64,000 nt of DNA from Candidatus Obscuribacteraceae bacterium. Its GTDB lineage: Bacteria; Cyanobacteriota; Vampirovibrionia; Obscuribacterales; Obscuribacteraceae. The stretch is from contig JBGAHS010000004.1 of assembly GCA_044226015.1 (NCBI GenBank), positions 256,001 to 320,000 of the forward strand, read 5' to 3'. The notes beneath the pieces were generated by a model. It did no database searches. It had not been told where the DNA came from and saw nothing but the letters and a program-made list of their open reading frames with translations. Both the position numbers and the translations under genes were made by a program. Below are positions 1 through 64,000 of this stretch, one piece after another; position 1 is the stretch's first letter, and every line of letters starts with the position of its first letter.

Positions 1-1021
1 ATACGCCAAAGCTTATTCTGGCTAGTTTCACCCCTGGTGTATCTGCCAGTGAATTCAAAATGCCTTCTCCTGAAGCTTTATTGCTGCAAGACAGAATGTA
101 ACGCAAGACAGTCCCAGCTCCCTGCAGTTCGCGTTTCTCGACTATGTTAACTGAGCCGGCGGCGACTCGGACTATTTTTTCTATCTCTGAGATCTGGCAC
201 GCAGTATCGTCGATCTGTAAATCGAGCAGGGCGTAGTCGTTTAGTATGGCAATTCCGCTCAACTCTGGGCATGCCGATTGTAATTTGCTAACAACGGTTC
301 CAGAATTTGCGACATTGAAAACATTTCGGATGCGAATGTCTAATCCATTTTCATTAGCGCATTCAACTGCTCTTGGATGTATTACTTGCGCTCCGTTGGC
401 GGCTAGTTCGAGGCAGTCTTCATAAGATAGTTTTTCGTGCTGAATAGCACCATTAATAATATTTGGGTCTGCGCTGAAGATTCCATCTACGTCAGTATAT
501 ATCTCACATTCGTTGGACCCAATAGCTGCGCAGATAGCAACCGCAGATGTATCTGAGCCGCCTCGTCCTAATGTTGTTATGTCGCCCTGGCTCGTCACTC
601 CCTGAAATCCGGCAACTACGATTACGTCGTTTTCTTGAAATGCGTCAAGTATTTTTTCTTTGTTGATACTCAGTATTTCTGCATTTCCGTAATTGGCTTC
701 AGTGACAATTCCCAATTGAGTTCCGGTGAAAGACTTTGCCTTGATGCCGTGATCTTTGAGAATAATACTAAGCAAAGCGATTGTCTGTTGCTCTCCGCAA
801 GACAGTAGTACATCGAGCTCGCGGCGGTCTGGCTCATCTGCGCAAAGCTCAGCCAGCTGAACTAAGCTGTTTGTGTGATCACCCATGGCAGAAACGATTA
901 CCACGGTTTGGTTCTTATCGCAGTAGCTCGAAACTATCTGCGCCACGTGCGCGAGGCGCTGTGGGCTTTTGACGGATGTGCCACCAAACTTAAGCACTTT
1001 TATTTTCTTGTCTTCTGTCAT
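1..1021 (-). CDS. lysC: Aspartate kinase (runs off the left edge of the window)
   Basis: Not in the ORF track. Manual translation from ATG at 1021 gives MTEDKKIKVLKFGGTSV...VIVSAMG..., later VAGFQG, TTLGRGGSDTSA and IYTDVDG, the amino-acid kinase family motifs. A GGAG RBS lies upstream. Confidence 0.9.
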   Translation of the reverse strand, partial: MTEDKKIKVLKFGGTSVKSPQRLAHVAQIVSSYCDKNQTVVIVSAMGDHTNSLVQLAELCADEPDRRELDVLLSCGEQQTIALLSIILKDHGIKAKSFTGTQLGIVTEANYGNAEILSINKEKILDAFQENDVIVVAGFQGVTSQGDITTLGRGGSDTSAVAICAAIGSNECEIYTDVDGIFSADPNIINGAIQHEKLSYEDCLELAANGAQVIHPRAVECANENGLDIRIRNVFNVANSGTVVSKLQSACPELSGIAILNDYALLDLQIDDTACQISEIEKIVRVAAGSVNIVEKRELQGAGTVLRYILSCSNKASGEGILNSLADTPGVKLARISFGV

Positions 1022-1053
1022 TTTAATTCTCTTCTCCATCTGGTCTTAAAGTT

Positions 1054-2250
1054 CTAGACTGCGATTTTGCTTGCACGTTCTGCAAAGCAAATCGCGTAAT
1101 CGATGTCGTTTATGAGGTCATCGGCGCTTTCTATGCCCACCGATAAACGCACGAGTCCATCCACTATTCCAAGTTGATCTCTAACTTCTTTGGGAATCGG
1201 AGCGTGTGTCATGCTTGCAGGATGGCAGAGGAGTGATTTGACACCACCCAGACTCTCGGCCAGTTGGAAAAGTTCGGTGCTGTTAACGAAGTCTCTGGCT
1301 GCGGCGAAGCCGCCTTTTAGCACAAACGAAACGACTCCGCCGAATCCCTTCATCTGTTTCTTTGCAAGAAGATGCTGGGGATGGCTCTCAAGCCCCGGAT
1401 AAAAAACTCTGTCAACGAGCTTATTCTCACTCAGGAAATTTGCGACTAATGTAGCATTTCTTTCGTGTTCTTTCATTCTCAACGAAAGCGTTTTAATTCC
1501 ACGTAGTGTTAAGAACGAGTCGAAGGGTCCGGGCACCGCGCCGGCAGCATTTTGAATGAATTTCAGTTCCTCATATAGGTCTGCGCGATTGGTGATTATG
1601 GCACCGCCTATGATATCGCTGTGTCCGCTCAGGTACTTTGTTGTGCTATGAACGATTATATCTGCGCCGAGTTCAAGTGGCTTTTGAAAATATGGCGTCG
1701 CAAAAGTATTGTCTACGGCAAGCAGTATATTTTCTCTTTTGCATATTGCGCTTATTTCTTCTATGTCCGCAAGGTTTAGAAGCGGGTTAGTGGGTGTTTC
1801 GATCCACACCAGTTTTGTGTTGCTTTTTATTGCATTTGCAATTTCTTCGGGTACGCTGGCATCGACGTAGCTAAAGTCAATATTGAATTTGCGTTTTACT
1901 CGTTCAAATAATCTATAAACACCACCATAAACGTCTTTGCCTACGATTACATGATCTCCGGCTGAAAGTATGTCAGCTACGATTGATACAGCCGCGAGCC
2001 CCGATGCGCAGCCAATGCCGAACTCCGCTCCCTCAAGTGAGGACAGGCAAGACTCTAGAGCGCTTCTGGTTGGATTATGGCTGCGTGCATACTGATACCC
2101 TTTGTTTTTACCCAACTCATCTAGAACAAAAGTTGATGTTTGATAGATTGGAGTTATCAGCGCTCCTGTTGCTGCGTCTTTTTCTTGTCCTTGATGAATA
2201 GCCAGAGTTTCGAAGCTATATTGTTGGTTTTTGTTGCGTAGTTTGCTCAT
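1054..2250 (-). CDS. metB: PLP-dependent cystathionine gamma-synthase/lyase (Cys/Met metabolism family)
   Basis: Motifs YARSHNPT, ETPTNP, VDNTFATP, HSTTKYLSGHSD (PLP lysine), AESLGG and RLSVGIE. Synthase versus lyase specificity is inferred from the context next to lysC. Confidence 0.85.
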   Translation of the reverse strand: MSKLRNKNQQYSFETLAIHQGQEKDAATGALITPIYQTSTFVLDELGKNKGYQYARSHNPTRSALESCLSSLEGAEFGIGCASGLAAVSIVADILSAGDHVIVGKDVYGGVYRLFERVKRKFNIDFSYVDASVPEEIANAIKSNTKLVWIETPTNPLLNLADIEEISAICKRENILLAVDNTFATPYFQKPLELGADIIVHSTTKYLSGHSDIIGGAIITNRADLYEELKFIQNAAGAVPGPFDSFLTLRGIKTLSLRMKEHERNATLVANFLSENKLVDRVFYPGLESHPQHLLAKKQMKGFGGVVSFVLKGGFAAARDFVNSTELFQLAESLGGVKSLLCHPASMTHAPIPKEVRDQLGIVDGLVRLSVGIESADDLINDIDYAICFAERASKIAV

Positions 2251-2261
2251 TGAAAATCTCC

Positions 2262-2297
2262 AAAAGAAAACGCCCTTCCCGGAAAGAGAAGGGCGTT
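2262..2297 (-). terminator. Intrinsic terminator (attenuator) just upstream of the metB RBS
   Basis: Minus strand reads AACGCCCTTC-tctttccgg-GAAGGGCGTT followed by TTCTTTT, then the GGAG RBS and the metB ATG. Confidence 0.85.
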
Positions 2298-2319
2298 GTG
2301 TGCTCAGTAATCTAAAGAC

Positions 2320-2397
2320 TTATCTGAACCCGGACGACAACACACCTTCCCGCTGGGGAGGCATTGGCATGTTCATCATCATCATTGAGTTCGTCAT
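2320..2397 (-). CDS. Met-rich leader peptide MTNSMMMMNMPMPPQREGVLSSGFR (alternative start at 2406 adds MTC)
   Basis: Four consecutive ATG codons plus two more internal Met codons, ending 22 nt before the terminator and in front of Met biosynthesis genes. Confidence 0.8.
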   Translation of the reverse strand: MTNSMMMMNMPMPPQREGVLSSGFR

Positions 2398-2404
2398 GCA
2401 GGTC

Positions 2405-2432
2405 ATTATGCTCTCGATTTCGGAAATTACAA
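2405..2432 (-). promoter_or_regulatory. Putative sigma70 promoter of the leader-metB-lysC operon
   Basis: TTGTAA-N16-CATAAT on the minus strand. The -10 box ends 7 nt before ATG 2397, consistent with a leaderless transcript. A CTCTCG...CGAGAG inverted repeat (2411-2439) overlaps it. Confidence 0.5.
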
Positions 2433-2577
2433 GCGAGAGAATTCTTATTGGTAACATTTCGGAATAATTTTTTGGAAGATCCATATATGTTATTGAGTGC
2501 ACAATCGTTGACTTTCGCAAGTGGCTAGCTGCTGCCAGGAAAAGAAGAGAATAGTGGGTTCTGCTGGTGTTAAGTTC

Positions 2578-3063
2578 TTAGCTATTCTGTCGCTTCAGTT
2601 GAATCTCGACTCTCACTTCTTCGGGTGAAGGTGCGCAGCACGCAGACTTCTTCGCCATTGGAGCATCACTTGAGCTCACCTCATTGTCGTCACCATATAC
2701 GGTGGATTCACCGGTGGTGAGAAAAGTTTCCCAGGCTATGCCTTGTGGATCTACTACCCATGCTTTTTCCGACTTGGCATAACAACAAGTGGTCGCACCT
2801 TCATCCAGAACCTGCATGTTTGCTTGTTTTAGGCGGGAGGAAACTTCTTGAAGCTCTTCTGTGTTTTCAACTTGAACGCCAAGATGGTCTAGCCCCGGTT
2901 CTCTGCCTCGAGCTGAAATTGCAAAATTCACGCGGGGATCATCTAGCATCCATTTTGCGTAGTCTTGCTTCGAAACCGAAGGTCCGGTGCCGAAAAGATT
3001 TGAATAAAACTCGGTGGATTTTTGCAAGTCCTCAACTGCCACATGCACGTGTAGTCTTTTCAT
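2578..3063 (-). CDS. arsI: ArsI/CadI-family VOC (glyoxalase-like) metalloenzyme
   Basis: MKRLHVHVAV...YAKWML..PRVNFAIS...LDHLGVQV...TTCCYAKSEKAWVVDPQGIAWETF, with the vicinal CC. TAATG coupling to arsR. Confidence 0.8.
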   Translation of the reverse strand: MKRLHVHVAVEDLQKSTEFYSNLFGTGPSVSKQDYAKWMLDDPRVNFAISARGREPGLDHLGVQVENTEELQEVSSRLKQANMQVLDEGATTCCYAKSEKAWVVDPQGIAWETFLTTGESTVYGDDNEVSSSDAPMAKKSACCAPSPEEVRVEIQLKRQNS

Positions 3064-3362
3064 TAGCATTTGCCTCCATTGTCAGCGCAGCAATTCTCAA
3101 GCAAAAAGTTGATGAGTGTTTGCATGTGCGCATAATTTGCTGAATATATGATTGAACGACTTTCTCGCCGAGCAGATATTAGTCCTGCATTGGTCAGTTC
3201 CTTTAGATGGAATGACATCGTGGCTGGTGGCATTCCAAAATGTGTACTCAGATCGCCAGCCGCCATTCCTGCGGACCCTTGTCTCACCAAGAGTCGGAAA
3301 ATTTCCAGACGTGTTTCTTGTGCCAATGCCGCCAGGGCGTTGACTGCGTTGTTCGTTTTCAT
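3063..3362 (-). CDS. arsR: ArsR/SmtB-family repressor
   Basis: ALAALAQETRLEIFRLLV...TMSFHLKELTNAGLI...RSIIYSANY...LLENCC: ArsR HTH with C-terminal vicinal cysteines. Confidence 0.9.
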   Translation of the reverse strand: MKTNNAVNALAALAQETRLEIFRLLVRQGSAGMAAGDLSTHFGMPPATMSFHLKELTNAGLISARRESRSIIYSANYAHMQTLINFLLENCCADNGGKC

Positions 3363-3398
3363 ATTTCCAATAATATCGAAATGTTGTTTCTTGGTCAA
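3363..3398 (-). promoter_or_regulatory. arsR promoter with overlapping operator palindrome
   Basis: TTGACC-N17-TATTAT, ending 7 nt before the ATG. An inverted repeat ATTTC-N10-GAAAT lies at 3363-3382. Confidence 0.6.
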
Positions 3399-3518
3399 GC
3401 CCTTTCGAGTGTATTAAAATGGTGGTTTTTGAAGAAAATGGAGCAGAGTAGTTCGAAAAAGAATAATTTGGACCCATTTTGAAGAAATTGGACCCAGGTC
3501 GAGTTTTTTTTTGTTGAG

Positions 3519-3716
3519 ATGCCGGATCTAATTGCTGAGCGATTCGTGCTTTTTGTGCATAGAAATGGTGGCACTCTTCCAAACAAGCGAAGGAAGAGAG
3601 AATTCGCTGCATTGAAAGATGAAGAGCTTACAAACTTGGAAGAAATAGTTCGCGACGCATTCGATGGTTTCGAAGAGGTGGCTGGAACAGATCTGCGCCG
3701 GGCTTCGGAAGATTAG
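3519..3716 (+). pseudogene. C-terminal remnant resembling Fic-family proteins
   Basis: MPD...FVLFVHRNGGTLPNKRRKREFAALKDEEL..LE.IVRDAF resembles the C-terminal tail of long Fic proteins (recalled similarity). No Fic core is present. Confidence 0.45.
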
Positions 3717-3789
3717 CTAAAACCCTGTCTTCCTGTTAGTTCTTGGTGCGAAGGATGTATAATTGTCCGACCATCGAAGGTAATAAATT

Positions 3790-4752
3790 ATGCCAGACCA
3801 AGATTACTTGCAAAATATTAGTAAGCAGCTGCTTGAAGAACTTGATGCTTTTTTTGGCTTGCATAAAGGTTTTCGCCCAGTTCATGCAAAAGGCATTATT
3901 TGCACGGGAACTTTCACTCCTTCTCCTGAGGCTGTTAGTTTAACTTGAGCACCACATGCGCAGAGTTCCTCCACCGATGTGATGGTGCGTTTTTCTAATT
4001 TTGGTGGTTTGCCAATGATTAGCGATACCGATCCGAATGCGGCACCGCGTGGCATTGCTGTGCGATTTAATTTAGCACCACATGTCCACACTGATATTGT
4101 TGCTCACACTAAAAATGGCTTTCCTGTGCGAACTGGCGAAGAATTCTTGGACGTTCTAAAGGCTCTTGTTGCAAGCCGTGACAGCGCAGGCAGTCCATCT
4201 CCTTTCGAGCAATATCTGGCTGCACATCCAAAAGCCAAAGAATTTTTCACTACGCCCAACCCAGTTCCTGCGAGTTTTTCCACCGAATCCTTTTATGCAG
4301 TCAATGCTTTCAAGTTCACGAACAAAGAAGGTAAATCTTGTTATGGGCGCTTACAAATTTTGCCGGAAACTGAGGCGGAGTATTTGGATGATGCTGTAGT
4401 AAAAACGAAGGGTAGTGAATTTCTATTCAATGAATTGGAAGAACGCGTCAAGAACGGAACTATCAAAATGCGTATTGTCGTTGAGCTCGCACCTGATGGA
4501 ACCGAAGTAAATGACGCTACTATTTGCTGGGGCGAAAATAGCAAGAAATTGCCTTTTGGCACCATCGAATTGAACAAACTTGTACCTCCAGGCGATGTTG
4601 AATCTGACAGAGTTATTTTTGATCCGATTCCACGCGTGGATGGCATTGACCCTTCGGACGATCCACTAATTGAGTTGCGTGCGGCAATTTACCTTTTGAC
4701 AGGACGCCGGCGTCGAGCTGCAGTAAAAGAGCGTGAGCATTCACAAGCTTAA
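3790..4752 (+). pseudogene. Catalase-related peroxidase (SrpA-like) with an in-frame TGA
   Basis: ATG 3790 gives MPDQDY...GFRPVHAKG...SLT*APH...VRFS in the same frame as ORF 3979-4752 (PRGIAVRF, SDDPLIELRAAIY). TGA at 3946-3948. Confidence 0.85.
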
Positions 4753-4823
4753 GCATGAAATTTGAGGAAATTGGAACCTCGGTTAGAATTCTCGAGCGAT
4801 CTGGAAGCTTATTTTGCAAGCAT

Positions 4824-5430
4824 TCAGGAGGCTTTGTTTAGTATTCGAGACCAAAACATTTGGGCACCACTAGTGGTGTACTGGCTCATTAGTGAGTGCA
4901 TCAAAGATAGATGAACGCCTGCTTTTATATCCAGGTCGTAACTGAGTAAATGGAAATGACGCAAAAATTGAAACAACCGATCATCGGGTACTTCAACTCC
5001 GGCGTTTGCCTTCTTGAGCTGTTCCCTGAATGCTTTCAACTTGTCTTGTTTGTCTTTGCTGCTCAAATTGGACATATCAACCATGCGCAGAAATTCTTCT
5101 GCACTGTTCGTATGTCTCGCCCATTCCAAAATTCCACGGGCGCCACTGATGTCAGTGTTGCTTAATGGTCCTGTTATCAAAGCAATCGAATCGCTACCTT
5201 CAGTGAACAAATCAGGATTATTGAAATCGTTCCACGCAGCTTGAATCACTTCTCCAAACACTTTACCGGCAGTTGTTATCGCCACAGTATGCTTTATCTG
5301 AGCCAACAGGTTTCGCTGCTGATCGCCACTGAGTTTCTCGACAAAGACAATCATTCGTCAGTGTCGAATCCGTCCATCTTTCCCTGCAACTTAATCTTCA
5401 AGATGGGCCAGCATGGCAACGATGGCGCGA
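4824..5430 (-). pseudogene. Truncated, frameshifted N-terminal nuclease-like domain of a large defence-island-type protein
   Basis: APSLPCWPILKIKLQGKMDGFDTD, then a frameshift into MIVFVEK...LLAQIKH, a D...QxK PD-(D/E)XK-like pattern. Truncated at both ends. Confidence 0.5.
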
Positions 5431-5436
5431 GTAAAA

Positions 5437-5535
5437 CTAGTCTGCACGAAAGTCACACTCATGCGCCAGCGGCGTTTCACGACCGTGGATAAGCGTTTCA
5501 TCGATATCCAGGATAAGTAACGGGCGCTGTTCCAT
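5437..5535 (-). pseudogene. N-terminal fragment of an FCP1/NIF-type HAD phosphatase
   Basis: Manual translation MEQRPLLILDIDETLIHGRETPLAHECDFRAD* contains the DxDETLxH motif but only 32 codons. Confidence 0.6.
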
Positions 5536-5622
5536 TCTTCAATACACCAGCTCTGTCGGCGCAACCGCTAAATGTATTCCCGTTTTTCGACATTGGCCTT
5601 CATGATGTAATCTTTGCAAGTG

Positions 5623-5839
5623 GCACCATATATAGTGGCGAGTGAAGCAATTCTTTCGCCGGGTAAGGCAGCGGGTAAGGCGTGCGCTGAGCATCGCGAA
5701 CCGCGCGGGTTAGGCAGTGGGTTAGGTGAGAGAGCGCTGGAGGTTGTCGCCGCGTTCTTAATTTACCGATCGACAAGCGACAGACAAACATCGTTGATAG
5801 TGGTTCTTCACGCTCAACCAATCTGATCGCATTTGCATT
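5623..5839. repeat. att-arm-like non-coding module, copy 1
   Basis: Shares GCACCATATrTAGTGGCG, paired GGGTwAGGC repeats at 12-bp spacing and TCTGATCGCATTTGCATT with 21249-21463. Confidence 0.7.
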
Positions 5840-6816
5840 TGCAGGAGTTGTTCGACCATTACAGAGTTGGGCATTTGCAAAAGAGGGCAAAACGTGTGGC
5901 TGACGCGGAGAACGATTTCAAGCGTTGGTTTGGTTCGCTTGCAAACAAGAAAATATCTTCTTTTATTCATAGCGACGCTCACAGACTGCATGCCAGCATG
6001 TCAAAACGTACTCCGGTATCAGCCAATCGAGCGGTCCAGCTCGGCCGCGCCATGTTTAATTTCGGCATTAGGACACGCTTTATCCAGGGCGAAAATCCTT
6101 TCGGCGGAATAAGTTTAAACAGGGAGGCGGAGCGCGATCGCGTCCTTACAGACGTTGAAGCCGGAAAGCTCTTATCGGCGCTTGACGCAATTCCTGCCAC
6201 GCACTCAGACGAACGTACTTTACGTGATTGGGTGCTGTTATCGCTGATGACTGGAGCACGAAAGGCAAACATTCTCGGCATGCGTTGGGAAGAAGTGGAT
6301 CTAGGCGGCGGTACTTGGACCATACCCGCAGAAAAGATGAAGGGTGGACGAGTGCAAAGCATACCCCTAAACACGCTTGAATTATCCGTTCTGTCAGAGC
6401 GAAAACAATTGTTGAAGAAGGCCCATGTCGTCTCGCCATGGGTCTTTCCTGGGACTGGAAATAAAGGACACATTGTCGATCCTGGAAATGCTTGGGAAAC
6501 TCTACGTTCACGACTTGGGCTAGAAGATTTATGGATTCACGACTTGAGGCGGAGTCTGGCATCCTCAATGGCGAACACCGGAGCAGATGTTTCGATTGTA
6601 CGAGCAGCTCTCAACCATACCGACACGCGAACAACTTTAAAAGCATACATCAGGACTAACCAGCAAGCTCAGCTTGATGCACGACAGAAGGCGCAAGATG
6701 CTTGGCTCGAGGCGATGAAGCGGCAATCAAAAACAACGCCAGATCCAACTGATGAGTCAGGACAGCCTGTCGTATCAATCTCCAAACGCAAGCGTAAGAA
6801 GAAAAAAAATCACTAA
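5833..6816 (+). CDS. Tyrosine integrase, probably N-terminally truncated
   Basis: Catalytic set TGARKANI (R), MKGG (K), HDLRR, LNH and TLKAY. The TTG start lies inside the att-like motif and no arm-binding domain is present. Confidence 0.8.
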   Translation: MHLQELFDHYRVGHLQKRAKRVADAENDFKRWFGSLANKKISSFIHSDAHRLHASMSKRTPVSANRAVQLGRAMFNFGIRTRFIQGENPFGGISLNREAERDRVLTDVEAGKLLSALDAIPATHSDERTLRDWVLLSLMTGARKANILGMRWEEVDLGGGTWTIPAEKMKGGRVQSIPLNTLELSVLSERKQLLKKAHVVSPWVFPGTGNKGHIVDPGNAWETLRSRLGLEDLWIHDLRRSLASSMANTGADVSIVRAALNHTDTRTTLKAYIRTNQQAQLDARQKAQDAWLEAMKRQSKTTPDPTDESGQPVVSISKRKRKKKKNH

Positions 6817-6887
6817 ATCGTATCGGCTAGCCTAGAATGTCCAATTAACGACCTTTTCAGCTCAATCAGGATTTGTGAGGTCATTTT

Positions 6888-6949
6888 CGAATATTGACAA
6901 TATTGCGATTGTTTCGAGTGTTGCGAATATTGCGAATAGATGGTATGTT
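6888..6949 (+). promoter_or_regulatory. Promoter overlaid by six 9-bp tandem repeats (CGAATATTG-like), a likely antitoxin operator
   Basis: Repeats at 6888-6941. TTGCGA(6921)-N17-TATGTT(6944) with a TG extension. Confidence 0.5.
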
Positions 6950-6975
6950 CTGTATATAGTGACCAGGACGGAATT

Positions 6976-7431
6976 ATGCCAGCATTAGCAGATGAACCAT
7001 TGCTACCAACAGCACAAGACGTAAGAGTGGCTACGGAATTGATTTTCGAACTTAACTCTGCCAAAGGAAAGCGACGTCCCAAGTTTTTGCTTTCCAGCAA
7101 CAAAGGTGAACAGATCGAGCTTTCAGAAGGTGCTTACGTTCTTCTTGTGAAGGTCTTGGAGGAGATGTCCAAGGGCAACGGAATAATGGTGATGCCAATA
7201 CACGCGGAGCTTACGACGCAGCAAGCAGCAGATTTCCTAAATGTGTCACGGCCTTTTCTCATTGGTCTGCTTGAAAAAGGAGAATTGCCTTTTCGGACTG
7301 TAGGCCGTCACAGGCGAGTTCGCTTGGAAGATATGATGAAATACAAGAAGCTCAATGATGAAAAACGCTTGGCGGCATTGGACGAGCTTGTCGCCCAGGC
7401 GCAAGAGCTTAATCTGGGCTATGGGCGCTGA
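6976..7431 (+). CDS. Excisionase-family HTH DNA-binding protein (putative antitoxin)
   Basis: ELTTQQAADFLNVSRPFLIGLLEKGELPFRTVGRHRRV (HTH_17-like). TGATG coupling to the PIN gene. Confidence 0.85.
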   Translation: MPALADEPLLPTAQDVRVATELIFELNSAKGKRRPKFLLSSNKGEQIELSEGAYVLLVKVLEEMSKGNGIMVMPIHAELTTQQAADFLNVSRPFLIGLLEKGELPFRTVGRHRRVRLEDMMKYKKLNDEKRLAALDELVAQAQELNLGYGR

Positions 7432-7643
7432 TGTTCACCCAGTTCGCTGTCGTTTACGATGCCTGCGTTTTGTATCCAGCACCGTTGCGAGATCTTCTCA
7501 TGCACCTGGCTATGACAGGTCTGTTTCGCGCAAAATGGACAAATCATATTCACGACGAATGGATCAGGAGCTTGCTGAGGGATAGGCCGGATCTAACGCC
7601 CTGCAGCAAGGTAAAGATGAGCAAGAAAACACACAATCCGTAA
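7431..7643 (+). pseudogene. PIN-domain toxin, truncated
   Basis: VVYDACVLYPAPLRDLLMHLA..GLFRAKWT..IHDEW...RPDL is a PIN N-terminus. The ORF ends after 70 aa. Confidence 0.8.
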
Positions 7644-7827
7644 ATAACGGCTATGATTTTACATTACATCGAGCGATTCCTCTGGATAAGCTTGTTAAAC
7701 CAGGTTGTTTGCCCCCTGCGCAAGGCGGCGGACTCTGAATCAAGGAATCCGTATCAATCGGTTCCTTCTACTAGTGCCTTGTTTCATGATCACATCTACT
7801 GCCTAAAATGGTAATAGGAATACTTGC

Positions 7828-8802
7828 ATGCAACCTCGACCGAGTGACAAAATCGCCAAACTCTATCGCAGTTGCGCATGGTTGCTTCTTTCGATCTCTG
7901 TCATTTCCATTTGTTCAGTGCTTTGGTTGTTCATCGTGCCGGTGACCATCGGAAGAATTCGTTTCTCGAATCAATTGGTTACCGATTGTCTTTTCAATCT
8001 CTCGATTTCGTCGCTTTGGATTTTTGGCATCACGGTGGTCATCCTGCTGCCGGGAAAGTTGAAATGGTTCGGCTTGCCTATATTCCTGGCCGCGTTTTGC
8101 ACTCTTCCATTTGTATTACTGGCACTAATTCATCCGTTTAGCTCTGATCTGGAGTACACGACAGGTAAAGTCGCTGCGGGCCAAATACAGTTTGTTAATT
8201 ATCGATCTTGTGACAAACATGGTCATTTCTCGCACAGCATAGTTCAAGAACAGGAGATATTGCCTGGCGTGCTCTGGAGTCGGCTGATCAAGCACTTTGA
8301 GCAAGGCGTGGCTGTCTATCTTTTGACTGCCGATAGCACAAAGCTAACACTTGCGACTGATGTCGGTAGATGTACATCAAGTATTGAGATCACCCTCTCC
8401 AATCTACTTGAACGTCGTTTAGGCACAACCGTGTTCTCTGGTGGACAAATCTCCACAGCTGCGCCAGTGTATGCCCAGAAAGGTTCTGTCGTTTTTGCTA
8501 AAAGTGGGTCGACTGTTTACGCAAAGAGGGAGTGCGTTGTTCATGCCGAACAAGGTTCCCTTGTGAAACAAGAAGAGTTCAACAGCAAAGCTCCAAAGGA
8601 TGACTCAATTGTTAGCGGCGAAAATATCGTCTACGCAAAGGAGAAGTCTACTGTTTACGCCACAAATGGCTCAACTGTGTATGGCTGGAGCGGATCTAGT
8701 ATTATTGCTGAGAACAATTCCCTTGTACACGCTGAACCGGGCAGCATAGTTCTTCCTGGAGGTCCAAACGACTCCAAAAACTATGGACCGTTTAGTCAGT
8801 AA
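7828..8802 (+). CDS. Hypothetical membrane protein with C-terminal 8-residue repeats
   Basis: Three hydrophobic N-terminal segments followed by repeated (S)TVYAxxGS units. Confidence 0.6.
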   Translation: MQPRPSDKIAKLYRSCAWLLLSISVISICSVLWLFIVPVTIGRIRFSNQLVTDCLFNLSISSLWIFGITVVILLPGKLKWFGLPIFLAAFCTLPFVLLALIHPFSSDLEYTTGKVAAGQIQFVNYRSCDKHGHFSHSIVQEQEILPGVLWSRLIKHFEQGVAVYLLTADSTKLTLATDVGRCTSSIEITLSNLLERRLGTTVFSGGQISTAAPVYAQKGSVVFAKSGSTVYAKRECVVHAEQGSLVKQEEFNSKAPKDDSIVSGENIVYAKEKSTVYATNGSTVYGWSGSSIIAENNSLVHAEPGSIVLPGGPNDSKNYGPFSQ

Positions 8803-9017
8803 AATGCAGCGCTGGATAGCTCAGAACTCACCGACTCTACAAGATGATTCGCCATGGCTGGAAAAGCGATTATTCAAGCCACGTTTTCGAGAAACACAGT
8901 TTGAGAAGCCTTGAAAATTTGGCGGGACCAACTCCGGGGTCAGTTTCCCAGCCGGCGCCTCACATAACCCTTGCCAGCTGGCTGGCTCAGTTCCCGCACG
9001 TCTAGTAAGATGACCGT

Positions 9018-9974
9018 ATGACTCCAATGCGACTTACATTCCTTTTGATCACTTGCATTCTCTGTATGCCGGTTGCGTCAGCTGAGCTTTCCGGCGAGGA
9101 ATTCGACCGGGCAATTCATAACTTTATGGCTAATGGGAACAAACGAAAAGCACGAGTTCTGTGCCACCGCGCACTGACTGTGTACCCTGACGATTTCAAC
9201 CTGAATCAGCTAATGCTAAGCCTTTACAGGGATAAGGGAGATCTGCTTTCATCTATCAGGCAGGCAAAGCGTTGCTTGGAACTCCAACCCGAGGATGCTG
9301 CAATTAATACATACGTTGCACTCTGGAGCCTTATGATCTTGGATGGCAATTACATTGAGGCCAAAAAATATATCAATCAAGCCATTGCCTGTAACGACGA
9401 AGAGTCAAGCGAGAAGGTCAGGGAACTGCGCAAGTGCTACTTTCTGTCAAAGTTAGCTATCACTGCTTACAAGCAAGAAAATACAGCCGAGGCACTTTTG
9501 ATGTTTGAGAAAGTTATCCAGAATAAAGAGCATGATGATTTAGATGTATTGGCTCACGGAGATATTCTTTTGCGCAATGGCAAGGTCCAGGAGGCTCAGG
9601 CTGACTTTCAGCGTACTGTTTCTGAGAGCAACAGCTGGATTGGCCGACTGTACCTCGGCTCATCAGAGTTGCTGCTGGGGCACAAAAGGGAAGCGCAGGG
9701 CTGTTTCAAGCAAATAATCGCTGCGGATTTTCCAAACGTTGGCTTGTATTGCTCTGAGAAGTTTATGCGCTCGAAGGCTAAGCAGGGTCTTAGCTTGACG
9801 AGGAAGTCAAAAACTACTACCAGAGCGATTTCCAAATTGCTTGGTAAACCGCTCTGGTATCTTGAATATCCCTGGCCCGGCAAAATTATCTGTGGACCCG
9901 GCTTGGCACAAAAGAGGGAGCCACTTGAAGAACAAGACCCTGAAGAGCTTCCAGAAAAACAAAAAAGACCCTAA
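9018..9974 (+). CDS. Secreted TPR-like protein
   Basis: Signal-peptide-like N-terminus and helical repeats such as GNYIEAKKYINQAI and GKVQEAQADFQR. Confidence 0.65.
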   Translation: MTPMRLTFLLITCILCMPVASAELSGEEFDRAIHNFMANGNKRKARVLCHRALTVYPDDFNLNQLMLSLYRDKGDLLSSIRQAKRCLELQPEDAAINTYVALWSLMILDGNYIEAKKYINQAIACNDEESSEKVRELRKCYFLSKLAITAYKQENTAEALLMFEKVIQNKEHDDLDVLAHGDILLRNGKVQEAQADFQRTVSESNSWIGRLYLGSSELLLGHKREAQGCFKQIIAADFPNVGLYCSEKFMRSKAKQGLSLTRKSKTTTRAISKLLGKPLWYLEYPWPGKIICGPGLAQKREPLEEQDPEELPEKQKRP

Positions 9975-10323
9975 CCACACTCATCCCAAGAAACCATTGC
10001 CACCAGATGCGCTTCTTTTGTAGCACTTCTTCCTTTTTTGCCTTCAGCTGCGCAAGTTCCGCTCCCGTTCCGCAAGCACAATCATAGCTGCTCCAAGCGC
10101 CGAGAAGCCCAGATGGAGTCTGCTGAGCATTTGCAAGTACTATTGCGATTCCTGATATTTCGTCATTCGGCATAGTCGCCCTAACCGAGGGGCAAAATAT
10201 CTGGCACCGAGACACAGACTGTTCGCCAACCGAGCCTATCTCAGTTAAGAGTTATAACCACCATTCGGCATAATTTATATGAACGAGCCAAGGAGGCCCG
10301 GATTATTACCCAATGCCGAGTTG

Positions 10324-11562
10324 TTATTGATCAATGTCAAAGGACCAGAGACGGCCAGCGGCTGGCAGAGTATCTGCGAGCTCTTTATCTGCTTTAGCTA
10401 AGTCAGGTTGTTCTTGGGCCTCATAGACTCTTGCTCTCCAGAGATAGGGCTCTTTCCTTTTGATCGACAAAAGGGAGATCGCCTTGTTGAGATCATCCAA
10501 AGCTTTCTCGGTCTGTCCGAGATTCAGCTCGGCAAGTCCTCTGCCAGCGTAGACCCTGCCTGCGCGAAAATCACCAGCCATAGGGTGTAAGGAATTCTCG
10601 CTAAGCAAATACTTCAATGCCACAGAATAGTCGGCAATAGCATCATTGTATTTCCTAAGTTTCATGTAGAGGCGAGCACGATTCTCGTGTCCAGTCGTCG
10701 CAGCTTGGTCTACGGTCAAGCTAATCACTTCAGAATAGTCTTGAATGGCTTTCTTGTATTGTTTGGACTCGGAATGCAAATGACCCTGCGTACTCCACAT
10801 GTTGGAGTCGTTTGGATAAAGTTGCAAGAATCTCGAACTTGCTTTTAGTGCAGCCGGAAAATCTTCTGGCGGGATCATGTTCTTTTTTACCGCATTCATC
10901 AACTGCTCATCTTCGGAAAGCGATAATTCAACAGTCGAGAATTGCTTTAGTCCCTTAGATTTTGCTTCGGCAGTGGCCTTATCATCTAATGCTTTTTCTT
11001 CTGGCGAGTCTACCCACTCATCAGTCTCGCTGTATCCTGGTTTCTTTGGAAAGAAAAAGCTCGTTCCTCCTGTTTGCCGATATTTTGTGACTTTATCATT
11101 TGAAAATGCAAATTGCAGTGACGATGGATGATGGCTCATTGGATAGTAAATAAAGTAGGAAGCATAGCTGTGAAAAGAGCTTCCTGGTTCCGGATGTCCC
11201 AAAAGTGCGTACAGCTCTTTTCTACTCATACCAATCAATTTGTAATTAGCCAATAGGTCACCAATCATATCTTTCTTGGTAGCAAGGTGACTTGGGTCGT
11301 GCTTCCATCGGATCGGATCGAATTTGTTCTTTTTCTTCGATTTTGTTGCTTTTGCGGGGGAAACTCTTTTCGTTTCTGTTGCTACTGGTTCGCAAGTGTC
11401 AAGTAAGAGAACTTCTTTCTTGGCTTGCTGCTGCTGGCCCAGTGCGGACGCTGGATTGACAAGGGCTAAGGTAAGCGAACAGAGAACGAGCTTGTTTCGG
11501 CTAAAGACCAATTTCGTTAGAGTTGCCGTGCCAAGCCTGGACAATTTCCACACAGGAATCAC
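10324..11562 (-). CDS. Secreted TPR protein
   Basis: Signal-like N-terminus and C-terminal TPRs (KQYKKAIQDYSEVI, GQTEKALDDLNKAI). Confidence 0.7.
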   Translation of the reverse strand: MIPVWKLSRLGTATLTKLVFSRNKLVLCSLTLALVNPASALGQQQQAKKEVLLLDTCEPVATETKRVSPAKATKSKKKNKFDPIRWKHDPSHLATKKDMIGDLLANYKLIGMSRKELYALLGHPEPGSSFHSYASYFIYYPMSHHPSSLQFAFSNDKVTKYRQTGGTSFFFPKKPGYSETDEWVDSPEEKALDDKATAEAKSKGLKQFSTVELSLSEDEQLMNAVKKNMIPPEDFPAALKASSRFLQLYPNDSNMWSTQGHLHSESKQYKKAIQDYSEVISLTVDQAATTGHENRARLYMKLRKYNDAIADYSVALKYLLSENSLHPMAGDFRAGRVYAGRGLAELNLGQTEKALDDLNKAISLLSIKRKEPYLWRARVYEAQEQPDLAKADKELADTLPAAGRLWSFDIDQ

Positions 11563-11651
11563 TCCAAAGCATATTTCAGTTCCTCAAGATTACATCATAC
11601 CGTAAGTCGCTTGGTATGTAATTTCCTGATAGGTCCGTGGAGGGAATTCTT

Positions 11652-12893
11652 ATGTCGCTTTGGTTGTTTTTTTCAGATCAGGAGACGATCTCGCGGTTTC
11701 ATTTGCATCCATTAGGCAAGTACATGGATGAATATGCGCAGTGGCTTTATCAGAGAGGCTATTCCAGGGATCACGCTCGTTGCAAATTGAGAACTGTGGC
11801 ACGGTGGAGTCCATGGTTAAAAAGGTATGGAATCGCAGCCAGCCAGCTAACTCAGGAGCATTTAGCAAAGTATTTGAAAATGAAAGTGAGAAAGACACCG
11901 CCGCTTAGAAGAGAGGATGGGGTGAATCTGAAACAATTCCTCGATTTCTTGCAAGAGAAGGGCGTTATTCAGATCAGGGAACACCGAGAAAGAACGGCCG
12001 TGGATGAGTTCGTTGCTGAATTTGCATCATATCTGGCAACTGAGCGGGCATTGTCGCAATCAACAATCGAGCAATACACAGCGCATGCAATGAAATTTTT
12101 AGAGGAAAATTTTAACGACCGATCTGTGGATTTTTCCACAATAGACAGCGCTGGTGTCTCTAAATACGTTCAAAGAACAGCAAGCATGAGATCGAAAAAA
12201 AATGCAAAATTGATGTGCACAGCTTTGCGTGCGTTGTTTCGATATGCCAGACATCAGGGGCTTTTGATGACTCAACTTGATGCTGCAGTGCCCAGCGTAG
12301 CTAATTGGAGGCTTGCTTCCATACCATATTCTCTGCCAGCAGAATCAGTAAAAGGAATTGTGTCCAGTTGCAACCGCGGAACTAGTATTGGAAAACGCGA
12401 CTATGCAATTATTCTTCTCCTGGTGCGCCTGGGTTTAAGGGCAGGCGAGATCATCACGCTAAACCTAGATGATATTGATTGGAGGTCAGGAATCATCACG
12501 ATCCACGGAAAAGGCAGTCACCGCTCGCAGATGCCTCTTCCTCCTGATGTTGGTGAGGCGCTGGCAGCTTACCTTCAGTTCGGGCGCCCCAAGAGTTCAA
12601 ACAGGAAAGTTTTCCTGAGTTCGCAAGCACCCATTCGCGCATTCAATAGATCTGGAGCGGTCACTTTTCTGGTAAACCGCGCGATTAAACGCTCAGGTAT
12701 CAGTGGCGCAAAATCCGGCGCTCATCAATTTCGACACTCGATTGCGACAAATTTACTTAGTGGTGGCGCATCACTTTCTGAAATTGCAGAGCTGCTTCGC
12801 CATCGCACAATAGACTGCACAACAATTTACGCGAAAGTCGATCTGCCATCGCTTCGAACACTTGCACTTCCTTGGCCAGGAGGTGAGAAATGA
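11652..12893 (+). CDS. ritA: RIT tyrosine recombinase A
   Basis: RDYAIILLLVRLGLRAGE, HGKG, AHQFRHS, LLRH, TTIYAKVD and the LALPWPGG C-terminus. Confidence 0.85.
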   Translation: MSLWLFFSDQETISRFHLHPLGKYMDEYAQWLYQRGYSRDHARCKLRTVARWSPWLKRYGIAASQLTQEHLAKYLKMKVRKTPPLRREDGVNLKQFLDFLQEKGVIQIREHRERTAVDEFVAEFASYLATERALSQSTIEQYTAHAMKFLEENFNDRSVDFSTIDSAGVSKYVQRTASMRSKKNAKLMCTALRALFRYARHQGLLMTQLDAAVPSVANWRLASIPYSLPAESVKGIVSSCNRGTSIGKRDYAIILLLVRLGLRAGEIITLNLDDIDWRSGIITIHGKGSHRSQMPLPPDVGEALAAYLQFGRPKSSNRKVFLSSQAPIRAFNRSGAVTFLVNRAIKRSGISGAKSGAHQFRHSIATNLLSGGASLSEIAELLRHRTIDCTTIYAKVDLPSLRTLALPWPGGEK

Positions 12894-14194
12894 AAACCTT
12901 GAGACAATCACTGAAAGAGTATTTGGCTGAGAGGCGAGAAGAAGGATACAAACTCCACTCTGCCGGTTACGGTCTCTTGCGATTCGTAACATTCATGGAG
13001 CAGCGGAAATGTTCTTACATTACAACAGCTCTGGCTTTAGAGTGGGCGAAACAAGGCTCCAAAGCAAAGAATCAAGAGTATGCACGTGCCCAGTGCTTAG
13101 GTTTTGTTCGAGAGTTTGCAAAATACCTCTCAGCAAAAGACGGGCGAACGGAAATTCCACCATTTGGTCTATTGCCGCATCCAGCACGCAAAGTCAAAAG
13201 TGTAGCGAAGCCAAAAGAGAACCGTTTGGAACAGGCTGAGCCGAATAGCACTATACGGGAAGCGATAATCGAATACCTCAAACTGCGGCGCGCTTTGGGA
13301 TTTAAGTTGCATCTTGCCGGTAAAATGTTGCTTCGATTTGCATCGTTTATGGAATCCAATAATGCCGAATATGTAACCGTCAAACTTGCAATGGAATGGG
13401 CGCAGCAACCAGCGAATTCCAAGACTTCTACCTGGGCGCAACATTTAGGTTATGTCAGAGATTTCGCGAAATTTAGAATCGCTGCTGATTCAAGAACAGA
13501 GATTCCGCCGTGGAGCTTGCTTCCATATTCTTGTAAGAGGATGCAGCCACACTTGTATTCAGAAGAAGAAGAGATACAAGCATTGCTTTGTGCTACGCAG
13601 AATCTTCCTGCTTGGAGTGCAGCCGGCATTCTAAGACGGCACACGTACTACTGTCTCTTTGGTTTGTTAAGCGTGACAGGAGTGCGCATCAGCGAAGCAA
13701 TCAATTTGAACCTTGCCGACATTGATTTTGAAGCCGGAGTTTTGACAGTGAAACAAAGTAAGTTTGGGAAGTCGCGGCTTGTTCCGGTCCATGCCACCAC
13801 CGTTGACGTTCTAAGAAACTATAACGAAGTTCGGACTAAGTACCTCATTTGCCGAGGAGTGCACTCTGAATATTTTTTCGTGACGCACTCAGGCGGAAAG
13901 CTTGATGGCGGTGATATACGCCGGAAGTTCTATTCAATGTCCAAACATGTTGGCTTGCGCGGAGAAGGAAAAAATGTCGGACCGCGAATTCATGATTTTC
14001 GCCATGGATTTGCAGTTCGAACAATCTTGCAATGGTATCGAAGCGGTGCCGATGTTGAGAAAAAACTTCCTCTGCTTTCCACATATCTCGGTCATACAAA
14101 AGTCAAAGACACGTATTGGTACTTAAGCGCAACTCCAGAGTTGATGGGCACGGCCGTCAAACTGCTTGAGAGTCGCTGGGGAGAAACACTATGA
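12890..14194 (+). CDS. ritB: RIT tyrosine recombinase B with a duplicated N-terminal domain
   Basis: TGVRISEA, SKFGKSRLVP, HDFRHGFAV, LSTYLGH and TYWYL. The ...RTEIPP unit occurs twice. Confidence 0.85.
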   Translation: MKTLRQSLKEYLAERREEGYKLHSAGYGLLRFVTFMEQRKCSYITTALALEWAKQGSKAKNQEYARAQCLGFVREFAKYLSAKDGRTEIPPFGLLPHPARKVKSVAKPKENRLEQAEPNSTIREAIIEYLKLRRALGFKLHLAGKMLLRFASFMESNNAEYVTVKLAMEWAQQPANSKTSTWAQHLGYVRDFAKFRIAADSRTEIPPWSLLPYSCKRMQPHLYSEEEEIQALLCATQNLPAWSAAGILRRHTYYCLFGLLSVTGVRISEAINLNLADIDFEAGVLTVKQSKFGKSRLVPVHATTVDVLRNYNEVRTKYLICRGVHSEYFFVTHSGGKLDGGDIRRKFYSMSKHVGLRGEGKNVGPRIHDFRHGFAVRTILQWYRSGADVEKKLPLLSTYLGHTKVKDTYWYLSATPELMGTAVKLLESRWGETL

Positions 14195-14583
14195 AAAAGA
14201 AACCTGATCCAAACCTGGCATTCTTGCTTGAAAAATTCTTTCTGGAGCGGCTTCTAAAGCAGCGGAGCGCCAGCCTTCACACAATCAAATCATATCGAGA
14301 CAGCTTCAGATTGCTATTGCAGTTTGCGCAGCAACGACTAGGTAAAGCTCCTTCTTCGATGGAATTTTGCGAGATCGATGCACCACTGATTTCGGCATTT
14401 TTGGAAAAACTAGAGCAGGACCGGAGACACTTCTTCCTGAGTCAAGAAATTGATAATGCGTTTCTCAAATCGTTTTCCTGGAATAGCCAAAACTCTCTGG
14501 ATCTGCAACGAGTGCGAGGGGACTTCCAGCGCAGCATATTTGAAGAATGACTTGATTGCAGTAAGGCGAAGATTTCGGCTGCG
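14191..14583 (+). pseudogene. ritC: RIT recombinase C, truncated, with its next segment inverted
   Basis: Plus strand reads MKKKPDPNL...SLHTIKSYRDSFRLLL...LEQDR to ~14424. The continuation RSRNLRLTAIKSFFKY...FLTQEEV is on the minus strand at 14583-14425. Confidence 0.8.
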
Positions 14584-14593
14584 CGATGCAAGT

Positions 14594-15160
14594 ATGGCCA
14601 TCGTAGCAATCATTGTCGGAACATTCGTGTTCCTTCTCACCGGAGCACTTATCGGCGACGCAACGCACGACGCAGGAGCGGGCGTAGTGCCCGGACTAGT
14701 GCTCGGAGTCCTCGCCGCAATTCCAATTTTCAAAGCCGCATGCGAAGAGCGCGCGAAATTTCTCCATCCTCAACCGCGAGAATACAGGGTTCCAGCAAAA
14801 ATCGCATTCGCTAAAATCCGCGATATTCTCGCCGAAATCTCATACAACTATGGCGACAAGTGGCACGTCGTAACGGCGGATACACAGACTGGCAGAATCA
14901 CAGCAAATCTTCGCTTCATTGACGAATTCACAAGATTCGAAGGCGATGCGCGCGGACAGATCCACACCCGAAAGGAACGCTTACAGCGCTTTCTGGCAGT
15001 GGAGATTCATGTACAACCGACGGAAAGAAGCACCACATTGATCCAAATGCATTTCGCGCCGACTGTCGAGGGCGTCAATTATGCCGCGTACGACTCGATC
15101 ATTACGTCGCTAACTGCGCAAATCGAATCGTCGCTCGGCACGCGACTCTCAAAGGATTGA
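14594..15160 (+). CDS. Hypothetical membrane protein (5' end possibly lost)
   Basis: Two hydrophobic segments followed by a soluble domain. It begins right after the inverted RitC piece. Confidence 0.55.
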   Translation: MAIVAIIVGTFVFLLTGALIGDATHDAGAGVVPGLVLGVLAAIPIFKAACEERAKFLHPQPREYRVPAKIAFAKIRDILAEISYNYGDKWHVVTADTQTGRITANLRFIDEFTRFEGDARGQIHTRKERLQRFLAVEIHVQPTERSTTLIQMHFAPTVEGVNYAAYDSIITSLTAQIESSLGTRLSKD

Positions 15161-15197
15161 CTCGCAAGAGTCGTTGCTACAAGCTCGGTTCCTTACA

Positions 15198-16103
15198 TCA
15201 CGATTGAGGGGGCAAGCTTTGGTCCTTTTTCAATGCGGAGAACCGCTGATCGCCTGGGTTCGATTTCTTCGCTTCTTCCCTTAGTCGCGCTTCATAGCGC
15301 TCCAAATCGCTTGCTGATTTGGTTGCGCGTAGGTATTCACCGGTCTTAACTGCCCAACCCACACAGCTGCCGAAGAGCTCAGCATCGATGGGCTGATTTC
15401 TCAGATCGAACGATCCTGGCATTCGGATCTGCGGACGATTTTGCGAAGGAGGATTGACGTACGTAAGGAGCACGCCGTTAGCGAATTTTCCGAAAATTGC
15501 AATCTCATTTTTCTTGCCCTTGCTGCTGGTGTTCATCAGGACGGAGAAATCTAGAGTGCCTAGAAACCATGCATAGATCCCTTGCTTTAGCTGCAAGTCG
15601 TACTGCATCTTCAGCGCTGCGATCTGTCGGTCAATTTCTTGTTCGTCATACAGATGAATGTGATGCTGGTAATTGCCTGGCTGATTCGATTTGTTTGCAA
15701 GAAAGAGACGCCACGTCGAACAGGCTTCCTGCAACATGCGCTTAGCTTTCACTGAACGAATTAAGCCATCATCCAAGGCTACTAGCGAAACTCGCCAGGC
15801 CAGCGAGGCGGCAAACTGTAACAGCCACTTGTCGTAGGATATGGCCGCAGTCGTTTGGTTGAGAAAAGGTTGCCATATCTCCTTACAGAATTTATCCTCA
15901 TATCCGCCGATGACAGTGTTGTCGCAATCAGCACACATCAACCTCCTTCGATGCGCTTGCTGCGCGAAAGCTTGATCCGGCGCGTGCGATATGAACTGAG
16001 TCGCAAAGGTCTGCTTCCTCGACGCTCTGACCGCAAAATTAGGCATGATGTGCCCATCAACCAATGGCTTCTGGAAGTGGCACAATTTGCAGATCTCAAC
16101 CAT
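15198..16103 (-). CDS. Hypothetical protein with an N-terminal Zn-binding, HNH-like module
   Basis: CKLC...GHIMP...LMCADCDN...YE pattern. Confidence 0.55.
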   Translation of the reverse strand: MVEICKLCHFQKPLVDGHIMPNFAVRASRKQTFATQFISHAPDQAFAQQAHRRRLMCADCDNTVIGGYEDKFCKEIWQPFLNQTTAAISYDKWLLQFAASLAWRVSLVALDDGLIRSVKAKRMLQEACSTWRLFLANKSNQPGNYQHHIHLYDEQEIDRQIAALKMQYDLQLKQGIYAWFLGTLDFSVLMNTSSKGKKNEIAIFGKFANGVLLTYVNPPSQNRPQIRMPGSFDLRNQPIDAELFGSCVGWAVKTGEYLRATKSASDLERYEARLREEAKKSNPGDQRFSALKKDQSLPPQS

Positions 16104-16240
16104 AAGTATTCATTTCCCGATAATGCAGCTCTGAGCATTCCCCCACACCTGCAGTTGGTTAAGCAACCGCAGCGGAAACTTCCAGTTCACGACCAAATTC
16201 CCGGCGAGGAACCTCAAGAATAGCATGCGGCTGTCAAGGG

Positions 16241-16269
16241 TTGTATCGTGACACGCTACACGCTACAGT
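16241..16269 (+). promoter_or_regulatory. Promoter with an operator palindrome in front of the HigA-fusion gene
   Basis: TTGTAT-N17-TACAGT, overlapped by the palindrome TGTATCGTG-A-CACGCTACA (16242-16260). Confidence 0.6.
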
Positions 16270-16299
16270 TCTTGTGGACGAAAGAAATCAGGAATCGCC

Positions 16300-19200
16300 A
16301 TGACCAACAAAACAGCTAATGCCTTCCATCCCGGCTTGTATGTCAAAGACCACGTCCTTCCGAAAGGGATGACAGTTACAGACGCAGCCAAACTTCTTGG
16401 CATTGGGCGTCCTGCGTTCTCCAACTTTCTGAACGGTAAGGCTGCGTTATCTGCGGAAATGGCCATTCGAATTGAAAAGACATTCAGTGTGGACAAAGAA
16501 CACTTGATCAAACTGCAACAGAAGTTTGATAGCACAATGAATAAACATATAGAGAACAGAGTGATCGTTTCCTCTTACGTGCCAAGCTTTCTAACTATAA
16601 CTGCTCACCAGATTGATAATTGGGCGAGCGGATTAGATGCCAGAAAACTTCTATCCGTGCTGCTGCGCAAACTAATACACTCAACCACACCAGAAATTAC
16701 TAACATTGACTTTCCGGGGTTCGACAATGCTGAGCGAAAGGGATGGGACGGTATTTTGGAATGCGGTCAAGCCACACCGTGGGTCGCGCAAGGAAGATCT
16801 GGATGGGAGTTCGGCTGCAATGCTAGCCCGGCGCAGAAGGCGGAACAGGATTATCTTGCACGAACAAAATCTGTCGATGTCGCACTAAGAGCCGTTACTA
16901 CGTTTACGTTTGTGACGCCACGAAACTGGCCCGGCAAAACGAAATGGGAACAGGATAAACGCGCGCTCCGAGAATGGAGTGCCGTCAAGGTCCTGGATGC
17001 CAGCGATTTAGAACAATGGCTGGAACAGTCAGTACCTGCGCAAATATGGCTTGCTGAGCAGATCGGGCTTCCTGTTACTGGTTTCTCAACGCTGGAGCAT
17101 TGGTGGGACAAGTGGGCCCTCGCATCAGAACCTGCCATGTCGCGGGAATTGTTCGAGCCCATGATAAGCGCATCGAGATCTCAATTCATCGAATGGCTCA
17201 ACAGACCCAGCTCAAAGCCACTCGTCGTGGCTGCAGATTCCGTAGAAGAAGCGCTTGCATTCGTTGCGGCAATGTTTTCAGATGAAGAAGTTGCCAAGCT
17301 ACCGCATAGCTCAACTGTTTCCGTCTTCAATGACCCTGCTACCTTGCGAAAACTAGGTGCATCGCCAGCGGCGTTCATCCCAGTCGTTTACACAAGCGAC
17401 ATGGACAAAGAACTGATTAAGATGTGCAAGCAACGGCATTGCATCTCAATCCAATCACGAGGCACGGTTAGATCAGAACCGGATGTGGTGTTGGAAAAAA
17501 TAGGTCCTGATCATTTTCAGGCGGGGCTCGCAGCAATGGGAGTCGATCAAGAGCGTTCTGCCAGGCTCGCTCGCGAAAGTGGACGTTCCCTTACCGTATT
17601 GCGCCGAAGACTATCGCTGATTGAATCTGTCCGTATTCCAATGTGGGCAAGTGATCCTGCACGCTCGGCTGCATTAGTTCCAATGTGCTTGATTGGCGCT
17701 TGGAAGGAAAGCTCCAAGGCCGACCGGGAAATAATTTCTGTTTTGGCAAGAAAGGATTATGGCACCGTCGAAGCAGAATTAGCGCAATTTCTACAGTCGG
17801 AAGATGCTCCGGTTTGGTCCGTCGAATCGGGTCGCGGCGTCGTCAGCAAAGTCGATGTCCTCTTCGCTATCAGCCGCTTGGTGACACGGGAGCATCTCGA
17901 CGATTTTTTCGTGATAGCGGAGTTGGTACTGTCCGAAGCCGATCCCGCACTGGAGTTACCAGATCGGGATAAATGGACGGCCGGCATGTACGGAAAGGTG
18001 CGTGATCATTCTGGCACTTTGCGCGAAGCTTTGTGCGAAACCATGGTGATTTTAGCCATGCATGGAAATGATCTCTTTTCGGAACGTCTGGGAATGAACG
18101 TCCAGACAAAGGTAGAAGTAGTGGTTCGAAATCTACTTTCACCTTTTATTTTGGAAAAATTGAAATTGCAGGATCGAAATCTGCCGTATTATGCGGAAGC
18201 CGCACCCGAAATGTTTTTGACACTTGTCGAGAAAGATTTGCGCAGTCCTAACTCTGCCGTAATGGGACTGATGAAGCCGGTTGAACCAGGAATCTTTTCG
18301 CCATGCTGGCGAACTGGAATTCTTTGGGCGCTGGAGTGCATCGTTTGGAAAGCTGAGTATCTACCGCGAATAACATTGGCGCTCGGCAAGATGGCCGAAC
18401 AGAAACTAGATGACAACTGGAATCACAAACCTATCAACACGCTAAAAGCCATTTACCGATGGTGGCTGCCACAAACGGCCGCTTCTGCAGATGAAAGAAT
18501 TTCGGGGCTTAAACTTTTGGCCAAGAACTTTCCAGAGACTGCCTGGGAAATATGCTTGGAGCAAATACGATCAGAACGAGTCGCCTTTCCGAATTACAAA
18601 CCGAACTGGAGAGATGAAGCTGATGGGTTGGGGGAACCTCGGCGGTTAGAGGAAGGTGGTCGATTTCGACTCGAAGCTCTTCGGCTTGCTATCGCATGGA
18701 CAACACACAATGAACAAACTCTCGGCGATCTTATCGAGCGCATTAATATCATGCCTGAGGAAGAACAATCGCGAGTTTGGGATCTAGTTGACGTCTGGAG
18801 AAAAGATGCAACCGAAGTCGCCAAAAGCGTTTTGAGAGAACGGATTAGGCGTAGCACCTTCACCAGAAGAGGGAGACGGAAGGATCTGAAAGGCGCTGGC
18901 AGAAACCGGGCGCAGGACGCATACCAGAAACTGGCAAGCAAAGATCCTGTTTTCAAACACAAATGGTTGTTTGAGAGCGATTGGGTTGAACCATCATTCG
19001 ACGACCTTGAGGACGAGCAGTACGACTACAAGACGAGTACTAAAAAGATTGGAGAGGACCGCAAGAAGGCTTTGCGGGAAATTTGGCGTGAGCAAGAATT
19101 AGATGGCGTAATTAAACTAGCGAATGAAATCGAACCAGTTCATTTGGTCGCTGGTTATTGGGTTGATAACAACTCGCAGGGGCTGAAGTTGGACTCGCTG

Positions 19201-20379
19201 TTGATGGACCTCGTGCTCGACAAGCGCTTCAAGTCGGAGCGAAAACGAGATGCGTTTGTTTCCACTCTGTTGCGTTGCATAGATTTGGAGATGCGAGATC
19301 GATTCTTCGATTTGGCTATACAGTCGGGAATGAAAAGTGTCCGGCTCGCGAAGCTCCTTACACTTGCGCCGTGTGATCGCTCAACATGGACCACGGTTGC
19401 CAACCAGCCGAAAAGCGTAAAAGCAAAATACTGGGGATCCGTGCATCCGAGGTGGCGGGATTACAGCGAAGATGATCTGGCATTATTGATCGACGAGCTT
19501 CTTGAGGCAGGTAGACCGCGCGCCGCATTTTTCGCGGCTCACATGGATTGGGGCAAGGTTGAGACGCCTCGGCTGATGCGGTTGTTGAATTCACTCATTT
19601 CGAGCGCAGAGCCGGTCCAAGAATATCAGCTAGAGGGATACGACATCTCGGCAGCCTTCGAATCGTTGAATTCTCGCCCAGATAAAAATCCGGAACAACT
19701 CGCGAATCTAGAATTTCAGTTCATCAGCGTGCTGACTGATGATACCGAATACGGTGTCCCGAACTTGCAACGGGAGTTTTCCAAATCACCAAAACTCTTT
19801 TCGGACATTGTAGCAATGGCGACAAAAAGGTCTGATGATGCCCAAGATCCACCGGCGCTGGTGATCTCAGATCTCGATAAACAGCAACAGGTGGCAAAAG
19901 CTTGTTTTACTGCTCTGAGCCACATCAACCATGTTCCCGGATATGACACAGAAAAGCAGTCGATAAATTTGCGTTCAATGCTGGACTGGTTAACGGAAGC
20001 GCGCTCTCGCCTTGCGGATTTGGGACGACAGAATATTGGCGATCAGTTTATTGGGCAACTGCTCGCTCGCCACAAACCCGTATCAGAAGCCGATTGGCCA
20101 GCGGACGAGATCTGTGAGGCCTTAGAGACCATGGGGTCCGATCACATCGCAAAAGGGTTTGCGAATCAAATTTTCAATAGTAGAGGCGTGCATTGGACTA
20201 GTGGCGATGGGAACCAGGAGCGTGAACTTGCGCTCAAGTATAGAAGTCGTGCTCGGCAGTTGGCATTTGAATATCCTTTCGTATCGAGCATTCTTGAAGG
20301 CATCGCGGCTGGATATGACAGGCAAGCACTAAGTGAAGAGACGGAAGGAAAACGACGGAAGCAGTCTTTAAGGGAGTAA
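16300..20379 (+). CDS. 1359-aa protein: HigA-like XRE HTH + nuclease-like domain + long helical region
   Basis: HPGLYVKDHVLPKGMTVTDAAKLLGIGRPAFSNFLNGKAALSAEMAIRIEK is HigA-like. GWDG...WEFG is a PD-(D/E)XK-like segment. Confidence 0.75.
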   Translation: MTNKTANAFHPGLYVKDHVLPKGMTVTDAAKLLGIGRPAFSNFLNGKAALSAEMAIRIEKTFSVDKEHLIKLQQKFDSTMNKHIENRVIVSSYVPSFLTITAHQIDNWASGLDARKLLSVLLRKLIHSTTPEITNIDFPGFDNAERKGWDGILECGQATPWVAQGRSGWEFGCNASPAQKAEQDYLARTKSVDVALRAVTTFTFVTPRNWPGKTKWEQDKRALREWSAVKVLDASDLEQWLEQSVPAQIWLAEQIGLPVTGFSTLEHWWDKWALASEPAMSRELFEPMISASRSQFIEWLNRPSSKPLVVAADSVEEALAFVAAMFSDEEVAKLPHSSTVSVFNDPATLRKLGASPAAFIPVVYTSDMDKELIKMCKQRHCISIQSRGTVRSEPDVVLEKIGPDHFQAGLAAMGVDQERSARLARESGRSLTVLRRRLSLIESVRIPMWASDPARSAALVPMCLIGAWKESSKADREIISVLARKDYGTVEAELAQFLQSEDAPVWSVESGRGVVSKVDVLFAISRLVTREHLDDFFVIAELVLSEADPALELPDRDKWTAGMYGKVRDHSGTLREALCETMVILAMHGNDLFSERLGMNVQTKVEVVVRNLLSPFILEKLKLQDRNLPYYAEAAPEMFLTLVEKDLRSPNSAVMGLMKPVEPGIFSPCWRTGILWALECIVWKAEYLPRITLALGKMAEQKLDDNWNHKPINTLKAIYRWWLPQTAASADERISGLKLLAKNFPETAWEICLEQIRSERVAFPNYKPNWRDEADGLGEPRRLEEGGRFRLEALRLAIAWTTHNEQTLGDLIERINIMPEEEQSRVWDLVDVWRKDATEVAKSVLRERIRRSTFTRRGRRKDLKGAGRNRAQDAYQKLASKDPVFKHKWLFESDWVEPSFDDLEDEQYDYKTSTKKIGEDRKKALREIWREQELDGVIKLANEIEPVHLVAGYWVDNNSQGLKLDSLLMDLVLDKRFKSERKRDAFVSTLLRCIDLEMRDRFFDLAIQSGMKSVRLAKLLTLAPCDRSTWTTVANQPKSVKAKYWGSVHPRWRDYSEDDLALLIDELLEAGRPRAAFFAAHMDWGKVETPRLMRLLNSLISSAEPVQEYQLEGYDISAAFESLNSRPDKNPEQLANLEFQFISVLTDDTEYGVPNLQREFSKSPKLFSDIVAMATKRSDDAQDPPALVISDLDKQQQVAKACFTALSHINHVPGYDTEKQSINLRSMLDWLTEARSRLADLGRQNIGDQFIGQLLARHKPVSEADWPADEICEALETMGSDHIAKGFANQIFNSRGVHWTSGDGNQERELALKYRSRARQLAFEYPFVSSILEGIAAGYDRQALSEETEGKRRKQSLRE

Positions 20380-20384
20380 GAAAG

Positions 20385-21233
20385 TTGGAAGGCGCAAAGC
20401 CAAAACTAAAGCCCGTCGGCGAGTCAGTGTTCGAAAGATATCTGACCAATTTATCGCTAACTTGGGACTATGAACCTCTTGTAGGCACCAAACGACCTGA
20501 TTACTTGATTCTTGTTAAACCGGACCTGAAGGTATTAGTCGAGGTGGAAGACTTCACTGGGAGCAGCCATGAGCTATCAATACTCGACGAAATAGCTGCT
20601 GGTCGGAACCCTGCTGGTCCATGGGATCCAATCAAATACATCAATCGTGCAATTCGAGATGCAGCTGCGCAGCTTAAACCAGGCAAGGGAACCTACCCAT
20701 GCGTGGCAGTACTGTACAACGATGCCACTATGCCCTACGACAACGAATTGTTTGTTACTCAAGCCATGTTTGGCAGGCTTAAGATCACTCAGCTTGTCGG
20801 ACCAGAGGGAGCTATGAGCGAAGCCGAAAGCGTCTATTCTCCAGATGAGCGGTATCTTACGCCAAAGCAAAACACAACAATTAGTGCCGTTGCAGTGCTC
20901 GAGGAAATTCAACCAAATATCCACATCCTCCGGGAAGCCGAACAAGAGTTATTCGCACGTATCGATGCAGAGGAGCCCCCGGATGATCCCTATGAGCGCG
21001 GCTTTGCTTCGGTCACGCGGAAAGCGAAGAAGGCACTACCACAGCTGGAACTCTTACGAGCGGAACTAGAACGCCAATATGGAGCGGAATTTCTCGATAA
21101 GACATGTGAGAGACTTCGTATATATCACAACCCTTGGGCTGCAGTTCCGCTTCCAGCAGAAGCGCTGAACGGCGAATACGATGAGCATTTGTATTACGAC
21201 CTAGAGCGCAGGACATTTACTCGTCATCGGTAA
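20385..21233 (+). CDS. Hypothetical PD-(D/E)XK-like nuclease
   Basis: GESVFERYL...YEP..GTKRPDYLI...VLVEVED. Starts 5 nt after the large gene. Confidence 0.5.
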   Translation: MEGAKPKLKPVGESVFERYLTNLSLTWDYEPLVGTKRPDYLILVKPDLKVLVEVEDFTGSSHELSILDEIAAGRNPAGPWDPIKYINRAIRDAAAQLKPGKGTYPCVAVLYNDATMPYDNELFVTQAMFGRLKITQLVGPEGAMSEAESVYSPDERYLTPKQNTTISAVAVLEEIQPNIHILREAEQELFARIDAEEPPDDPYERGFASVTRKAKKALPQLELLRAELERQYGAEFLDKTCERLRIYHNPWAAVPLPAEALNGEYDEHLYYDLERRTFTRHR

Positions 21234-21248
21234 ACATTAATCCCTACT

Positions 21249-21463
21249 GCACCATATGTAGTGGCGGCACGATCAATTACTCTGCCAACGCTGTGGGTTA
21301 GGCAACGCGCTAGGCACAGGCCGCCTTACCCAACGCCTTACCAGTGAAACTACTCGCTATAGCAACTTTGATAGCGATAGACAAACGATAGACGAATTCC
21401 GTTGATTGAGCTTTCCGACGCTCTACGATTCTGATCGCATTTGCATTAGGCATTGCATTAGGC
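21249..21463. repeat. att-arm-like non-coding module, copy 2, beside the tRNA-fMet 3' end
   Basis: Homologous blocks to 5623-5839. Paired 9-mers at 12-bp spacing occur in both orientations. Confidence 0.7.
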
Positions 21464-21485
21464 GCGCCGTTTTTGCATACCCCAA

Positions 21486-21518
21486 TAAAAAACCGGCACT
21501 TCTCTCGAAACTGCCGGT
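21486..21518 (-). terminator. Intrinsic terminator after tRNA-fMet
   Basis: ACCGGCA...TGCCGGT stem followed by a T-run on the minus strand. Confidence 0.65.
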
Positions 21519-21535
21519 CCTTCTATACTTTTAAT

Positions 21536-21612
<77 letters not shown>

Positions 21613-21712
21613 GTAACAATCTAAATGGTAGCATAAAACCGAGGTGAGCAACGGCGCGTAAATAAATTGTCGCTCACAGGCTGGACAGTACAGGGTTTTG
21701 GCGGTTTACAAA

Positions 21713-22177
21713 ATGAAAGCAGTATTACAACGTTGTTCACATGCTAATGTCGTCGTCGATGGAAAGGCTGTTGGTTCAATCGATTTGGGGTTAATGATTT
21801 TGCTCTGTGTTGAGCAGGGCGACACAGAAGCCGAGTGCGATTTCATCGCAAAAAAATCAATAGAGTTACGAATCTTTGCCGACCCGGAAGGAAAAATGAA
21901 TTTGTCGCTGCAAGACGTCGGCGGTTCCGTCTTGTTGATATCGCAATTCACCCTTGCTGCTGAATGGAAGAAAGGGCGTCGACCCGGTTTTACGAAAGCT
22001 GCCAGTCCGCAAGAAGGGCAGCGGTTATATGAATACTTTGCGGCTCAGCTTGAAAAGCAAAACGTGCGTGTTGAGCGCGGTATCTTTGGCGCGCACATGG
22101 AAGTCTCGCTTTGCAACGATGGTCCTGTCACTTTAATATTGGACCATAAAGTGGAACCGTCTGAAATTAAGAGCTAA
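21713..22177 (+). CDS. dtd: D-aminoacyl-tRNA deacylase
   Basis: MKAVLQR, SQFTL, KGRRPGF and NDGPVT motifs. Confidence 0.95.
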   Translation: MKAVLQRCSHANVVVDGKAVGSIDLGLMILLCVEQGDTEAECDFIAKKSIELRIFADPEGKMNLSLQDVGGSVLLISQFTLAAEWKKGRRPGFTKAASPQEGQRLYEYFAAQLEKQNVRVERGIFGAHMEVSLCNDGPVTLILDHKVEPSEIKS

Positions 22178-22407
22178 ACGCTAAGGCTGAGTGTGCATGC
22201 CCGCAGCACAGCCTTGTTTCGTCCTAGCATAGTGAAAGATGGAGTGAAGGAAGGCGGCCATCTTGTTGAAAGAGACAGCCAGAAGCGCAGAACTAGATGC
22301 GCTCCTTGTTGAGCCTCCTGCCGCACACTCGTTGTTGAGGCGCTCAGAAACGGTAATGTGGAAACAGGAGACTCTCACTGTTTCACATCGATTTCAATTA
22401 GAAGATT

Positions 22408-22481
22408 TGGAGCGGGTAGCGGGAATCGAACCCGCGTGTGCAGCTTGGAAGGCTGCCGTTCTACCATTGAACTACACCCGC
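22408..22481 (-). tRNA. tRNA-Gly (TCC)
   Basis: GCGGGTGTAGTTCAATGGTAGAACGGCAGCCTTCCAAGCTGCACACGCGGGTTCGATTCCCGCTACCCGCTCCA forms a cloverleaf. Confidence 0.97.
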
Positions 22482-23101
22482 ATATATGTAAATGGTAGCA
22501 CATCCCCGATTTTGCGCAATCGAATCACGACTGCTTGGGACGGAAGTTCCAAAACGCGCTTACTTGCGGGATTCGCTCAGTAACATCTTGAAACAGAGTT
22601 GGCTTTCGAGGCTTGCTTAAAAATTCTGAACTTAGTTCGCTGGTTCTTTGAATCGAAGTGCAGCGAACTGATTAACTTGATTCAATCTTTTCGTTGCCTG
22701 CTTGGAACAAACCAGCATCTTCGGAGAATGTGCATTTGGTAAGCCTATAGATGTTATTTCAGTAGGCACCATATGTGGTGCAGGATCTACGCTGAGCGGC
22801 GTCTAATCAACATTGGCAAAATAGGGCGATTGTCTTGCAGTATTGTCGAACTTTTTCGACGCCCGCCGCGCAAGGAATTCCCGGCGACAGCAGCCGTCTA
22901 CAAAAATAGTAGCCAAGCATTAGACCTTTCTGATACAGGCTGTATTTGCGGCTTTTGTCCTTGTGCGCAAATCCGTTGAATGATACATTTCCGAATTAAG
23001 GCTTGTATCAAGGAATATGAGCTTTAGGTTAACATTCTCTCGCTACCCAACTGATAGTATAGGGTGTCCTTGACATGAACACAGTACAGCGGCTCTGGTG
23101 G

Positions 23102-24244
23102 ATGAACGAATCAAGCGCAAACGCAAATTCTTCGCGCACCGACAACGTATCGGTTCCAAAAAGATTAGTGCCTCCGCACATCGAGGCTTTGAACGCCTAC
23201 CAGCCGGGAAGACCTGCTGATGCGCTCAAGGCTGAACTAGGAATTGATAGATTCATCAACCTTGCGTCAAACGAGAACCCACTTGGTCCTCCGAAAAGCG
23301 CATTGGATGCTGTACAAGCAAGCTTGAAAGAAATCAATCGCTACCCCGAATCTGGTGGCTTCCGATTGAGAGAAACTCTTGCTGAGGTGTATCGCGTCAA
23401 AGCCGAAAACGTAGTTGTCGGCAGCGGGTCTGAAAGCATCATGGCAAACATCGTTCGTGCATTCTTGCATGGCGACGATGAAGTTGTGACTTCAGAAGGT
23501 ACATTCATTGGTCTCTACGTTCTTGTGAATTCGCAGGGCGTCAAGCTCGTCAAAGTTCCACTAAAGGACTACAAGTTTGATCTCGATGCAATCGCAGAAG
23601 CGGTTACAGAAAAAACAAAACTCGTTTATTTGTGTAATCCCAATAATCCGACAGGCACGATGTTCTCTCGTGCAGAGTTCGAAACTTTCATACAGAAAGT
23701 GCCCGACCACGTCCTTGTGATTCTCGACGAAGCATACTTCGAATTCACAATGGGCATCGCTGAATTCCCCGACTCGATGACATACCGCTATGACAATGTA
23801 CTCACTCTTCGCTCCTTTTCGAAAGCTTATGCAATGGCTGGGCTTCGTGTCGGCTACGGCATGGGACACGAATACCTCATCAACTACGTCAACAAAGTCA
23901 AACTACCTTTCGAGCCAAACATGCTCGCACAAGTCGCGGCTACAGCCGCGATCAAAGACACGACATACCTCGGCGGCGTCCTCGAAAACAACGACGAAGG
24001 CATGCGATACCTCACCAACGAATTTGAAAAACTCGGCTGGGAGTACGTTCCCTCATCGACAAACTTCATCATGTTGCCGACGAAGAGTGCAGAGCGTGTC
24101 AAGGAAATTCACGAGGGCATGTTGCGCCAAGGTATAGCGATTCGTCCGCTCACCGCGTTCGGCTTGCCTCATTGCTTCCGCATCACCATCGGTTTGCCCG
24201 ATGAAAACGAAGCCTGCATCAAAGGTCTCAAGAAACTGTATTAA
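23102..24244 (+). CDS. hisC: Histidinol-phosphate aminotransferase
   Basis: LASNENPLGP, CNPNNPTG, DEAYFEF and RSFSKAYAMAGLRVGY. The start codon is uncertain (23075 or 23102). Confidence 0.9.
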   Translation: MNESSANANSSRTDNVSVPKRLVPPHIEALNAYQPGRPADALKAELGIDRFINLASNENPLGPPKSALDAVQASLKEINRYPESGGFRLRETLAEVYRVKAENVVVGSGSESIMANIVRAFLHGDDEVVTSEGTFIGLYVLVNSQGVKLVKVPLKDYKFDLDAIAEAVTEKTKLVYLCNPNNPTGTMFSRAEFETFIQKVPDHVLVILDEAYFEFTMGIAEFPDSMTYRYDNVLTLRSFSKAYAMAGLRVGYGMGHEYLINYVNKVKLPFEPNMLAQVAATAAIKDTTYLGGVLENNDEGMRYLTNEFEKLGWEYVPSSTNFIMLPTKSAERVKEIHEGMLRQGIAIRPLTAFGLPHCFRITIGLPDENEACIKGLKKLY

Positions 24245-24341
24245 TAGGCTCGATTGCTGCGTCTAATTGTGGTTAAGTTGTTTAACCGCAATTACCCTGT
24301 TGTCGTTCTTTCTGGGCATAATAGTCTGGGGAGAATTTGGC

Positions 24342-26936
24342 ATGTCTGAGGACGATACACGCAAAGCCAGGCAAAAGAAACGCACGAGTCAAAGTAAGCG
24401 GTTCGTGGCGCCTGATAATGTGCCAGAGGGTCAACCCTGGATTGGTGCGCCGCCAAAGGCGAAGCTAGACCAGGGCAAGGGTCCTTCGTCGCCTCCTGCT
24501 GCGAAGGCTCAGCCGCCCAGAGCTAATCCGTATTTGAATAAGTCGGCGGCTCCGCAGCAGAATCCTTCCAATCCGATGGTTCCCAATCCAAATATTCAGG
24601 GTGGAATTGTGGGACCACAAGCAGGATTTCCTCAGCAGCAGCAGAGACCAGTGAATCCTGCAGCACAGAATCCGTACGTGCAGGGCGCAACACAGCAAGG
24701 ACCACAAACAGGTTTTCCAATGCAGCAGCAAATGGCGGCGAATCCTGCAGCGCAAAATCCGTACGTGCAGGGAGCGCCACAACAGGGACCACAAACAGGG
24801 TTTCCGCAACGACAGCAGATGCCAGCGAATCCTGCAGCGCAAAATCCGTACGTGCAGGGAGCGCCACAACAGGGACCACAAACAGGTTTTCCTCAACAAG
24901 AGCAGATGCCAGCGAATCCTGCAGCGCAAAATCCGTACGTGCAGGGAGCGCCACAACAGGGACCACAAACAGGGTTTCCGCAACGACAGCAGATGCCAGC
25001 GAATCCTGCAGCGCAAAATCCGTACGTGCAGGGAGCGCCACAACAGGGACCACAAACAGGGTTTCCGCAACGACAGCAGATGCCCGCGAATCCTGCAGCG
25101 CAAAATCCGTACGTGCAGGGAGCGCCACAACAGGGACCACAAACAGGGTTTCCGCAGCAACAGCAAATGCCAGCGAATCCTGCAGCGCAAAATCCGTACG
25201 TGCAGGGAGCACCACAGCAGGGTCCGCAGACAGGTTTTCCGCAGCAACAGCAGATGCCAGCGAATCCTGCAGCGCAGAATCCGTACGTGCAAGGCGGACC
25301 ACAGCAAGGATCACAACAGCAAGGACCACAATCAGGTTTTCCAATGCAACAGCAGCAAATGCCAGCGAATCCTGCTGCGCAAAATCCGCATGTGCAAGGC
25401 GCACCACAGCAAGGATCACAGTCAGGTTTTCCACTGCAACAGCAGCAAATGCCAGCGAATCCTGCTGCGCAAAATCCTTATGTGCAGGGCGCACCACAGC
25501 AAGGACCGCAAACAGGGTTCCCAATGCAGCAGCCGCAGGCGAATCCTGCTGCGCAGAATCCGTACGTCCAGGGCGCACCACAGCAAGCACCACAAGCAGG
25601 TTTTCCACTGCAACAGCAGCAAATGCCTGCGAATCCCGCAGCGCAAAATCCGTATGTGCAGCGCGCACCACAACAAGGACTGCAATCAGTTTCTCCACAG
25701 CATGTGCCACCAAATACGACGGCGCAAAATCAATCTCAACCCACAGCGGACCCCTTCGATTTGAATCTGACTCCTGTCACTAAGCCGCCAGGTGTTATAA
25801 AAAGAACTGACTCTGTGAGAAAGGGAGCTGCACCTGCAGCGCCAGTTAGCAGGAAGCCTCGCCGCGTTACCAAAAATTGGTATTGGCCAGAAGAGGATGA
25901 AGATGCATGTGGGCAGAAGTTGTATCCGGCACCAGTTTTTTCCAAGCCGCTTTCTGCACCACTTGGACTATTGCGTGACGACGGTGAAGAAGAAGGCGAC
26001 TCCAAGAAGAGTGCGTTTGCCCAAGCTATTGATGATTACGATTATTCTCGCTCTCAGGTCAAAGATGAGAGCAAAGCGTTCGCACAGGTTATCGATGAGA
26101 TACTGAACCAAGCCATCGAAACTGACGTGGACGCCCGTGCTTGCATCGATAAATTAGCCCGCAGTTGTTCTGCCAAAACGGTTACGCGTGAGTTGACTGA
26201 GTTGGCGCCAAGAATCGCGAGTTTGGTAAAAGCAAACAAGGAGCTGCTCAGCGACCTGATTGAACTTTGTCGCGCTGTTGAACGCCAATGGCTTTCGGTC
26301 GATGGACTTACCAAAGTCTTCGAGCAGTTAAACCGACTGTACGATGCGCCAGTTCTTGGTAGCAGACGGCAATTGGTCGTTGAGCACTACTTGCGCGTTG
26401 TAGGGCGAGGGCTTGCAATCAAAAAGATTGAGCAAGAGCCGCTTGGTCAGATGGAATTGTGTGAAACGCTGCTCTTAAGCCGCTACCCCGACCGAGCTGC
26501 AGAATTCTTGCTGTCTGTGATGACTTCAAGTCGCATCAACAATGATGAACTCGCAATTCGTCCATTCAAGTTTGACCGAGATAAAGCGCGAACCGTTGTG
26601 AAGGTATCTCGTGATGCGCTTGAGCCAGAGCCAGCAATGCGGCAGTCAGAAAGTGTTTTTCAAAGCAACTATTTTTCGTTTCTTCTGAAGACCGTGGCAC
26701 TAAATGCGGTATTACAAGATTCCATGCCAACTAGCAGGTATATTCGGCGAAAAGGCAAAGACCTCATTTACAGCGTGTCTGAACAGGAAGTGAAGCCTGG
26801 TGTTTTTCGTGTTACTCCGTCGGCAACGCAAGAGTTTAGCGGATTAACGCTCGAACAAATGGCTTGGGTGAATAGGCAATTTGCCGGTGTGAAGCCGCGA
26901 CATAGCTTGCCCGACAAAGTAAAAATGTTCGACTAG
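24342..26936 (+). CDS. Hypothetical protein with a Q/P/N-rich tandem-repeat domain
   Basis: GGAG RBS before ATG 24342, twelve ~29-aa repeats, then a globular-looking C-terminal region. Confidence 0.75.
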   Translation: MSEDDTRKARQKKRTSQSKRFVAPDNVPEGQPWIGAPPKAKLDQGKGPSSPPAAKAQPPRANPYLNKSAAPQQNPSNPMVPNPNIQGGIVGPQAGFPQQQQRPVNPAAQNPYVQGATQQGPQTGFPMQQQMAANPAAQNPYVQGAPQQGPQTGFPQRQQMPANPAAQNPYVQGAPQQGPQTGFPQQEQMPANPAAQNPYVQGAPQQGPQTGFPQRQQMPANPAAQNPYVQGAPQQGPQTGFPQRQQMPANPAAQNPYVQGAPQQGPQTGFPQQQQMPANPAAQNPYVQGAPQQGPQTGFPQQQQMPANPAAQNPYVQGGPQQGSQQQGPQSGFPMQQQQMPANPAAQNPHVQGAPQQGSQSGFPLQQQQMPANPAAQNPYVQGAPQQGPQTGFPMQQPQANPAAQNPYVQGAPQQAPQAGFPLQQQQMPANPAAQNPYVQRAPQQGLQSVSPQHVPPNTTAQNQSQPTADPFDLNLTPVTKPPGVIKRTDSVRKGAAPAAPVSRKPRRVTKNWYWPEEDEDACGQKLYPAPVFSKPLSAPLGLLRDDGEEEGDSKKSAFAQAIDDYDYSRSQVKDESKAFAQVIDEILNQAIETDVDARACIDKLARSCSAKTVTRELTELAPRIASLVKANKELLSDLIELCRAVERQWLSVDGLTKVFEQLNRLYDAPVLGSRRQLVVEHYLRVVGRGLAIKKIEQEPLGQMELCETLLLSRYPDRAAEFLLSVMTSSRINNDELAIRPFKFDRDKARTVVKVSRDALEPEPAMRQSESVFQSNYFSFLLKTVALNAVLQDSMPTSRYIRRKGKDLIYSVSEQEVKPGVFRVTPSATQEFSGLTLEQMAWVNRQFAGVKPRHSLPDKVKMFD
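24650..25690 (+). repeat. Coding tandem repeat, 87-nt period, ~12 units
   Basis: Unit MPANPAAQNPYVQGAPQQGPQTGFPQxQQ. GAATCCTGCAGCGCA recurs every 87 nt from 24740 to 25262. Confidence 0.95.
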
Positions 26937-26968
26937 GGTGTAGGCTCGGAGATCCGACGGCTGCGGAC

Positions 26969-27061
26969 TCCAGGGCTGCTGAATCCAGGGCTGCTGAATC
27001 CAGGGACTGCTGAATCCAGGGACTGCTGAATCCAGGGACTGCTGAATCCAGGGCTGCTGAA
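26969..27061. repeat. Intergenic tandem repeat, 6 x 15/16 bp
   Basis: TCCAGGG(A)CTGCTGAA repeated six times. Confidence 0.95.
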
Positions 27062-27291
27062 TCTCAGTGCCGGAATCCGGCTTGAGCACTGTTCTTCTTT
27101 TGCGTTCGCTTACTTCGCCAACTAACAATAACAATGGATCCAATGGAAGCAACGGCAACATCCCCAGGAAAAAACAAGCGGGCTAGCTAAGCAGCCCGCA
27201 AGAGGGAGGAACGTTTGTGTGTGTGATCGACTTCCCTATCTGCTAGAATACCATACATACGACTGGTAAGGCAAACGGAAAACGGGCTGTC

Positions 27292-28056
27292 ATGGGATTA
27301 AATGTACGTGAGATCAAGTCGAAGTCTATACTGACTCCGCAGGGATTCGGGTCACTCTCCGAGCATTACGACTTTTCCTTAAATCCTTATGCTGGGTGCG
27401 CTTTCAGCTGCTCATATTGCTATGTTCCTAAGTTTCCAAATGGAGAACACAGTCCTGAGGAGTGGGGGCAGTGGGTTAATGTCAAGATGAATGCTCCCGA
27501 GCTTATCCGTCAGAATCGGCTGAAGGTGTTCGGCAGTCGCATCTTTTTCAGCTCTGCCACAGATCCCTACCAATATATAGAACTCAAATATCGTCTCAGC
27601 CGAAAGTGTTTGCAGGAACTGAAGCTTTACCAGCCCTCCAGGCTAACTATGCATACAAGAAGTCATTTAATTCTGCAAGATCTGGAATTGCTCAAATCCT
27701 TTGGTGACAAATTGCAGGTCGGGGTGAGCTTTACCACCGACAACGACTTTATTCGCCAGGAATTTGAGGGGCGCGCACCGAGCATAAATCGTCGGCTGGA
27801 ACTTATCAAAACACTCAGTGCTGCTGGCATTAAAGTGCATGCCTCACTTTCTCCGCTATTGCCGTGCGACCCTGAGCGGTTGGTTGAGCTAATTTCTCCG
27901 CATGTAAACAAGATTTGGATCGATGAAATGCGATGGACTGAGGTAAACACGCGCCCACAGCTGGTCGAAAAGTATGCTGATTTTTTCGATGCAAAAAATC
28001 ATGCTGCCATTAGAAACTTCATCAAGAAGCTGCATTTTCAGTCACTTAATTCTTAG
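27292..28056 (+). CDS. SPL-family radical SAM protein
   Basis: SLNPYAGCAFSCSYCY (CxxxCxxC), SSATDPYQ..E.KY and E..APS...RL motifs. Confidence 0.85.
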   Translation: MGLNVREIKSKSILTPQGFGSLSEHYDFSLNPYAGCAFSCSYCYVPKFPNGEHSPEEWGQWVNVKMNAPELIRQNRLKVFGSRIFFSSATDPYQYIELKYRLSRKCLQELKLYQPSRLTMHTRSHLILQDLELLKSFGDKLQVGVSFTTDNDFIRQEFEGRAPSINRRLELIKTLSAAGIKVHASLSPLLPCDPERLVELISPHVNKIWIDEMRWTEVNTRPQLVEKYADFFDAKNHAAIRNFIKKLHFQSLNS

Positions 28057-28067
28057 CGGCGTAGATT

Positions 28068-28240
28068 CGCCCGGAGTACGCGGTGATGGGACCGCATTGA
28101 TTAGGGATCCGCCCGGAGTACGCGGTGATGGGACTGCATAGATTAGGGATCCGCCCGGAGTACGCGGTGGTGGGACTGCATTGATTAGGGATCCGCCCGG
28201 AGTGCGCGGTGGTGGGACTGCATTGATTAGGGATCCGCCC
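28068..28240. repeat. Intergenic tandem repeat, 4 x 42 bp with an internal hairpin
   Basis: Unit CGCCCGGAGTACGCGGTGATGGGACCGCATTGATTAGGGATC, with no spacers between units. Confidence 0.95.
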
Positions 28241-28496
28241 TGGGGTCCATGGTGGTGAGGTTCCGCTTGAGTGCGCAGCTACCCCGTTTTTTATTCGGTT
28301 TTGCTGCACAGTTGCGGAACTGTTTTGCTTGGTGTTTGCGCCAAGCCCTGGATTTGTATATTTGAAATATTGATGCCGGTTCAAACCAATACCTCGTGAT
28401 TCTGGTATTGCATATGGTGTCAAAAACTACGCAGAAATAATTGAATAAGCATCCGTGAATTCTCTGAATTCCAATTCTCATGCCAAGGGAGCAACC

Positions 28497-30350
28497 ATGT
28501 CAGCCAAATCTAATGTAACGCCCGAACTTGAAAAAGCTGCCTCTGTCGATGTGTCAGGGTGCCAAAGAGGGTATGATTTTCCGAGTGCAAACGGAAATAC
28601 TTTGAATACTTTTGATATCAAGAGGCAAGAACCTGGCATGAACACACCAACAAGCCAAGCAAAAGAATACGAGCAGGGCGTTCTCTCGCTTTTGCATGCT
28701 AGAGCTGCTCAATTCGGCGACCGCGAGGCTTTTCGCATGAAAGAAGGTGGCGAGGTTCGTGCGGTCACATATTCACAGCTTTCTGAACGCACGCGTCAGC
28801 TAAGCTCGTACTTGATGGAAAAAGGGGTGAAGCAGGGCGATCGAATTGCCATTTTGAGTGAATCGAGACCGGAATGGGGCATCGCATTTTTCGGTTCAGT
28901 ACGCGCTGGAGCGACTATCGTTCCGCTTGACATAAAACTCACAGAGACAGAACTCGTGTCCATTCTCTCTGATTGCAGACCGAAGGCTATCATTTGCGAT
29001 AGCAAGCATCTGGAGCTGGCTCAACGCTTGCCGAAATCGGTTGACTCAATTGCAGACGTTTATTTGATTGAAGATGGAAAAGGTACAGAGCAGGTTAAAT
29101 CGATTGATCAGTTGCAAGCATCATCAATTCTCGAAGGCGTTCAGCGAAAGAACGATGAGGTTGCAGTTCTAGTCTACACTTCTGGTACTACCGGTAGTCC
29201 CAAGGGTGTCATGACCACTTTTGGAAACTTGATTTTTCAGATCAGCAGCTTCAAAGCTATTATCGACCTCTCGGAAAATGATCGTTTCCTTTCAGTATTG
29301 CCATTGAACCACTTGTTTGAGCTTACTGGCGGTTTCCTGGGTATTTTGAATGAAGGTGGAACTATTGTGTTCTGTCATTCGCTATTTCCGCAGGAAATCA
29401 TCAAAACGATGAAAGAAGAAAAGATCACCGGAATGATCGCAGTTCCCCTATTCTTCAAGTCTCTGAAGAGCGGAATCGAGCGCGAGGTTAAGCGCAAGGG
29501 TGAAGAGGCAATCGCTAGATTTCATGCAGGCATCGAAGCTGCGGGGCAGCTGCCGCTGGAAAAACGGCGCGAAATGTTTGCACCTGTTCTTGCTGAGTTG
29601 GGCGGACATTTGCGTGTATTAGTCAGTGGTGGTGCGCCGCTTGAAGTTGAAGTGGGCAAGTTCTTCCAATCAATCGGTATACCGATGTGTGAAGGGTATG
29701 GTCTTACTGAAACAAGCCCCGTCATCGCTGCGAATAGTTTGGTGGCAGCAAAAATTGGAAGTGTCGGCAAGCCGCTGAATGGTCTAGAAGTAAAAATTGC
29801 CAAAAAGACAGAGACCGATACCGAAGGTGAAATCATAACGCGCGGACCTCACATTATGGCTGGCTATCACAAGCGTGAAGACTTGACCAACGAAGCAATC
29901 GACTCTGAAGGTTGGTTCCACAGTGGTGACATTGGACACATTGATGAAGACGGTTTCTTGTTCATTACTGGAAGAATTAAGAATATGATTGTTCTTGGTG
30001 GTGGCAAAAAGATCTTCCCTGAAGAAGTTGAGGCTGCTTTTGGACCAGCCACGACGGTCAAAGAAGTTTGTGTGCTTGGAGCAAAAACTAAAGAAGGTGG
30101 CTTCAAGGGTGGAACCGAAGAAGTGTGCGTGGTGGCAGTGCCATCAGACGCTCTTGTCCATGAGCACAAGGACAACCCTCAAGCTATACAAGCCGCAATC
30201 AAAAAGGAATTAGACGGCTTGGCTGAACATCTCGCAGTGTACAAGCGCCCCACAAAACTAGTAATCAGCATGGAAGATCTTCCGAAGACAGTTACTCGCA
30301 AAATTAAACGCCCGGCCGTTCTTGAATGGTTGCAAACACAGGGAGCATAG
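28497..30350 (+). CDS. AMP-dependent long-chain acyl-CoA/ACP ligase
   Basis: YTSGTTGSPKGV, GYGLTETSP, FHSGDIG, TGRIKNMI and LPKTVTRKIKR motifs. Confidence 0.9.
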   Translation: MSAKSNVTPELEKAASVDVSGCQRGYDFPSANGNTLNTFDIKRQEPGMNTPTSQAKEYEQGVLSLLHARAAQFGDREAFRMKEGGEVRAVTYSQLSERTRQLSSYLMEKGVKQGDRIAILSESRPEWGIAFFGSVRAGATIVPLDIKLTETELVSILSDCRPKAIICDSKHLELAQRLPKSVDSIADVYLIEDGKGTEQVKSIDQLQASSILEGVQRKNDEVAVLVYTSGTTGSPKGVMTTFGNLIFQISSFKAIIDLSENDRFLSVLPLNHLFELTGGFLGILNEGGTIVFCHSLFPQEIIKTMKEEKITGMIAVPLFFKSLKSGIEREVKRKGEEAIARFHAGIEAAGQLPLEKRREMFAPVLAELGGHLRVLVSGGAPLEVEVGKFFQSIGIPMCEGYGLTETSPVIAANSLVAAKIGSVGKPLNGLEVKIAKKTETDTEGEIITRGPHIMAGYHKREDLTNEAIDSEGWFHSGDIGHIDEDGFLFITGRIKNMIVLGGGKKIFPEEVEAAFGPATTVKEVCVLGAKTKEGGFKGGTEEVCVVAVPSDALVHEHKDNPQAIQAAIKKELDGLAEHLAVYKRPTKLVISMEDLPKTVTRKIKRPAVLEWLQTQGA

Positions 30351-30357
30351 CACTCAG

Positions 30358-30936
30358 ATGGACAAAGGTGTCCTCATTCTGATTTGTCTGAACTTCATTT
30401 ACATTGCTCTTCTGCCTGTTATTTTTTTCAGAAAAGATGGAGGACTAAATCTGGGGTGGTTCGCTACTGCGCTTCCATTCGGGGTTTGCCCTCTGTCTTT
30501 AATCGCAACCTATTATGGTTATCTAGTTCGATTGACTGGTGTCAATACTCCGTGGGGAAGTTTCTCCGACACGGTGCCGATACTACTTTCTTGTTGCTCA
30601 ATCGCGTTGATTTCTTTCACTCTCGGAACACATCGCATACCGATAGCGCTATGGCACCAGGAAAATGACGCGCCGCAAAGCATAGTCACATTCGGACCCT
30701 ACAAATGGGTGAGACACCCGTTTTATACCTCCTTCATTGTAGCGTTCGCTTCAGCGTTTATTTATGCACCAAATGTGATGACAACAATCAGTTTGATCTA
30801 CGGTTTAGCTATTCTGAATTTTACTGCAGACCGCGAAGAGAAGCGCCTTTGTCAGTCTGATTTCGGAAAAGAATATGAGTCCTACATGTCGCGCACCGGA
30901 CGATTTCTTCCGAAATTTCTTGATTCTATAGGTTAG
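30358..30936 (+). CDS. ICMT/PEMT-family integral membrane methyltransferase
   Basis: Multiple TM segments with IVTFGPYKWVRHPFY, EEKRL...FGKEYESY..RTGRFLP. Confidence 0.85.
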   Translation: MDKGVLILICLNFIYIALLPVIFFRKDGGLNLGWFATALPFGVCPLSLIATYYGYLVRLTGVNTPWGSFSDTVPILLSCCSIALISFTLGTHRIPIALWHQENDAPQSIVTFGPYKWVRHPFYTSFIVAFASAFIYAPNVMTTISLIYGLAILNFTADREEKRLCQSDFGKEYESYMSRTGRFLPKFLDSIG

Positions 30937-30938
30937 TC

Positions 30939-31886
30939 ATGGACGCGTATATTGGAAGCTTGAGCTATTGCCTGGGAGAACAGAGCTACTCTCTGGATGA
31001 ATCAGCTGAAGCTGGGCGGCTAATTTCACCTGTGCAAGCCCTCAAAGATTCTGGTTTTGCCAATCACCGAATCTGCGCTGACAATCAATCTGCATACGAC
31101 CTGGCTCGTGATTGTGCCCGGCAGCTGTCTGACCTTGAAAAAGTCGGAGCCATCATTTATTCCACTTGTTTGCCATTGAATGGGAATTGCGGCGATGCTA
31201 CCTTGTTCGACCAGACCAGAGACGTAAAGTACTTGATGGATTTTCCTGCAAGTCACTTGCAATCAGAGTTTGGAATGAACGACGCTTTCGTTTTAGGCAT
31301 CAATCAGCAAGCCTGCACTGGAATGCTCGGTTCCATCAGGCTTGCACGCATGCTGCTCAACGACGATGAATCCATAGATTCTGTCCTCTGCATAACTGCC
31401 GACAGGTTTCCTTACGGCGCCAAGTACGAGCAAGCTTACAATCTCATTTCTGATGGAGCTGCAGCTACGATTGTCAGTCGAAAGCCTGGTCGATACAAAA
31501 TTCTTGCTTGCCACGGTATCACTAATGGTGGCTTGGCTCAGGCTAGTGATGAGGAAGCGGCTGGAACATACTTCGTTTATTGCAACAGGGTAATTCGCGA
31601 GACTCTGGCCAAGGCGCGCTTAGATTTGAGCGATATCTCCTGGATTATTCCGCAAAACATGAACAGCAAGGCGTGGCAAATTTTGGCTCGGCTTTTGAAA
31701 TTTGATGAGAACAAAGCATTCGCAGGAAGTCGGGCTGAACTGGGGCATGTTATCAGTGCAGACAACATGATAAATCTATCTCTTTTAACCCAAGGTGGCG
31801 GCGCAAAGTCTGGGCAATATTTACTGCTGATTATGGCTGGTTATGGCATGAACTGGCAGTGTGTGATTTTGGAGGCTTGCAAATGA
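30939..31886 (+). CDS. KAS III (FabH)-fold enzyme with an atypical active site
   Basis: QQACTG (Cys), SDGAAA, IIPQN in place of PHQAN, LGHVISAD in place of GNTS, and MAGYGMNW. Confidence 0.75.
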   Translation: MDAYIGSLSYCLGEQSYSLDESAEAGRLISPVQALKDSGFANHRICADNQSAYDLARDCARQLSDLEKVGAIIYSTCLPLNGNCGDATLFDQTRDVKYLMDFPASHLQSEFGMNDAFVLGINQQACTGMLGSIRLARMLLNDDESIDSVLCITADRFPYGAKYEQAYNLISDGAAATIVSRKPGRYKILACHGITNGGLAQASDEEAAGTYFVYCNRVIRETLAKARLDLSDISWIIPQNMNSKAWQILARLLKFDENKAFAGSRAELGHVISADNMINLSLLTQGGGAKSGQYLLLIMAGYGMNWQCVILEACK

Positions 31887-32743
31887 TTAGTCTCTCTGAC
31901 ACAGCCAAGAAATTGTCTGAACTCTCGACCAAAAACTATTTGAATCCATACACATACATAGACTGGGCTGCCGAAATGCCTCGAGAGCAGTGGTTTATGT
32001 CGCCAGAGCTAATTTCGATTTATGGCACAGAAACCTTTGAGAAATTGACAGAAAAAGAGCAGCAATTACTTTCCTTTTTTGAGGCAGTAAATTTCTTCAG
32101 CCTGAATATCCATGGCGAGAAGCCGCTTGTCGAGGGCTTAGCAAAACGACTTTATTCAAAGGAGCTGAAAGAGTTTGCTGTTTACCTGCATCATTTTCTT
32201 GATGAAGAGAATAAGCACATGATTTATTTTGGTGGATTTTGCCAGCGCTATGCGGGAAAAATCTATCGTGACCGAAAGCTCGTTATTCCCCGAGAATACG
32301 AGCCTGGTGAAGATGACTTTCTGTTCTTTGCAAAGGTGATGATATTCGAAGAACTTGTGGATATGTATAACATCAAGATGTCCAGTGATGAAAGACTCGA
32401 ACCCATTTCTCGAAAAATCAATCAGGTTCATCATGCGGAGGAAGCTCGGCATCTGGTTTTTGGGCGGCACATGGTTGAGCATCTGTTCCAGAAATATTCA
32501 TCTAGCTGGAGTCCTTCGACTCTAATAGCTATGCAAGACTATCTGAAAAACTATGTGGTCGCAACCTGGAAAGAGTATTACAATCCAGATGTGTATAAAG
32601 ATGCCTTGCTGGCGAGTCCCTATGAGCTTCTCGAGCAAGCGTGGAACTGTAGCGTGCAGCGCGAGCACCGAAAGAAGATTTCGTCCAGACTGTTGGATTA
32701 CCTTAAGCAGCGAAATATGATAGTGGAGTATCCTGAGTTATGA
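31883..32743 (+). CDS. AurF/CmlI-like diiron oxygenase
   Basis: NIHGE, DEENKH, IFEE and HHAEEARH diiron ligand pattern. Confidence 0.8.
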   Translation: MISLSDTAKKLSELSTKNYLNPYTYIDWAAEMPREQWFMSPELISIYGTETFEKLTEKEQQLLSFFEAVNFFSLNIHGEKPLVEGLAKRLYSKELKEFAVYLHHFLDEENKHMIYFGGFCQRYAGKIYRDRKLVIPREYEPGEDDFLFFAKVMIFEELVDMYNIKMSSDERLEPISRKINQVHHAEEARHLVFGRHMVEHLFQKYSSSWSPSTLIAMQDYLKNYVVATWKEYYNPDVYKDALLASPYELLEQAWNCSVQREHRKKISSRLLDYLKQRNMIVEYPEL

Positions 32744-32991
32744 AAAGCGAAGCAGAGTTTCGTGAATCACTACGCAATTGGATTCTCTCAAAGAATGCCA
32801 AGGTCAAGCCTGAAGATCTTGCTGATGACACCCCAATAATTGAACAGCGCATAATCACATCGTTGCAGCTTATGGATCTTATTCTTGAACTTGAAAAACT
32901 CACTGGAGAGCCTGTCGAAGTAGAAGAGCTAAAGCCCGGAGTTTTCAAAAATATCAACAGCATTTGTCAGAATTTCTTGAGGCGAGAATGA
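32740..32991 (+). CDS. Carrier protein 1 (putative aminoacyl carrier)
   Basis: 83 aa, acidic, with IITSLQLMDLILELE as the phosphopantetheine-Ser motif. Coupled to the ligase gene. Confidence 0.75.
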   Translation: MKSEAEFRESLRNWILSKNAKVKPEDLADDTPIIEQRIITSLQLMDLILELEKLTGEPVEVEELKPGVFKNINSICQNFLRRE

Positions 32992-33848
32992 GCATGGCTG
33001 CCTCAATTGACCCTATTGAACTAACTGAATTGCACTGGCAGGAATCTGGACAGGCTTCTTTTAGTGGGTCGCTTCTGAGGCTGTTTCGAAGGCTCGATGC
33101 TATGTTTTGCGATTGGGCGACAACTCTCAACTCGCAGGAATTTATGTTTCCTCCGTTCCTTTCAAGCAAGCAAATGAACAAGCTTGATTATTTCAAGTCG
33201 TTTCCACATCTCATAACCATTCCTGTCACGCTCGAAAGCTCTGCTGAAAATCTGCAAGCATTTGCCGACTCGCCGCTTGATGAAAACTATAATTTGAAAT
33301 TGCCTCAGTTGGCTGCAGCAAAACAGGTGCTGACACCTGCGGCGTGCTACCACTTTTACGATGAACTCGAAGGGGCACAGCTTAACTCAGGGCTCTATTT
33401 GACGACTAGATGTGTCTGTTATCGAAATGAGTTAGCCTATCAACCTCTGCGGCGGCAGTGGGCGTTTTCAATGCGTGAAATTGTATGTATTTCCAGTATT
33501 GATGAGGTTCAGAGCTTCCTTCAGGTCTTTGAGCAAAAATTGGCAGAGTATTTTGCCTTGAACAAGTTTCCTGTAAAATTTGAGTACGCAACTGACCCGT
33601 TTTTCAACCCCCGTTCAAATCCCAAATATTTGCTACAAAAACTTGAACCTGTGAAAAAAGAAATGATATACGACGGTCAGCTTTCGATTGGCTCATTGAA
33701 CTTTCATCGTAATTTTTTCGGTGAAACCTTTCAGATTTCACACAACAAAGAAGCCGCCTACACTGCTTGTGTCGCTTTTGGCATCGAGCGTTGGATGTAC
33801 ATGATTTTGAATGAACGTGGTTTGCAAGAAAATGGGTGGAGCTTCTGA
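32988..33848 (+). CDS. Amino acid:[carrier protein] ligase (class II SerRS-like, no tRNA-binding domain)
   Basis: YFKSFPH, PAACYH, CYRNE, FSMREIV, ATDPFF, SLNFHRNFFG and TACVAFGIERW motifs. Confidence 0.85.
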   Translation: MSMAASIDPIELTELHWQESGQASFSGSLLRLFRRLDAMFCDWATTLNSQEFMFPPFLSSKQMNKLDYFKSFPHLITIPVTLESSAENLQAFADSPLDENYNLKLPQLAAAKQVLTPAACYHFYDELEGAQLNSGLYLTTRCVCYRNELAYQPLRRQWAFSMREIVCISSIDEVQSFLQVFEQKLAEYFALNKFPVKFEYATDPFFNPRSNPKYLLQKLEPVKKEMIYDGQLSIGSLNFHRNFFGETFQISHNKEAAYTACVAFGIERWMYMILNERGLQENGWSF

Positions 33849-34813
33849 TGTCATCTTCTCTGGATATTGAAGCTATTGTGAAAGACGCTTACGCGGCTCT
33901 GGATGATGATGAACTTCAGAGAGCAATGGAGCTTGCCGCACTGCTTTTGGAAACGCGGCATGCTCGCGGCTTTGAAATTATGGCGCTCGCCCTGGAAAAG
34001 CAAGATCGATTTGAGGAAGCTATTGATTTGCTGAGAAAGGGCGTTTCGATTATTCCTGACGCTTACCCATTGTGGGAATTAATGGGAAATCTCTATTCCA
34101 AGGAAAAGGAATACGACAAGGCTGAAACTGCCTATGTGACTGCGCTTTCTTGCTATGGTTCTAACAGCGGTTCCATAACATACAACATGGCTGTGATGTT
34201 GCGTCACGCAGGAAAGGCGAAACAAGCATATACCGTCACTGAACATATTCAGGACCCCGCTCTTGCGGTCAAAGTAAATACTTTGCGGGTTTCACTTCTA
34301 AATAGTCTGCAGGAATACGAAGAAGCTGCAGAGCTCGCAAATCAACTTATAAACGAAATTATGTCACTGGAAGAACTCGGTGATGAAGATATGAAAGATC
34401 TCGCGCAAGTCTACGCAGAGCTTGGGCGAGCGATATATTTGGGAACAGGCAACAAACAAGGTGCATTCGAGAATGCCTGGAAGTCGTTAGAGTGGGAGCG
34501 CTCTGAGCCAACAGCACTATGGCTGGTGCGTGAGTTAATTGGTAGAAAGTCAGCCGACTCTCGTTGGTTCAGGTTGGAAGTAGAAGGTCACTGGTACTTC
34601 CCGCTTGAGCAAGGTAAGACGCCACCGAAGTTTCGGGTTACTTATGACATAGTCGCGGACAACATAGATGAAGCTATGATGTTTTCAAAGCATCTCGAGC
34701 CACCAGAAATACGCGAGTCCATGCAAGTGAAATCGGTGAGTGACCGCGGTTCTCATGCGCAATTCACTCAAGGACTCTACTGGCGCAGCCCCTATAATTT
34801 TGTAGTCGGCTAA
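33848..34813 (+). CDS. TPR protein
   Basis: Helical repeats such as DRFEEAIDLLRKGV and KEYDKAETAY. Confidence 0.7.
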   Translation: MSSSLDIEAIVKDAYAALDDDELQRAMELAALLLETRHARGFEIMALALEKQDRFEEAIDLLRKGVSIIPDAYPLWELMGNLYSKEKEYDKAETAYVTALSCYGSNSGSITYNMAVMLRHAGKAKQAYTVTEHIQDPALAVKVNTLRVSLLNSLQEYEEAAELANQLINEIMSLEELGDEDMKDLAQVYAELGRAIYLGTGNKQGAFENAWKSLEWERSEPTALWLVRELIGRKSADSRWFRLEVEGHWYFPLEQGKTPPKFRVTYDIVADNIDEAMMFSKHLEPPEIRESMQVKSVSDRGSHAQFTQGLYWRSPYNFVVG

Positions 34814-34814
34814 T

Positions 34815-35924
34815 ATGAATGAACCATCGATTCTTATCACCGGTGGAAACGGCTATGTCGGAGTCAATTTGGCCGAAGCTCTTTTGGCAGAGGGGCGATA
34901 TGCGATTCAGTTGTACTTACATGCTGTTGATCAGGCAGAACTTGAAAGCAAGGCTGAGCCTTTGCGCGAGCGATTTGCGACCTATGTTAATAGTGGACAG
35001 CTTGTGCTCATTGGCGGCGAATTGTCGAATGATCAACCGTTAACTTCGGTCTCTCCTTCTGGTATTAAACAGATTGTCCATTCGGCAGCTGTAACGCGAT
35101 TCAACGTGGAAGAGGAGCTTGCGAATAAAGTAAACATCTCAGGTTCAAGGCATGTGCTTGAGTTTGCGCGGCAATGTGAAAATTTAGAGTCTATTCAGTT
35201 TCTTTCTACTATTTACGCTGCTGGGCTTCGGACCGGAAAGGTAGCAGAGGAGAGGCTTGAAAAATCGACATTCTCAAATCATTATGAGCGTTCGAAATGG
35301 GAATCTGAAGAACTACTCTTTAAGGAGTTTTCTGACATGCCTTTCAATTTGATTCGAATTGCGACGCTCATCTCTGATAATGCTGCTGGAACTGTCAGTC
35401 AGCAAAATGCATTCCATAACACATTGAAGTTGTTTTACTACGGTCTTCTATCGATATTTCCAGGCGAAAAGACATGTCCCGTTTATTTTGTTACCGGTGA
35501 TTTTGTGATTAATTCGCTGCTCTCTATCATGCACAGTTCGGCTACTGCTAAGGTGTTTCACATTTGTCATCGCGATTTTGAAACAGCTCGCCTTGAGCAG
35601 TTGGTTGATACCGTATTTGATACTTTTGAAAAATATTCAGACTTTAAAACGAGGCGCGTCTTGAGACCTCTCTGGTCTGACGTGGAATCATTCGAACTTC
35701 TGCAAGAAGGCATTGGCGGCTTATCTAATGGAGTTATGTCTCAGGCGGTGTCGAGCGTTGCACCGTTTTCTCGGCAATTATTTGCCCCAAAAGAATTCTG
35801 CAATGACAATTTAAGGAGGGTGCTGCCTTCCTACGAGGCTGAAGATCCTCTTCTATTAATTTCAAACGCAGCGAAGTATCTCGCTGATACAAAGTGGGGG
35901 CGTTTGCTCAACCATGCTAAATGA
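34815..35924 (+). CDS. Extended SDR / thioester-reductase-like protein
   Basis: ITGGNGYVG, IVHSAA.T.F, VNISGS, FLST.Y and NHYERSKWESE (YxxxK). Confidence 0.8.
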   Translation: MNEPSILITGGNGYVGVNLAEALLAEGRYAIQLYLHAVDQAELESKAEPLRERFATYVNSGQLVLIGGELSNDQPLTSVSPSGIKQIVHSAAVTRFNVEEELANKVNISGSRHVLEFARQCENLESIQFLSTIYAAGLRTGKVAEERLEKSTFSNHYERSKWESEELLFKEFSDMPFNLIRIATLISDNAAGTVSQQNAFHNTLKLFYYGLLSIFPGEKTCPVYFVTGDFVINSLLSIMHSSATAKVFHICHRDFETARLEQLVDTVFDTFEKYSDFKTRRVLRPLWSDVESFELLQEGIGGLSNGVMSQAVSSVAPFSRQLFAPKEFCNDNLRRVLPSYEAEDPLLLISNAAKYLADTKWGRLLNHAK

Positions 35925-36534
35925 AGAAGAACTCTCAAACTATTTTTCAAACGAACTTGGCACTGAGTTGCGATTTTGTGTTCGTTTTGATGAAATTGTT
36001 ATGGAATGCTTGTCGGCGCCAGAACTGGCTTTGCTTACTGGGTTTAAGCATGAGAAAAAGCGAAGTTCTTGGTTGAGAGGGCGGGCGGCGTTGAAAGAAA
36101 TACTGAATGATGTCAGTTCGTCACGAGATACCGCAGCCTTTCCTGTTCCAAATCCTAAATGTTCTTTGAGTCATACAGATTCTGTGGCTGTCTGTGTAGC
36201 GCGTGTGAAAGGCTCAGGCGTGGGCATCGACATTGAGGGGGCAAGAGAAGTGCGTCCGCCGACGAAGAAATTCTACCTCACAGAAATTGAGCAAGAACAA
36301 ATGGATTGTTCATCGCAAGATGATCTACTTCGCATGTGGACAGTAAAAGAGTCGTTGTTTAAGGCAGACATGCAGAATGCTAACAAGACTGTTCTGAAGT
36401 ATGTAACTGAGAATGCGTCACTTTTCACGGGTGTAGCCACCAATGATGGTGTCAGCGGCAAGCTGTATTTTAAGTATGCAAGCAAAAAATTTGGGCAACA
36501 CTGGTTGTCGGTATCGATTGCGATACAGGAGTGA
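35914..36534 (+). CDS. Sfp-type 4'-phosphopantetheinyl transferase
   Basis: GRAALK, SLSHT, VGIDIE and WTVKESLFKA motifs. Confidence 0.9.
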   Translation: MLNEEELSNYFSNELGTELRFCVRFDEIVMECLSAPELALLTGFKHEKKRSSWLRGRAALKEILNDVSSSRDTAAFPVPNPKCSLSHTDSVAVCVARVKGSGVGIDIEGAREVRPPTKKFYLTEIEQEQMDCSSQDDLLRMWTVKESLFKADMQNANKTVLKYVTENASLFTGVATNDGVSGKLYFKYASKKFGQHWLSVSIAIQE

Positions 36535-36537
36535 GTC

Positions 36538-37104
36538 ATGAGCAACAAACTTAAAGAAAACGAACTCTGGTTGTTGAGTTTCTACAGGACTTCCGAAATT
36601 AGCGGTGCCTTGTTCTTTGGGCGTCTCTGCAAGTCTTTGCGGCCAGGACCGGTGCAGCATGATATGACCAAACACTTCTCCGATGAGGCGGTGCATTCAT
36701 GGCTTTGGACCGACTGTATCACGAAGATGGGTGCTAGCCCCTTGAAGCTTGCCGACTCATACCAAGATCAATATCTTTCTGTCGCGGGAATGCCTGCTAA
36801 CGTTATGGAAATTCTTGCGTTGACTCATGTTTTCGAAAAGCGGGTGATTCGTCAGTATGCTCTGCATTCGCGGGTTCCAGAGCTTCATGCTGAGATTTCT
36901 GAAACCCTGTCCAAAATAATGGATGATGAAAAGTGGCATCTCACTTGGGTTCATTCTGCCTTAGAAAGCATGGAACCAGAGTATGGCAAAGAATACATTG
37001 AGCAAACTATACAACGCTTCTGGGACGCAGATCAGGAGGTTTATTTACGAACTATGAAAGAACACGAAGAGCGAGTTCGAGATTTGGGGATGCTGCTAGA
37101 ATGA
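36538..37104 (+). CDS. Ferritin-like diiron protein
   Basis: SEISG...DEAVH...FE...DDEKWH (E/ExxH twice). Confidence 0.75.
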   Translation: MSNKLKENELWLLSFYRTSEISGALFFGRLCKSLRPGPVQHDMTKHFSDEAVHSWLWTDCITKMGASPLKLADSYQDQYLSVAGMPANVMEILALTHVFEKRVIRQYALHSRVPELHAEISETLSKIMDDEKWHLTWVHSALESMEPEYGKEYIEQTIQRFWDADQEVYLRTMKEHEERVRDLGMLLE

Positions 37105-37129
37105 TTCGTGGGCAAAGCGAGTAAAGCAG

Positions 37130-37360
37130 ATGGTTGAAAGCGAAGAATTTAGAGGACGAATCGCAAAGTTTTTGAAAATTGCGCCAGAGCGTGTCAAGGA
37201 TGATGCAATTTTGACTGAACTTGTGAATGATTCTTTTGCGCTGGTTGATATGGTGGTAGAGCTGCAAGAAGAATATGGTGCCAGGCTGACGCAAGAGAAT
37301 TTGAAGGATGTAAGAACCGTCAACGATCTCTATGTTCAGGTCCAAAGCCACTTGAAGTAA
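37130..37360 (+). CDS. Acyl carrier protein 2
   Basis: 76 aa with NDSFALVDMVVELQEEYG and VRTVNDL. Confidence 0.85.
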   Translation: MVESEEFRGRIAKFLKIAPERVKDDAILTELVNDSFALVDMVVELQEEYGARLTQENLKDVRTVNDLYVQVQSHLK

Positions 37361-37404
37361 GCAGGTTTACACGTTTATTTAGCTCCAATACTAGGACCAA
37401 ATCT

Positions 37405-37599
37405 CTGAAGCTCTAAAGTCCGAGCGCGAGGACCAAGCGCGAGCTGAAGCTCTAAAGTCTGAGCGTGAGGACCAAGCGAGAGCTGAAGCTCTAGAGTCCG
37501 AGCGTGAGGAGCAAGCGTGAGCTGAAGCTCTAAAGTCTGAGCGTCGGAACCCAGTCCGAGTTCAAGCTCTAAGGTCTGAGCGTGAGGACCAAGCGCGAG
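37405..37599. repeat. Intergenic tandem repeat, 5 x 39 bp, between convergent genes
   Basis: Unit CTGAAGCTCTAAAGTCyGAGCGyGAGGACCAAGCGCGAG. Confidence 0.9.
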
Positions 37600-37620
37600 C
37601 TTAACCTCTAATGCGCGAGT

Positions 37621-39099
37621 TCAAACTCTGTTGTTTTTACTTATAGATTCAGCAGCGCTTTTGTTGTTAGAGCGCTTAACTTCATCAATCATTCGCTCGA
37701 CTTGCTTGGAACCAAACAAATCATTTTGTTCTTTATATAGCTGTGCTGCTTTTTCGAGGTCCATCAAAGCGCCTTTATGGTCACCTAGATATTTTTTGCT
37801 TTGCCCTCTGAACTTGTAGGAAACAGGTAGATCTTGCTTGCGTTCGATTGAGTAATTGAAGTCATTTAGCGCTTCCTGGTATTGTTTTTTCACGATAAAT
37901 TCCAAGCCGCGATCTGCATAAGCTGTCGATCCCATGGGGTCAAGCTCGATTGATTTGCCAAAGTCTTTAATCGCATCGTTTGAACGTCCCAATCTAGAAT
38001 AGACCAGACCGCGAGCCTCAAAGAGAGCTGACACAGGTTTGTCGGAAAATTCGATTGCTTTTGTATAGTCGGAAATCGCTCTGTCACTTTGACCAATTGC
38101 AAGATGCGCTTTGGCGCGAAGTGCTAGTAAATTGGAATCTTTTGGACTTATTGCCAGCGCTTTATCGAGGTCTTCAATAGCATTGGAGAACGCGTTCATG
38201 TGCATGTAGACCGAAGCACGCCATTTGTAAGCTTCAAGACCATCGGGGTCGTCTTCCAGCGCTGAGGTGAATTCGCGAATAGCTTCGAGGTATTCGCCGC
38301 TTCTTTCTGCTGCCATGCCGCGTTCAATCAATTGCGCCGCAATGTCTTGTTTCTTGCCAAGTTTTAGTGACTTAGCAAAATGATCACGCAATTCCTTTTC
38401 TTCTTGAGTCTCTGGTCCATATTCCTTATCGAGGAATGAGCTATCCAGAGTTATTGCAGTGTTGAAGTCTCTCAGAGCCTCGGTATTTTTGTTCAGTTGT
38501 TTGAAGTACTTTGCTCGTAGTAAATATGCCTTAGCTTGCTTCGGGTCAAGCTGCAGTGCTTGTTCTAAATCGTTGATGGCTTTCTCTTTTTCGCCACGCG
38601 ATAGCTCGCAGTCAGCACGGCTTATAAACGCCAGTACAAATTTCGGATCTGCCTCAATCGCTGCGTTCAAGTCTCCCATTGCCTTTTCGTATAGTTTGAG
38701 ACCTGTGTATGCTCTGCCGCGACAGACGAGAACCGCGTTACGATTGGCTTTGTCTAGCTCGTACGCTTTGTCGAGATCTGCCAGTGACTCATCAAATTTC
38801 TCGAGTTCTAGAAGAGACAGTCCGCGTTGTAAGTAGAGCCCACCTTTTTTGGGATTGATTTTTATCGCATTGGTGAATTCAGCTACTGCTCCTAAAAAGT
38901 CAGCTTGTGAAAATCGCCCCAGCCCAGCTGCTGTAAGCCTTTCGACTTCGCTTGCAGGAAATGTGTTAACGGTAGGACCGTCCACGCGACTGGGTGGCGA
39001 CGGGGTATCGGCGTCATTGACTCTCGAAAATCCGGGGGTGCTGATGGTTGTGAGGCTGCTAGCAAGCGCTAGAAGGACCAGGATGGATTGCCTTAACAT
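37621..39099 (-). CDS. Secreted multi-TPR protein
   Basis: Signal peptide followed by many canonical TPR units. Confidence 0.85.
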   Translation of the reverse strand: MLRQSILVLLALASSLTTISTPGFSRVNDADTPSPPSRVDGPTVNTFPASEVERLTAAGLGRFSQADFLGAVAEFTNAIKINPKKGGLYLQRGLSLLELEKFDESLADLDKAYELDKANRNAVLVCRGRAYTGLKLYEKAMGDLNAAIEADPKFVLAFISRADCELSRGEKEKAINDLEQALQLDPKQAKAYLLRAKYFKQLNKNTEALRDFNTAITLDSSFLDKEYGPETQEEKELRDHFAKSLKLGKKQDIAAQLIERGMAAERSGEYLEAIREFTSALEDDPDGLEAYKWRASVYMHMNAFSNAIEDLDKALAISPKDSNLLALRAKAHLAIGQSDRAISDYTKAIEFSDKPVSALFEARGLVYSRLGRSNDAIKDFGKSIELDPMGSTAYADRGLEFIVKKQYQEALNDFNYSIERKQDLPVSYKFRGQSKKYLGDHKGALMDLEKAAQLYKEQNDLFGSKQVERMIDEVKRSNNKSAAESISKNNRV

Positions 39100-39418
39100 G
39101 TGCTTTGTTCACTCTTATATAGACCTCCGGTTATTCTAACCGCGCTTGGCGCTTGATATCGCGCTGATTTGGCGATTCTGAGATTAATTGAGCACTTGGA
39201 AAGCTGCTTTCAGTGCTGAGTCCGCTTCCAGCCGTCGGCTGTTTCTGTAGCTTCTCGCGATTCTTTTTTGTTTTGGATCCTGGGAGCGCCGCCATCCTGG
39301 CGGCTTCTCTCGGTGTCCTGTGTGAATGCTTTTGATTATCGGCATCTCGGCAAGCACGTTGTCTCCCGATCAATTATCATGAGTTCTGTTGTCTGATTCG
39401 GAATCAATACACGCTTCG

Positions 39419-40381
39419 ATGTTCTCTCTGATATTGGAAAAAATCGAGAAGTTGGCTATTGCGCTTGGGGTCGTTGTCGGTCCACTTTGTTTTCTTAGCT
39501 ACTTTGGTGCAAACAACGATTTCTTCGATTTGCTGAGCCATTTTAGACTTCAGTTTGCTTTGTGTTTTGTTCTCATTGCATTGGTTTTAGTTCGACGCAA
39601 AATCTACGCTCTGGCTTTTTTCCTTATGGCGGTTTCTGCTGCTCCTGATTTGCCACCATTTTTTCTGAAAGAAAAAGTCATGCAAGCCTCATCTACAAGC
39701 TCTCGTTTGCGAATCTTGCAGATGAATCTATGGTCTAAGCATGAACAATTCGAGAGAATACGAGCGTTAATTGAAAATTCAAACGCAGATCTGGTTGCCC
39801 TGGAGGAAGTTTCGCCTGAAGCAAAAATCTGGATGGCAGCCAACATGCAAACGAAGTATCCATACCAGATTTTGCACACCCGACCAGATTTCTTTGGAAT
39901 TGGGCTATTGAGCCGTTATCCACTCAAGAATTCCAAGCTGTTTTATAGCAAAATTGATCAAGCTCAGTCACCGCCAATGGTGACTACGGAGATTGAGGTC
40001 GATGGATGCAACATAGGAGTTCTGGTCGCTCATCTGCTTCCTCCCTTTGGGGAATATCATTTCACTATGGACAAAGCCATGATTCAGGCGATATCAGACT
40101 TTTGCAAAGATTACAAGGACAAAATAGTCGTAGGTGATTTGAATTTGAGTCAACACTCGTCTTTGTACAAGAAGCTGCTTAGAGACACTGCACTTAGCGA
40201 TAGCGCACGAGGATTTGGTTGGCATCCTACGTATCCCTCATTTACTAAATGTGGAATCTATATTGACCAGTGTCTGACTGGGGGTAACATCGTCGTTTTG
40301 GATAGAAAAAACGGACCATATTTTGGCTCCGATCATTTTCCGGTCGTTATTGATCTCGCGCTGCCGCATGGAACCAAGTAG
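39419..40381 (+). CDS. Membrane-anchored endonuclease/exonuclease/phosphatase (EEP) family protein
   Basis: QMNLW, DLVALEE, GIGLLSRYP, VVGDLN, IDQ and GSDHFPV motifs. Start codon uncertain. Confidence 0.85.
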   Translation: MFSLILEKIEKLAIALGVVVGPLCFLSYFGANNDFFDLLSHFRLQFALCFVLIALVLVRRKIYALAFFLMAVSAAPDLPPFFLKEKVMQASSTSSRLRILQMNLWSKHEQFERIRALIENSNADLVALEEVSPEAKIWMAANMQTKYPYQILHTRPDFFGIGLLSRYPLKNSKLFYSKIDQAQSPPMVTTEIEVDGCNIGVLVAHLLPPFGEYHFTMDKAMIQAISDFCKDYKDKIVVGDLNLSQHSSLYKKLLRDTALSDSARGFGWHPTYPSFTKCGIYIDQCLTGGNIVVLDRKNGPYFGSDHFPVVIDLALPHGTK

Positions 40382-40751
40382 TTTAAATGATTGTGCAGTT
40401 CATGCAGATTTCACACTTAAGTGGTGAACTGTTTTATAAGCTGAATTGGTTTCGTTTCTCCCGTTCCCCGTTTCAGCCGGTGCTGAGTGCGCCACCATCG
40501 TGGTGGCTGGCAGCTCTAAAAATCAGATTGACAGCACTTTTCGATTGAGTGATCTGACCTGCGACATTCGTTGGAACTTAAAGCTGCGTAAATTGAAAAT
40601 TGCTTAAGCATGTCGACCCTTTCCGGTTCTCTGTCGTCACGCAGTCAAAGTGAGAATAATGGAATGATGCATCTCTTTGCAAGTTGGTCAGACGCCCAGA
40701 TTATTAGCTATAATATGCTTTGGCGGTTTGAAACTGGTGGTCCGATCTAGA

Positions 40752-42206
40752 ATGTCGCGCGAACATAATCAACAAAACAGTGTTGGAACATCCGTTGAGG
40801 AGCGAGTTATTCAGGGGCAACCGCGGTCGAGTGGAACATTTTTCTGGCGCTCGCCAGTGGTCATCGGCAGCGTTGTAGCTCTTGTGGCTCTCGTAGGTGG
40901 ATTCTTCGCCTGGCAGCACATGCACGCAACGCCGAAGCAGACTAGCAAAGAAGACAGCACCGTTTCGCTCACTGTAAGCACATCGCAAGCGCGTCTCAAC
41001 GAGATAGATCGTCATCTCGAAGTTAATGGGTCAATATCTGCTTGGGACCCTCTCTCGATTGGTGCCGAAACTTCGGCTTTAAGAGTCGAGTCTGTTCTGG
41101 TTGAAGAAGGCGATCATGTTCGAAAGGGACAGATATTAGCAAGCTTGAACTCATCCGTTTTGCGGGCACAGCTGGAGCAATTGAAGGCCCACCTCAACGC
41201 TGACGAAGCTGCACTCAAGAAAGCCATACAGCCTAATCGTGTCGAAGACATCAACTCTATGCGGGCTGCGCTCTCTGCTTCGGAGGCAAATTTGGCGCAG
41301 GAAGAAGCGAATTTGATTCGTTTGAAAGCGAATGCTGCGAACTCGCAGGAAAATGCTCGTCGATACAACGAGCTTAGAAAAGTTGGTGCAGTAAGTCAGA
41401 TGGATGCTGATACCAAGAATACCGACGCCAAAACATCGACAGCAGATGTTTCTGCTGGAGAGAAACGTGTGGATGCGATGCGCTATGCGCTGCATCAGGC
41501 TAAAGAGAGACTTGCCATGGCTGAACGCGGCGGACGGCAGGAGGACATTCAAATCTCTCGTTCCAGTCTAGAAGAAACTCGAGCCAGGCTTTCTCAGCTA
41601 GAAGCGCAAATCGAGCAAACTATTATTCGAGCTCCTTCTGATGGCAAAATTGTCAAACGCGAGGTCCACCTTGGTGAAATAAGTAGTGTTGGAAAAACGA
41701 TGTTTCAGATGGTGCGCGATAGTCGATTTGAGATGCGCGCTCTAGTGCCTGAAGTTGATCTGGCGCGCATTCGTCCAGGCATGAAAGTCACGATGTCCAG
41801 CATGGGACAGAGCACGCCGGTAGTGGGTGTCATCCGCGAGGTGAGCCCGAGTGTTGATGAAAAAACGCGTTTGGGTATGGCAAGAATCGACCTGCCTGAG
41901 GCTGCAGCTAAAGAGATGAAGCCTGGCTTGTTCTATCACGGTGATATAGATTTGGGGCGTGACAAAGCTATTGTTGTGCCATCAAAGGCGGTGCTAAATC
42001 GCAATGAGAAAGATGTGGTTTTCGTTTGCGAAAACGATCAAGCACACTTGCGCGAAGTGAGCATTGGTGAACCTCTGCTGGATGGAACAATCGAAATCCG
42101 TTCGGGACTGAAGGTTGGTGAGCCCGTAATTGTAAGCGGCGCTGGCTTTATGAAAGACAATGATAAAGTTCGAGCAGTTCCGGAGGGTTCCGATTCTCGG
42201 AACTAA
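40752..42206 (+). CDS. RND efflux periplasmic adaptor (MFP)
   Basis: TM anchor, VEEGDHVRKGQIL, coiled coil, IRAPSDG and GLKVGEPVIV. Confidence 0.9.
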   Translation: MSREHNQQNSVGTSVEERVIQGQPRSSGTFFWRSPVVIGSVVALVALVGGFFAWQHMHATPKQTSKEDSTVSLTVSTSQARLNEIDRHLEVNGSISAWDPLSIGAETSALRVESVLVEEGDHVRKGQILASLNSSVLRAQLEQLKAHLNADEAALKKAIQPNRVEDINSMRAALSASEANLAQEEANLIRLKANAANSQENARRYNELRKVGAVSQMDADTKNTDAKTSTADVSAGEKRVDAMRYALHQAKERLAMAERGGRQEDIQISRSSLEETRARLSQLEAQIEQTIIRAPSDGKIVKREVHLGEISSVGKTMFQMVRDSRFEMRALVPEVDLARIRPGMKVTMSSMGQSTPVVGVIREVSPSVDEKTRLGMARIDLPEAAAKEMKPGLFYHGDIDLGRDKAIVVPSKAVLNRNEKDVVFVCENDQAHLREVSIGEPLLDGTIEIRSGLKVGEPVIVSGAGFMKDNDKVRAVPEGSDSRN

Positions 42207-42212
42207 CCTTCA

Positions 42213-45200
42213 ATGCAAATGAATCTCTCTTCCTGGTCTATTCGAAACATAGTACCGACCACTACTCTTTTTCTCATCTTGACAGTGGCTGGTGTGCTGG
42301 GTTTCACGCAATTGGGCATCGATGAAAATCCTAATATCGATGTTCCACTAGTGTCAGTTACCGTGACCCAAAAAGGTGCCTCACCTACTGAACTTGAAAC
42401 TCAGGTCACCAAGAAAGTCGAAGATGCAATCGCTGGTATAAGCAACATACGGCACATCAATTCAGTCGCTAGCGATAGTGTTTCAGTAACCAATATTGAG
42501 TTTGAGATTGGCACTAGCACCGACCGTGCAGTAAACGATGTACGTGATGCTGTTACTAAGATTCGTCAGCAGATGCCACAAGGCATTGAAGAGCCCATAG
42601 TTGCCAGAGTAGATTTTGTTGGCGGTCCCTTTGCCACATTTACTGTAGCTTCGAAAGAGCGAACTCCGGCCGAGTTGAGTTGGATTGTTGATAATGATAT
42701 TGGGCGTGTCCTTCGCACTGTGCCGGGAGTGGGGAAAATCGCCCGCTCTGGTGGCGCTGATCGCGAAGTAAGAGTGAATCTTGACCCTTACAAAATGCTT
42801 TCTCTGGGCGCAACTGCTGACATTGTCAATTCTCAGGTTCGTGCACTAAATATTGATTTGCCGGGTGGTCGAGGCACCGTTGGTGGTGCTGAGCAATCTG
42901 TTAGAACTCTGGGCAGCGCACCTACTGTCGCTAAACTTGCGGCAACTCAAATTGCTCTTCCAAACGGTACAACTGTCAGGCTAGACCAACTTGGAAAGGT
43001 TGTCGATGGAAGCTCAGAAGAGCGCAACCTTGCTTTCTTGAACGGCAAGCCCGTTGTCGCTTTCTGGGTCGTGCGCAGCAATGGCAGCAATCTCGTTGAT
43101 GTTGAAAAGAAAGTAGATACCAAAATTGATGAGCTGCGCAAGATTCTTCCGAAAGACATTCAGCTGACGAAAATAAGAACTACAGGCAGGTTCATTAGAG
43201 AGTCTTACTCAGCGTCTCTGGACTCATTAATCTTCGGGGCGCTTCTGTCACTCGTTGTTATCTGGATTTATGTTCGAGACAATCGTGCGACATTGATTTC
43301 AAGTCTGGCAATTCCGCTTTCGGTAATTCCGACCTTTGCTGTGATGAAGTGGGCGGGGTTCACCTTGAATGGTATGTCACTTCTTGGTCTGGCACTGGTG
43401 ATTGGAATTCTAGTGGACGACGCCATCGTTGAAATTGAAAACATTGTCAGACATTTGCACATGGGCAAAAAGCCCTTCGATGCAGCATGTGACGCTGCCG
43501 ACGAAATTGCTCTGGCCGTAATCGCAACGACAATGACCATCATAGTTGTGTTCGTTCCAGTAGCTTTTATGGGAGGTATTCCGGGGCAATTCTTCAAACA
43601 ATTTGGATTGACCGTCGCTGTCGCCGTTTTCTTTTCACTGATGGTTGCTAGAATGCTGACGCCGATGATGGCAGCTTATATGATGAAAGAATTGCCTGAA
43701 GAAGACCATGAAGACTGGATGGCTAAGGCATTCTCTCGTTCACTTGAATGGGCATTAAAGCATCGTCTTACTTCAGTTGGCGTGGCATTTTTGATCTTTG
43801 TTGGCAGCATAGTCATGTTCAAAACTATGCCGACTTCTCTTATCTCAAATATCGATAGAAGCGAATCTGTAATGGATATTTCACTTCCACCGGGTGTTTC
43901 CGTGAACGATGTCAGATCTGTAGCAGAAAAGGCTTCAGCGATTTTCATGGCACACTCTGAAGTAGATTCAATATTCATTACCGATAGTGGCGATTCTCAG
44001 ATCAACAAAGGCACAATGTTTGTCGAGCTTGTTCCAAAAGACAAGCGGAAGATCGGGCAGCAGAAATTTGAAGACACAATCCGTAAGGAACTTGACGCTA
44101 TACCTGGAGTGCGCTTTGGATTTTATCGCTCAATTGGCGGTGGAACCAAACCCTTGCAGATTGCGCTCACCTCGGAAGACCCTGACGAACTTGCGAAATA
44201 TTCGGAACGACTACTTAACGAGATGCGTTCTATTCCAGGACTCTATGATTGCAATTCGAGTGCAGCGGTTTTGCGGCCTGAAATTGAAGTTAAGCCTGAT
44301 TTTGCCAGAGCTGCAGAGCAAGGCGTCTCGGTTTCAGCTATCGCTCGCACCGCGTTGATCGCAACGTTGGGCGATACAGATTACAACATGGCGAAATTCA
44401 ATTTGAAAGATCGTCAAATCAATATTCGCGTTCAGTTAGACCCGCAATATCGCAAAGATATTCAGGTACTTGCAGGGTTGCAGGTGCAGGGTTCGGAAGG
44501 GCGGCTAGTGCCACTGCGTTCGGTGGCTGAGATTAAGTTCGGCAGCGGTCCAGCTGAGATTACCAGGTTTGATCGCGCTCGCCAAATCACTGTTGATGCC
44601 GGTTTGAATGCCGACACTACTCTGGGCGAAGCGATGAAAGCTGTGCATGAGTTGAAAGCCTACAAAGAAATGCCTGCTTCGATTAGAGAGCAACCAATGG
44701 GTGACAGTGAAATTCAGAGAGATGTTTTTACCGGTTTTGGAACAGCCATAGGCTATGCAATCTTATTGATTTACGCTGTTCTTGTACTTCTGTTCGGTGG
44801 TTTCCTGCATCCAATTACAATCATGGTATCACTGCCGCTGTCGCTATGCGGTGCATTGCTTGGTTTATGGATGACCAATAATTCCCTGGGCATGTATGGA
44901 CTCATCGGCATTGTCATGCTTATGGGATTGGTCACCAAGAATGCAATTCTGCTCGTAGAATATTGTTTGAAAGCTATGAGAGCAGGCATGACTCGTGAAG
45001 AGGCAATCAGAGCTGCTGAATCCATAAGGATGCGACCAATTGTTATGACTACAATTGCGATGATTGCAGGCATGCTACCTATTGCGATGAAATGGGGCGC
45101 TGGTTCTGAAGCCAGGGCACCAATGGCAATCGCCGTCATAGGCGGACTCATCACATCAACAATTCTGACATTGGTAATTGTTCCAGTAGTCTTCACCTAC

Positions 45201-45311
45201 ATAGATGATTTCCAAAACTGGTTACTTAATTTGTTCAAGAAGAAGAATTCTCAGGAAAGCAGTGCCTCCTCGGAAGAGGCTCAATCAAAGCCCGCGAGCA
45301 CAAGGCGCTAG
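42213..45311 (+). CDS. RND efflux permease (AcrB/AcrD/AcrF family)
   Basis: 1032 aa with GILVDDAIVEIENI, KNAILLVE and RMRPIVMTT. Confidence 0.95.
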   Translation: MQMNLSSWSIRNIVPTTTLFLILTVAGVLGFTQLGIDENPNIDVPLVSVTVTQKGASPTELETQVTKKVEDAIAGISNIRHINSVASDSVSVTNIEFEIGTSTDRAVNDVRDAVTKIRQQMPQGIEEPIVARVDFVGGPFATFTVASKERTPAELSWIVDNDIGRVLRTVPGVGKIARSGGADREVRVNLDPYKMLSLGATADIVNSQVRALNIDLPGGRGTVGGAEQSVRTLGSAPTVAKLAATQIALPNGTTVRLDQLGKVVDGSSEERNLAFLNGKPVVAFWVVRSNGSNLVDVEKKVDTKIDELRKILPKDIQLTKIRTTGRFIRESYSASLDSLIFGALLSLVVIWIYVRDNRATLISSLAIPLSVIPTFAVMKWAGFTLNGMSLLGLALVIGILVDDAIVEIENIVRHLHMGKKPFDAACDAADEIALAVIATTMTIIVVFVPVAFMGGIPGQFFKQFGLTVAVAVFFSLMVARMLTPMMAAYMMKELPEEDHEDWMAKAFSRSLEWALKHRLTSVGVAFLIFVGSIVMFKTMPTSLISNIDRSESVMDISLPPGVSVNDVRSVAEKASAIFMAHSEVDSIFITDSGDSQINKGTMFVELVPKDKRKIGQQKFEDTIRKELDAIPGVRFGFYRSIGGGTKPLQIALTSEDPDELAKYSERLLNEMRSIPGLYDCNSSAAVLRPEIEVKPDFARAAEQGVSVSAIARTALIATLGDTDYNMAKFNLKDRQINIRVQLDPQYRKDIQVLAGLQVQGSEGRLVPLRSVAEIKFGSGPAEITRFDRARQITVDAGLNADTTLGEAMKAVHELKAYKEMPASIREQPMGDSEIQRDVFTGFGTAIGYAILLIYAVLVLLFGGFLHPITIMVSLPLSLCGALLGLWMTNNSLGMYGLIGIVMLMGLVTKNAILLVEYCLKAMRAGMTREEAIRAAESIRMRPIVMTTIAMIAGMLPIAMKWGAGSEARAPMAIAVIGGLITSTILTLVIVPVVFTYIDDFQNWLLNLFKKKNSQESSASSEEAQSKPASTRR

Positions 45312-45312
45312 T

Positions 45313-45813
45313 ATGATTCTCGTTGTTATGGGAGTTTCAGGCTCTGGAAAATCAACGATTGCAAAAACTCTCGCTCGTAAACTGAAGCTGAAGTATGCCG
45401 ACGCTGACTCCTTTCACAGTGAAGCAAATATTCAAAAAATGAGCAGTGGTTTGCCCCTTACCGATCAAGATAGAGAGCCCTGGTTGGGCTCTATTGCAAC
45501 AGCTATGAAAAGTTGGATTGCCGCCGACGAAGGTGTTGCGCTAGCTTGTTCTGCGCTAAAAAAGCAATACCGTGAAATCCTTATGGTCGACAAAGCTAAT
45601 GTAAGGTTCATTTATCTGCGAGGAAGCTTTGAGCTATTCGAAAGCCGCATGGCAAAAAGAACAAAGCATTTCATGAAGTCTCAGATGTTGAAGAGTCAAT
45701 TTGAGGCACTTGAAGAACCCGACGACAGCGAAGCCATCATATGTGATGCGCGTAAACCCGTCTCTGAAATTGTTAGCTCTGTGATTTCACGTTTGCGTGG
45801 TCGCACTCCCTGA
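45313..45813 (+). CDS. gntK: Gluconokinase
   Basis: MGVSGSGKST, DADSFH, PLTDQDREPWL, ACSALK and SQFEALEEP motifs. Confidence 0.9.
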   Translation: MILVVMGVSGSGKSTIAKTLARKLKLKYADADSFHSEANIQKMSSGLPLTDQDREPWLGSIATAMKSWIAADEGVALACSALKKQYREILMVDKANVRFIYLRGSFELFESRMAKRTKHFMKSQMLKSQFEALEEPDDSEAIICDARKPVSEIVSSVISRLRGRTP

Positions 45814-45900
45814 TGGAATGCACTTCTTCATTACCTGTTCTTCAGGAGAATGTTTTCATGCTCTGCTAAAGTCACTTGTGAAATCCACGTTTAAGCAGGC

Positions 45901-46926
45901 TTGCAAAGGTGTATCTTGAACAAAATTCGTCGCTCCGCTTGTTTCACACTCTTTTTCACACTCATCTCGGTTGCAGGTGCTGCATCTGCGAGCGCGGAGT
46001 CGAACACCGGACTGTCGCCCACTGAGATCAAAGAGATAAAGAAGGTCACTAAGAGCGAGCAAACTATGGCGGGAAGTTATCTAGTTCTTGCTGCTCTGGC
46101 TGAATCAAAAGGTCAGTGGAAGAAAGCGCGTTCGTACTACGAAAAGATTCTCGAAATTTACAAAACGGACCCCGGAATTGGCACTCGCTCTGCCCGTTAT
46201 GCGTACTATTTGTCAAAATCAGCAAGCTGTGACAAGCGAGTCGGTGATAAGGACGCAGCGCAAAAAAAAGTGCAAGAATCCCTTTCAATCGTCAACGGCA
46301 AAGACTTTTCTAGCAATACAAAAGAGCACAACTACGAGTTGATGACTCGAGATACTTGCGCGCTTGTAATTGGCAAGGCTCCAGAGAAAAAGCCCGCACA
46401 GAAGCCGCTTCCTGAATTAACAACGATTGCTGCTTCTGATATCAAAGACCTTGCTGAGCGCGAGCGTCAGGTAAAAGAATACATGGCTACAGAAAAGAAC
46501 AAGAACAGTCCAGAGCAAATGAACAGGCGTATTTATCTGGCCAACGTTTACACGCTCGAAAAAAAATACGATCTTGCTGACGCTCAGTTCAAGCAGATAT
46601 TGCGTGATATTGAAACAAAGCAAGGAAAGCATAGCCCCCAATTGTTGACCCCCTTGAGCAATTATGGATTTTTGCTGAAGCAACAAGGAAAGCAAAAAGA
46701 AGCGGATGCAATTCTAAATCGAATGCAGCTTCTAATAGGTGTTCGTCAGGAGCCAAAGCCGAAGTCAATTGTTTTACACATCAGCAAAAAACATGGCGTA
46801 AAGAATGATAAAGCTCCTGCTGCTGTGAAAAAAGACACTGGAGCGAAGGCGCAAAGTTCTGCGCCAGGCAAAACAACTGGCGCTGTTCCTGCAAAAGCTC
46901 CGGCAGGAGCAAATTCCGGGCATTAG
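45901..46926 (+). CDS. Secreted TPR-like protein
   Basis: Signal-like N-terminus and helical repeats. Confidence 0.65.
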   Translation: MQRCILNKIRRSACFTLFFTLISVAGAASASAESNTGLSPTEIKEIKKVTKSEQTMAGSYLVLAALAESKGQWKKARSYYEKILEIYKTDPGIGTRSARYAYYLSKSASCDKRVGDKDAAQKKVQESLSIVNGKDFSSNTKEHNYELMTRDTCALVIGKAPEKKPAQKPLPELTTIAASDIKDLAERERQVKEYMATEKNKNSPEQMNRRIYLANVYTLEKKYDLADAQFKQILRDIETKQGKHSPQLLTPLSNYGFLLKQQGKQKEADAILNRMQLLIGVRQEPKPKSIVLHISKKHGVKNDKAPAAVKKDTGAKAQSSAPGKTTGAVPAKAPAGANSGH

Positions 46927-46997
46927 AAATTAGAATACTTAAATGTTGTCAAGCGTTCGCCTCCGGGTAAGAAGCTGTGGGGTAATGGATTTTTCCG

Positions 46998-48473
46998 ATG
47001 GCTGAACTTGAACTTGCAGTAAAGTACGAAACGCTTCCAAATCGACTTGGCTTTTATTTGATGGCAGGGCTCTTTCCTATCTGGTCCCTGGTTATTCCTT
47101 TTCTTCTTGGGCTTGTAATTTCCTATTTGATTATCAATCCGGGGGCTATAGCAAACCCAAACGTCACGCTGGCTATTCTTTTAAGTCTCTCAGCCGTTCC
47201 GATACTCGGTGTCGCCCTTACAGCATTTTTTGAAGATAACCGCTTGTACGTCACAAAAAGCGGAGTCGCGTTTCCCATCTCCATGCTTCCTTTCATCGGA
47301 TTTCGTCGCAATAGAAGTTGGTCTGAGCTTGTGAGCGCGGGAGTGCGAAGAAACATATCGGTTCGCTCAGATAGTCCAGATGTGCTCTATCTGACATTCG
47401 ATAAAACGGTACCAGTGCAGTTCAAATTAAAGAATCTCGATAAAGTTCAGCTCGAACAAATGTTGCTAGCGATTGAACTTTGGAGCGGCAATAAGGTTCG
47501 TACTCCTGAGCTTGTTGATTACCAGAATCAGTTGCACAACGAAAATAAGGGACTCGGCAAGTTGAGCCAGGTGGAAATGTGGGAAGAGGAGTTGTCCCGC
47601 CGATTTAGCGCAACATCTTTCGTGCCGCTTGAGCCTGGGCGTCAGCTTGGCGGAGGAATGATTGAAATAGTTCGCCAGCTTGCTTTTGGTGGGCTGTCTG
47701 CCATCTACCTGGCTCAGCAAAATAACAAGAACCTTGTTGTTATAAAGGAAGCAGTTGTTCCTTCCAATGCTGATGCCGAGACCCGCAACAAGGCCGCTGA
47801 GCATTTCTTTCGTGAAGCGAAATTCTTGATGACTTTAGACCATCCCAACATCGCAAAAGTGCTTGGGCACTTCACTGAAGATGGTCGTGACTATCTTGTG
47901 ATGCAGTATATTCAAGGACAAGATTTACGCCAACTTGTGAAGCAAAATGGTGTTCAATCGGAGCTTGATGTCGTCTCCTGGTCCATTCAAATTGCAGAGA
48001 TTTTGAGTTATTTGCACACACAGGTGCCGCCTGTGATTCACAGAGACCTCACTCCCGATAATCTTGTTTATGTCAAAACAAATGGAGAGCTGTTCTTGAT
48101 TGACTTCGGTGCGGCGAATCAATTTGTTGGAACTGCGACAGGCACACTGGTAGGAAAACAATCTTACATCGCGCCAGAACAGCTGCGTGGAAAAGCTGTC
48201 ACCGCCAGTGATATCTATTCTTTTGGTGGTACCATGCATTACCTTCTCACCGGGCAAGATCCCATGCCTCTGTCTGCTTCCCACCCACTTGAGATTAAGT
48301 CAGATATCAATCCTGACTTAGACACCATAATTTCTGAGTTGACTGCCTTCAATTTAGATGATCGCCTGACTGATCTCAATCAGATCATCACGAGACTTAA
48401 GGCATTGAAAGTTAGCTTGAGGTCCGAAAAAGGCGCTGATGCTGGTCCTGCAAGCATCGCTGGAGGGCACTGA
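46998..48473 (+). CDS. Membrane-anchored Hanks-type Ser/Thr kinase
   Basis: Two N-terminal TMs, then VIKE, HRDLTPDN, DFG and YIAPEQ. Confidence 0.9.
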   Translation: MAELELAVKYETLPNRLGFYLMAGLFPIWSLVIPFLLGLVISYLIINPGAIANPNVTLAILLSLSAVPILGVALTAFFEDNRLYVTKSGVAFPISMLPFIGFRRNRSWSELVSAGVRRNISVRSDSPDVLYLTFDKTVPVQFKLKNLDKVQLEQMLLAIELWSGNKVRTPELVDYQNQLHNENKGLGKLSQVEMWEEELSRRFSATSFVPLEPGRQLGGGMIEIVRQLAFGGLSAIYLAQQNNKNLVVIKEAVVPSNADAETRNKAAEHFFREAKFLMTLDHPNIAKVLGHFTEDGRDYLVMQYIQGQDLRQLVKQNGVQSELDVVSWSIQIAEILSYLHTQVPPVIHRDLTPDNLVYVKTNGELFLIDFGAANQFVGTATGTLVGKQSYIAPEQLRGKAVTASDIYSFGGTMHYLLTGQDPMPLSASHPLEIKSDINPDLDTIISELTAFNLDDRLTDLNQIITRLKALKVSLRSEKGADAGPASIAGGH

Positions 48474-50002
48474 TGAGTCTGACGAATTTACCAGCAGCAA
48501 AAACAAGCGAAGGGCAGGAACGAAAGCTTCCGGCAAAGGTGCCATCTGAAATATTTATTCGTTATCGTCCCCTTATTGCGTTCGAAAAATGGCTATCTCA
48601 AAGAGTTGATGATCGCAGCGATCGCAAAACTGCTTACGTTGTGTTGGTTGCAATCGGATTCATGTTCTTCGTGGTTCCGGTTATTGTATTCGCTTTGAGA
48701 ATTTTGATTGTATGGCTTAACGTTCAATTCGGGTCGGGGGAAGGTGCCGCTACTGCCGCTGCCGCCAATGGTGCGTTGCTGTGGAATTCCTTTTTAACAG
48801 TACTTGGACTGGCTGGAATTGGCACCATCGGTTACTCCAGTCTACCCACGCACCTCTCGCTCACTAAAGATGGACTGAAATTACTCTGGCGCAATCGCTT
48901 TGTTAAAGCTGATGGAAAGTTGATTCCCTGGAAAACAATTAATCGGCTTGGGCTCGACCTTCCAAAGGGTAAAACATCGCCACTTGATCATATCTTGCGT
49001 TTTAACTTTGGTTCAAATCAGACCTTGCGTTTGAGATTGGGCTGTATTCCAACTATGGAAGAACGAGCTAAATTACTAGACGGAATTGAAGCGTATGCTC
49101 CTGACCTAAACCGTGAAGCTGCTGCGGTGCAAGCACTTGAGCTGCCGCCTGATTACAGCTATACAGAATTATGGCTACAGGCTTTGTCCGGACCACCGAA
49201 GCGAGAACGATTGACTCCCCTCGAACACAAGGCGTCCTTACGTGACGGTCGATATCTTGTCGATGCTGCGCTAGGAGTAGGGGGGCAGGGCACGGCATAT
49301 TCGGCTTACGATTCACAGCTGGCCGAGGTTGTGGTGTTGAAGGAGTTTATTCTTCCTGTTTTTGTTGATGTGAATATTCGCCGTCAGAGTCTCGAAAGTT
49401 TTGAAAAAGAAGCCAGAATGCTTCGTCAGCTCGACCATGACAGAATAGTCAAATTGATTGATTTCTTTGTAGAAGACCATCGTGGTTATCTAGTGCTTGA
49501 ACATATTGATGGGAAAAGTTTGCGGGAGATGGTTCTTCAGTCAGGACCTTTCGAGGAGTCCAAGGTCAAGGAACTAGCTATTCAGATGTGTGAAATGCAG
49601 AAGTACTTACATGGGTTGACACCGCCTGTAGTGCACCGTGATTTCACGCCAGATAACTTGATTCTCCGCAAAGATGGAACGCTAAAACTAGTGGACTTTA
49701 ACGTAGCTCAACAGAAGGAAACCACTTCCACTGGCACTGTAGTTGGAAAACACGCTTATTTGCCTCCCGAGCAGTTCCGCGGTAAACCATCAACTCAAAG
49801 CGACATTTATTCAATGGGTGCCTCGTTGTTTTTTCTTCTCACTGCTGAAGAGCCCGAACCTATTAATGTGCAGCATCCACGCAGAATTAAAGACGAAGTT
49901 TCCGAGTCAATGGATCGTATTGTGGCGCGTGCAACAGAGATTGAATTGCGAAATAGATATGCGAGTGCGTCTGATTTAGAGCAAGATCTGATGAATCTTT
50001 AG
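48473..50002 (+). CDS. Membrane-anchored Hanks-type Ser/Thr kinase
   Basis: Two TMs, then LGVGGQG, VLKE, HRDFTPDN, DFN and YLPPEQ. Confidence 0.9.
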   Translation: MSLTNLPAAKTSEGQERKLPAKVPSEIFIRYRPLIAFEKWLSQRVDDRSDRKTAYVVLVAIGFMFFVVPVIVFALRILIVWLNVQFGSGEGAATAAAANGALLWNSFLTVLGLAGIGTIGYSSLPTHLSLTKDGLKLLWRNRFVKADGKLIPWKTINRLGLDLPKGKTSPLDHILRFNFGSNQTLRLRLGCIPTMEERAKLLDGIEAYAPDLNREAAAVQALELPPDYSYTELWLQALSGPPKRERLTPLEHKASLRDGRYLVDAALGVGGQGTAYSAYDSQLAEVVVLKEFILPVFVDVNIRRQSLESFEKEARMLRQLDHDRIVKLIDFFVEDHRGYLVLEHIDGKSLREMVLQSGPFEESKVKELAIQMCEMQKYLHGLTPPVVHRDFTPDNLILRKDGTLKLVDFNVAQQKETTSTGTVVGKHAYLPPEQFRGKPSTQSDIYSMGASLFFLLTAEEPEPINVQHPRRIKDEVSESMDRIVARATEIELRNRYASASDLEQDLMNL

Positions 50003-50197
50003 CGTGCCGCATTTTTTTTAGATTGATTTGTGCTGATTTGTGCCTGCGATACCTGTATGGCTTTCATGCTGCTTACATGCGAGTGTGTATTTTCTGCTGC
50101 TTGAGTGCGAGTATTCGCTTTCGAGAGTTTGCATGCGAGTGCGTACTTGCTGGTGCTAGAGTGCGAGTATTCGCTAGCGAGGTTTAGTTGTGAGTGC

Positions 50198-50506
50198 TTA
50201 CTTGCTGGATATAGCGACAAGTGTTCTGATCTCCATCAAGCGATTTTGAAAAGCGCTACCTTTCATGTCTCGGGCAGAGACTGGCTTCTCAAGCCGTTCT
50301 TTAATGTATTCGGCGATTATGGCATCGTTCAATAACGCTGCAAATGACTGAAGATAATTTACCGGGGCTGATGTTCGAAGCGTTAACTTAGCCTGATTTT
50401 GTGAGCCTCTTCTATTTGCGAGAATTTTTGTTAGTGTTCCTGTTGCTGCCGATGCCGTCGATGCGCCTGCGCTATTTCTTTTCAGATAATCAAGTTCTGT
50501 ATTCAT
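50198..50506 (-). CDS. Hypothetical protein
   Basis: GGGAG RBS before MNTELDYLK. No recognised motif. Confidence 0.45.
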   Translation of the reverse strand: MNTELDYLKRNSAGASTASAATGTLTKILANRRGSQNQAKLTLRTSAPVNYLQSFAALLNDAIIAEYIKERLEKPVSARDMKGSAFQNRLMEIRTLVAISSK

Positions 50507-50785
50507 AGTAAAAACTCCCGCAAGCTCAACCTGCCTTGAGACTATTACCGACTGCGTGAAAACACAGTGAAAAATGCATTCGAATGCATTAAGTTTCCAA
50601 ATTTGAAATTTCACTTGACAATAATTTTGGCTCGGTACATTCTGGATTCACGAAGAACTTCAACTTCGTGTCCAACACCTTACTAATGAATCCAGCCATA
50701 CGTGTCAGAAAGGCACCAACTCAAGCATGGGTCCGTTTCGACTCGACTCGTGCTTGCCTTGCAGCCTTCTGGGGGAGAGCCGCTC

Positions 50786-51115
50786 ATGGATAATTCCGTT
50801 AATTACGCTCAAGACCGTTCCGCGCAATACCGCCATCATGTTCCGGTGGACATCGGACCGCCCATAGGGCTGACTGCGCAGGAATATATGAACAATGAGA
50901 GGTCTAAACAAGCAGCCAAGCTGCGTGATTGGTACAGCGATGCGAAAGATGGGCGGCAGACTGTCGACCCGGTTGCGTTGCGGGCAAACTTCAACACTTC
51001 CCGCCGTTTCGTGACACCAAATCCGGTTCAGGAGCTAGACCATCACAAAAAATTCGTGCTTTTAGGTGTCGCTGTGGTAGCCGCAGTCGGCAGTTTCCTC
51101 TATTTCATTCACTAA
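50786..51115 (+). CDS. Hypothetical protein with a C-terminal TM helix
   Basis: GGAG RBS and a hydrophobic C-terminus. Confidence 0.55.
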   Translation: MDNSVNYAQDRSAQYRHHVPVDIGPPIGLTAQEYMNNERSKQAAKLRDWYSDAKDGRQTVDPVALRANFNTSRRFVTPNPVQELDHHKKFVLLGVAVVAAVGSFLYFIH

Positions 51116-51363
51116 TTGCTGAGAACGCTCCTAATTTTTTGACCGGAAACGTTAAATCCTTGTTTTCATGTTTCCGGTCTGACTTTTGGGACACATCGCT
51201 GCTACATTTAATCTGCAAGAGAAATGGCTGAAACCTGATAAACCCGATATATGAACCATTTCGAGATTATCTCGAATTCTTTTCCTGATCTAGCTTTTCA
51301 TGCATTTTTCATATATCTTGAATACTATTAGAACTGTTAAATGAAATTGGGGGTCTTCCTGCC

Positions 51364-51891
51364 ATGAAACCGAGCCGTCTTATGTTTTCCCTAGCTATTA
51401 GTGGATTCTTGTGTGCTCCGGCTGCCTTCTGCGACCCTCAATTCGGTATGGACCAGGATTATCAGCAGCAAGTGCAACAGCAGCAGATGCAACATATGCA
51501 GCAACAGGCGCAGGGTCCAGCCTTCAATAGCTCGGCTGCAGGTAACACTCAGGCTTACCACACGACTGACAGCGCCTGGTCTGACATGGGTTATGTGGGC
51601 AATCAGTATGCGCCACTGGGCAATGTTCAGGCTCCAATTATGAATTCGGGTCTGGGTGCCATTTCGACCTTTGCCGGAAATAACGGACAATACCTGAAGG
51701 GCTCAATGCTTTCTGGTCAGTCCTTGCCCAAAGCGCAGATGGGATTGAACGCCATTAACGGTGGCTATTTCAACGATGCCGCCGGACGTTGGGGCAGCGG
51801 TGGGTTCTCTGGATGGGGTGGTGGAAGCAAAATTTACCCACTTCTTCCGCCAACGTCAACGACTCCGGTTCAGCTAGATACGGCATTCTAA
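51364..51891 (+). CDS. Hypothetical secreted Q/G-rich protein
   Basis: Signal peptide, low-complexity body and a downstream terminator. Confidence 0.7.
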   Translation: MKPSRLMFSLAISGFLCAPAAFCDPQFGMDQDYQQQVQQQQMQHMQQQAQGPAFNSSAAGNTQAYHTTDSAWSDMGYVGNQYAPLGNVQAPIMNSGLGAISTFAGNNGQYLKGSMLSGQSLPKAQMGLNAINGGYFNDAAGRWGSGGFSGWGGGSKIYPLLPPTSTTPVQLDTAF

Positions 51892-51910
51892 CTAAATCAA
51901 AAATCGAAGT

Positions 51911-51939
51911 AAAAGACCTGCTTTTGGTAGGTCTTTTTT
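51911..51939 (+). terminator. Intrinsic terminator
   Basis: AAAAGACCTGC-ttttg-GTAGGTCTTTTTT. Confidence 0.8.
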
Positions 51940-51995
51940 ATTGTCGTTGGACTTTGTTTTCACGAGTTGGAAGCTTCATTGGCATTTTCCTCAGA

Positions 51996-52158
51996 GGGAT
52001 CTTGCTTAGGGAATCTCGCTCATAGGGATCTCGCTCATGTGGAATCTCGCTCATAGGGATCTTGCTTAGGGAATCTCGCTCATAGGGATCTCGCTCATGG
52101 GGAATCTCGTTCATAGGGAATCTCGCTCATAGGAATCTCGCTCATAGGGATCTCGCTT
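51996..52158. repeat. Intergenic tandem repeat of ~15-16 bp units
   Basis: About ten GG(G/A)ATCTCGCTCATA-like units. Confidence 0.9.
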
Positions 52159-52299
52159 ATTAGCCATCTTGCAGGATCCTGCTCGTTTGCAATCCTGCTG
52201 TAAGAATTCCTGTATTGCTTGGTGCTTCCAACTTTCAACACATTTTCATAATGCTATTGCATTATAGCTTTGTGCTTACCTGGCTTGGTGTTGAACATC

Positions 52300-52677
52300 A
52301 TGGATAAACAAGCTTCAAACTTCGAATCTACGCAAACCAACAGCTCGGAACGTCCAAGCTCTAACCTGGCGAAGGAGGCGAGCCAATTGCTTCTATCCGT
52401 TACTAAACCAGAAAGTGCATCTCCCTGCGTCACCATGGAAGGCTTGCTCAATGAACTTAGTCCTGCGGAAGAGTTCAAGGACTCTGTCTACAAAGGTCCG
52501 GACCGTTTAATCAGGGATACCAAATCATCTTCATCGGCAGATATTGAGTTCTCAAACGTGTATGCTGATTCTGCTTTTCGGAGCCCAGTAACACTAGTGC
52601 TGCCACTTTCGATAACAAAGCACCCGACTCTCATTCCCGAACGAAGCCAAGCAGGTCAGGGAGCCGAAATTCGCTGA
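52300..52677 (+). CDS. Hypothetical protein
   Basis: Open frame only. Confidence 0.4.
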   Translation: MDKQASNFESTQTNSSERPSSNLAKEASQLLLSVTKPESASPCVTMEGLLNELSPAEEFKDSVYKGPDRLIRDTKSSSSADIEFSNVYADSAFRSPVTLVLPLSITKHPTLIPERSQAGQGAEIR

Positions 52678-52720
52678 GATTTGGATTGGCGTTTTGCTAA
52701 AATTGAGCCAGAAAGTCACG

Positions 52721-54067
52721 CTATTTCTTCAAGCATTTCGTGCAGACAAAGTCTTCATAAGGTCCAAAGATAGGGTCGTTTTTTTCTAAAAACTTGCCTT
52801 TGATTTTGTTGTCACCACATACGGTGCAGGGGTTGCCGATGTACTTGTCTTGTCCGTAGTCTTCTCGCCGCATAGGTCGCTGACTCCAGAAGGTTCTCAG
52901 GAAATAATCGTTGGAAGCGGATAACTTTCCTCGTCCTTTCAAATAGTATACAAAGCTTTCGAATCGCTCTTCATCAAGTACGTCATCTGGGTAAGGTGCG
53001 CTTAGCACAGCAGGTTCCTTTTCCAGAAAAGCAGCAAACGAATGGAGGTGAGAAGGTCTTTCTTTGTACCATCCTGTATATTCTGTTATTAACTCATTCA
53101 TCAGCAGCTTGATTTCATAATAATCTCTCAAGTACGGTGCGACACAGGCTTGGGCATACTGTTCAATCTCTGATGCATTTTCTACAATCCACAGGTGCAA
53201 ATCTTCTGCATCGCTAAAACTGTAATCGGCAACGGGATTTTCCTCTTCGCCTCCCTGTTGATAAACAAATTCATTGCCACCACGGATGATGCCTTTGAAC
53301 GCAATGCCTACGTCAATACTCACCCAATTCGTGCCGTATAATCCTTTCCTGAAACCCACTGATACGCTCAGGTCTGATTTCTCTTTGCTTATTGGGAGAC
53401 GGAAGTAAACGGTGGGTCCATTACCCTTCGTTACTTCGTCAAGTGTCCAACTAGGAAACAGTTCTTTTACAGCTGCTTTTACCGTTGCAGTGAATGAGTT
53501 CGTTTTCCTTTTCGAATCGACTTGCTTGTCTTCTGGCGCCAAATTGTCAGAATCTTGTTCAACTGCAAAATTGCTTTCGTCTGAGCTAAATCCAGCTTCC
53601 TTCTCCCGTTCAATTTCCCCATCTAGCAGTGTATCGAAATCAGCCTGTGCAGTGCTCATGTTCATGCGCTGAAGGTAGCGTTGCAACGACTTACTAAACT
53701 TTGGCCAATTGTAGAATGGAATATTCTCGAGTGAGGCAATTAGCGCACGAAGTTTGCTTTCTTGCACTGATACATTTTGACGAAACAGTTCGGGCAACAA
53801 TTGTTCTAGCGCAGAGGCATTAGTTTGAAGACTCGCATTAAACTGCATTAGTAGATCAATGCTGACTGACGCGATTTTACTCCGCTCTTCCAGCGGTAGT
53901 TTTTTCAGTTTTGCCCAGGAATTGAGTTCTTTCAGTTTTGGACTGGCAAAACTGGACGAGTCTGCAACAGTGTATTCGTCGAGTAGCTCAGCCAGTGCCG
54001 GATTTGCCTCCAGCACCTTCAAAAGTTCGGGTGGTTTGTCGCCGTAGGCTCCAAAATCAGCGCACAT
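52721..54067 (-). CDS. Hypothetical protein with a C-terminal CxxC...CxxC zinc ribbon
   Basis: AGGAGAGG RBS before ATG 54067; CTVC and CTKC near the C-terminus. Confidence 0.65.
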   Translation of the reverse strand: MCADFGAYGDKPPELLKVLEANPALAELLDEYTVADSSSFASPKLKELNSWAKLKKLPLEERSKIASVSIDLLMQFNASLQTNASALEQLLPELFRQNVSVQESKLRALIASLENIPFYNWPKFSKSLQRYLQRMNMSTAQADFDTLLDGEIEREKEAGFSSDESNFAVEQDSDNLAPEDKQVDSKRKTNSFTATVKAAVKELFPSWTLDEVTKGNGPTVYFRLPISKEKSDLSVSVGFRKGLYGTNWVSIDVGIAFKGIIRGGNEFVYQQGGEEENPVADYSFSDAEDLHLWIVENASEIEQYAQACVAPYLRDYYEIKLLMNELITEYTGWYKERPSHLHSFAAFLEKEPAVLSAPYPDDVLDEERFESFVYYLKGRGKLSASNDYFLRTFWSQRPMRREDYGQDKYIGNPCTVCGDNKIKGKFLEKNDPIFGPYEDFVCTKCLKK

Positions 54068-54129
54068 TAATCCCTCTCCTGACTTATACTTTCCACCGTG
54101 CAAGGAAAGATAATCGAGAGATTGCGGAT

Positions 54130-55443
54130 TTATTTGCTTCCTACTGGAACAGGAGCCTTGAACTCGATCGGCAGGTCTTTCCAGCAATTTAAGTAATTAC
54201 GCTGCAACAGCGGTGTTTCATTTGCAAATCTAGTTGGTGAGTAGACTAGCGAACTTTCAAACATGAATGCAAGTGTATTGTCGAGATATGTTGGCTTCAA
54301 GTCAACAGAAACTGCTTTTGTGTATGTGAGAGTGTCAGGTCCGTGAGCAGACATCTGATTATGGAGACTTCCGCCACCTGGGATGAAACCTTCTTCCTTC
54401 GCATCATAAACGCCGAAAATAAGACCCATGTATTCACTCATGATGTTTCGATGATAATAAGGCGGACGGAACGTATCTTTGGCTACCATCCATCGCGGAG
54501 GAAATATCACGAAATCCACATTTGCCGTTCCTGGCATTTCTGATGGTGACGTAAGCACCGTGAAAATGCTCGGGTCTGGATGATCAAAGCTCACTGTATT
54601 GATTACATTGAAAAGGCTAAGGTCATATTTGTAAGGCGCATAATTTCCGTGCCATGCCACCACATCTAGTGGTGAATGGTCTATTTCCGCTTCCCACATA
54701 TTGCCCGCAAATTTGCAGAGCAGCTTGAACTTGCCTTTCTTTTCTTCGTAGTATGCAACCGGGGTTTGGAAGTCTCTCGGATTTGCTAAACCGTTTGCTC
54801 CTATGGGTCCCAGACCTGGTAATCTGAAAGATGCGCCGTAGTTTTCACAAATGTAGCCACGGGCTTCCTTTTCCAATACGTCAACCTGGTATTTGATGCC
54901 TTTGGGAACGACTGCTATGTCGCCCGGCTTGATGTCTAACAAACCCATTTCCGTGCGCAGTCTGAGCGCTCCCTTTTCTGGAACGAAAAGAAAGTCGCCG
55001 TCCGCGTTATAGAAGTAGCGGTCGCCCATTGATTTGTTGCAAGAATAGACATGCACCGCGCTGCCTTTGCAGCTTCCATAACCGCCATTTCCTGCAAAGG
55101 TGACTAGCCCATCGAGGAAGTCGGTTGGCTTGCTTGGTATTGGAACTGGATCCCACCGCAATTGATTTGGAGTTGCTGGCACGTCGTTAAACGGCTTGTG
55201 TTCTAGCGAATCGCACTTGATCATTTTGAATTCGCCATGCAAAACAGATGGACGAATTCTATATAACCAGGTGCGCAAATTCTCATTGCGAGCCGCAGTG
55301 AAAGCTGAACCGCTTAACTGTTCCGCGAAGAGACCATGGGGAACTCGTTGCGGAGAGTTCTTTCCTTTGGGAAGAGTACCCTCATAAACTTCAGTCTCGA
55401 AGTGATTCCCAAATCCACTCAAGTACTTCAATTCACTGGACAT
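54130..55443 (-). CDS. hmgA: Homogentisate 1,2-dioxygenase
   Basis: YLSGFGNHF, AEQLSGSAFT, GPIGANGLANPRDF, FDHPDPSIFTVLT and RPPYYHRN motifs. Confidence 0.97.
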   Translation of the reverse strand: MSSELKYLSGFGNHFETEVYEGTLPKGKNSPQRVPHGLFAEQLSGSAFTAARNENLRTWLYRIRPSVLHGEFKMIKCDSLEHKPFNDVPATPNQLRWDPVPIPSKPTDFLDGLVTFAGNGGYGSCKGSAVHVYSCNKSMGDRYFYNADGDFLFVPEKGALRLRTEMGLLDIKPGDIAVVPKGIKYQVDVLEKEARGYICENYGASFRLPGLGPIGANGLANPRDFQTPVAYYEEKKGKFKLLCKFAGNMWEAEIDHSPLDVVAWHGNYAPYKYDLSLFNVINTVSFDHPDPSIFTVLTSPSEMPGTANVDFVIFPPRWMVAKDTFRPPYYHRNIMSEYMGLIFGVYDAKEEGFIPGGGSLHNQMSAHGPDTLTYTKAVSVDLKPTYLDNTLAFMFESSLVYSPTRFANETPLLQRNYLNCWKDLPIEFKAPVPVGSK

Positions 55444-55482
55444 GATTTTTCCTTCCACTGCGTCTGCAATTGTAGAGTCGAG

Positions 55483-56607
55483 CTAGAGATTGCCTCTGAT
55501 AGCTTGTTCTCTTTCGATAGATTCGAAAAGTGCCTTGAAATTGCCTTTTCCAAAGCCCTTAGCACCTTTGCGCTGAATGACTTCGAAGAACAATGTTGGG
55601 CGATCTTCCACTGGTTTGGTGAAGATCTGCAGCAAATAACCATCTGACTCTCTGTCTACAAGTATGCCAAGATTGTACAAAGTCTCGATGTCTTCATCGA
55701 TTTTGCCGACGCGCTCTTCCAGAGTGTCATAGTATGAGCGTGGAACAGTGAGGAATTCTATGCCTCTAGCGTGCAATTCACCGACTGTTTTGATGATATC
55801 TGCAGTAGAAACGGCAATGTGTTGAACACCACCTGCGGTGTAGAAATCTAGATATTCTTGAATTTGTGATTTCTTCAATCCAACGGCTGGCTCGTTAATA
55901 GGCATCTTGATTGAGCCAGCTTTATTAGCCATTACTTTGGAAACCAGTGCTGAGTATTGGGTGCTGATGTCGTTTGCATCGAAGCCCTGGTAGACGTAAA
56001 ATCCGAATACCTTTTGATAGTAGTCGACCCAATATTCCATCTTATCAGTTTCAACATTGCCAACAATGTGGTCGATGATGAGCAAACCTGCGCTGTTGCC
56101 TTTCTTGTCGATAGCTTTGTATCCGGGAGCAAAAGCGCCTTTGTAAGCATGACGTTCGACGAAAGTGTGTATGGTGTCACCGTATGTTTTCACTGTCGCA
56201 GTGACGAATCTTCCGTTTTCATCTTCCACTACTTTTGGTTCTTCCATGCTGACTGCGCCGCGCGAGATTGCGGTTTCATAAGCCTTCTTCGCATCTTTGA
56301 CGCGGAAGCCAATGTTCTTTACGCCGTCACCGTGTGCCAAGACATGCTTGCCGATTTCGGAGTCAGCGGTGAGTCCCGTTGTGAGAACAAGGTTCACATT
56401 CTTTTGTCTGAGAACGTACGAAGCCTTGTCTCTGCTGCCTGTTTCAAGTCCTCTGTATGCAACAACATCAAAGCCAAAGCCTTTGTGATAGTAGTAGCAA
56501 GCTTGCTTTGCATTGCCGACATAGAACTCGACGAAGTCGAACCCTTCGATGGCAATTTCCTCAGCTCGCGATGTTGCTGACGACTTTTCAATAGTTTCTC
56601 TTGTCAT
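55483..56607 (-). CDS. hppD: 4-hydroxyphenylpyruvate dioxygenase
   Basis: IDHIVGNV, SQIQEYL, GVQHIA, LLQIFTKP and FFEVIQRKG..GFGKGNFKALF motifs. Confidence 0.97.
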   Translation of the reverse strand: MTRETIEKSSATSRAEEIAIEGFDFVEFYVGNAKQACYYYHKGFGFDVVAYRGLETGSRDKASYVLRQKNVNLVLTTGLTADSEIGKHVLAHGDGVKNIGFRVKDAKKAYETAISRGAVSMEEPKVVEDENGRFVTATVKTYGDTIHTFVERHAYKGAFAPGYKAIDKKGNSAGLLIIDHIVGNVETDKMEYWVDYYQKVFGFYVYQGFDANDISTQYSALVSKVMANKAGSIKMPINEPAVGLKKSQIQEYLDFYTAGGVQHIAVSTADIIKTVGELHARGIEFLTVPRSYYDTLEERVGKIDEDIETLYNLGILVDRESDGYLLQIFTKPVEDRPTLFFEVIQRKGAKGFGKGNFKALFESIEREQAIRGNL

Positions 56608-56918
56608 TTGCTTCCCCTCGTGCAAGCATAGCTACCAGGTCGGCTCCTACTGGAGCGCTTTTCATATGGCAGTAATAATTTTACGACAGATTCAACAGCA
56701 TTCACTACTTCATAAGGATGATTTCGTTTGGTTAAGTCCCTGAGTCCAAGCGGATTTCTGAATGCTGTCTTATCCAACTGGCAATATCGCTTCTTTAATT
56801 GCTTCGCTCTTTCTCAATCGGTTGCTGATTTCCTAGAATTAGAAGTTCAAATCAATCCGGTTTTTGTCATTTATTTGAATGATGCGGCTAGAATTGAAAG
56901 AACCAACCAGGGGGCTTT

Positions 56919-57647
56919 ATGAAACGTCAGGCGTTACTGCTACTTTGTTCGCTAGGGCTGCTTTTCGGCTGTTCAAAAGCCCAGGTATCAAAAGATAGTT
57001 TGTCTGAGGTCAAGGTTGATACCGTCCAACACTCATCTAGCGACAAGGTAGCAAGCGCGGCAAATGCGGGTCCTGGCGAAAAATTTGACCCGGTTGAGGA
57101 CGAGTTGATTAGCAAAGAAACGCTGAAAGCCTGGAGAAAAGCTCTTTCCCATGATGAGCAAGAAGGACTCTCAGATACTGAATGGAAAGACGCCAGAGTT
57201 AAAGATGAAGAAGAGTCGATGGCATCTCTAAAGCAGTTGTCGGAGGGTCATCCAAATTCTAGCTATATCAAAACAATGATGGGGCAGGTAAAGCAACACT
57301 TTGGCAAAAAAGAAGAGGCTGCTGCCTATTATGAGGAAGCGCTGCTGCAAAATCGGAAAGACCCTGTGTTGATCTTCAAAGCTGCTGAGATGCGTCGCAA
57401 GAGTGGAAACAACAAGCAGGCATCGCTTTATTACAGTCAGGTCTTGAAGATTCAGCCAGATTTTCCTGGTGCAGAGCTGGGGCTAGCTAAATGCAAACTG
57501 GCTGATGCAAGCACTGCTGCTGATGGACGCAAGCTATTGGAAGATCTTGTCCAGAAAAATCCGGATGATGATAAGGCGAAAGCCGCACTCGATGAGCTGA
57601 AGAGCGGTAAAAGCAATGATGCTAAGAGAGAGTCTGGTTCCAAGTAA
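56919..57647 (+). CDS. TPR lipoprotein
   Basis: Lipobox LFGC and TPR-like helices. Confidence 0.75.
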   Translation: MKRQALLLLCSLGLLFGCSKAQVSKDSLSEVKVDTVQHSSSDKVASAANAGPGEKFDPVEDELISKETLKAWRKALSHDEQEGLSDTEWKDARVKDEEESMASLKQLSEGHPNSSYIKTMMGQVKQHFGKKEEAAAYYEEALLQNRKDPVLIFKAAEMRRKSGNNKQASLYYSQVLKIQPDFPGAELGLAKCKLADASTAADGRKLLEDLVQKNPDDDKAKAALDELKSGKSNDAKRESGSK

Positions 57648-57689
57648 AGCGAGTTGTTTGGTTCGCTTATTGCTAGACCTTATATTCGG

Positions 57690-57840
57690 TTGAATGTCGA
57701 GTTGATAATCTACAGCGCAAGCTCCACGTTCCCGCACCGGCGGCCGCTGTCCTTGTGGGACTTCCCTCCGATGAGCGCGATCCAGGCGGGACTCCATTGA
57801 GCGCCTCCAGGCGAGGAGCAATTCTGCTGATTCCAGCAAG
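57690..57840 (-). ncRNA. Putative structured ncRNA, 6S RNA-like
   Basis: GC-rich intergenic segment that folds by eye into a long imperfect rod, with a TTGAAT-N17-TATAAA promoter at 57874-57846. Ends are approximate. Confidence 0.45.
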
Positions 57841-57904
57841 AACCATTTATAGTGAGCCGCAGGGACTAATTCAAATAGATGGAACTTTATAGATAGAACT
57901 GTGA

Positions 57905-58672
57905 CTATGGAAGCAGGTTGGTATGACCCATTCCGCGTACTTCTTTTGAGTCTTTAAGTTTTGCCTGAGCAATACTGCGCTTCGTATTAGGAGTCGGCAG
58001 CGGAGCCGGCATCACGTCCATTTCTTCTTCAATGTTAGCCATTTCTGGCTCAGGAGTCGAAGTCTGAACCTGTTGATGTTGCGACTTTGAAAGCACGAGC
58101 ATGTTATGAATGCGAGCGGATACTTTTGCTCTGAATTTCTCGGGCACACCACCTTCGTAGGTCAGGTCAACCAGAGTGCGTGCAGCTTGGTAGTATTCGC
58201 CGCGCTTTTCATAAGCTTCAGAAAGCGCTACCCGGAGTAAAAGCTCTTTTGGCTTTTCCTTCTCGAGCTTGGTCAATTTTGCAATTGCATCGTCAAGAAT
58301 TGCGGTATCGTCTGTAGTGGCTGTCAATTGATGGTATGCCACCCACAAAGCATTGTCTAGTTCGATCGCCTTGCGATATTCATTTATAGCTGCTGAAATA
58401 CGATTCTCTTTGCGATAAACCTCACCAAGCTTGTAGTGCAGGTTCGCGTCATTTGGTTTCAGAAGCAAATCCGTTTTCAGCTGTTTCACTTCAGCTTGTG
58501 CTTGCTCAGGTGTAACTGGAATCAGCTTGGGCGCCCGAACCGGAGTCTTTAGCTTATCTCCGTTTGGAACGTGAGGCGCTGCCGAAATGTCATCTCCGGA
58601 CGCAAAGCACGGCGCCGCTGCAATTAAGCTGATGACCGTTGAGCAAATTATGTTTGTAGAACTCTTCCGCAT
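57905..58672 (-). CDS. Secreted TPR protein
   Basis: Signal peptide and the TPR unit PNDANLHYKLGEVY...AAINEYRKAIELD. Confidence 0.75.
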   Translation of the reverse strand: MRKSSTNIICSTVISLIAAAPCFASGDDISAAPHVPNGDKLKTPVRAPKLIPVTPEQAQAEVKQLKTDLLLKPNDANLHYKLGEVYRKENRISAAINEYRKAIELDNALWVAYHQLTATTDDTAILDDAIAKLTKLEKEKPKELLLRVALSEAYEKRGEYYQAARTLVDLTYEGGVPEKFRAKVSARIHNMLVLSKSQHQQVQTSTPEPEMANIEEEMDVMPAPLPTPNTKRSIAQAKLKDSKEVRGMGHTNLLP

Positions 58673-58790
58673 GATCGGGGCCTTTCTGGGTCCAGGGATG
58701 TCGTCCCTTAGGGACCTTGTATACTCCGGTTATATATTGGAAACTCCGGTATACTCTCTGAAATTGGCTTTTTTGTCAATCAGAGCGGTC

Positions 58791-59015
58791 TTATACTTTG
58801 CGAACAGTGATTCGGAAGTGCCCTTCTTCATGTTCATTTTGAGCAAGAATTTCGTGCCCTTCCTGCGTCAAGCTCTGGCAGACATTGATTACAGGCTCTC
58901 CGGCGTCAAGCAGAACATGCAAGAGATCACCCACCGGAAGCTTATCTAAAAATAATTTGGTCTTTACAAAATTCATGGGGCAAGCAACTCCCCTCATGTC
59001 TATTTCGTGTTCCAT
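58791..59015 (-). CDS. TusA/SirA-family sulfur carrier
   Basis: IDMRGVACPMNFVKTK (CPx motif). Confidence 0.85.
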   Translation of the reverse strand: MEHEIDMRGVACPMNFVKTKLFLDKLPVGDLLHVLLDAGEPVINVCQSLTQEGHEILAQNEHEEGHFRITVRKV

Positions 59016-59028
59016 TCTTAAGCGCCTC

Positions 59029-59337
59029 TCATTCTGGCTGGAAGCAGGTCTTAGGGATACAGGTTTCTTTGAAAGGGCAGTAGTCTTCGTTTTCGTAGCG
59101 ATTCCACGGTTTTATAAAGCAGTCTCTCTTCCTTATAAAAGGAATGACTGCTTCCATGATGTCTTCTCTAGATCTTTCCGTGTCCTCGGCAAGGCATGCA
59201 AGGCACAATGTTCTTTCGGTGTAACCAAGTGCCATTGAAATTAGCTGCTGCCGCAGACAGACCTCCTTTTGGCATACATCACAAGTGGATGATACGTCCG
59301 GAAGTAATCCTACTTTTTCGGCGAGTGGGTTGTTCAT
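59029..59337 (-). CDS. Small Cys-rich hypothetical protein
   Basis: CDVC, CLAC and C-terminal cysteines. Co-oriented with the TusA-like gene. Confidence 0.6.
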   Translation of the reverse strand: MNNPLAEKVGLLPDVSSTCDVCQKEVCLRQQLISMALGYTERTLCLACLAEDTERSREDIMEAVIPFIRKRDCFIKPWNRYENEDYCPFKETCIPKTCFQPE

Positions 59338-59506
59338 GAGGCTATTATAGTGCTGTGAATCGGCTTCGGACAATCTGCGAATGCCAATCACGAAGCTTTG
59401 AAAAGTTCGTCTCGAATCTTTCAAGACGCTTGCATGTTCGCGGAGAACTCAGTGCAGTGCGGTTCATTGCTGCTAAAATTGCAGCACCCGAGGAGGAGAG
59501 CGTCCC

Positions 59507-61201
59507 ATGGCTAATGATGAACTGATAGATGTACTTATTGTTGGCGCAGGACCGACAGGGTTGACGCTAGCCTGTGAACTCGCTCGTCGTGATATCAATA
59601 TCAAAATCATCGATAAGCTGGATAAGCCAGGTGATAAATCGAAGGCGCTTGTTCTGCACGCGCGCTCCCTCGAATTGCTCGATATGATGGGCGCCTTGCC
59701 AGCATTCATGGAGAATGGAACCCCAATAACCGGGGTGAATATTTTTGATTCTGATAAACGAATCGCGCATTTGTCTTTAGATCAAATTGATAGCCCGTAT
59801 CCCTACGCGCTGGGAATTCCGCAGTGCACCACAGAGCGACTTCTTTATGAGTTTCTTCAGGCTCATGGACGCGAAGTTGATAGGAACGTTGAGCTCATTG
59901 CTGTCGAAGACAAAGGCGACCATGTTATTGCTAGAGTGAAGACTTCGGGTTCTGAGACAGAACTAAAATGCAGATATCTGGTCGCTTGCGATGGTGCGCA
60001 CAGCACAACAAGGCACGCTATCAATGAGCCTTATGAAGGTGGCGAGTACAGGGAAGATTTTCAGCTCGCTGATGTTGAAGTCGATTGTGGCGACAGGCAC
60101 AAAGCCAATGAGATTTTTGCTTTCTCTAGCGGAAGTGGTAACGCCGCGTTTTTTCCAATGCCGGGAAATCGATGGAGAGTCGCTGTTGTGCTGCCTGAGC
60201 CACTTTCAGAGGAAGCGCTCAAACGACAACCCGCGCTTGAGGAAATTCAAGCGAAAGTCGATCAGGTTGTGCCATATAAATTGCGACTTTCTGACCCGCA
60301 TTGGCTTGCAAATTTCAAAATTCGTTATCGCAAGGTCAAGCACTATCGCCACAACCGTGTATTCCTGGCGGGAGATGCCGCACACTGCCATAGTCCGGTG
60401 GGCGGTCAGGGGATGAACACTGGAATGCAAGATTCATTCAACCTGGGTTGGAAACTCGCTCTGGCTGTGCAAGGACTTGCCAGCGAGGCTTTGCTTGATA
60501 GCTATCATTTTGAGCGAAATGCCGTAGCGGTGCAGCTGTTGCATACAGTTGATATGATGACTCGTGTTAATTTGCTTCGAGCTCCGATTGCTCGTGAAAT
60601 AAGAAATCGCTTGGCACCATTTTTGGTGTCACAGGAGGGAGTGCAGTCTCGTCTGCGCAATTTCATGTCTGAAATTGGCATTAACTACAGGCGCAGTCCA
60701 GTTGTGTCTGAGGTGAAACGCAGCCTCGTAAGTACGGCGATGAGTGGCAAAGATTCTCAAACAAAAGTAGGCGATTGGTTTGAGTTCTCTCAAGGACCAC
60801 ATGCTGGTGACCGTGCAATCGATGCAAGTATATGCACTTGTGATGGCGACAACATGCACTTGATGAGCTTGTTTAGAAGTACCAAGCATCATTTGTTGCT
60901 CTTCACTGGCGATAGTCCGAGTTCGCATACGTACTCAGAATTGTGTGAATTTGCAAACAAGGCATACGAAAAATATTCTGACTTTCTTGATGTTAGCCTC
61001 ATTTCCTCAGAGGAAGAGCCGACTTGTGAGTTAAATATATTAGGGAAACGCTTGTCCGATCCTGATTATTCTGCTCATGAAAGGTATGGTGCGGGTGCTT
61101 CGTGTCTCTATCTCATAAGACCTGATACCTATGTCGGATTGCGCTGCCAACCTACAGATTTCACGGCACTAGAAAATTATTTTTCTACGATATTACACTG
61201 A
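59507..61201 (+). CDS. FAD-dependent monooxygenase (aromatic hydroxylase family)
   Basis: GAGPTG, ACDGAHS, FLAGDAAHCHSPVGGQGMNTGMQD and LIRPD.YV motifs. Confidence 0.92.
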   Translation: MANDELIDVLIVGAGPTGLTLACELARRDINIKIIDKLDKPGDKSKALVLHARSLELLDMMGALPAFMENGTPITGVNIFDSDKRIAHLSLDQIDSPYPYALGIPQCTTERLLYEFLQAHGREVDRNVELIAVEDKGDHVIARVKTSGSETELKCRYLVACDGAHSTTRHAINEPYEGGEYREDFQLADVEVDCGDRHKANEIFAFSSGSGNAAFFPMPGNRWRVAVVLPEPLSEEALKRQPALEEIQAKVDQVVPYKLRLSDPHWLANFKIRYRKVKHYRHNRVFLAGDAAHCHSPVGGQGMNTGMQDSFNLGWKLALAVQGLASEALLDSYHFERNAVAVQLLHTVDMMTRVNLLRAPIAREIRNRLAPFLVSQEGVQSRLRNFMSEIGINYRRSPVVSEVKRSLVSTAMSGKDSQTKVGDWFEFSQGPHAGDRAIDASICTCDGDNMHLMSLFRSTKHHLLLFTGDSPSSHTYSELCEFANKAYEKYSDFLDVSLISSEEEPTCELNILGKRLSDPDYSAHERYGAGASCLYLIRPDTYVGLRCQPTDFTALENYFSTILH

Positions 61202-61217
61202 CGTTTGGCTGTGCTCG

Positions 61218-61946
61218 ATGGATTTGCTTAAGCGAACTAAGAAACGAGAAACTTTCGGTGCATGCAGGAAAATGCATCTAATTATGTCTTTTGCAGCTTG
61301 TCTTTTCGTTTGGTTTTACACTCCATTCTCTATCGCACTCAGCCCTGCTGCACTTTCGCAAGAGCCACCAGCCGTGGTTTTGCGTCGTGGCACTCAATTG
61401 ATCGACTCAGGTCGCTTGCAAGATGCTCTGAGCGTGTTTCAAGGCTTTACCCGCAGCCGTCCATCTGATGGACGTGGCTATTTTTGGATGGGCGTCTGCT
61501 ACGACGAAATGGGAAATTACCTTGCAGCAACGCAGGCTTATCACGATGGGCTCAATAAAGCCGAGCAGTCAGGAATGGATTCGAGTGAAATGAGAATGAA
61601 CCTCGGCAATGTTCTCTTGAAGCAAAATCAGGTTGATTTAGCAATCGAGGCTTTTCAGCGAGCTCTTGAAATTAATCCCGCCTATGGATTAGCTGCCCTA
61701 AATCTAGGTCGAGCTTATATTGCTAAGGGTGACTACAATTCTGCACTTTCCTCATTCGACAAATGTAAGGAACTGCGATTTTACGTCAGGCAACTGCCGT
61801 ACTATAAAGCGAAGGCTTTGCTTGGTCTTGGCAAAAACGACGAGGCTGCAAGCCTTATAAAACGGCTGCTTCAAGACTTGCCGGAGGGCAGCGCAAAGCA
61901 AGAAATAGTGCAAGAATTTCAATCTTGTTTGAATTCGCAGAAATAA
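61218..61946 (+). CDS. TPR protein
   Basis: NLGNVLLKQNQVDLAIEAFQRALEINP and related units. The start may be the internal Met at 61272. Confidence 0.8.
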   Translation: MDLLKRTKKRETFGACRKMHLIMSFAACLFVWFYTPFSIALSPAALSQEPPAVVLRRGTQLIDSGRLQDALSVFQGFTRSRPSDGRGYFWMGVCYDEMGNYLAATQAYHDGLNKAEQSGMDSSEMRMNLGNVLLKQNQVDLAIEAFQRALEINPAYGLAALNLGRAYIAKGDYNSALSSFDKCKELRFYVRQLPYYKAKALLGLGKNDEAASLIKRLLQDLPEGSAKQEIVQEFQSCLNSQK

Positions 61947-62045
61947 AAAACCTAAATCGCTCCTTATCCTCAGCATTTTTTGCATACACTAAGCTATGCT
62001 TGCCGAGTTATTTTAGTGTTTGATTGAGCCGATTTAAGGAAAGCG

Positions 62046-63188
62046 ATGGCAAGCAAAAAGCAGGAGTATAGAAGCGAAAGCGATTCACTCGGAGAAATCG
62101 CTGTACCAGTCTCGGCTTATTGGGGCGTGAGGACAGCTAGATATTTGCAAAACGCTGCCAAGGTTCAGTCGACCAATCCGCGCTTTCTTGAAGCTGCATT
62201 GCTTGTGCATAAAGCCCATGCTCAGGCGAACGCTGATGCTGGTCGAGTCGAGCGATCGATAGGTAGAACGCTCAGTCAGACTGTTGATGAGATTCTCTCA
62301 GGGCAATGGCGCGAACAATTCGTTGTCTCATTGTTGCAACCAAATGCGGTATCAGATTATATAGCTAATATAAGGGAAGTGTTGGCTAATCGAGCGGGTG
62401 AAATTCTCGGAGCTGCTCCAGGTTCTTACAGTATTGTTCATCCTGAAATGCATGTTGGTTTGAGCCGTAAACCAGCAGAAGATTTTTCAATGGCCTTGCG
62501 CATAGCATTACTTTTTCTCTTGAAAGATCTTGAAGTGCCATTGCGAGATCTCGAACGCTTGCTTCGCAGAAAAGCACTTGATTTTGATCGCTTTTCCAAG
62601 AGCGAAAATGGCGCCAGCAGTAATGAATTGGCACACTCTCTAAATGCCAGTGGTGCCGACGTTGCTAAAATATGCAGGCGCATTCAAGATTTGTCATGCA
62701 ATCTAAACGAGATTCCATTTTGTAAGAATGCTGGTACTGAATATGGTGCTGACGCCCTGCAAGCTAAATTGGTTTGCGAGCAACTTTCGTCTATCACAGG
62801 TTTCAATTTGCGTGTCGTCGATGAGTCCGTACGATTTCAATCTAATAGTGACTTCGTTGAATTTTCCGCTGGCTTGCGTCTTCTTTCGTTGACATTAAAC
62901 AATATTCTTCAAGATAAGCCAGAGTTTGTGCCTCAAGCAATTTCGGATTTTATGAGCGCAGTTTCTTACCAGGTAGTCTCCTTGGATGCTGCGCTTGCAT
63001 CTCTGGCCCAGTCAGGCTTACTTCGCAGTGAGGCTTTCATGGCATTAGCGGCGCAAAATATTTTGCTCTCTGTTGATTTGCTTAGGCAGTGTATTAGTTT
63101 GTTTAATCAACAGTGTATAAATGGATCAGGAACGGCTTTCAAACTAAGTTCTAATGATCGCCCTTCGAATCTTGCAATGTCGATTTGA
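62046..63188 (+). CDS. Divergent aspartase/fumarase-fold protein
   Basis: The N-terminus RSESDSLGEIAVPVSAYWGVRTAR and EVLANRA are family-like, but the catalytic signatures are absent. Confidence 0.65.
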   Translation: MASKKQEYRSESDSLGEIAVPVSAYWGVRTARYLQNAAKVQSTNPRFLEAALLVHKAHAQANADAGRVERSIGRTLSQTVDEILSGQWREQFVVSLLQPNAVSDYIANIREVLANRAGEILGAAPGSYSIVHPEMHVGLSRKPAEDFSMALRIALLFLLKDLEVPLRDLERLLRRKALDFDRFSKSENGASSNELAHSLNASGADVAKICRRIQDLSCNLNEIPFCKNAGTEYGADALQAKLVCEQLSSITGFNLRVVDESVRFQSNSDFVEFSAGLRLLSLTLNNILQDKPEFVPQAISDFMSAVSYQVVSLDAALASLAQSGLLRSEAFMALAAQNILLSVDLLRQCISLFNQQCINGSGTAFKLSSNDRPSNLAMSI

Positions 63189-63425
63189 TATGCATTCGGT
63201 ATTGAATGTAAATAAAATTGAGTATGACTGTATTTGTATGAGAGGCTGATTTGAGGTGTCCAGCAAGCAGTTCCAGATTTGCTTTGTTTTATTTAATGAT
63301 CATTACTGACACATCATCTAAAGAAATCTGAATGTGCAGATCGCTGGTAACAGCTCGTTTGCCTGGTTATCATGTAGGTCGAAGTCACTACCAATTTCAA
63401 TAAAGAGCGGACGATTTTGGCTGTT

Positions 63426-64000
63426 ATGTTGAGTGGATATCGGTTTGAAATGATCATCGGCTGTATGAGCGCTGGTAAGTCCAGCGAGCTTATTCGCCGA
63501 GTGGAACGTGCGCGCTTGGCATATTTGCCGACCGTGATTTTTAGACCTGGCACTGATACTCGTTCAAAGCCAGATTCTGTTGAGTCCAGAAATGGTCTGC
63601 AATCGCACGCCATTGTGGTTGAGAATCCAAAAGACATGCTGAAGTATTCCTCACAGGCTGTCGTTATTGGAATTGATGAAGTTCAGTTTTTCGATAACAG
63701 TGTTGTAGACGTGATACTTACGCTGTTGAAACAGCGCAAAAAGATTATCGCTTCCGGTCTAGACCTCGATTATCGCGGCAAACCCTTTGGACCTGTGCCT
63801 GAGCTGCTCGCCCATGCAGACCGCGTGGACAAACTCATGGCCGTATGCCGCAAGTGTGGCTCAGATTTTGCGTGCAGAACTCAAAGAACAGTGCAGGCAA
63901 GTGAGCAGATTCTCGTGGGTGATTCGGAATACGAAGCTCGTTGTCTTGATTGTTTTGATCCACCCTCTGAGTTTCAATTGAAAATTAACCTGCAGCAAAC
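63426..64000 (+). CDS. tdk: Thymidine kinase (runs off the right edge of the window)
   Basis: Manual translation gives GCMSAGKSSELIRR, IGIDEVQFF, SGLDLDYRGKPFG, AVCRKCG and YEARCLDC. Confidence 0.95.
   Translation, partial: MLSGYRFEMIIGCMSAGKSSELIRRVERARLAYLPTVIFRPGTDTRSKPDSVESRNGLQSHAIVVENPKDMLKYSSQAVVIGIDEVQFFDNSVVDVILTLLKQRKKIIASGLDLDYRGKPFGPVPELLAHADRVDKLMAVCRKCGSDFACRTQRTVQASEQILVGDSEYEARCLDCFDPPSEFQLKINLQQ

Follow-up and report, generated by a model that had tools for sequence, protein, structure and literature searches.

A short leader on the minus strand of the window (the whole 64-kb stretch of DNA analyzed here, from a Candidatus Obscuribacteraceae genome) likely works as a transcription attenuator of the classical ribosome-mediated kind, with charged elongator Met-tRNA as the signal it senses. 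We favor this reading because a conserved Met-rich open reading frame (ORF) lies at the predicted transcript start, and is accompanied by mutually exclusive hairpins, an intrinsic terminator, and a sulfur-amino-acid operon (Table 1). The Met leader is real and conserved, and most likely functional. To judge from sequence and modeled folds, all of the computable features of an attenuator are present, except for the role of the downstream enzyme. The host belongs to the Obscuribacterales, an order within the cyanobacterial phylum that is uncultured and lacks photosynthesis.

Table 1. Elements of the predicted methionine leader and the genes behind it (coordinates in the 64-kb window)
Feature	Position	Strand	Basis and remarks
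-35 hexamer TTGTAA	2427..2432	-	Promoter match; TTGACA-like in most relatives
-10 hexamer CATAAT	2405..2410	-	16 nt after the -35 hexamer, 7 nt ahead of ATG 2397
Leader ORF MTNSMMMMNMPMPPQREGVLSSGFR	2320..2397	-	25 codons plus TAA at 2322-2320; sequence
Regulatory Met codons 5-8, 10, and 12	2362..2385	-	Sequence and frame counts in relatives
Segment 1 (anti-antiterminator strand)	2355..2364	-	Pairs with 2351-2342; fold and covariation
Segment 2 (purine tract plus extension)	2334..2351	-	Partner is segment 1 or segment 3; fold
Inner hairpin of the antiterminator arm	2302..2329	-	Includes the leader stop codon; predicted fold
Segment 3 (antiterminator 3' strand, including the terminator 5' arm)	2286..2301	-	Fold
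Intrinsic terminator	2262..2297	-	12-bp stem 2297-2269, U-tract 2268-2262; terminator match, fold, covariation
Shine-Dalgarno-like GGAGA of the first structural gene (start ATG 2250)	2257..2261	-	Sequence
PLP enzyme, cystathionine gamma-synthase/gamma-lyase family, "metB-like" label	1054..2250	-	398 aa; NCBIfam PRK07811
Aspartate kinase	1..1039	-	423 aa, extends beyond the left edge of the window; family assignment

The original prediction, a methionine-sensing leader-peptide attenuator, had named a -10 box, an ORF with its Met codons, the pairing segments, and a terminator, and re-reading of the sequence found all of these correctly placed, together with the U-tract and a GGAG ahead of ATG 2250. 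On the minus strand, segment 1 contains CCUCCCC (2361-2355), and segment 2 contains both GGGAAGG (2351-2345) and GAAGGUGUGUUG (2349-2338). The window's leader ORF carries six internal Met codons within 11 codons, and Cys is absent from it. The transcript is predicted to be leaderless, starting at or next to 2397. Other starts for the ORF were considered and rejected: an earlier in-frame ATG, at 2406, shares bases with the -10 box, and ORFs lengthened to 2457 or 2484 would start ahead of the promoter; relatives retain only the ATG that lies 6-7 nt past the -10 box. In the minimum-energy fold of the window the terminator stem is extended over the Shine-Dalgarno site, and this extension is absent from the centroid.

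Sequence comparison shows the leader ORF to be under selection as a reading frame. Between nucleotides 4 and 57, the 43 distinct leaders contain 159 ATG triplets in frame and none out of frame (55 versus 0 in a set of 14 leaders), and in the leader alignment all length differences between the start and the Met cluster are multiples of three. Methionine makes up 55 of the 168 residues ahead of the last regulatory Met in the 14 leaders, compared with 2.0% genome-wide. The homologous ORFs are 22-34 codons long, with a median pairwise identity between leaders of 49%, and have from two to six internal Met codons (53 loci), just two in only 2 of the 43 distinct leaders. The purine tract begins 6-15 nt past the last Met codon in 16/16 leaders.

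Among the outcomes that would refute it, the original prediction had named a lack of conserved Met codons or stems in relatives, and both turned out to be conserved. In a search of relatives, which returned 29 non-self loci, the same arrangement (promoter and ATG, then the Met-rich ORF and terminator) was found at 12/12 orthologous and 0/17 paralogous loci. Another coding region comes immediately before each of the 17 loci that lack it, and likewise before the paralog in the host's own genome; an aspartate-kinase-like ORF comes next in at least 10 of the 12 orthologous loci. A covariance model built from 16 leaders was then searched against 104 genomes of the family, and at E up to 0.01 it matched 69 of them at 87 places, 60 of these below 1e-10; because the model is bound to match the sequences it was trained on, and the genomes are related, such counts measure inheritance under selection rather than independent origins. 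Inspection covered 52 of the 60 strong matches and 18 of the 27 weaker ones. All 52 strong matches have a Met-rich ORF, followed by a PLP-enzyme gene in 50 cases and directly by aspartate kinase in two. One of the weaker matches is likewise a Met leader ahead of a PLP enzyme, giving 53 Met-leader loci in total.

At every one of these 53 loci the gap from the -10 box to the ATG is either 6 nt (22 loci) or 7 nt (31 loci), which is the distance expected for a leaderless start. Across 2,759 ORFs of the host genome there is an excess of TANNNT 6 nt ahead of start codons (69, versus 18-37 at neighboring gaps), and this small peak suggests that leaderless genes exist in the host. For distant homologues of the PLP enzyme in other phyla, a Met cluster within 350 nt was found at 0 of the 69 loci with enough flank, a count that is not proof of absence because many of these homologues are probably gamma-lyase paralogs or inner genes of operons.

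Folding bears out the alternative structures, with some refinement. The original pairing of segment 1 with segment 2 stands, but one A in the stem is bulged or mismatched, and without a ribosome the stem extends as far as the Met codons, so that 2383-2375 pair with 2341-2333. The competing pairing of segment 2 with the terminator 5' arm is also found in the predicted fold, and is longer than had been proposed. We assumed a ribosome mask reaching 9 nt beyond the A-site codon. With the mask at the last Met, the window transcript ending at the terminator loop is predicted to form a 16-bp antiterminator (2351-2334/2301-2286, -27 kcal/mol) that absorbs the whole 12-nt terminator 5' arm; with the mask at the stop codon, the terminator alone is predicted. 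A fold constrained by a ribosome footprint had been suggested as a check, and when the mask is slid along the ORF the antiterminator is intact with the A site at codons 1-12 and decays from codon 13, the last Met being codon 12. Among the 43 leaders, the stalled-ribosome mask leaves at least 7 of 10 terminator-arm bases sequestered in 33, and a ribosome at the stop leaves no more than two sequestered in 31. At least five U residues occur in the 9 nt after the hairpin in 38/43 leaders, and three or fewer in three.

Comparative evidence bears on both sets of pairings. The 1:2 and 3:4 stems (segments 1 to 4, 3:4 being the terminator) are 87.5% paired, with 8 of 14 pairs changing on both sides, and their covariation of 0.39 exceeds all six slid controls and is reached by 0/500 shuffles. 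For the 2:3 antiterminator, cognate duplexes average -26.4 kcal/mol versus -21.2 for swapped partners (0/20000 permutations), and the inner helix alone, which is not forced by the G-rich and C-rich tracts, averages -10.6 versus -8.5 (4/20000); p-like numbers of this kind are overstated because the genomes are kin and 16 were used to train the model. A downstream control stretch has no cognate preference (18535/20000). The cognate duplex ranks first in only 6/14 leaders (the inner helix in 3/14), and RNAalifold finds an in-register antiterminator core of just 6 bp, with the distal helix out of register across species.

The switch must be kinetic, given two further folding results. In full-length RNA at equilibrium the window terminator still forms under the stall mask, with the antiterminator persisting, at least partly, in only 5/16 leaders; and in transcripts ending at the terminator loop, with no ribosome, the antiterminator is the minimum-energy fold in 37/43 leaders. 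The full-length fold of the untranslated leader contains the terminator in 37/43. A direct-path calculation puts the barrier to escape from the early 1:2 fold at an estimated 7-24 kcal/mol, so an untranslated leader would terminate, much like the "super attenuation" described for trp (PMC1183508). We also considered a "fail-safe" reading, in which absent initiation also yields read-through; it is favored by the thermodynamics and disfavored by the refolding-barrier estimate.

The attenuator would work as follows. The first transcribed base would be the A of ATG 2397 or an adjacent one, giving a leaderless 5' end on which a ribosome would load. When methionine is plentiful, the ribosome would reach the stop codon and mask segment 2; folding then predicts formation of the 2297-2269 hairpin and termination at the U-tract. 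When Met-tRNA is scarce, the ribosome would wait at codons 5-12, masking segment 1 while segment 2 stays free. Free segment 2 is predicted to capture segment 3 before the 3' arm of the terminator has been made, and the polymerase would then read through into the PLP-enzyme and aspartate-kinase genes. A polymerase pause at the 1:2 hairpin could keep ribosome and polymerase in step. One consideration counts against an attenuator: a shortage of methionine would also limit initiator tRNA, block loading, and favor termination. In selective charging, discharge comes first for whichever isoacceptor is used most heavily relative to its tRNA supply, and the others stay charged (as described in PMC1183508). 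We infer that this would resolve the initiation problem if the elongator tRNA is the sensitive one. The host genome has four tRNA genes with a CAT anticodon.

Several other explanations have to be weighed against a Met-tRNA attenuator. Chance, that is, an ATG repeat that happens to lie beside an ordinary terminator, has some points in its favor at the single locus: the promoter and terminator matches alone are about as frequent as expected by chance (2 and 2 found versus 1.3 and 1.3 in shuffles), the host genome (8.19 Mb, 92% complete) has nine copies of (ATG)4, the fold of the window leader has a z-score of -2.25 with 4/200 shuffles equally good, and a loose Met-cluster filter can yield false hits inside coding genes. 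It is the combination of features and their conservation that removes chance, which is refuted by frame selection, covariation, and recurrence (orthologous versus paralogous loci, and every inspected strong match), leaving it extremely improbable. A strict scan of the 8.2-Mb genome for promoter, leaderless short ORF, terminator, and gene gave two hits, with skewed composition only in the Met leader; it was not exhaustive, as a Ser leader found later had escaped it. In the host's own genome the covariance model gave one strong match and three more at E 0.05-0.3, with no clear second copy of the leader. The terminator could instead be governed by a riboswitch or protein-binding leader of a kind yet to be described, with the ORF incidental, and methionine genes are indeed usually described as being under SAM riboswitches, T-boxes, or repressors (PMC4239095, PMC3771891). 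As the original prediction had advised excluding SAM and T-box elements, Rfam was searched at E up to 5 over window positions 1-6000; the only match was a chance one to a rotavirus (E 3.1), and neither SAM-I (RF00162) nor T-box (RF00230), nor MetJ, was found in the 92% complete host genome. The lack of an Rfam match rules out known classes only. However, only 15 of 231 alignment columns are invariant, and 11 of these belong to the -10 box or ATG triplets, leaving no conserved aptamer-like core; low identity with invariant ATGs fits a codon sensor and not an aptamer. Perfect frame selection would also be meaningless for a ligand-binding RNA, and we consider this explanation very unlikely.

It is also conceivable that the leader senses initiation itself (fMet-tRNA supply through leaderless loading, or general translation stress), with the unloaded leader forming the antiterminator. 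The ribosome-free minimum-energy fold at the decision point agrees with this, the fthC motif of streptococci has been proposed to work through a uORF linked to fMet (PMC11109978), and leaders without a codon run occur in the family (see below). Such a sensor would leave unexplained the selection for two to six internal in-frame ATGs, and is opposed by both the barrier to leaving the early 1:2 fold and the terminator held in the untranslated full-length fold; we judge it quite unlikely. Alternatively, the nascent peptide could stall the ribosome on a ligand (SAM or free methionine), with the hairpins relaying the stall. Peptide arrest is exemplified by Arabidopsis CGS1 and by TnaC. The Met residues are mostly spaced M-x-M-x-M (counting from the last Met, Met at -2 in 42 and at -4 in 36 of 43 distinct peptides), with Pro in 28/43 and Ser in 25/43 after the last Met, which speaks for an arrest peptide. 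However, residues between the Mets and past the cluster vary freely, leaders in other families have plain Met runs, and the CCCUCC/GGAGGG hairpin, when translated, itself yields the Pro-Ser-x-Gly bias, while its position differs by one to three codons among several leaders. Moreover, because a stall turns the operon on, product-induced arrest would have the wrong sign for a biosynthetic operon. We therefore regard peptide arrest as unlikely, and prefer the reading of a ribosome that waits for charged elongator Met-tRNA.

The downstream genes had been called metB-lysC. An aspartate kinase and a gene of the cystathionine gamma-synthase/gamma-lyase family are indeed present, but "metB" is no more than a family label, as the PLP enzyme scores exactly at the NCBIfam PRK07811 cut-off (513 bits) and below that of TIGR02080. 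Among solved structures its nearest relatives are gamma-lyases. Identity to the host's own CBS-operon paralog, a gene located behind a cysteine-synthase/CBS-like one, is 59%; the closest named relatives, including Ca. Obscuribacterales, are 74-76% identical. MetA and MetX were found in 0/104 genomes of the family, using queries that both matched in control genomes. Given the gamma-lyase structures and the failure to find MetA or MetX in the 104 genomes, the methionine-biosynthetic activity of the enzyme is putative. The aspartate kinase partner, the separate kinase of the threonine operon, and the sign of the leader argue for biosynthesis. The kinase behind the leader is monofunctional. Plant enzymes use O-phosphohomoserine, and by analogy the PLP enzyme may do so too; a thrB-like gene is present in the host's own genome.

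Met leaders also occur beyond the family. The covariance model itself mostly does not reach that far, with weak matches in 6 of 120 genomes outside the family, and of three inspected, two are Met-rich leaders and one lies inside a coding gene. At metY-like loci of the class Vampirovibrionia (TIGR01326 over cut-off), a Met-rich short ORF lies upstream in 13/22. Ten of these 13 make up 10/10 loci from a single genus in a different family, f5, and at most of them a terminator is clear; of the remaining three, one is doubtful and one is cut off by the inspected range. In a genome of family f3, two tandem Met leaders with terminators precede a small ubiquitin-like protein ending in GG, and in family f6 one genome carries a strong Met leader ahead of an ORF without a family label. 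The metY loci of f6 have a Met ORF in 0/3 cases, with no intergenic leader in 13; matches to the loose Met-cluster filter at 5 of these 13 loci were rejected because they are out of frame and inside coding genes. At metY loci of non-Vampirovibrionia families in the phylum, a Met leader was found in 0/30 (the best 30 of 57 hits). Thus distributed, the leader appears to follow the pathway, not the gene. In the host's own genome, no Met-rich leader was seen within 380-420 nt upstream of the genes that we take, from their motifs, to be metK, metH, a fused methyltransferase/metF-like gene, metG, the hom-thrC-thrB-kinase operon, and the CBS-gamma-lyase operon.

The same genome also contains Trp-, Phe-, Tyr-, and Ser-run leaders with terminators. 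The genes behind them are presumably trpE-like, two DAHP-synthase-like, and serS-like, again to judge from motifs. The Ser leader stands at 27/27 loci of the second seryl-tRNA synthetase, versus 0/3 housekeeping loci. Codon-run attenuators thus seem to be in wide use in the lineage, and this makes a Met attenuator more probable from the outset. Among the weaker model matches there are Cys-rich leaders before cysDN-like genes and Pro-rich leaders before a proS-like gene. ABC transporters in the family are preceded by similar leaderless ORF-terminator leaders without a codon run.

Taken together, a broader reading, to which we give somewhat less than even credence, would have the Met-tRNA attenuator in permanent charge of methionine synthesis in much of the Obscuribacterales family, with versions of divergent sequence in sister families of the class, and would count it among a set of leaderless codon-run attenuators (Met, Ser, Cys, Pro) used throughout the lineage. 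It would work despite the double role of AUG because elongator tRNA discharges before initiator tRNA. The gamma-lyase paralog downstream of the leader would then be the entry enzyme of a route without MetA or MetX, most plausibly acting on O-phosphohomoserine.

The leader can be compared with several known systems. In E. coli metBL, the cystathionine gamma-synthase gene is co-transcribed with a Met-specific aspartate kinase and repressed by MetJ, in contrast to the present host, where MetJ was not found, the kinase is monofunctional, and the PLP enzyme is nearer to gamma-lyases. For Pasteurellales, Vitreschak et al. (2004) reportedly predicted an attenuator ahead of the aspartate kinase gene thrA whose regulatory codons include Met besides Thr and Ile. 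It is reported as a mixed sensor of a shared enzyme and as not leaderless, whereas the present leader is Met-only and predicted leaderless. Classical attenuators (trpL, hisL, leuL, thrL, pheL, ilvL) share with the Met leader an ORF of product codons, the 1:2/2:3/3:4 alternatives, a U-tract terminator, and a downstream biosynthetic operon, putative in the case of the Met leader (PMC1183508, 10.1101/834739). It differs from them in that its codon, AUG, is shared with initiation, its ORF is predicted to be leaderless, its host is of a non-photosynthetic lineage of the cyanobacterial phylum, and it has no sequence relation to Rfam leader families.

The polycysteine sORF attenuators of mycobacteria are leaderless runs of a sulfur-amino-acid codon before sulfur-metabolism genes, as is predicted for the Met leader, but they are described as hiding the Shine-Dalgarno sequence (thus translational), and the tested one acts without transcription termination (10.1101/834739); the Met leader has a conserved terminator and antiterminator, with Met codons and no Cys. 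In Streptomyces lividans, a leaderless short ORF before metNIQ, "metL," has been proposed from RNA-seq as a Met-dependent leader peptide. As presented, it has two internal Met and three Cys codons and no typical intrinsic terminator, and belongs to a transporter operon of a single genome (PMC8079986). The Met T-box of Staphylococcus aureus and the SAM riboswitches also control methionine genes by terminator and antiterminator, and the T-box also reads tRNA charging, but it binds uncharged initiator tRNA directly, without translation (PMC3771891), whereas the Met leader would read elongator tRNA via the ribosome.

In a survey of methionine regulation in Proteobacteria, "attenuat" and "leader peptide" do not occur (PMC4239095), and an Actinobacteria survey saw no conserved RNA structure ahead of methionine operons (PMC1262725). 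Leader peptides are placed in Proteobacteria, Actinobacteria, and some Firmicutes (PMC2965389, PMC4833913), and for cyanobacteria one of these accounts, as of 2016, states that there were no reliable data on attenuation (PMC4833913). The literature searched, largely outside subscription journals, yielded no tested Met-codon transcription attenuator. It is therefore fair to call such an attenuator rarely described, as the original prediction did, the precedents, all weak, being the Streptomyces "metL" proposal, the uORF suggested for fthC, and the reported Pasteurellales prediction. The leader is likely a variant of a known attenuator type, with Met sensing by a leader peptide hardly described before.

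Methionine is a conspicuous gap among the amino acids sensed via leader-peptide attenuation, and the gap is expected because the same shortage should stop the ribosome from starting on the leader. As a compact 150-nt element with 43 natural variants, the Met leader makes this initiation question testable and could double as a genetically encoded sensor of Met-tRNA. Beyond that, it serves to annotate function, pointing to the methionine pathway in a family without a detected homoserine acyltransferase, and it places classical attenuation in the cyanobacterial phylum.

Met-codon leaders besides the one in the window, a predicted leaderless ORF with a terminator before a PLP-enzyme gene and an aspartate-kinase gene, were found in other genomes (see table). 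The leader peptide nearest in sequence to that of the window belongs to the second Met leader of a single genome (locus L144), where a decayed start, similar to the first codons of the PLP gene (cystathionine gamma-synthase/gamma-lyase family), lies between the leader and the aspartate kinase. Behind the tandem Met leaders of a family f3 genome (L199) is a gene for a 109-aa ubiquitin-like protein with a C-terminal GG and weak SAMP1/Urm1 matches, possibly a sulfur carrier for homocysteine synthesis. The 432-aa ORF behind the Met leader of a family f6 genome (L214) matched no Pfam or NCBIfam model. As for the methionine pathway itself, neither MetX (TIGR01392) nor MetA (PF04204) was found in the 104 genomes of the window's own family, f1, although G000, the genome containing the window, carries metH-like and thrB-like genes.

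Leader ORFs, associated genes, and window neighbors
Feature	Location	Strand	Remark
Tandem Met-rich leader ORFs	L199 (G040:C76), about 500-1040	-	one terminator apiece
Second Met leader in a single genome	L144, G006:C151:2592-2775		immediately 5' of aspartate kinase
Strong Met-run leader MQNNTMMMQMMMMQNLM... with terminator	L214, G219:C10:72693-72851	-	5' of 432-aa ORF
Three leader ORFs with a codon run (Trp, Phe, and Tyr, respectively), each with a terminator	G000:C7:767278; C10:286102; C9, ~295 nt upstream of 286751	all -	5' of trpE-like and two DAHP-synthase-like genes
Poly-Ser short ORF MDKFAHLQFSSSSSK with terminator	G000:C8:646542	-	leaderless; 5' of second seryl-tRNA-synthetase-like gene
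ArsR-family regulator and ArsI/CadI-family metalloenzyme	window 2578-3398	-	immediately 5' of Met leader, same strand
Two ORFs: one integrase-like, 327 aa; one excisionase-like with a helix-turn-helix, 163 aa	window 5833-7431	+	translations judged by eye

Elsewhere in the window, the ArsR and ArsI/CadI genes are an ordinary arsenic/metal-response pair, and the integrase-like and excisionase-like translations point to an integrated element.

In G000, the leaders with Phe and Tyr runs look homologous, sharing the start MKR and the end EVHL-x; they are not leaderless. Across this genome, TANNNT occurs 27 nt upstream of start codons 94 times, compared with about 50-70 at nearby gaps, an excess additional to the 6-nt peak.

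Other leaderless short ORFs with terminators are rich in Cys or Cys/Met (L146-L148, L150, L153, L154, L156, L157), and behind them lie cysDN-like genes (L150), a desaturase-family gene (L154), or a gene for a conserved 155-180 aa protein with no Pfam family. At two loci (L152, L158), a leaderless Pro-rich ORF, MFRNSTPPAPSNPTIPVG, and a terminator lie 5' of a prolyl-tRNA-synthetase-like gene. Leaderless short ORFs lacking a codon run, also with a terminator, precede three-gene ABC transporter operons (L149, L151, L155, L159, L160); these may be antibiotic- or stress-responsive attenuators.

Ser-run ORFs accompany the second seryl-tRNA-synthetase paralog at all 27 of its loci (L285-L311) versus none of three housekeeping serS loci, and the poly-Ser leader is a candidate serine-sensing attenuator.

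Follow-up and report, generated by a model that had tools for sequence, protein, structure and literature searches.

A conserved bacterial gene cluster predicted to couple an N-oxidised glycine unit to a fatty chain

An eleven-gene operon of Candidatus Obscuribacteraceae bacterium, lying in a 64,000-nucleotide stretch of DNA (the window), probably joins an N-oxidised glycine unit to a fatty chain and caps it from SAM. Oxidation of the glycine to the nitronate level is the somewhat favored reading. The complete route, leading to an exported lipid with an O-methylated glycine-derived nitronate head and a fatty-chain tail built on a second carrier (CP2), is put forward tentatively. The trio of AurF-type protein, first carrier (CP1) and aa:CP (amino acid:carrier protein) ligase is not new; its layout matches a published glycine-to-nitronate pathway, as far as available accounts describe the latter. 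The new part is the lipid arm, which comprises the fatty-acid ligase, CP2, an ADO-fold protein, a ChlB3/CerJ-type transferase, a reductase and an ICMT-type methyltransferase.

Operon layout and conservation

The eleven plus-strand ORFs at 28497-37360 are tightly packed, neighbors being -11 to +25 bases apart (Table 1), and their spans, strand and family matches all agreed with the operon described in an earlier note on this DNA. Pfam and NCBIfam searches bore out every annotation, that of the second diiron protein by weak family matches; because most NCBIfam scores fell under curated cut-offs, these calls are family resemblances and not equivalog calls. A single contig in DNA from another study (X2) spanned 28211-37440 with 62 differences, which rules out faulty assembly as the source of the layout.

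Table 1. Genes of the operon, with positions in the window
Feature	Positions	Strand	Family matches or basis
AMP-forming long-chain fatty acid ligase (predicted acceptor: CP2 or CoA)	28497..30350	+	PF00501, PRK06187
Membrane carboxyl-type methyltransferase of the ICMT family (predicted to O-methylate the nitronate)	30358..30936	+	PF04140, NF040696
KAS III-fold acyltransferase, ChlB3/CerJ-type triad Cys126-His270-Asp275	30939..31886	+	ACP_syn_III, ACP_syn_III_C
AurF/CmlI-type diiron N-oxygenase, 3-His/4-Glu (predicted: glycyl-CP1 to nitronate)	31883..32743	+	PF11583
CP1, carrier protein 1 (aminoacyl carrier; Ser41)	32740..32991	+	PF00550
SerRS-like aa:CP ligase (predicted selectivity: glycine)	32988..33848	+	tRNA-synt_2b, PRK07080
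TPR protein, genus-level insertion, non-core	33848..34813	+	TPR Pfams
Stand-alone thioester reductase, R-domain-type extended SDR	34815..35924	+	PF07993 (NAD_binding_4), TIGR01746
4'-Phosphopantetheinyl transferase (PPTase), accessory	35914..36534	+	PF01648 (ACPS)
Small ferritin-like diiron protein, 2-His/4-Glu (predicted: oxidises CP2-bound chain or its aldehyde)	36538..37104	+	invariant ligands, fold model
CP2, carrier protein 2 (acyl carrier; Ser35)	37130..37360	+	PF00550, ACP models

The earlier note had called for a check of synteny elsewhere. Among 80 GTDB loci retrieved with the aa:CP ligase as query, the order KAS-AurF-CP1-ligase-SDR-ferritin-CP2 was kept in 51, under 13 NCBI phylum labels, and a five-gene run including adjacent AurF, CP1 and ligase genes was present in 57. 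In a metagenome set of 80 loci retrieved with the ferritin gene as query, CP2 stood behind that gene in 71 (tblastn). Conservation of order and placement to this extent is not due to chance. With the core order kept and no NRPS or PKS module present, the proposal of a conserved NRPS/PKS-independent pathway that includes two diiron enzymes was upheld.

The 3' block consists of SDR-(PPTase)-ferritin-CP2, often with FAAL next. Wherever CP2 was found, in 59 GTDB loci and 71 metagenome loci, the ferritin gene accompanied it; in several loci CP2 adjoins FAAL. Four loci (L082, L084, L090 and L091) keep KAS and SDR with ferritin and CP2 both undetected, and in L068 the two are inverted as a pair; this shared fate points to a CP2-bound substrate for the ferritin-like protein. 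An Archangium variant retains KAS, SDR, CP1 and ligase without AurF. Exporter genes lie inside 21 of the 58 GTDB loci having KAS, AurF and ferritin, and none was found with a limited query set in the other 37. The PPTase, which keeps G104-D106-E108 and W142-K145-E146 in the alignment, is absent from many complete loci. The TPR protein, previously counted as a pathway member, has to be removed: its gene occurs in 3/80 GTDB and 0/80 metagenome loci, is missing from the same-genus locus L014, and is a local insertion at genus level, outside the pathway.

The aminoacyl arm and its nitronate precedent

The 286-residue aa:CP ligase matched PRK07080, amino acid--[ACP] ligase (E 1e-38), with Bll0957 (3mey) as top solved match (E 3e-40). 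It corresponds to the catalytic core of a SerRS-like enzyme and lacks the tRNA-binding domain, type-2 SerRS being matched only from its residue 212 on. Residues C120, E164 and C261, which we take to be those of the zinc site, align to 3mey and were invariant in 39/39 rows. Ala263, present in 84 of 86 rows, aligns with Bll0957 Ala281; alanine at this position presumably favors glycine, and the enzyme is predicted from this residue to be glycine-selective. Bll0957 and Atu2573 (PDB 3MEY, 4H2W) share the catalytic-core-only architecture, the Cys/Glu/Cys residues and an adjacent carrier, but adjoin redox enzyme and liposaccharide genes (PMC2922099), whereas the window ligase is linked with an N-oxygenase and a lipid arm. 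The biological role of Bll0957-type ligases was listed as unknown in 2022 (PMC9437257).

The CP1 gene overlaps the start codon of the ligase gene, and Ser41 was found in at least 95% of 77 rows. The CP1 profile scored 40-74 bits on carriers from the cassettes described below, those with nitronate monooxygenase and that with a methyltransferase, versus 12 for CP2, indicating different carrier families. The two carriers and two loading enzymes recognized by the earlier note are thereby borne out.

The AurF-type protein (Pfam AurF, E 2e-36) has seven residues, E79, E109, H112, E156, H183, E187 and H190, that were invariant in 67/67 homologues, and AurF and CmlI carry a 3-His/4-carboxylate diiron ligand set (PMC13108848). 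Its structural model matched CmlI with Z 21.2 (rmsd 3.5, 266 aligned) and AurF with Z 20.0 (rmsd 4.0, 278 aligned), the next-best match being 16.1. The model thus has an AurF/CmlI fold and the alignment keeps the full 3-His/4-Glu set; N-oxygenase activity is predicted.

Members of this subfamily occur in cultured strains in smaller cassettes. In Tistrella mobilis, Streptomyces sp. NBC_01431 and Agrobacterium vitis F2/5, the AurF subfamily (profile E 5e-98, 6e-90 and 2e-70), a CP1-family carrier, an aa:CP ligase and a gene of the nitronate-monooxygenase family PF03060 form one run, accompanied in two of the three by an FlK-type thioesterase, a type acting on small substituted acetyl thioesters. 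PF03060 also takes in FabK-like reductases (TIGR03151 match at E 7e-35, below cut-off). In Azospirillum, the oxygenase stands with an A domain, a CP1-family carrier and a leucine-carboxyl methyltransferase ahead of NRPS and PKS genes, resembling the akazaoxime/A-76356 cluster (PMC9967187). The window AurF is 32-39% identical to the plasmid-cassette AurF enzymes and falls outside their clade, so its oxidation level may differ. A nitronate monooxygenase was absent from 164 of the 165 loci searched, Tistrella being the sole exception, and the cluster therefore looks like the methylation branch.

The closest precedent is the route from glycine to a nitronate in enteromycin carboxamide and in related denitrifying cassettes (He & Ryan, Nat Chem 2021, PMID 33782561), summarized elsewhere as carrier-bound glycine that a diiron oxygenase takes to a nitronate, with O-methylation next (PMC9967187, PMC12183544). 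Compared by description only, and as far as these accounts extend, the shared elements are an amino acid activated on a carrier, predicted here to be glycine, a neighboring AurF-type diiron oxygenase and a SAM methyltransferase that would cap the product. The window cluster differs in its SerRS-like loader, in its membrane ICMT-family methyltransferase and in the predicted fate of the unit, which would go to a fatty-acyl arm by way of a KAS III-type transferase and a free-standing reductase where the precedent uses an NRPS. Given this precedent, the description of the cluster as an unrecognized combination stands for the lipid arm and falls, within the same limits of the source, for the AurF-CP1-ligase arm. 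In akazaoxime/A-76356 of Micromonospora humidisoli AKA109, oxidized glycine is the starter acyl group (PMC9967187), and for althiomycin a proposed source of the oxime is the AurF-like Alb2/AlmD (PMC3445576). Both use a diiron-oxygenase-made N-oxidized glycine (oxime or O-methyl nitronate) as starter unit, as is predicted for the window cluster, but are NRPS/PKS hybrids, whereas the window cluster is without a modular synthase and has a long-chain acyl arm and a second diiron enzyme.

Enzymes of the lipid arm

The fatty-acid ligase matched AMP-binding PF00501 (E 1e-85) and, best among NCBIfam models, the long-chain-fatty-acid--CoA ligase PRK06187; other lineages have FAAL or Aas-type acyl-ACP synthetases in its place. 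The ferritin-like protein is encoded by the most conserved gene, although its family matches are weak (DUF455). E20, E50, H53, E100, E131 and H134 were invariant in 63/63 aligned homologues, and the model (pLDDT 91) has a ferritin-like fold. Two structures shared its best score of Z 17.9: 3ez0, whose function is unknown (rmsd 2.8, 183 aligned), and the ADO 5ux2 (rmsd 2.6, 179 aligned; 14% identity). The cyanobacterial AAR/ADO pair likewise places a thioester reductase beside an ADO-fold diiron protein, but the window parts belong to other families and ADO activity is conjectural, the fold match being tied with non-ADO proteins.

C126, H270 and D275 of the KAS were invariant in 66/66 sequences, and the protein aligns with the GHLGASD motif of ChlB3. 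Assignment as FabH, the decarboxylative KAS III, was rejected, Gln239 replacing the FabH His and His270 its Asn, in keeping with the atypical KAS III noted earlier. The ChlB3 triad is C113/H296/D301, and CerJ, with the same kind of triad, transfers malonyl to a hydroxyl (PMC9573744). The window KAS shares with both the Cys-His-Asp triad, equal His-to-Asp spacing and loss of the FabH His/Asn, yet is distant in sequence; its predicted substrates are a glycine-derived unit and a fatty chain, versus an aryl or malonyl group and a sugar or ACP.

The reductase (PF07993, E 4e-26) belongs to a family in which TIGR01746 was matched in 63/63 members at scores below its cut-off. It has invariant Y157 and K161, a Rossmann glycine motif and the Ser/Thr-Tyr-Lys set. 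The nearest solved chains were NRPS/PKS R domains (6vtj, MxaA, 8v1x, AusA), followed by fatty acyl-CoA reductase, which agrees with its description as a thioester reductase and refines it to the R-domain type. R-domain-type reductive release is shared with the terminal module of myxalamid MxaA, but the window parts are free-standing and of other families.

The methyltransferase matched ICMT in Pfam (E 8e-07) and isopcys_mtase in NCBIfam (E 3e-17), with RHP-FY and EE motifs in at least 95% of 50 rows. Its gene occurs in 46/80 GTDB loci and a DUF3419 gene replaces it in 14 others, the two being found together in none; mapped onto the ligase tree, the swap requires just 2 changes (p 0.5 by sign test). 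It more likely caps the N-oxidized glycine unit than the lipid alcohol.

Proposed route and competing readings

In the proposed route, the PPTase would prime CP1 and CP2, as its family suggests, and the SerRS-like ligase would place glycine on CP1. The AurF-type enzyme with O2 would convert glycyl-CP1 to nitroacetyl/nitronate-CP1, a reaction argued from cassette context and precedent, its fold and ligands being taken from model and alignment. Co-occurrence and family suggest that CP2 is loaded by the fatty-acid ligase, that the chain is oxidized by the ferritin-like enzyme and that the reductase frees an alcohol. By analogy to CerJ and malonyl, the Cys-His-Asp KAS may move nitroacetyl, a malonyl look-alike, from CP1 onto that hydroxyl as an ester, the direction of transfer being conjectural. 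The ICMT-type enzyme would then O-methylate the carboxylate-like nitronate at the membrane, and the lipid would presumably exit via a neighboring exporter. Against this route, the reductase resembles MxaA and other NRPS R domains more closely than it does fatty acyl-CoA reductases, and release from CP1 fits equally well. The four loci with KAS and SDR but no detected ferritin or CP2, the Archangium variant, the small number of ICMT/DUF3419 changes and the 37 loci in which no exporter was found also count against it.

Release from CP1 is central to a rather unlikely dissociated NRPS-like module, near the earlier note's view, in which oxidation halts at N-hydroxyglycyl-CP1, the KAS transfers the CP2 chain to its nitrogen and so forms a hydroxamate, the reductase frees N-acyl-N-hydroxy-ethanolamine or the aldehyde, and the ICMT-type enzyme methylates the hydroxamate oxygen. 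MxaA, among the reductase's closest matches, releases N-acyl amino alcohols. ChlB3/CerJ-type enzymes make C-N, C-O and C-S bonds (PMC9573744), KAS-SDR-CP1-ligase is retained where AurF or CP2 is missing, and an O-aminocarboxypropyl cap from the BtaA-like DUF3419 enzyme would probably be stable on a hydroxamate. However, the oxygenase subfamily stands elsewhere beside nitronate-monooxygenase-family and carboxyl-methyltransferase genes, AurF and CmlI reach nitro, and characterized FDO N-oxygenases yield nitroso, nitro, nitronate or azoxy products. The N-acyl amino alcohol is thus one of three possible joins, not the first choice. In another join, considered improbable, fatty acyl on Cys126 of the KAS C-acylates the nitronate carbanion of nitroacetyl-CP1, the reductase frees a 3-ketosphinganine-shaped 1-hydroxy-2-nitro-3-oxoalkane, and the ICMT-type enzyme O-methylates. 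Every core gene would be used, CP1 release agrees with the R-domain match, and a KAS that keeps the cysteine but lacks the His/Asn with which FabH decarboxylates is expected if the nucleophile needs no decarboxylation. The triad nevertheless matches heteroatom acyltransferases, and 2-nitro-3-oxo thioesters are labile. We know of no precedent for such a step, and none was found in the literature search.

A similarly improbable variant has the glycine unit become an oxime, as in althiomycin and akazaoxime, the ferritin-like protein act as an ADO that loses the reductase's aldehyde carbon as formate, as in cyanobacterial AAR/ADO, or both. The Alb2/AlmD proposal (PMC3445576) favors the oxime; ADO-annotated chains are 4 of the top 6 fold matches (Z 17.9, 16.7, 16.4 and 16.0), and the ferritin gene directly follows the reductase or the PPTase. 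Against deformylation, the ADO match is tied with 3ez0, a PaaA-like protein lies within about 1 Z, identities are 13-16%, a ferritin profile sequence search returned no ADO, and the paired loss or inversion of ferritin and CP2 suggests a CP2-bound substrate. Least probable is that the pathway is already characterized, or that its product is something unrelated, for instance a desaturated N-acylglycine lipid. A literature search, with most subscription journals outside its reach, returned no characterized match and no description of such a nitro-lipid; the genomes bearing the cluster are almost all metagenome-assembled, and database names for its proteins are generic. If the O-methylated nitronate route is true, it would constitute a nitro-lipid pathway with a conserved core order in bacteria of about a dozen phyla.

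The operon and its flanks

The operon layout proposed in the earlier note was borne out (see table), with eleven plus-strand ORFs separated by gaps of −11 to +25 bases. In order, these encode a fatty-acid ligase, an ICMT-type methyltransferase (ICMT), a KAS III-fold acyltransferase (KAS), an AurF/CmlI-type diiron N-oxygenase (AurF), a predicted aminoacyl carrier (CP1), a SerRS-like ligase of amino acid to carrier protein (aa:CP ligase), a TPR protein, a stand-alone thioester reductase (SDR), a PPTase, a small ferritin-like diiron protein and a predicted acyl carrier (CP2). Each annotation was upheld in family scans, most at scores below the curated cut-offs. The GC content, 44–50% in most bins of the window, did not distinguish the cluster from the rest, and one contig of X2, a DNA run of another study, spanned the operon. 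Metatranscriptome contigs from two runs of one study matched segments of the genes for the fatty-acid ligase, ICMT, KAS, AurF and CP1/aa:CP ligase, and a single contig bridged the ligase-ICMT junction; no contig from the same two runs matched the 3′ half of the operon. A promoter scan revealed no promoter-like site on the plus strand upstream of the first gene, and a terminator scan yielded fewer terminators than the shuffled mean.

Tandem repeats were present on both sides of the operon, and X2 lacked two units of the downstream array. The differences listed between X2 and the window included a patch, possibly recombined, that runs from the end of the SDR gene into the beginning of the PPTase gene. 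The 889-residue ORF upstream had no Pfam match. The TPR, HlyD and AcrB-like RND neighbors downstream also come after the cluster in same-genus loci; the HlyD and RND genes possibly encode an exporter for the cluster product, a link of local synteny only.

Features of the window and of compared loci (L numbers)
Sequence	Coordinates	Strand	Feature
Window	24267–26936		889-aa ORF; Gln/Pro-rich 29-residue repeat, 87-base unit, ∼8 copies
Window	26959–27063		Further repeat array, 16 bases × 6.8
Window	28006–35743		No X2 difference among those listed
Window	28064–28240		Upstream tandem repeat, 42 bases × 4.2
Window	28497–37360	+	Eleven-gene operon
Window	30263–30694		Metatranscriptome contig across ligase-ICMT junction
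Window	35744–36118		26 of the X2-versus-window differences listed
Window	37405–37611		Downstream tandem repeat, 39 bases × 5.3
Window	37440–37519		78 bases (two repeat units) absent from X2
Window	37621–45311		Minus-strand TPR gene, then HlyD adaptor and AcrB-like RND gene
L018 (Streptomyces plasmid)	1501–16482		AurF-CP1-ligase trio after common 310–360-aa protein
L194 (Streptomyces plasmid)	8987–14605		AurF-CP1-ligase trio after common 310–360-aa protein
L040	2361–7936		DUF3419 gene, GNAT, radical SAM/SPASM gene and MMPL exporter inserted between ligase and KAS

Distribution and gene content of related loci

The cluster is real and widespread. GTDB loci were fetched with the aa:CP ligase profile, and among the best 80 of 134 the order KAS-AurF-CP1-ligase-SDR was kept in 57 and the longer order KAS-AurF-CP1-ligase-SDR-ferritin-CP2 in 51, contig ends cutting many of the loci without the full order. 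Thirteen NCBI phylum labels were represented among the 51, foremost Actinomycetota, Acidobacteriota, Bdellovibrionota and Myxococcota. An independent fetch of metagenome loci with the ferritin gene (best 80 of 507 examined) showed CP2 by tblastn in 71; in seven of the nine without a match, the contig stops within ∼130 bases of the ferritin gene. At least one isolate, Bdellovibrio sp. HCB337 (L044), carries the cluster on a complete chromosome.

The distribution is patchy. The ferritin gene had orthologues in 9 of the 104 host-family genomes, at strong scores in 4 of 301 genomes of the phylum sample, and in 2 of 151 genomes of the order of the Bdellovibrio isolate; a search of plasmids with this gene gave no match. 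The nearest named homologues of the aa:CP ligase belong to Obscuribacterales, which makes a non-photosynthetic relative of cyanobacteria the likely host. In a quick KAS tree, phylum explains part of the grouping of the rows (19 changes, where the minimum would be 11 and shuffling gave a mean of 44), which is compatible with old spread accompanied by loss or transfer and is proof of neither.

The TPR gene is an insertion, since it occurred in only 3 of the same 80 GTDB loci, was absent from all 80 metagenome loci and was missing from one same-genus locus. The PPTase gene was also often absent. The fatty-acid ligase is interchangeable: among the 58 GTDB loci (from the best 80 of 134) holding KAS, AurF and ferritin, the window ligase query alone was matched in 40, FAAL alone in 7, that ligase plus an Aas acyltransferase domain in 4 and other mixes in 3, with no match to these queries in 4. 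These swaps with FAAL and Aas types, which are other fatty-acyl loading enzymes, point to a role in fatty acyl-carrier supply. In the loci examined, CP2 was never found without the ferritin gene; the two were inverted as a pair in L068, both were undetected in L082, L084, L090 and L091, and in L051 CP2 was relocated with FAAL. ICMT was present in 46 of the best 80 of 134 GTDB loci and a BtaA-like DUF3419 gene in 14, with no locus holding both. Two changes on the ligase tree suffice to explain this swap, which therefore counts as a hint without statistical weight.

Several variant loci were also observed. The four loci in which ferritin and CP2 went undetected form a second subtype (KAS, SDR, DUF3419, CP1, AurF and ligase), with FAAL in two and an ABC permease and GNAT in two. 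Archangium-type loci (L094–L096 and L098) hold ligase, ACP, PPTase, KAS, SDR, a CP1-like carrier, aa:CP ligase, a weakly desaturase-like ferritin and FAAL, without AurF, and their product may be an un-oxidised N-acylethanolamine; the window-type ferritin gene showed no similarity to the Archangium desaturase-like protein. One metagenome locus (L174) keeps the full order except that the aa:CP ligase is missing from its place between CP1 and SDR.

The proposed glycine and lipid arms

The earlier note did not recognize the combination of genes from any characterized pathway. This holds for the lipid arm and for the joining of the two arms, of which the searched literature gave no description, but not for the predicted glycine arm, whose layout follows a known pathway. 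The aa:CP ligase is closest to Bll0957, and its Ala263, kept in 84 of 86 rows (the others being one gap and one Gly), aligns with Bll0957 Ala281, a residue reported to restrict that enzyme to glycine. The oxygenase has a 3-His/4-Glu ligand set, and its predicted structure scored far higher against CmlI and AurF than against other folds.

A search of named plasmids with the window oxygenase revealed cassettes in cultured strains. The cassette enzymes are 32–39% identical to the window oxygenase, which a fast tree places in a group sister to theirs, and the comparison calls for caution on that account. In Tistrella mobilis, Streptomyces sp. NBC_01431 and Agrobacterium vitis F2/5, one gene run encodes the oxygenase, a CP1-family carrier, an aa:CP ligase and a nitronate-monooxygenase-family protein, with an FlK-type thioesterase in two of the three. 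In Azospirillum argentinense the run begins with an A domain, followed by a CP1-family carrier and then leucine-carboxyl methyltransferase (LCM), ahead of oxygenase, NRPS and PKS; no specificity could be read from the A-domain motifs of the Azospirillum and Nostoc cassettes. On two Streptomyces plasmids the AurF-CP1-ligase trio comes after proteins that are 31% identical to each other, one with a weak transglutaminase-like match; in NBC_00335 the trio lies beside a type II PKS and pabB.

The Tistrella, Streptomyces, Agrobacterium and Azospirillum layout is that of the glycine-derived nitronate pathway (He & Ryan 2021), in which, as summarized in PMC9967187, PMC12183544 and PMC12154687, a diiron oxygenase converts carrier-bound glycine to a nitronate that is O-methylated. 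A denitrifying branch is named in the title of He & Ryan 2021. Nitronate monooxygenase was found in only 1 of 165 loci searched, that of Tistrella, and the cluster in the window therefore resembles the methylating branch. The names LCM and ICMT both denote carboxyl methyltransferase families, and from the resemblance of a nitronate to a carboxylate we infer a link between these families and nitronate methylation.

What is new in the cluster is the lipid arm. Cys126, His270 and Asp275 of KAS were kept in 66 of 66 rows and match the Cys-His-Asp triad that PMC9573744 gives as Cys113/His296/Asp301 in ChlB3 and as common to CerJ; the His/Asn of FabH are lacking. The SDR is nearest to NRPS/PKS terminal reductase domains, followed by fatty acyl-CoA reductase. 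The ferritin protein, the product of the most conserved gene (median identity 61%), has a plain 2-His/4-Glu set. Its best Foldseek E-values, ∼1e-3, were to PaaA chains, and the ESM Atlas returned only generic or unnamed ferritin-like clusters. As a rule, a pathway requires a dedicated carrier only where a chain is altered while tethered, as in Jam/Cyl-type cassettes, and oxidation of acyl-CP2 is for this reason the favored predicted role of the ferritin protein. Its nearest outside relative is a stand-alone cyanobacterial ferritin-like protein of ∼290 residues with a DUF455 match, found in 33 of 301 phylum genomes (E 1e-10 to 1e-14); no cluster genes lie nearby at the six loci inspected (L186–L191). 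Two ferritin fusions to PPTase or SDR fragments (P0303 and P0304) were set aside as frameshift artefacts, their linkers appearing out of frame, and were not taken as evidence of partnership.

Candidate products and their significance

The preferred reading, held tentatively, is an exported O-methyl-nitronate lipid. Nitroacetyl would be made on CP1, KAS would transfer it to a hydroxyl on the chain derived from CP2, and O-methylation at the membrane would precede export. This direction of joining is proposed because akazaoxime/A-76356 has oxidised glycine as its acyl starter (PMC9967187) and CerJ attaches malonyl to a hydroxyl as an ester (PMC9573744). Every reaction and the product are inferred here from observed gene content, gene order, catalytic residues, two model folds and cassette context.

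A hydroxamate or N-methoxy amide is the foremost competitor, though an unlikely one. It is improbable that the arms are joined by a carbon-carbon nitro-Claisen reaction, in which the nitronate formed from carrier-bound glycine would replace malonyl, KAS III-fold C-acylation with the tailored fatty chain and reductive release would give 3-ketosphinganine's nitro analogue, and capping by an ICMT-type enzyme of the membrane would yield a reactive O-methyl nitronate; the result would be a sphingoid-shaped nitro-lipid in a dozen phyla, made without PLP or a modular synthase. Oxime or deformylation variants are given the same low standing; the ferritin model was a tie between a protein of unknown function and aldehyde-deformylating oxygenase. 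An Ole-type β-lactone route was rejected, as the loader is swapped for FAAL/Aas types and the SDR is nearer to R domains than to OleD; OleC was not among the 25 ligase families listed, which is no exclusion. A diazo (Dob3-type) route was likewise rejected, with no hydrazine-forming genes among recurring neighbors.

Least likely is a product that is already described or unrelated, although He & Ryan 2021 may already include this type of cassette. A full-text literature search, with most subscription journals outside its scope, found no paper on the gene set; the comparison covered parts of PMC2922099, PMC13061610 (with 11 of 15 supplements), PMC12154687, PMC9437257, PMC11685415, PMC5370406, PMC3445576, PMC9573744, PMC13108848, PMC9967187, PMC11705231, PMC13755311 and PMC12183544.

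The eleven genes are small and their products mostly soluble, and the pathway can therefore be rebuilt in vitro. The SerRS-like aa:CP ligases, whose biological role is given as unknown in a 2022 review (PMC9437257), would gain a defined product if the O-methyl-nitronate lipid reading is true. New chemistry would then also follow for three families, the substrates being a nitronate for ICMT, nitroacetyl for a CerJ-type transferase and a fatty chain for a small diiron protein that has no name. A few actinomycete antibiotics contain O-methyl nitronates, compounds that undergo [3+2] cycloaddition; with 13 phylum labels, mostly of uncultured bacteria, nitro-lipids would be far commoner than lipid surveys suggest.
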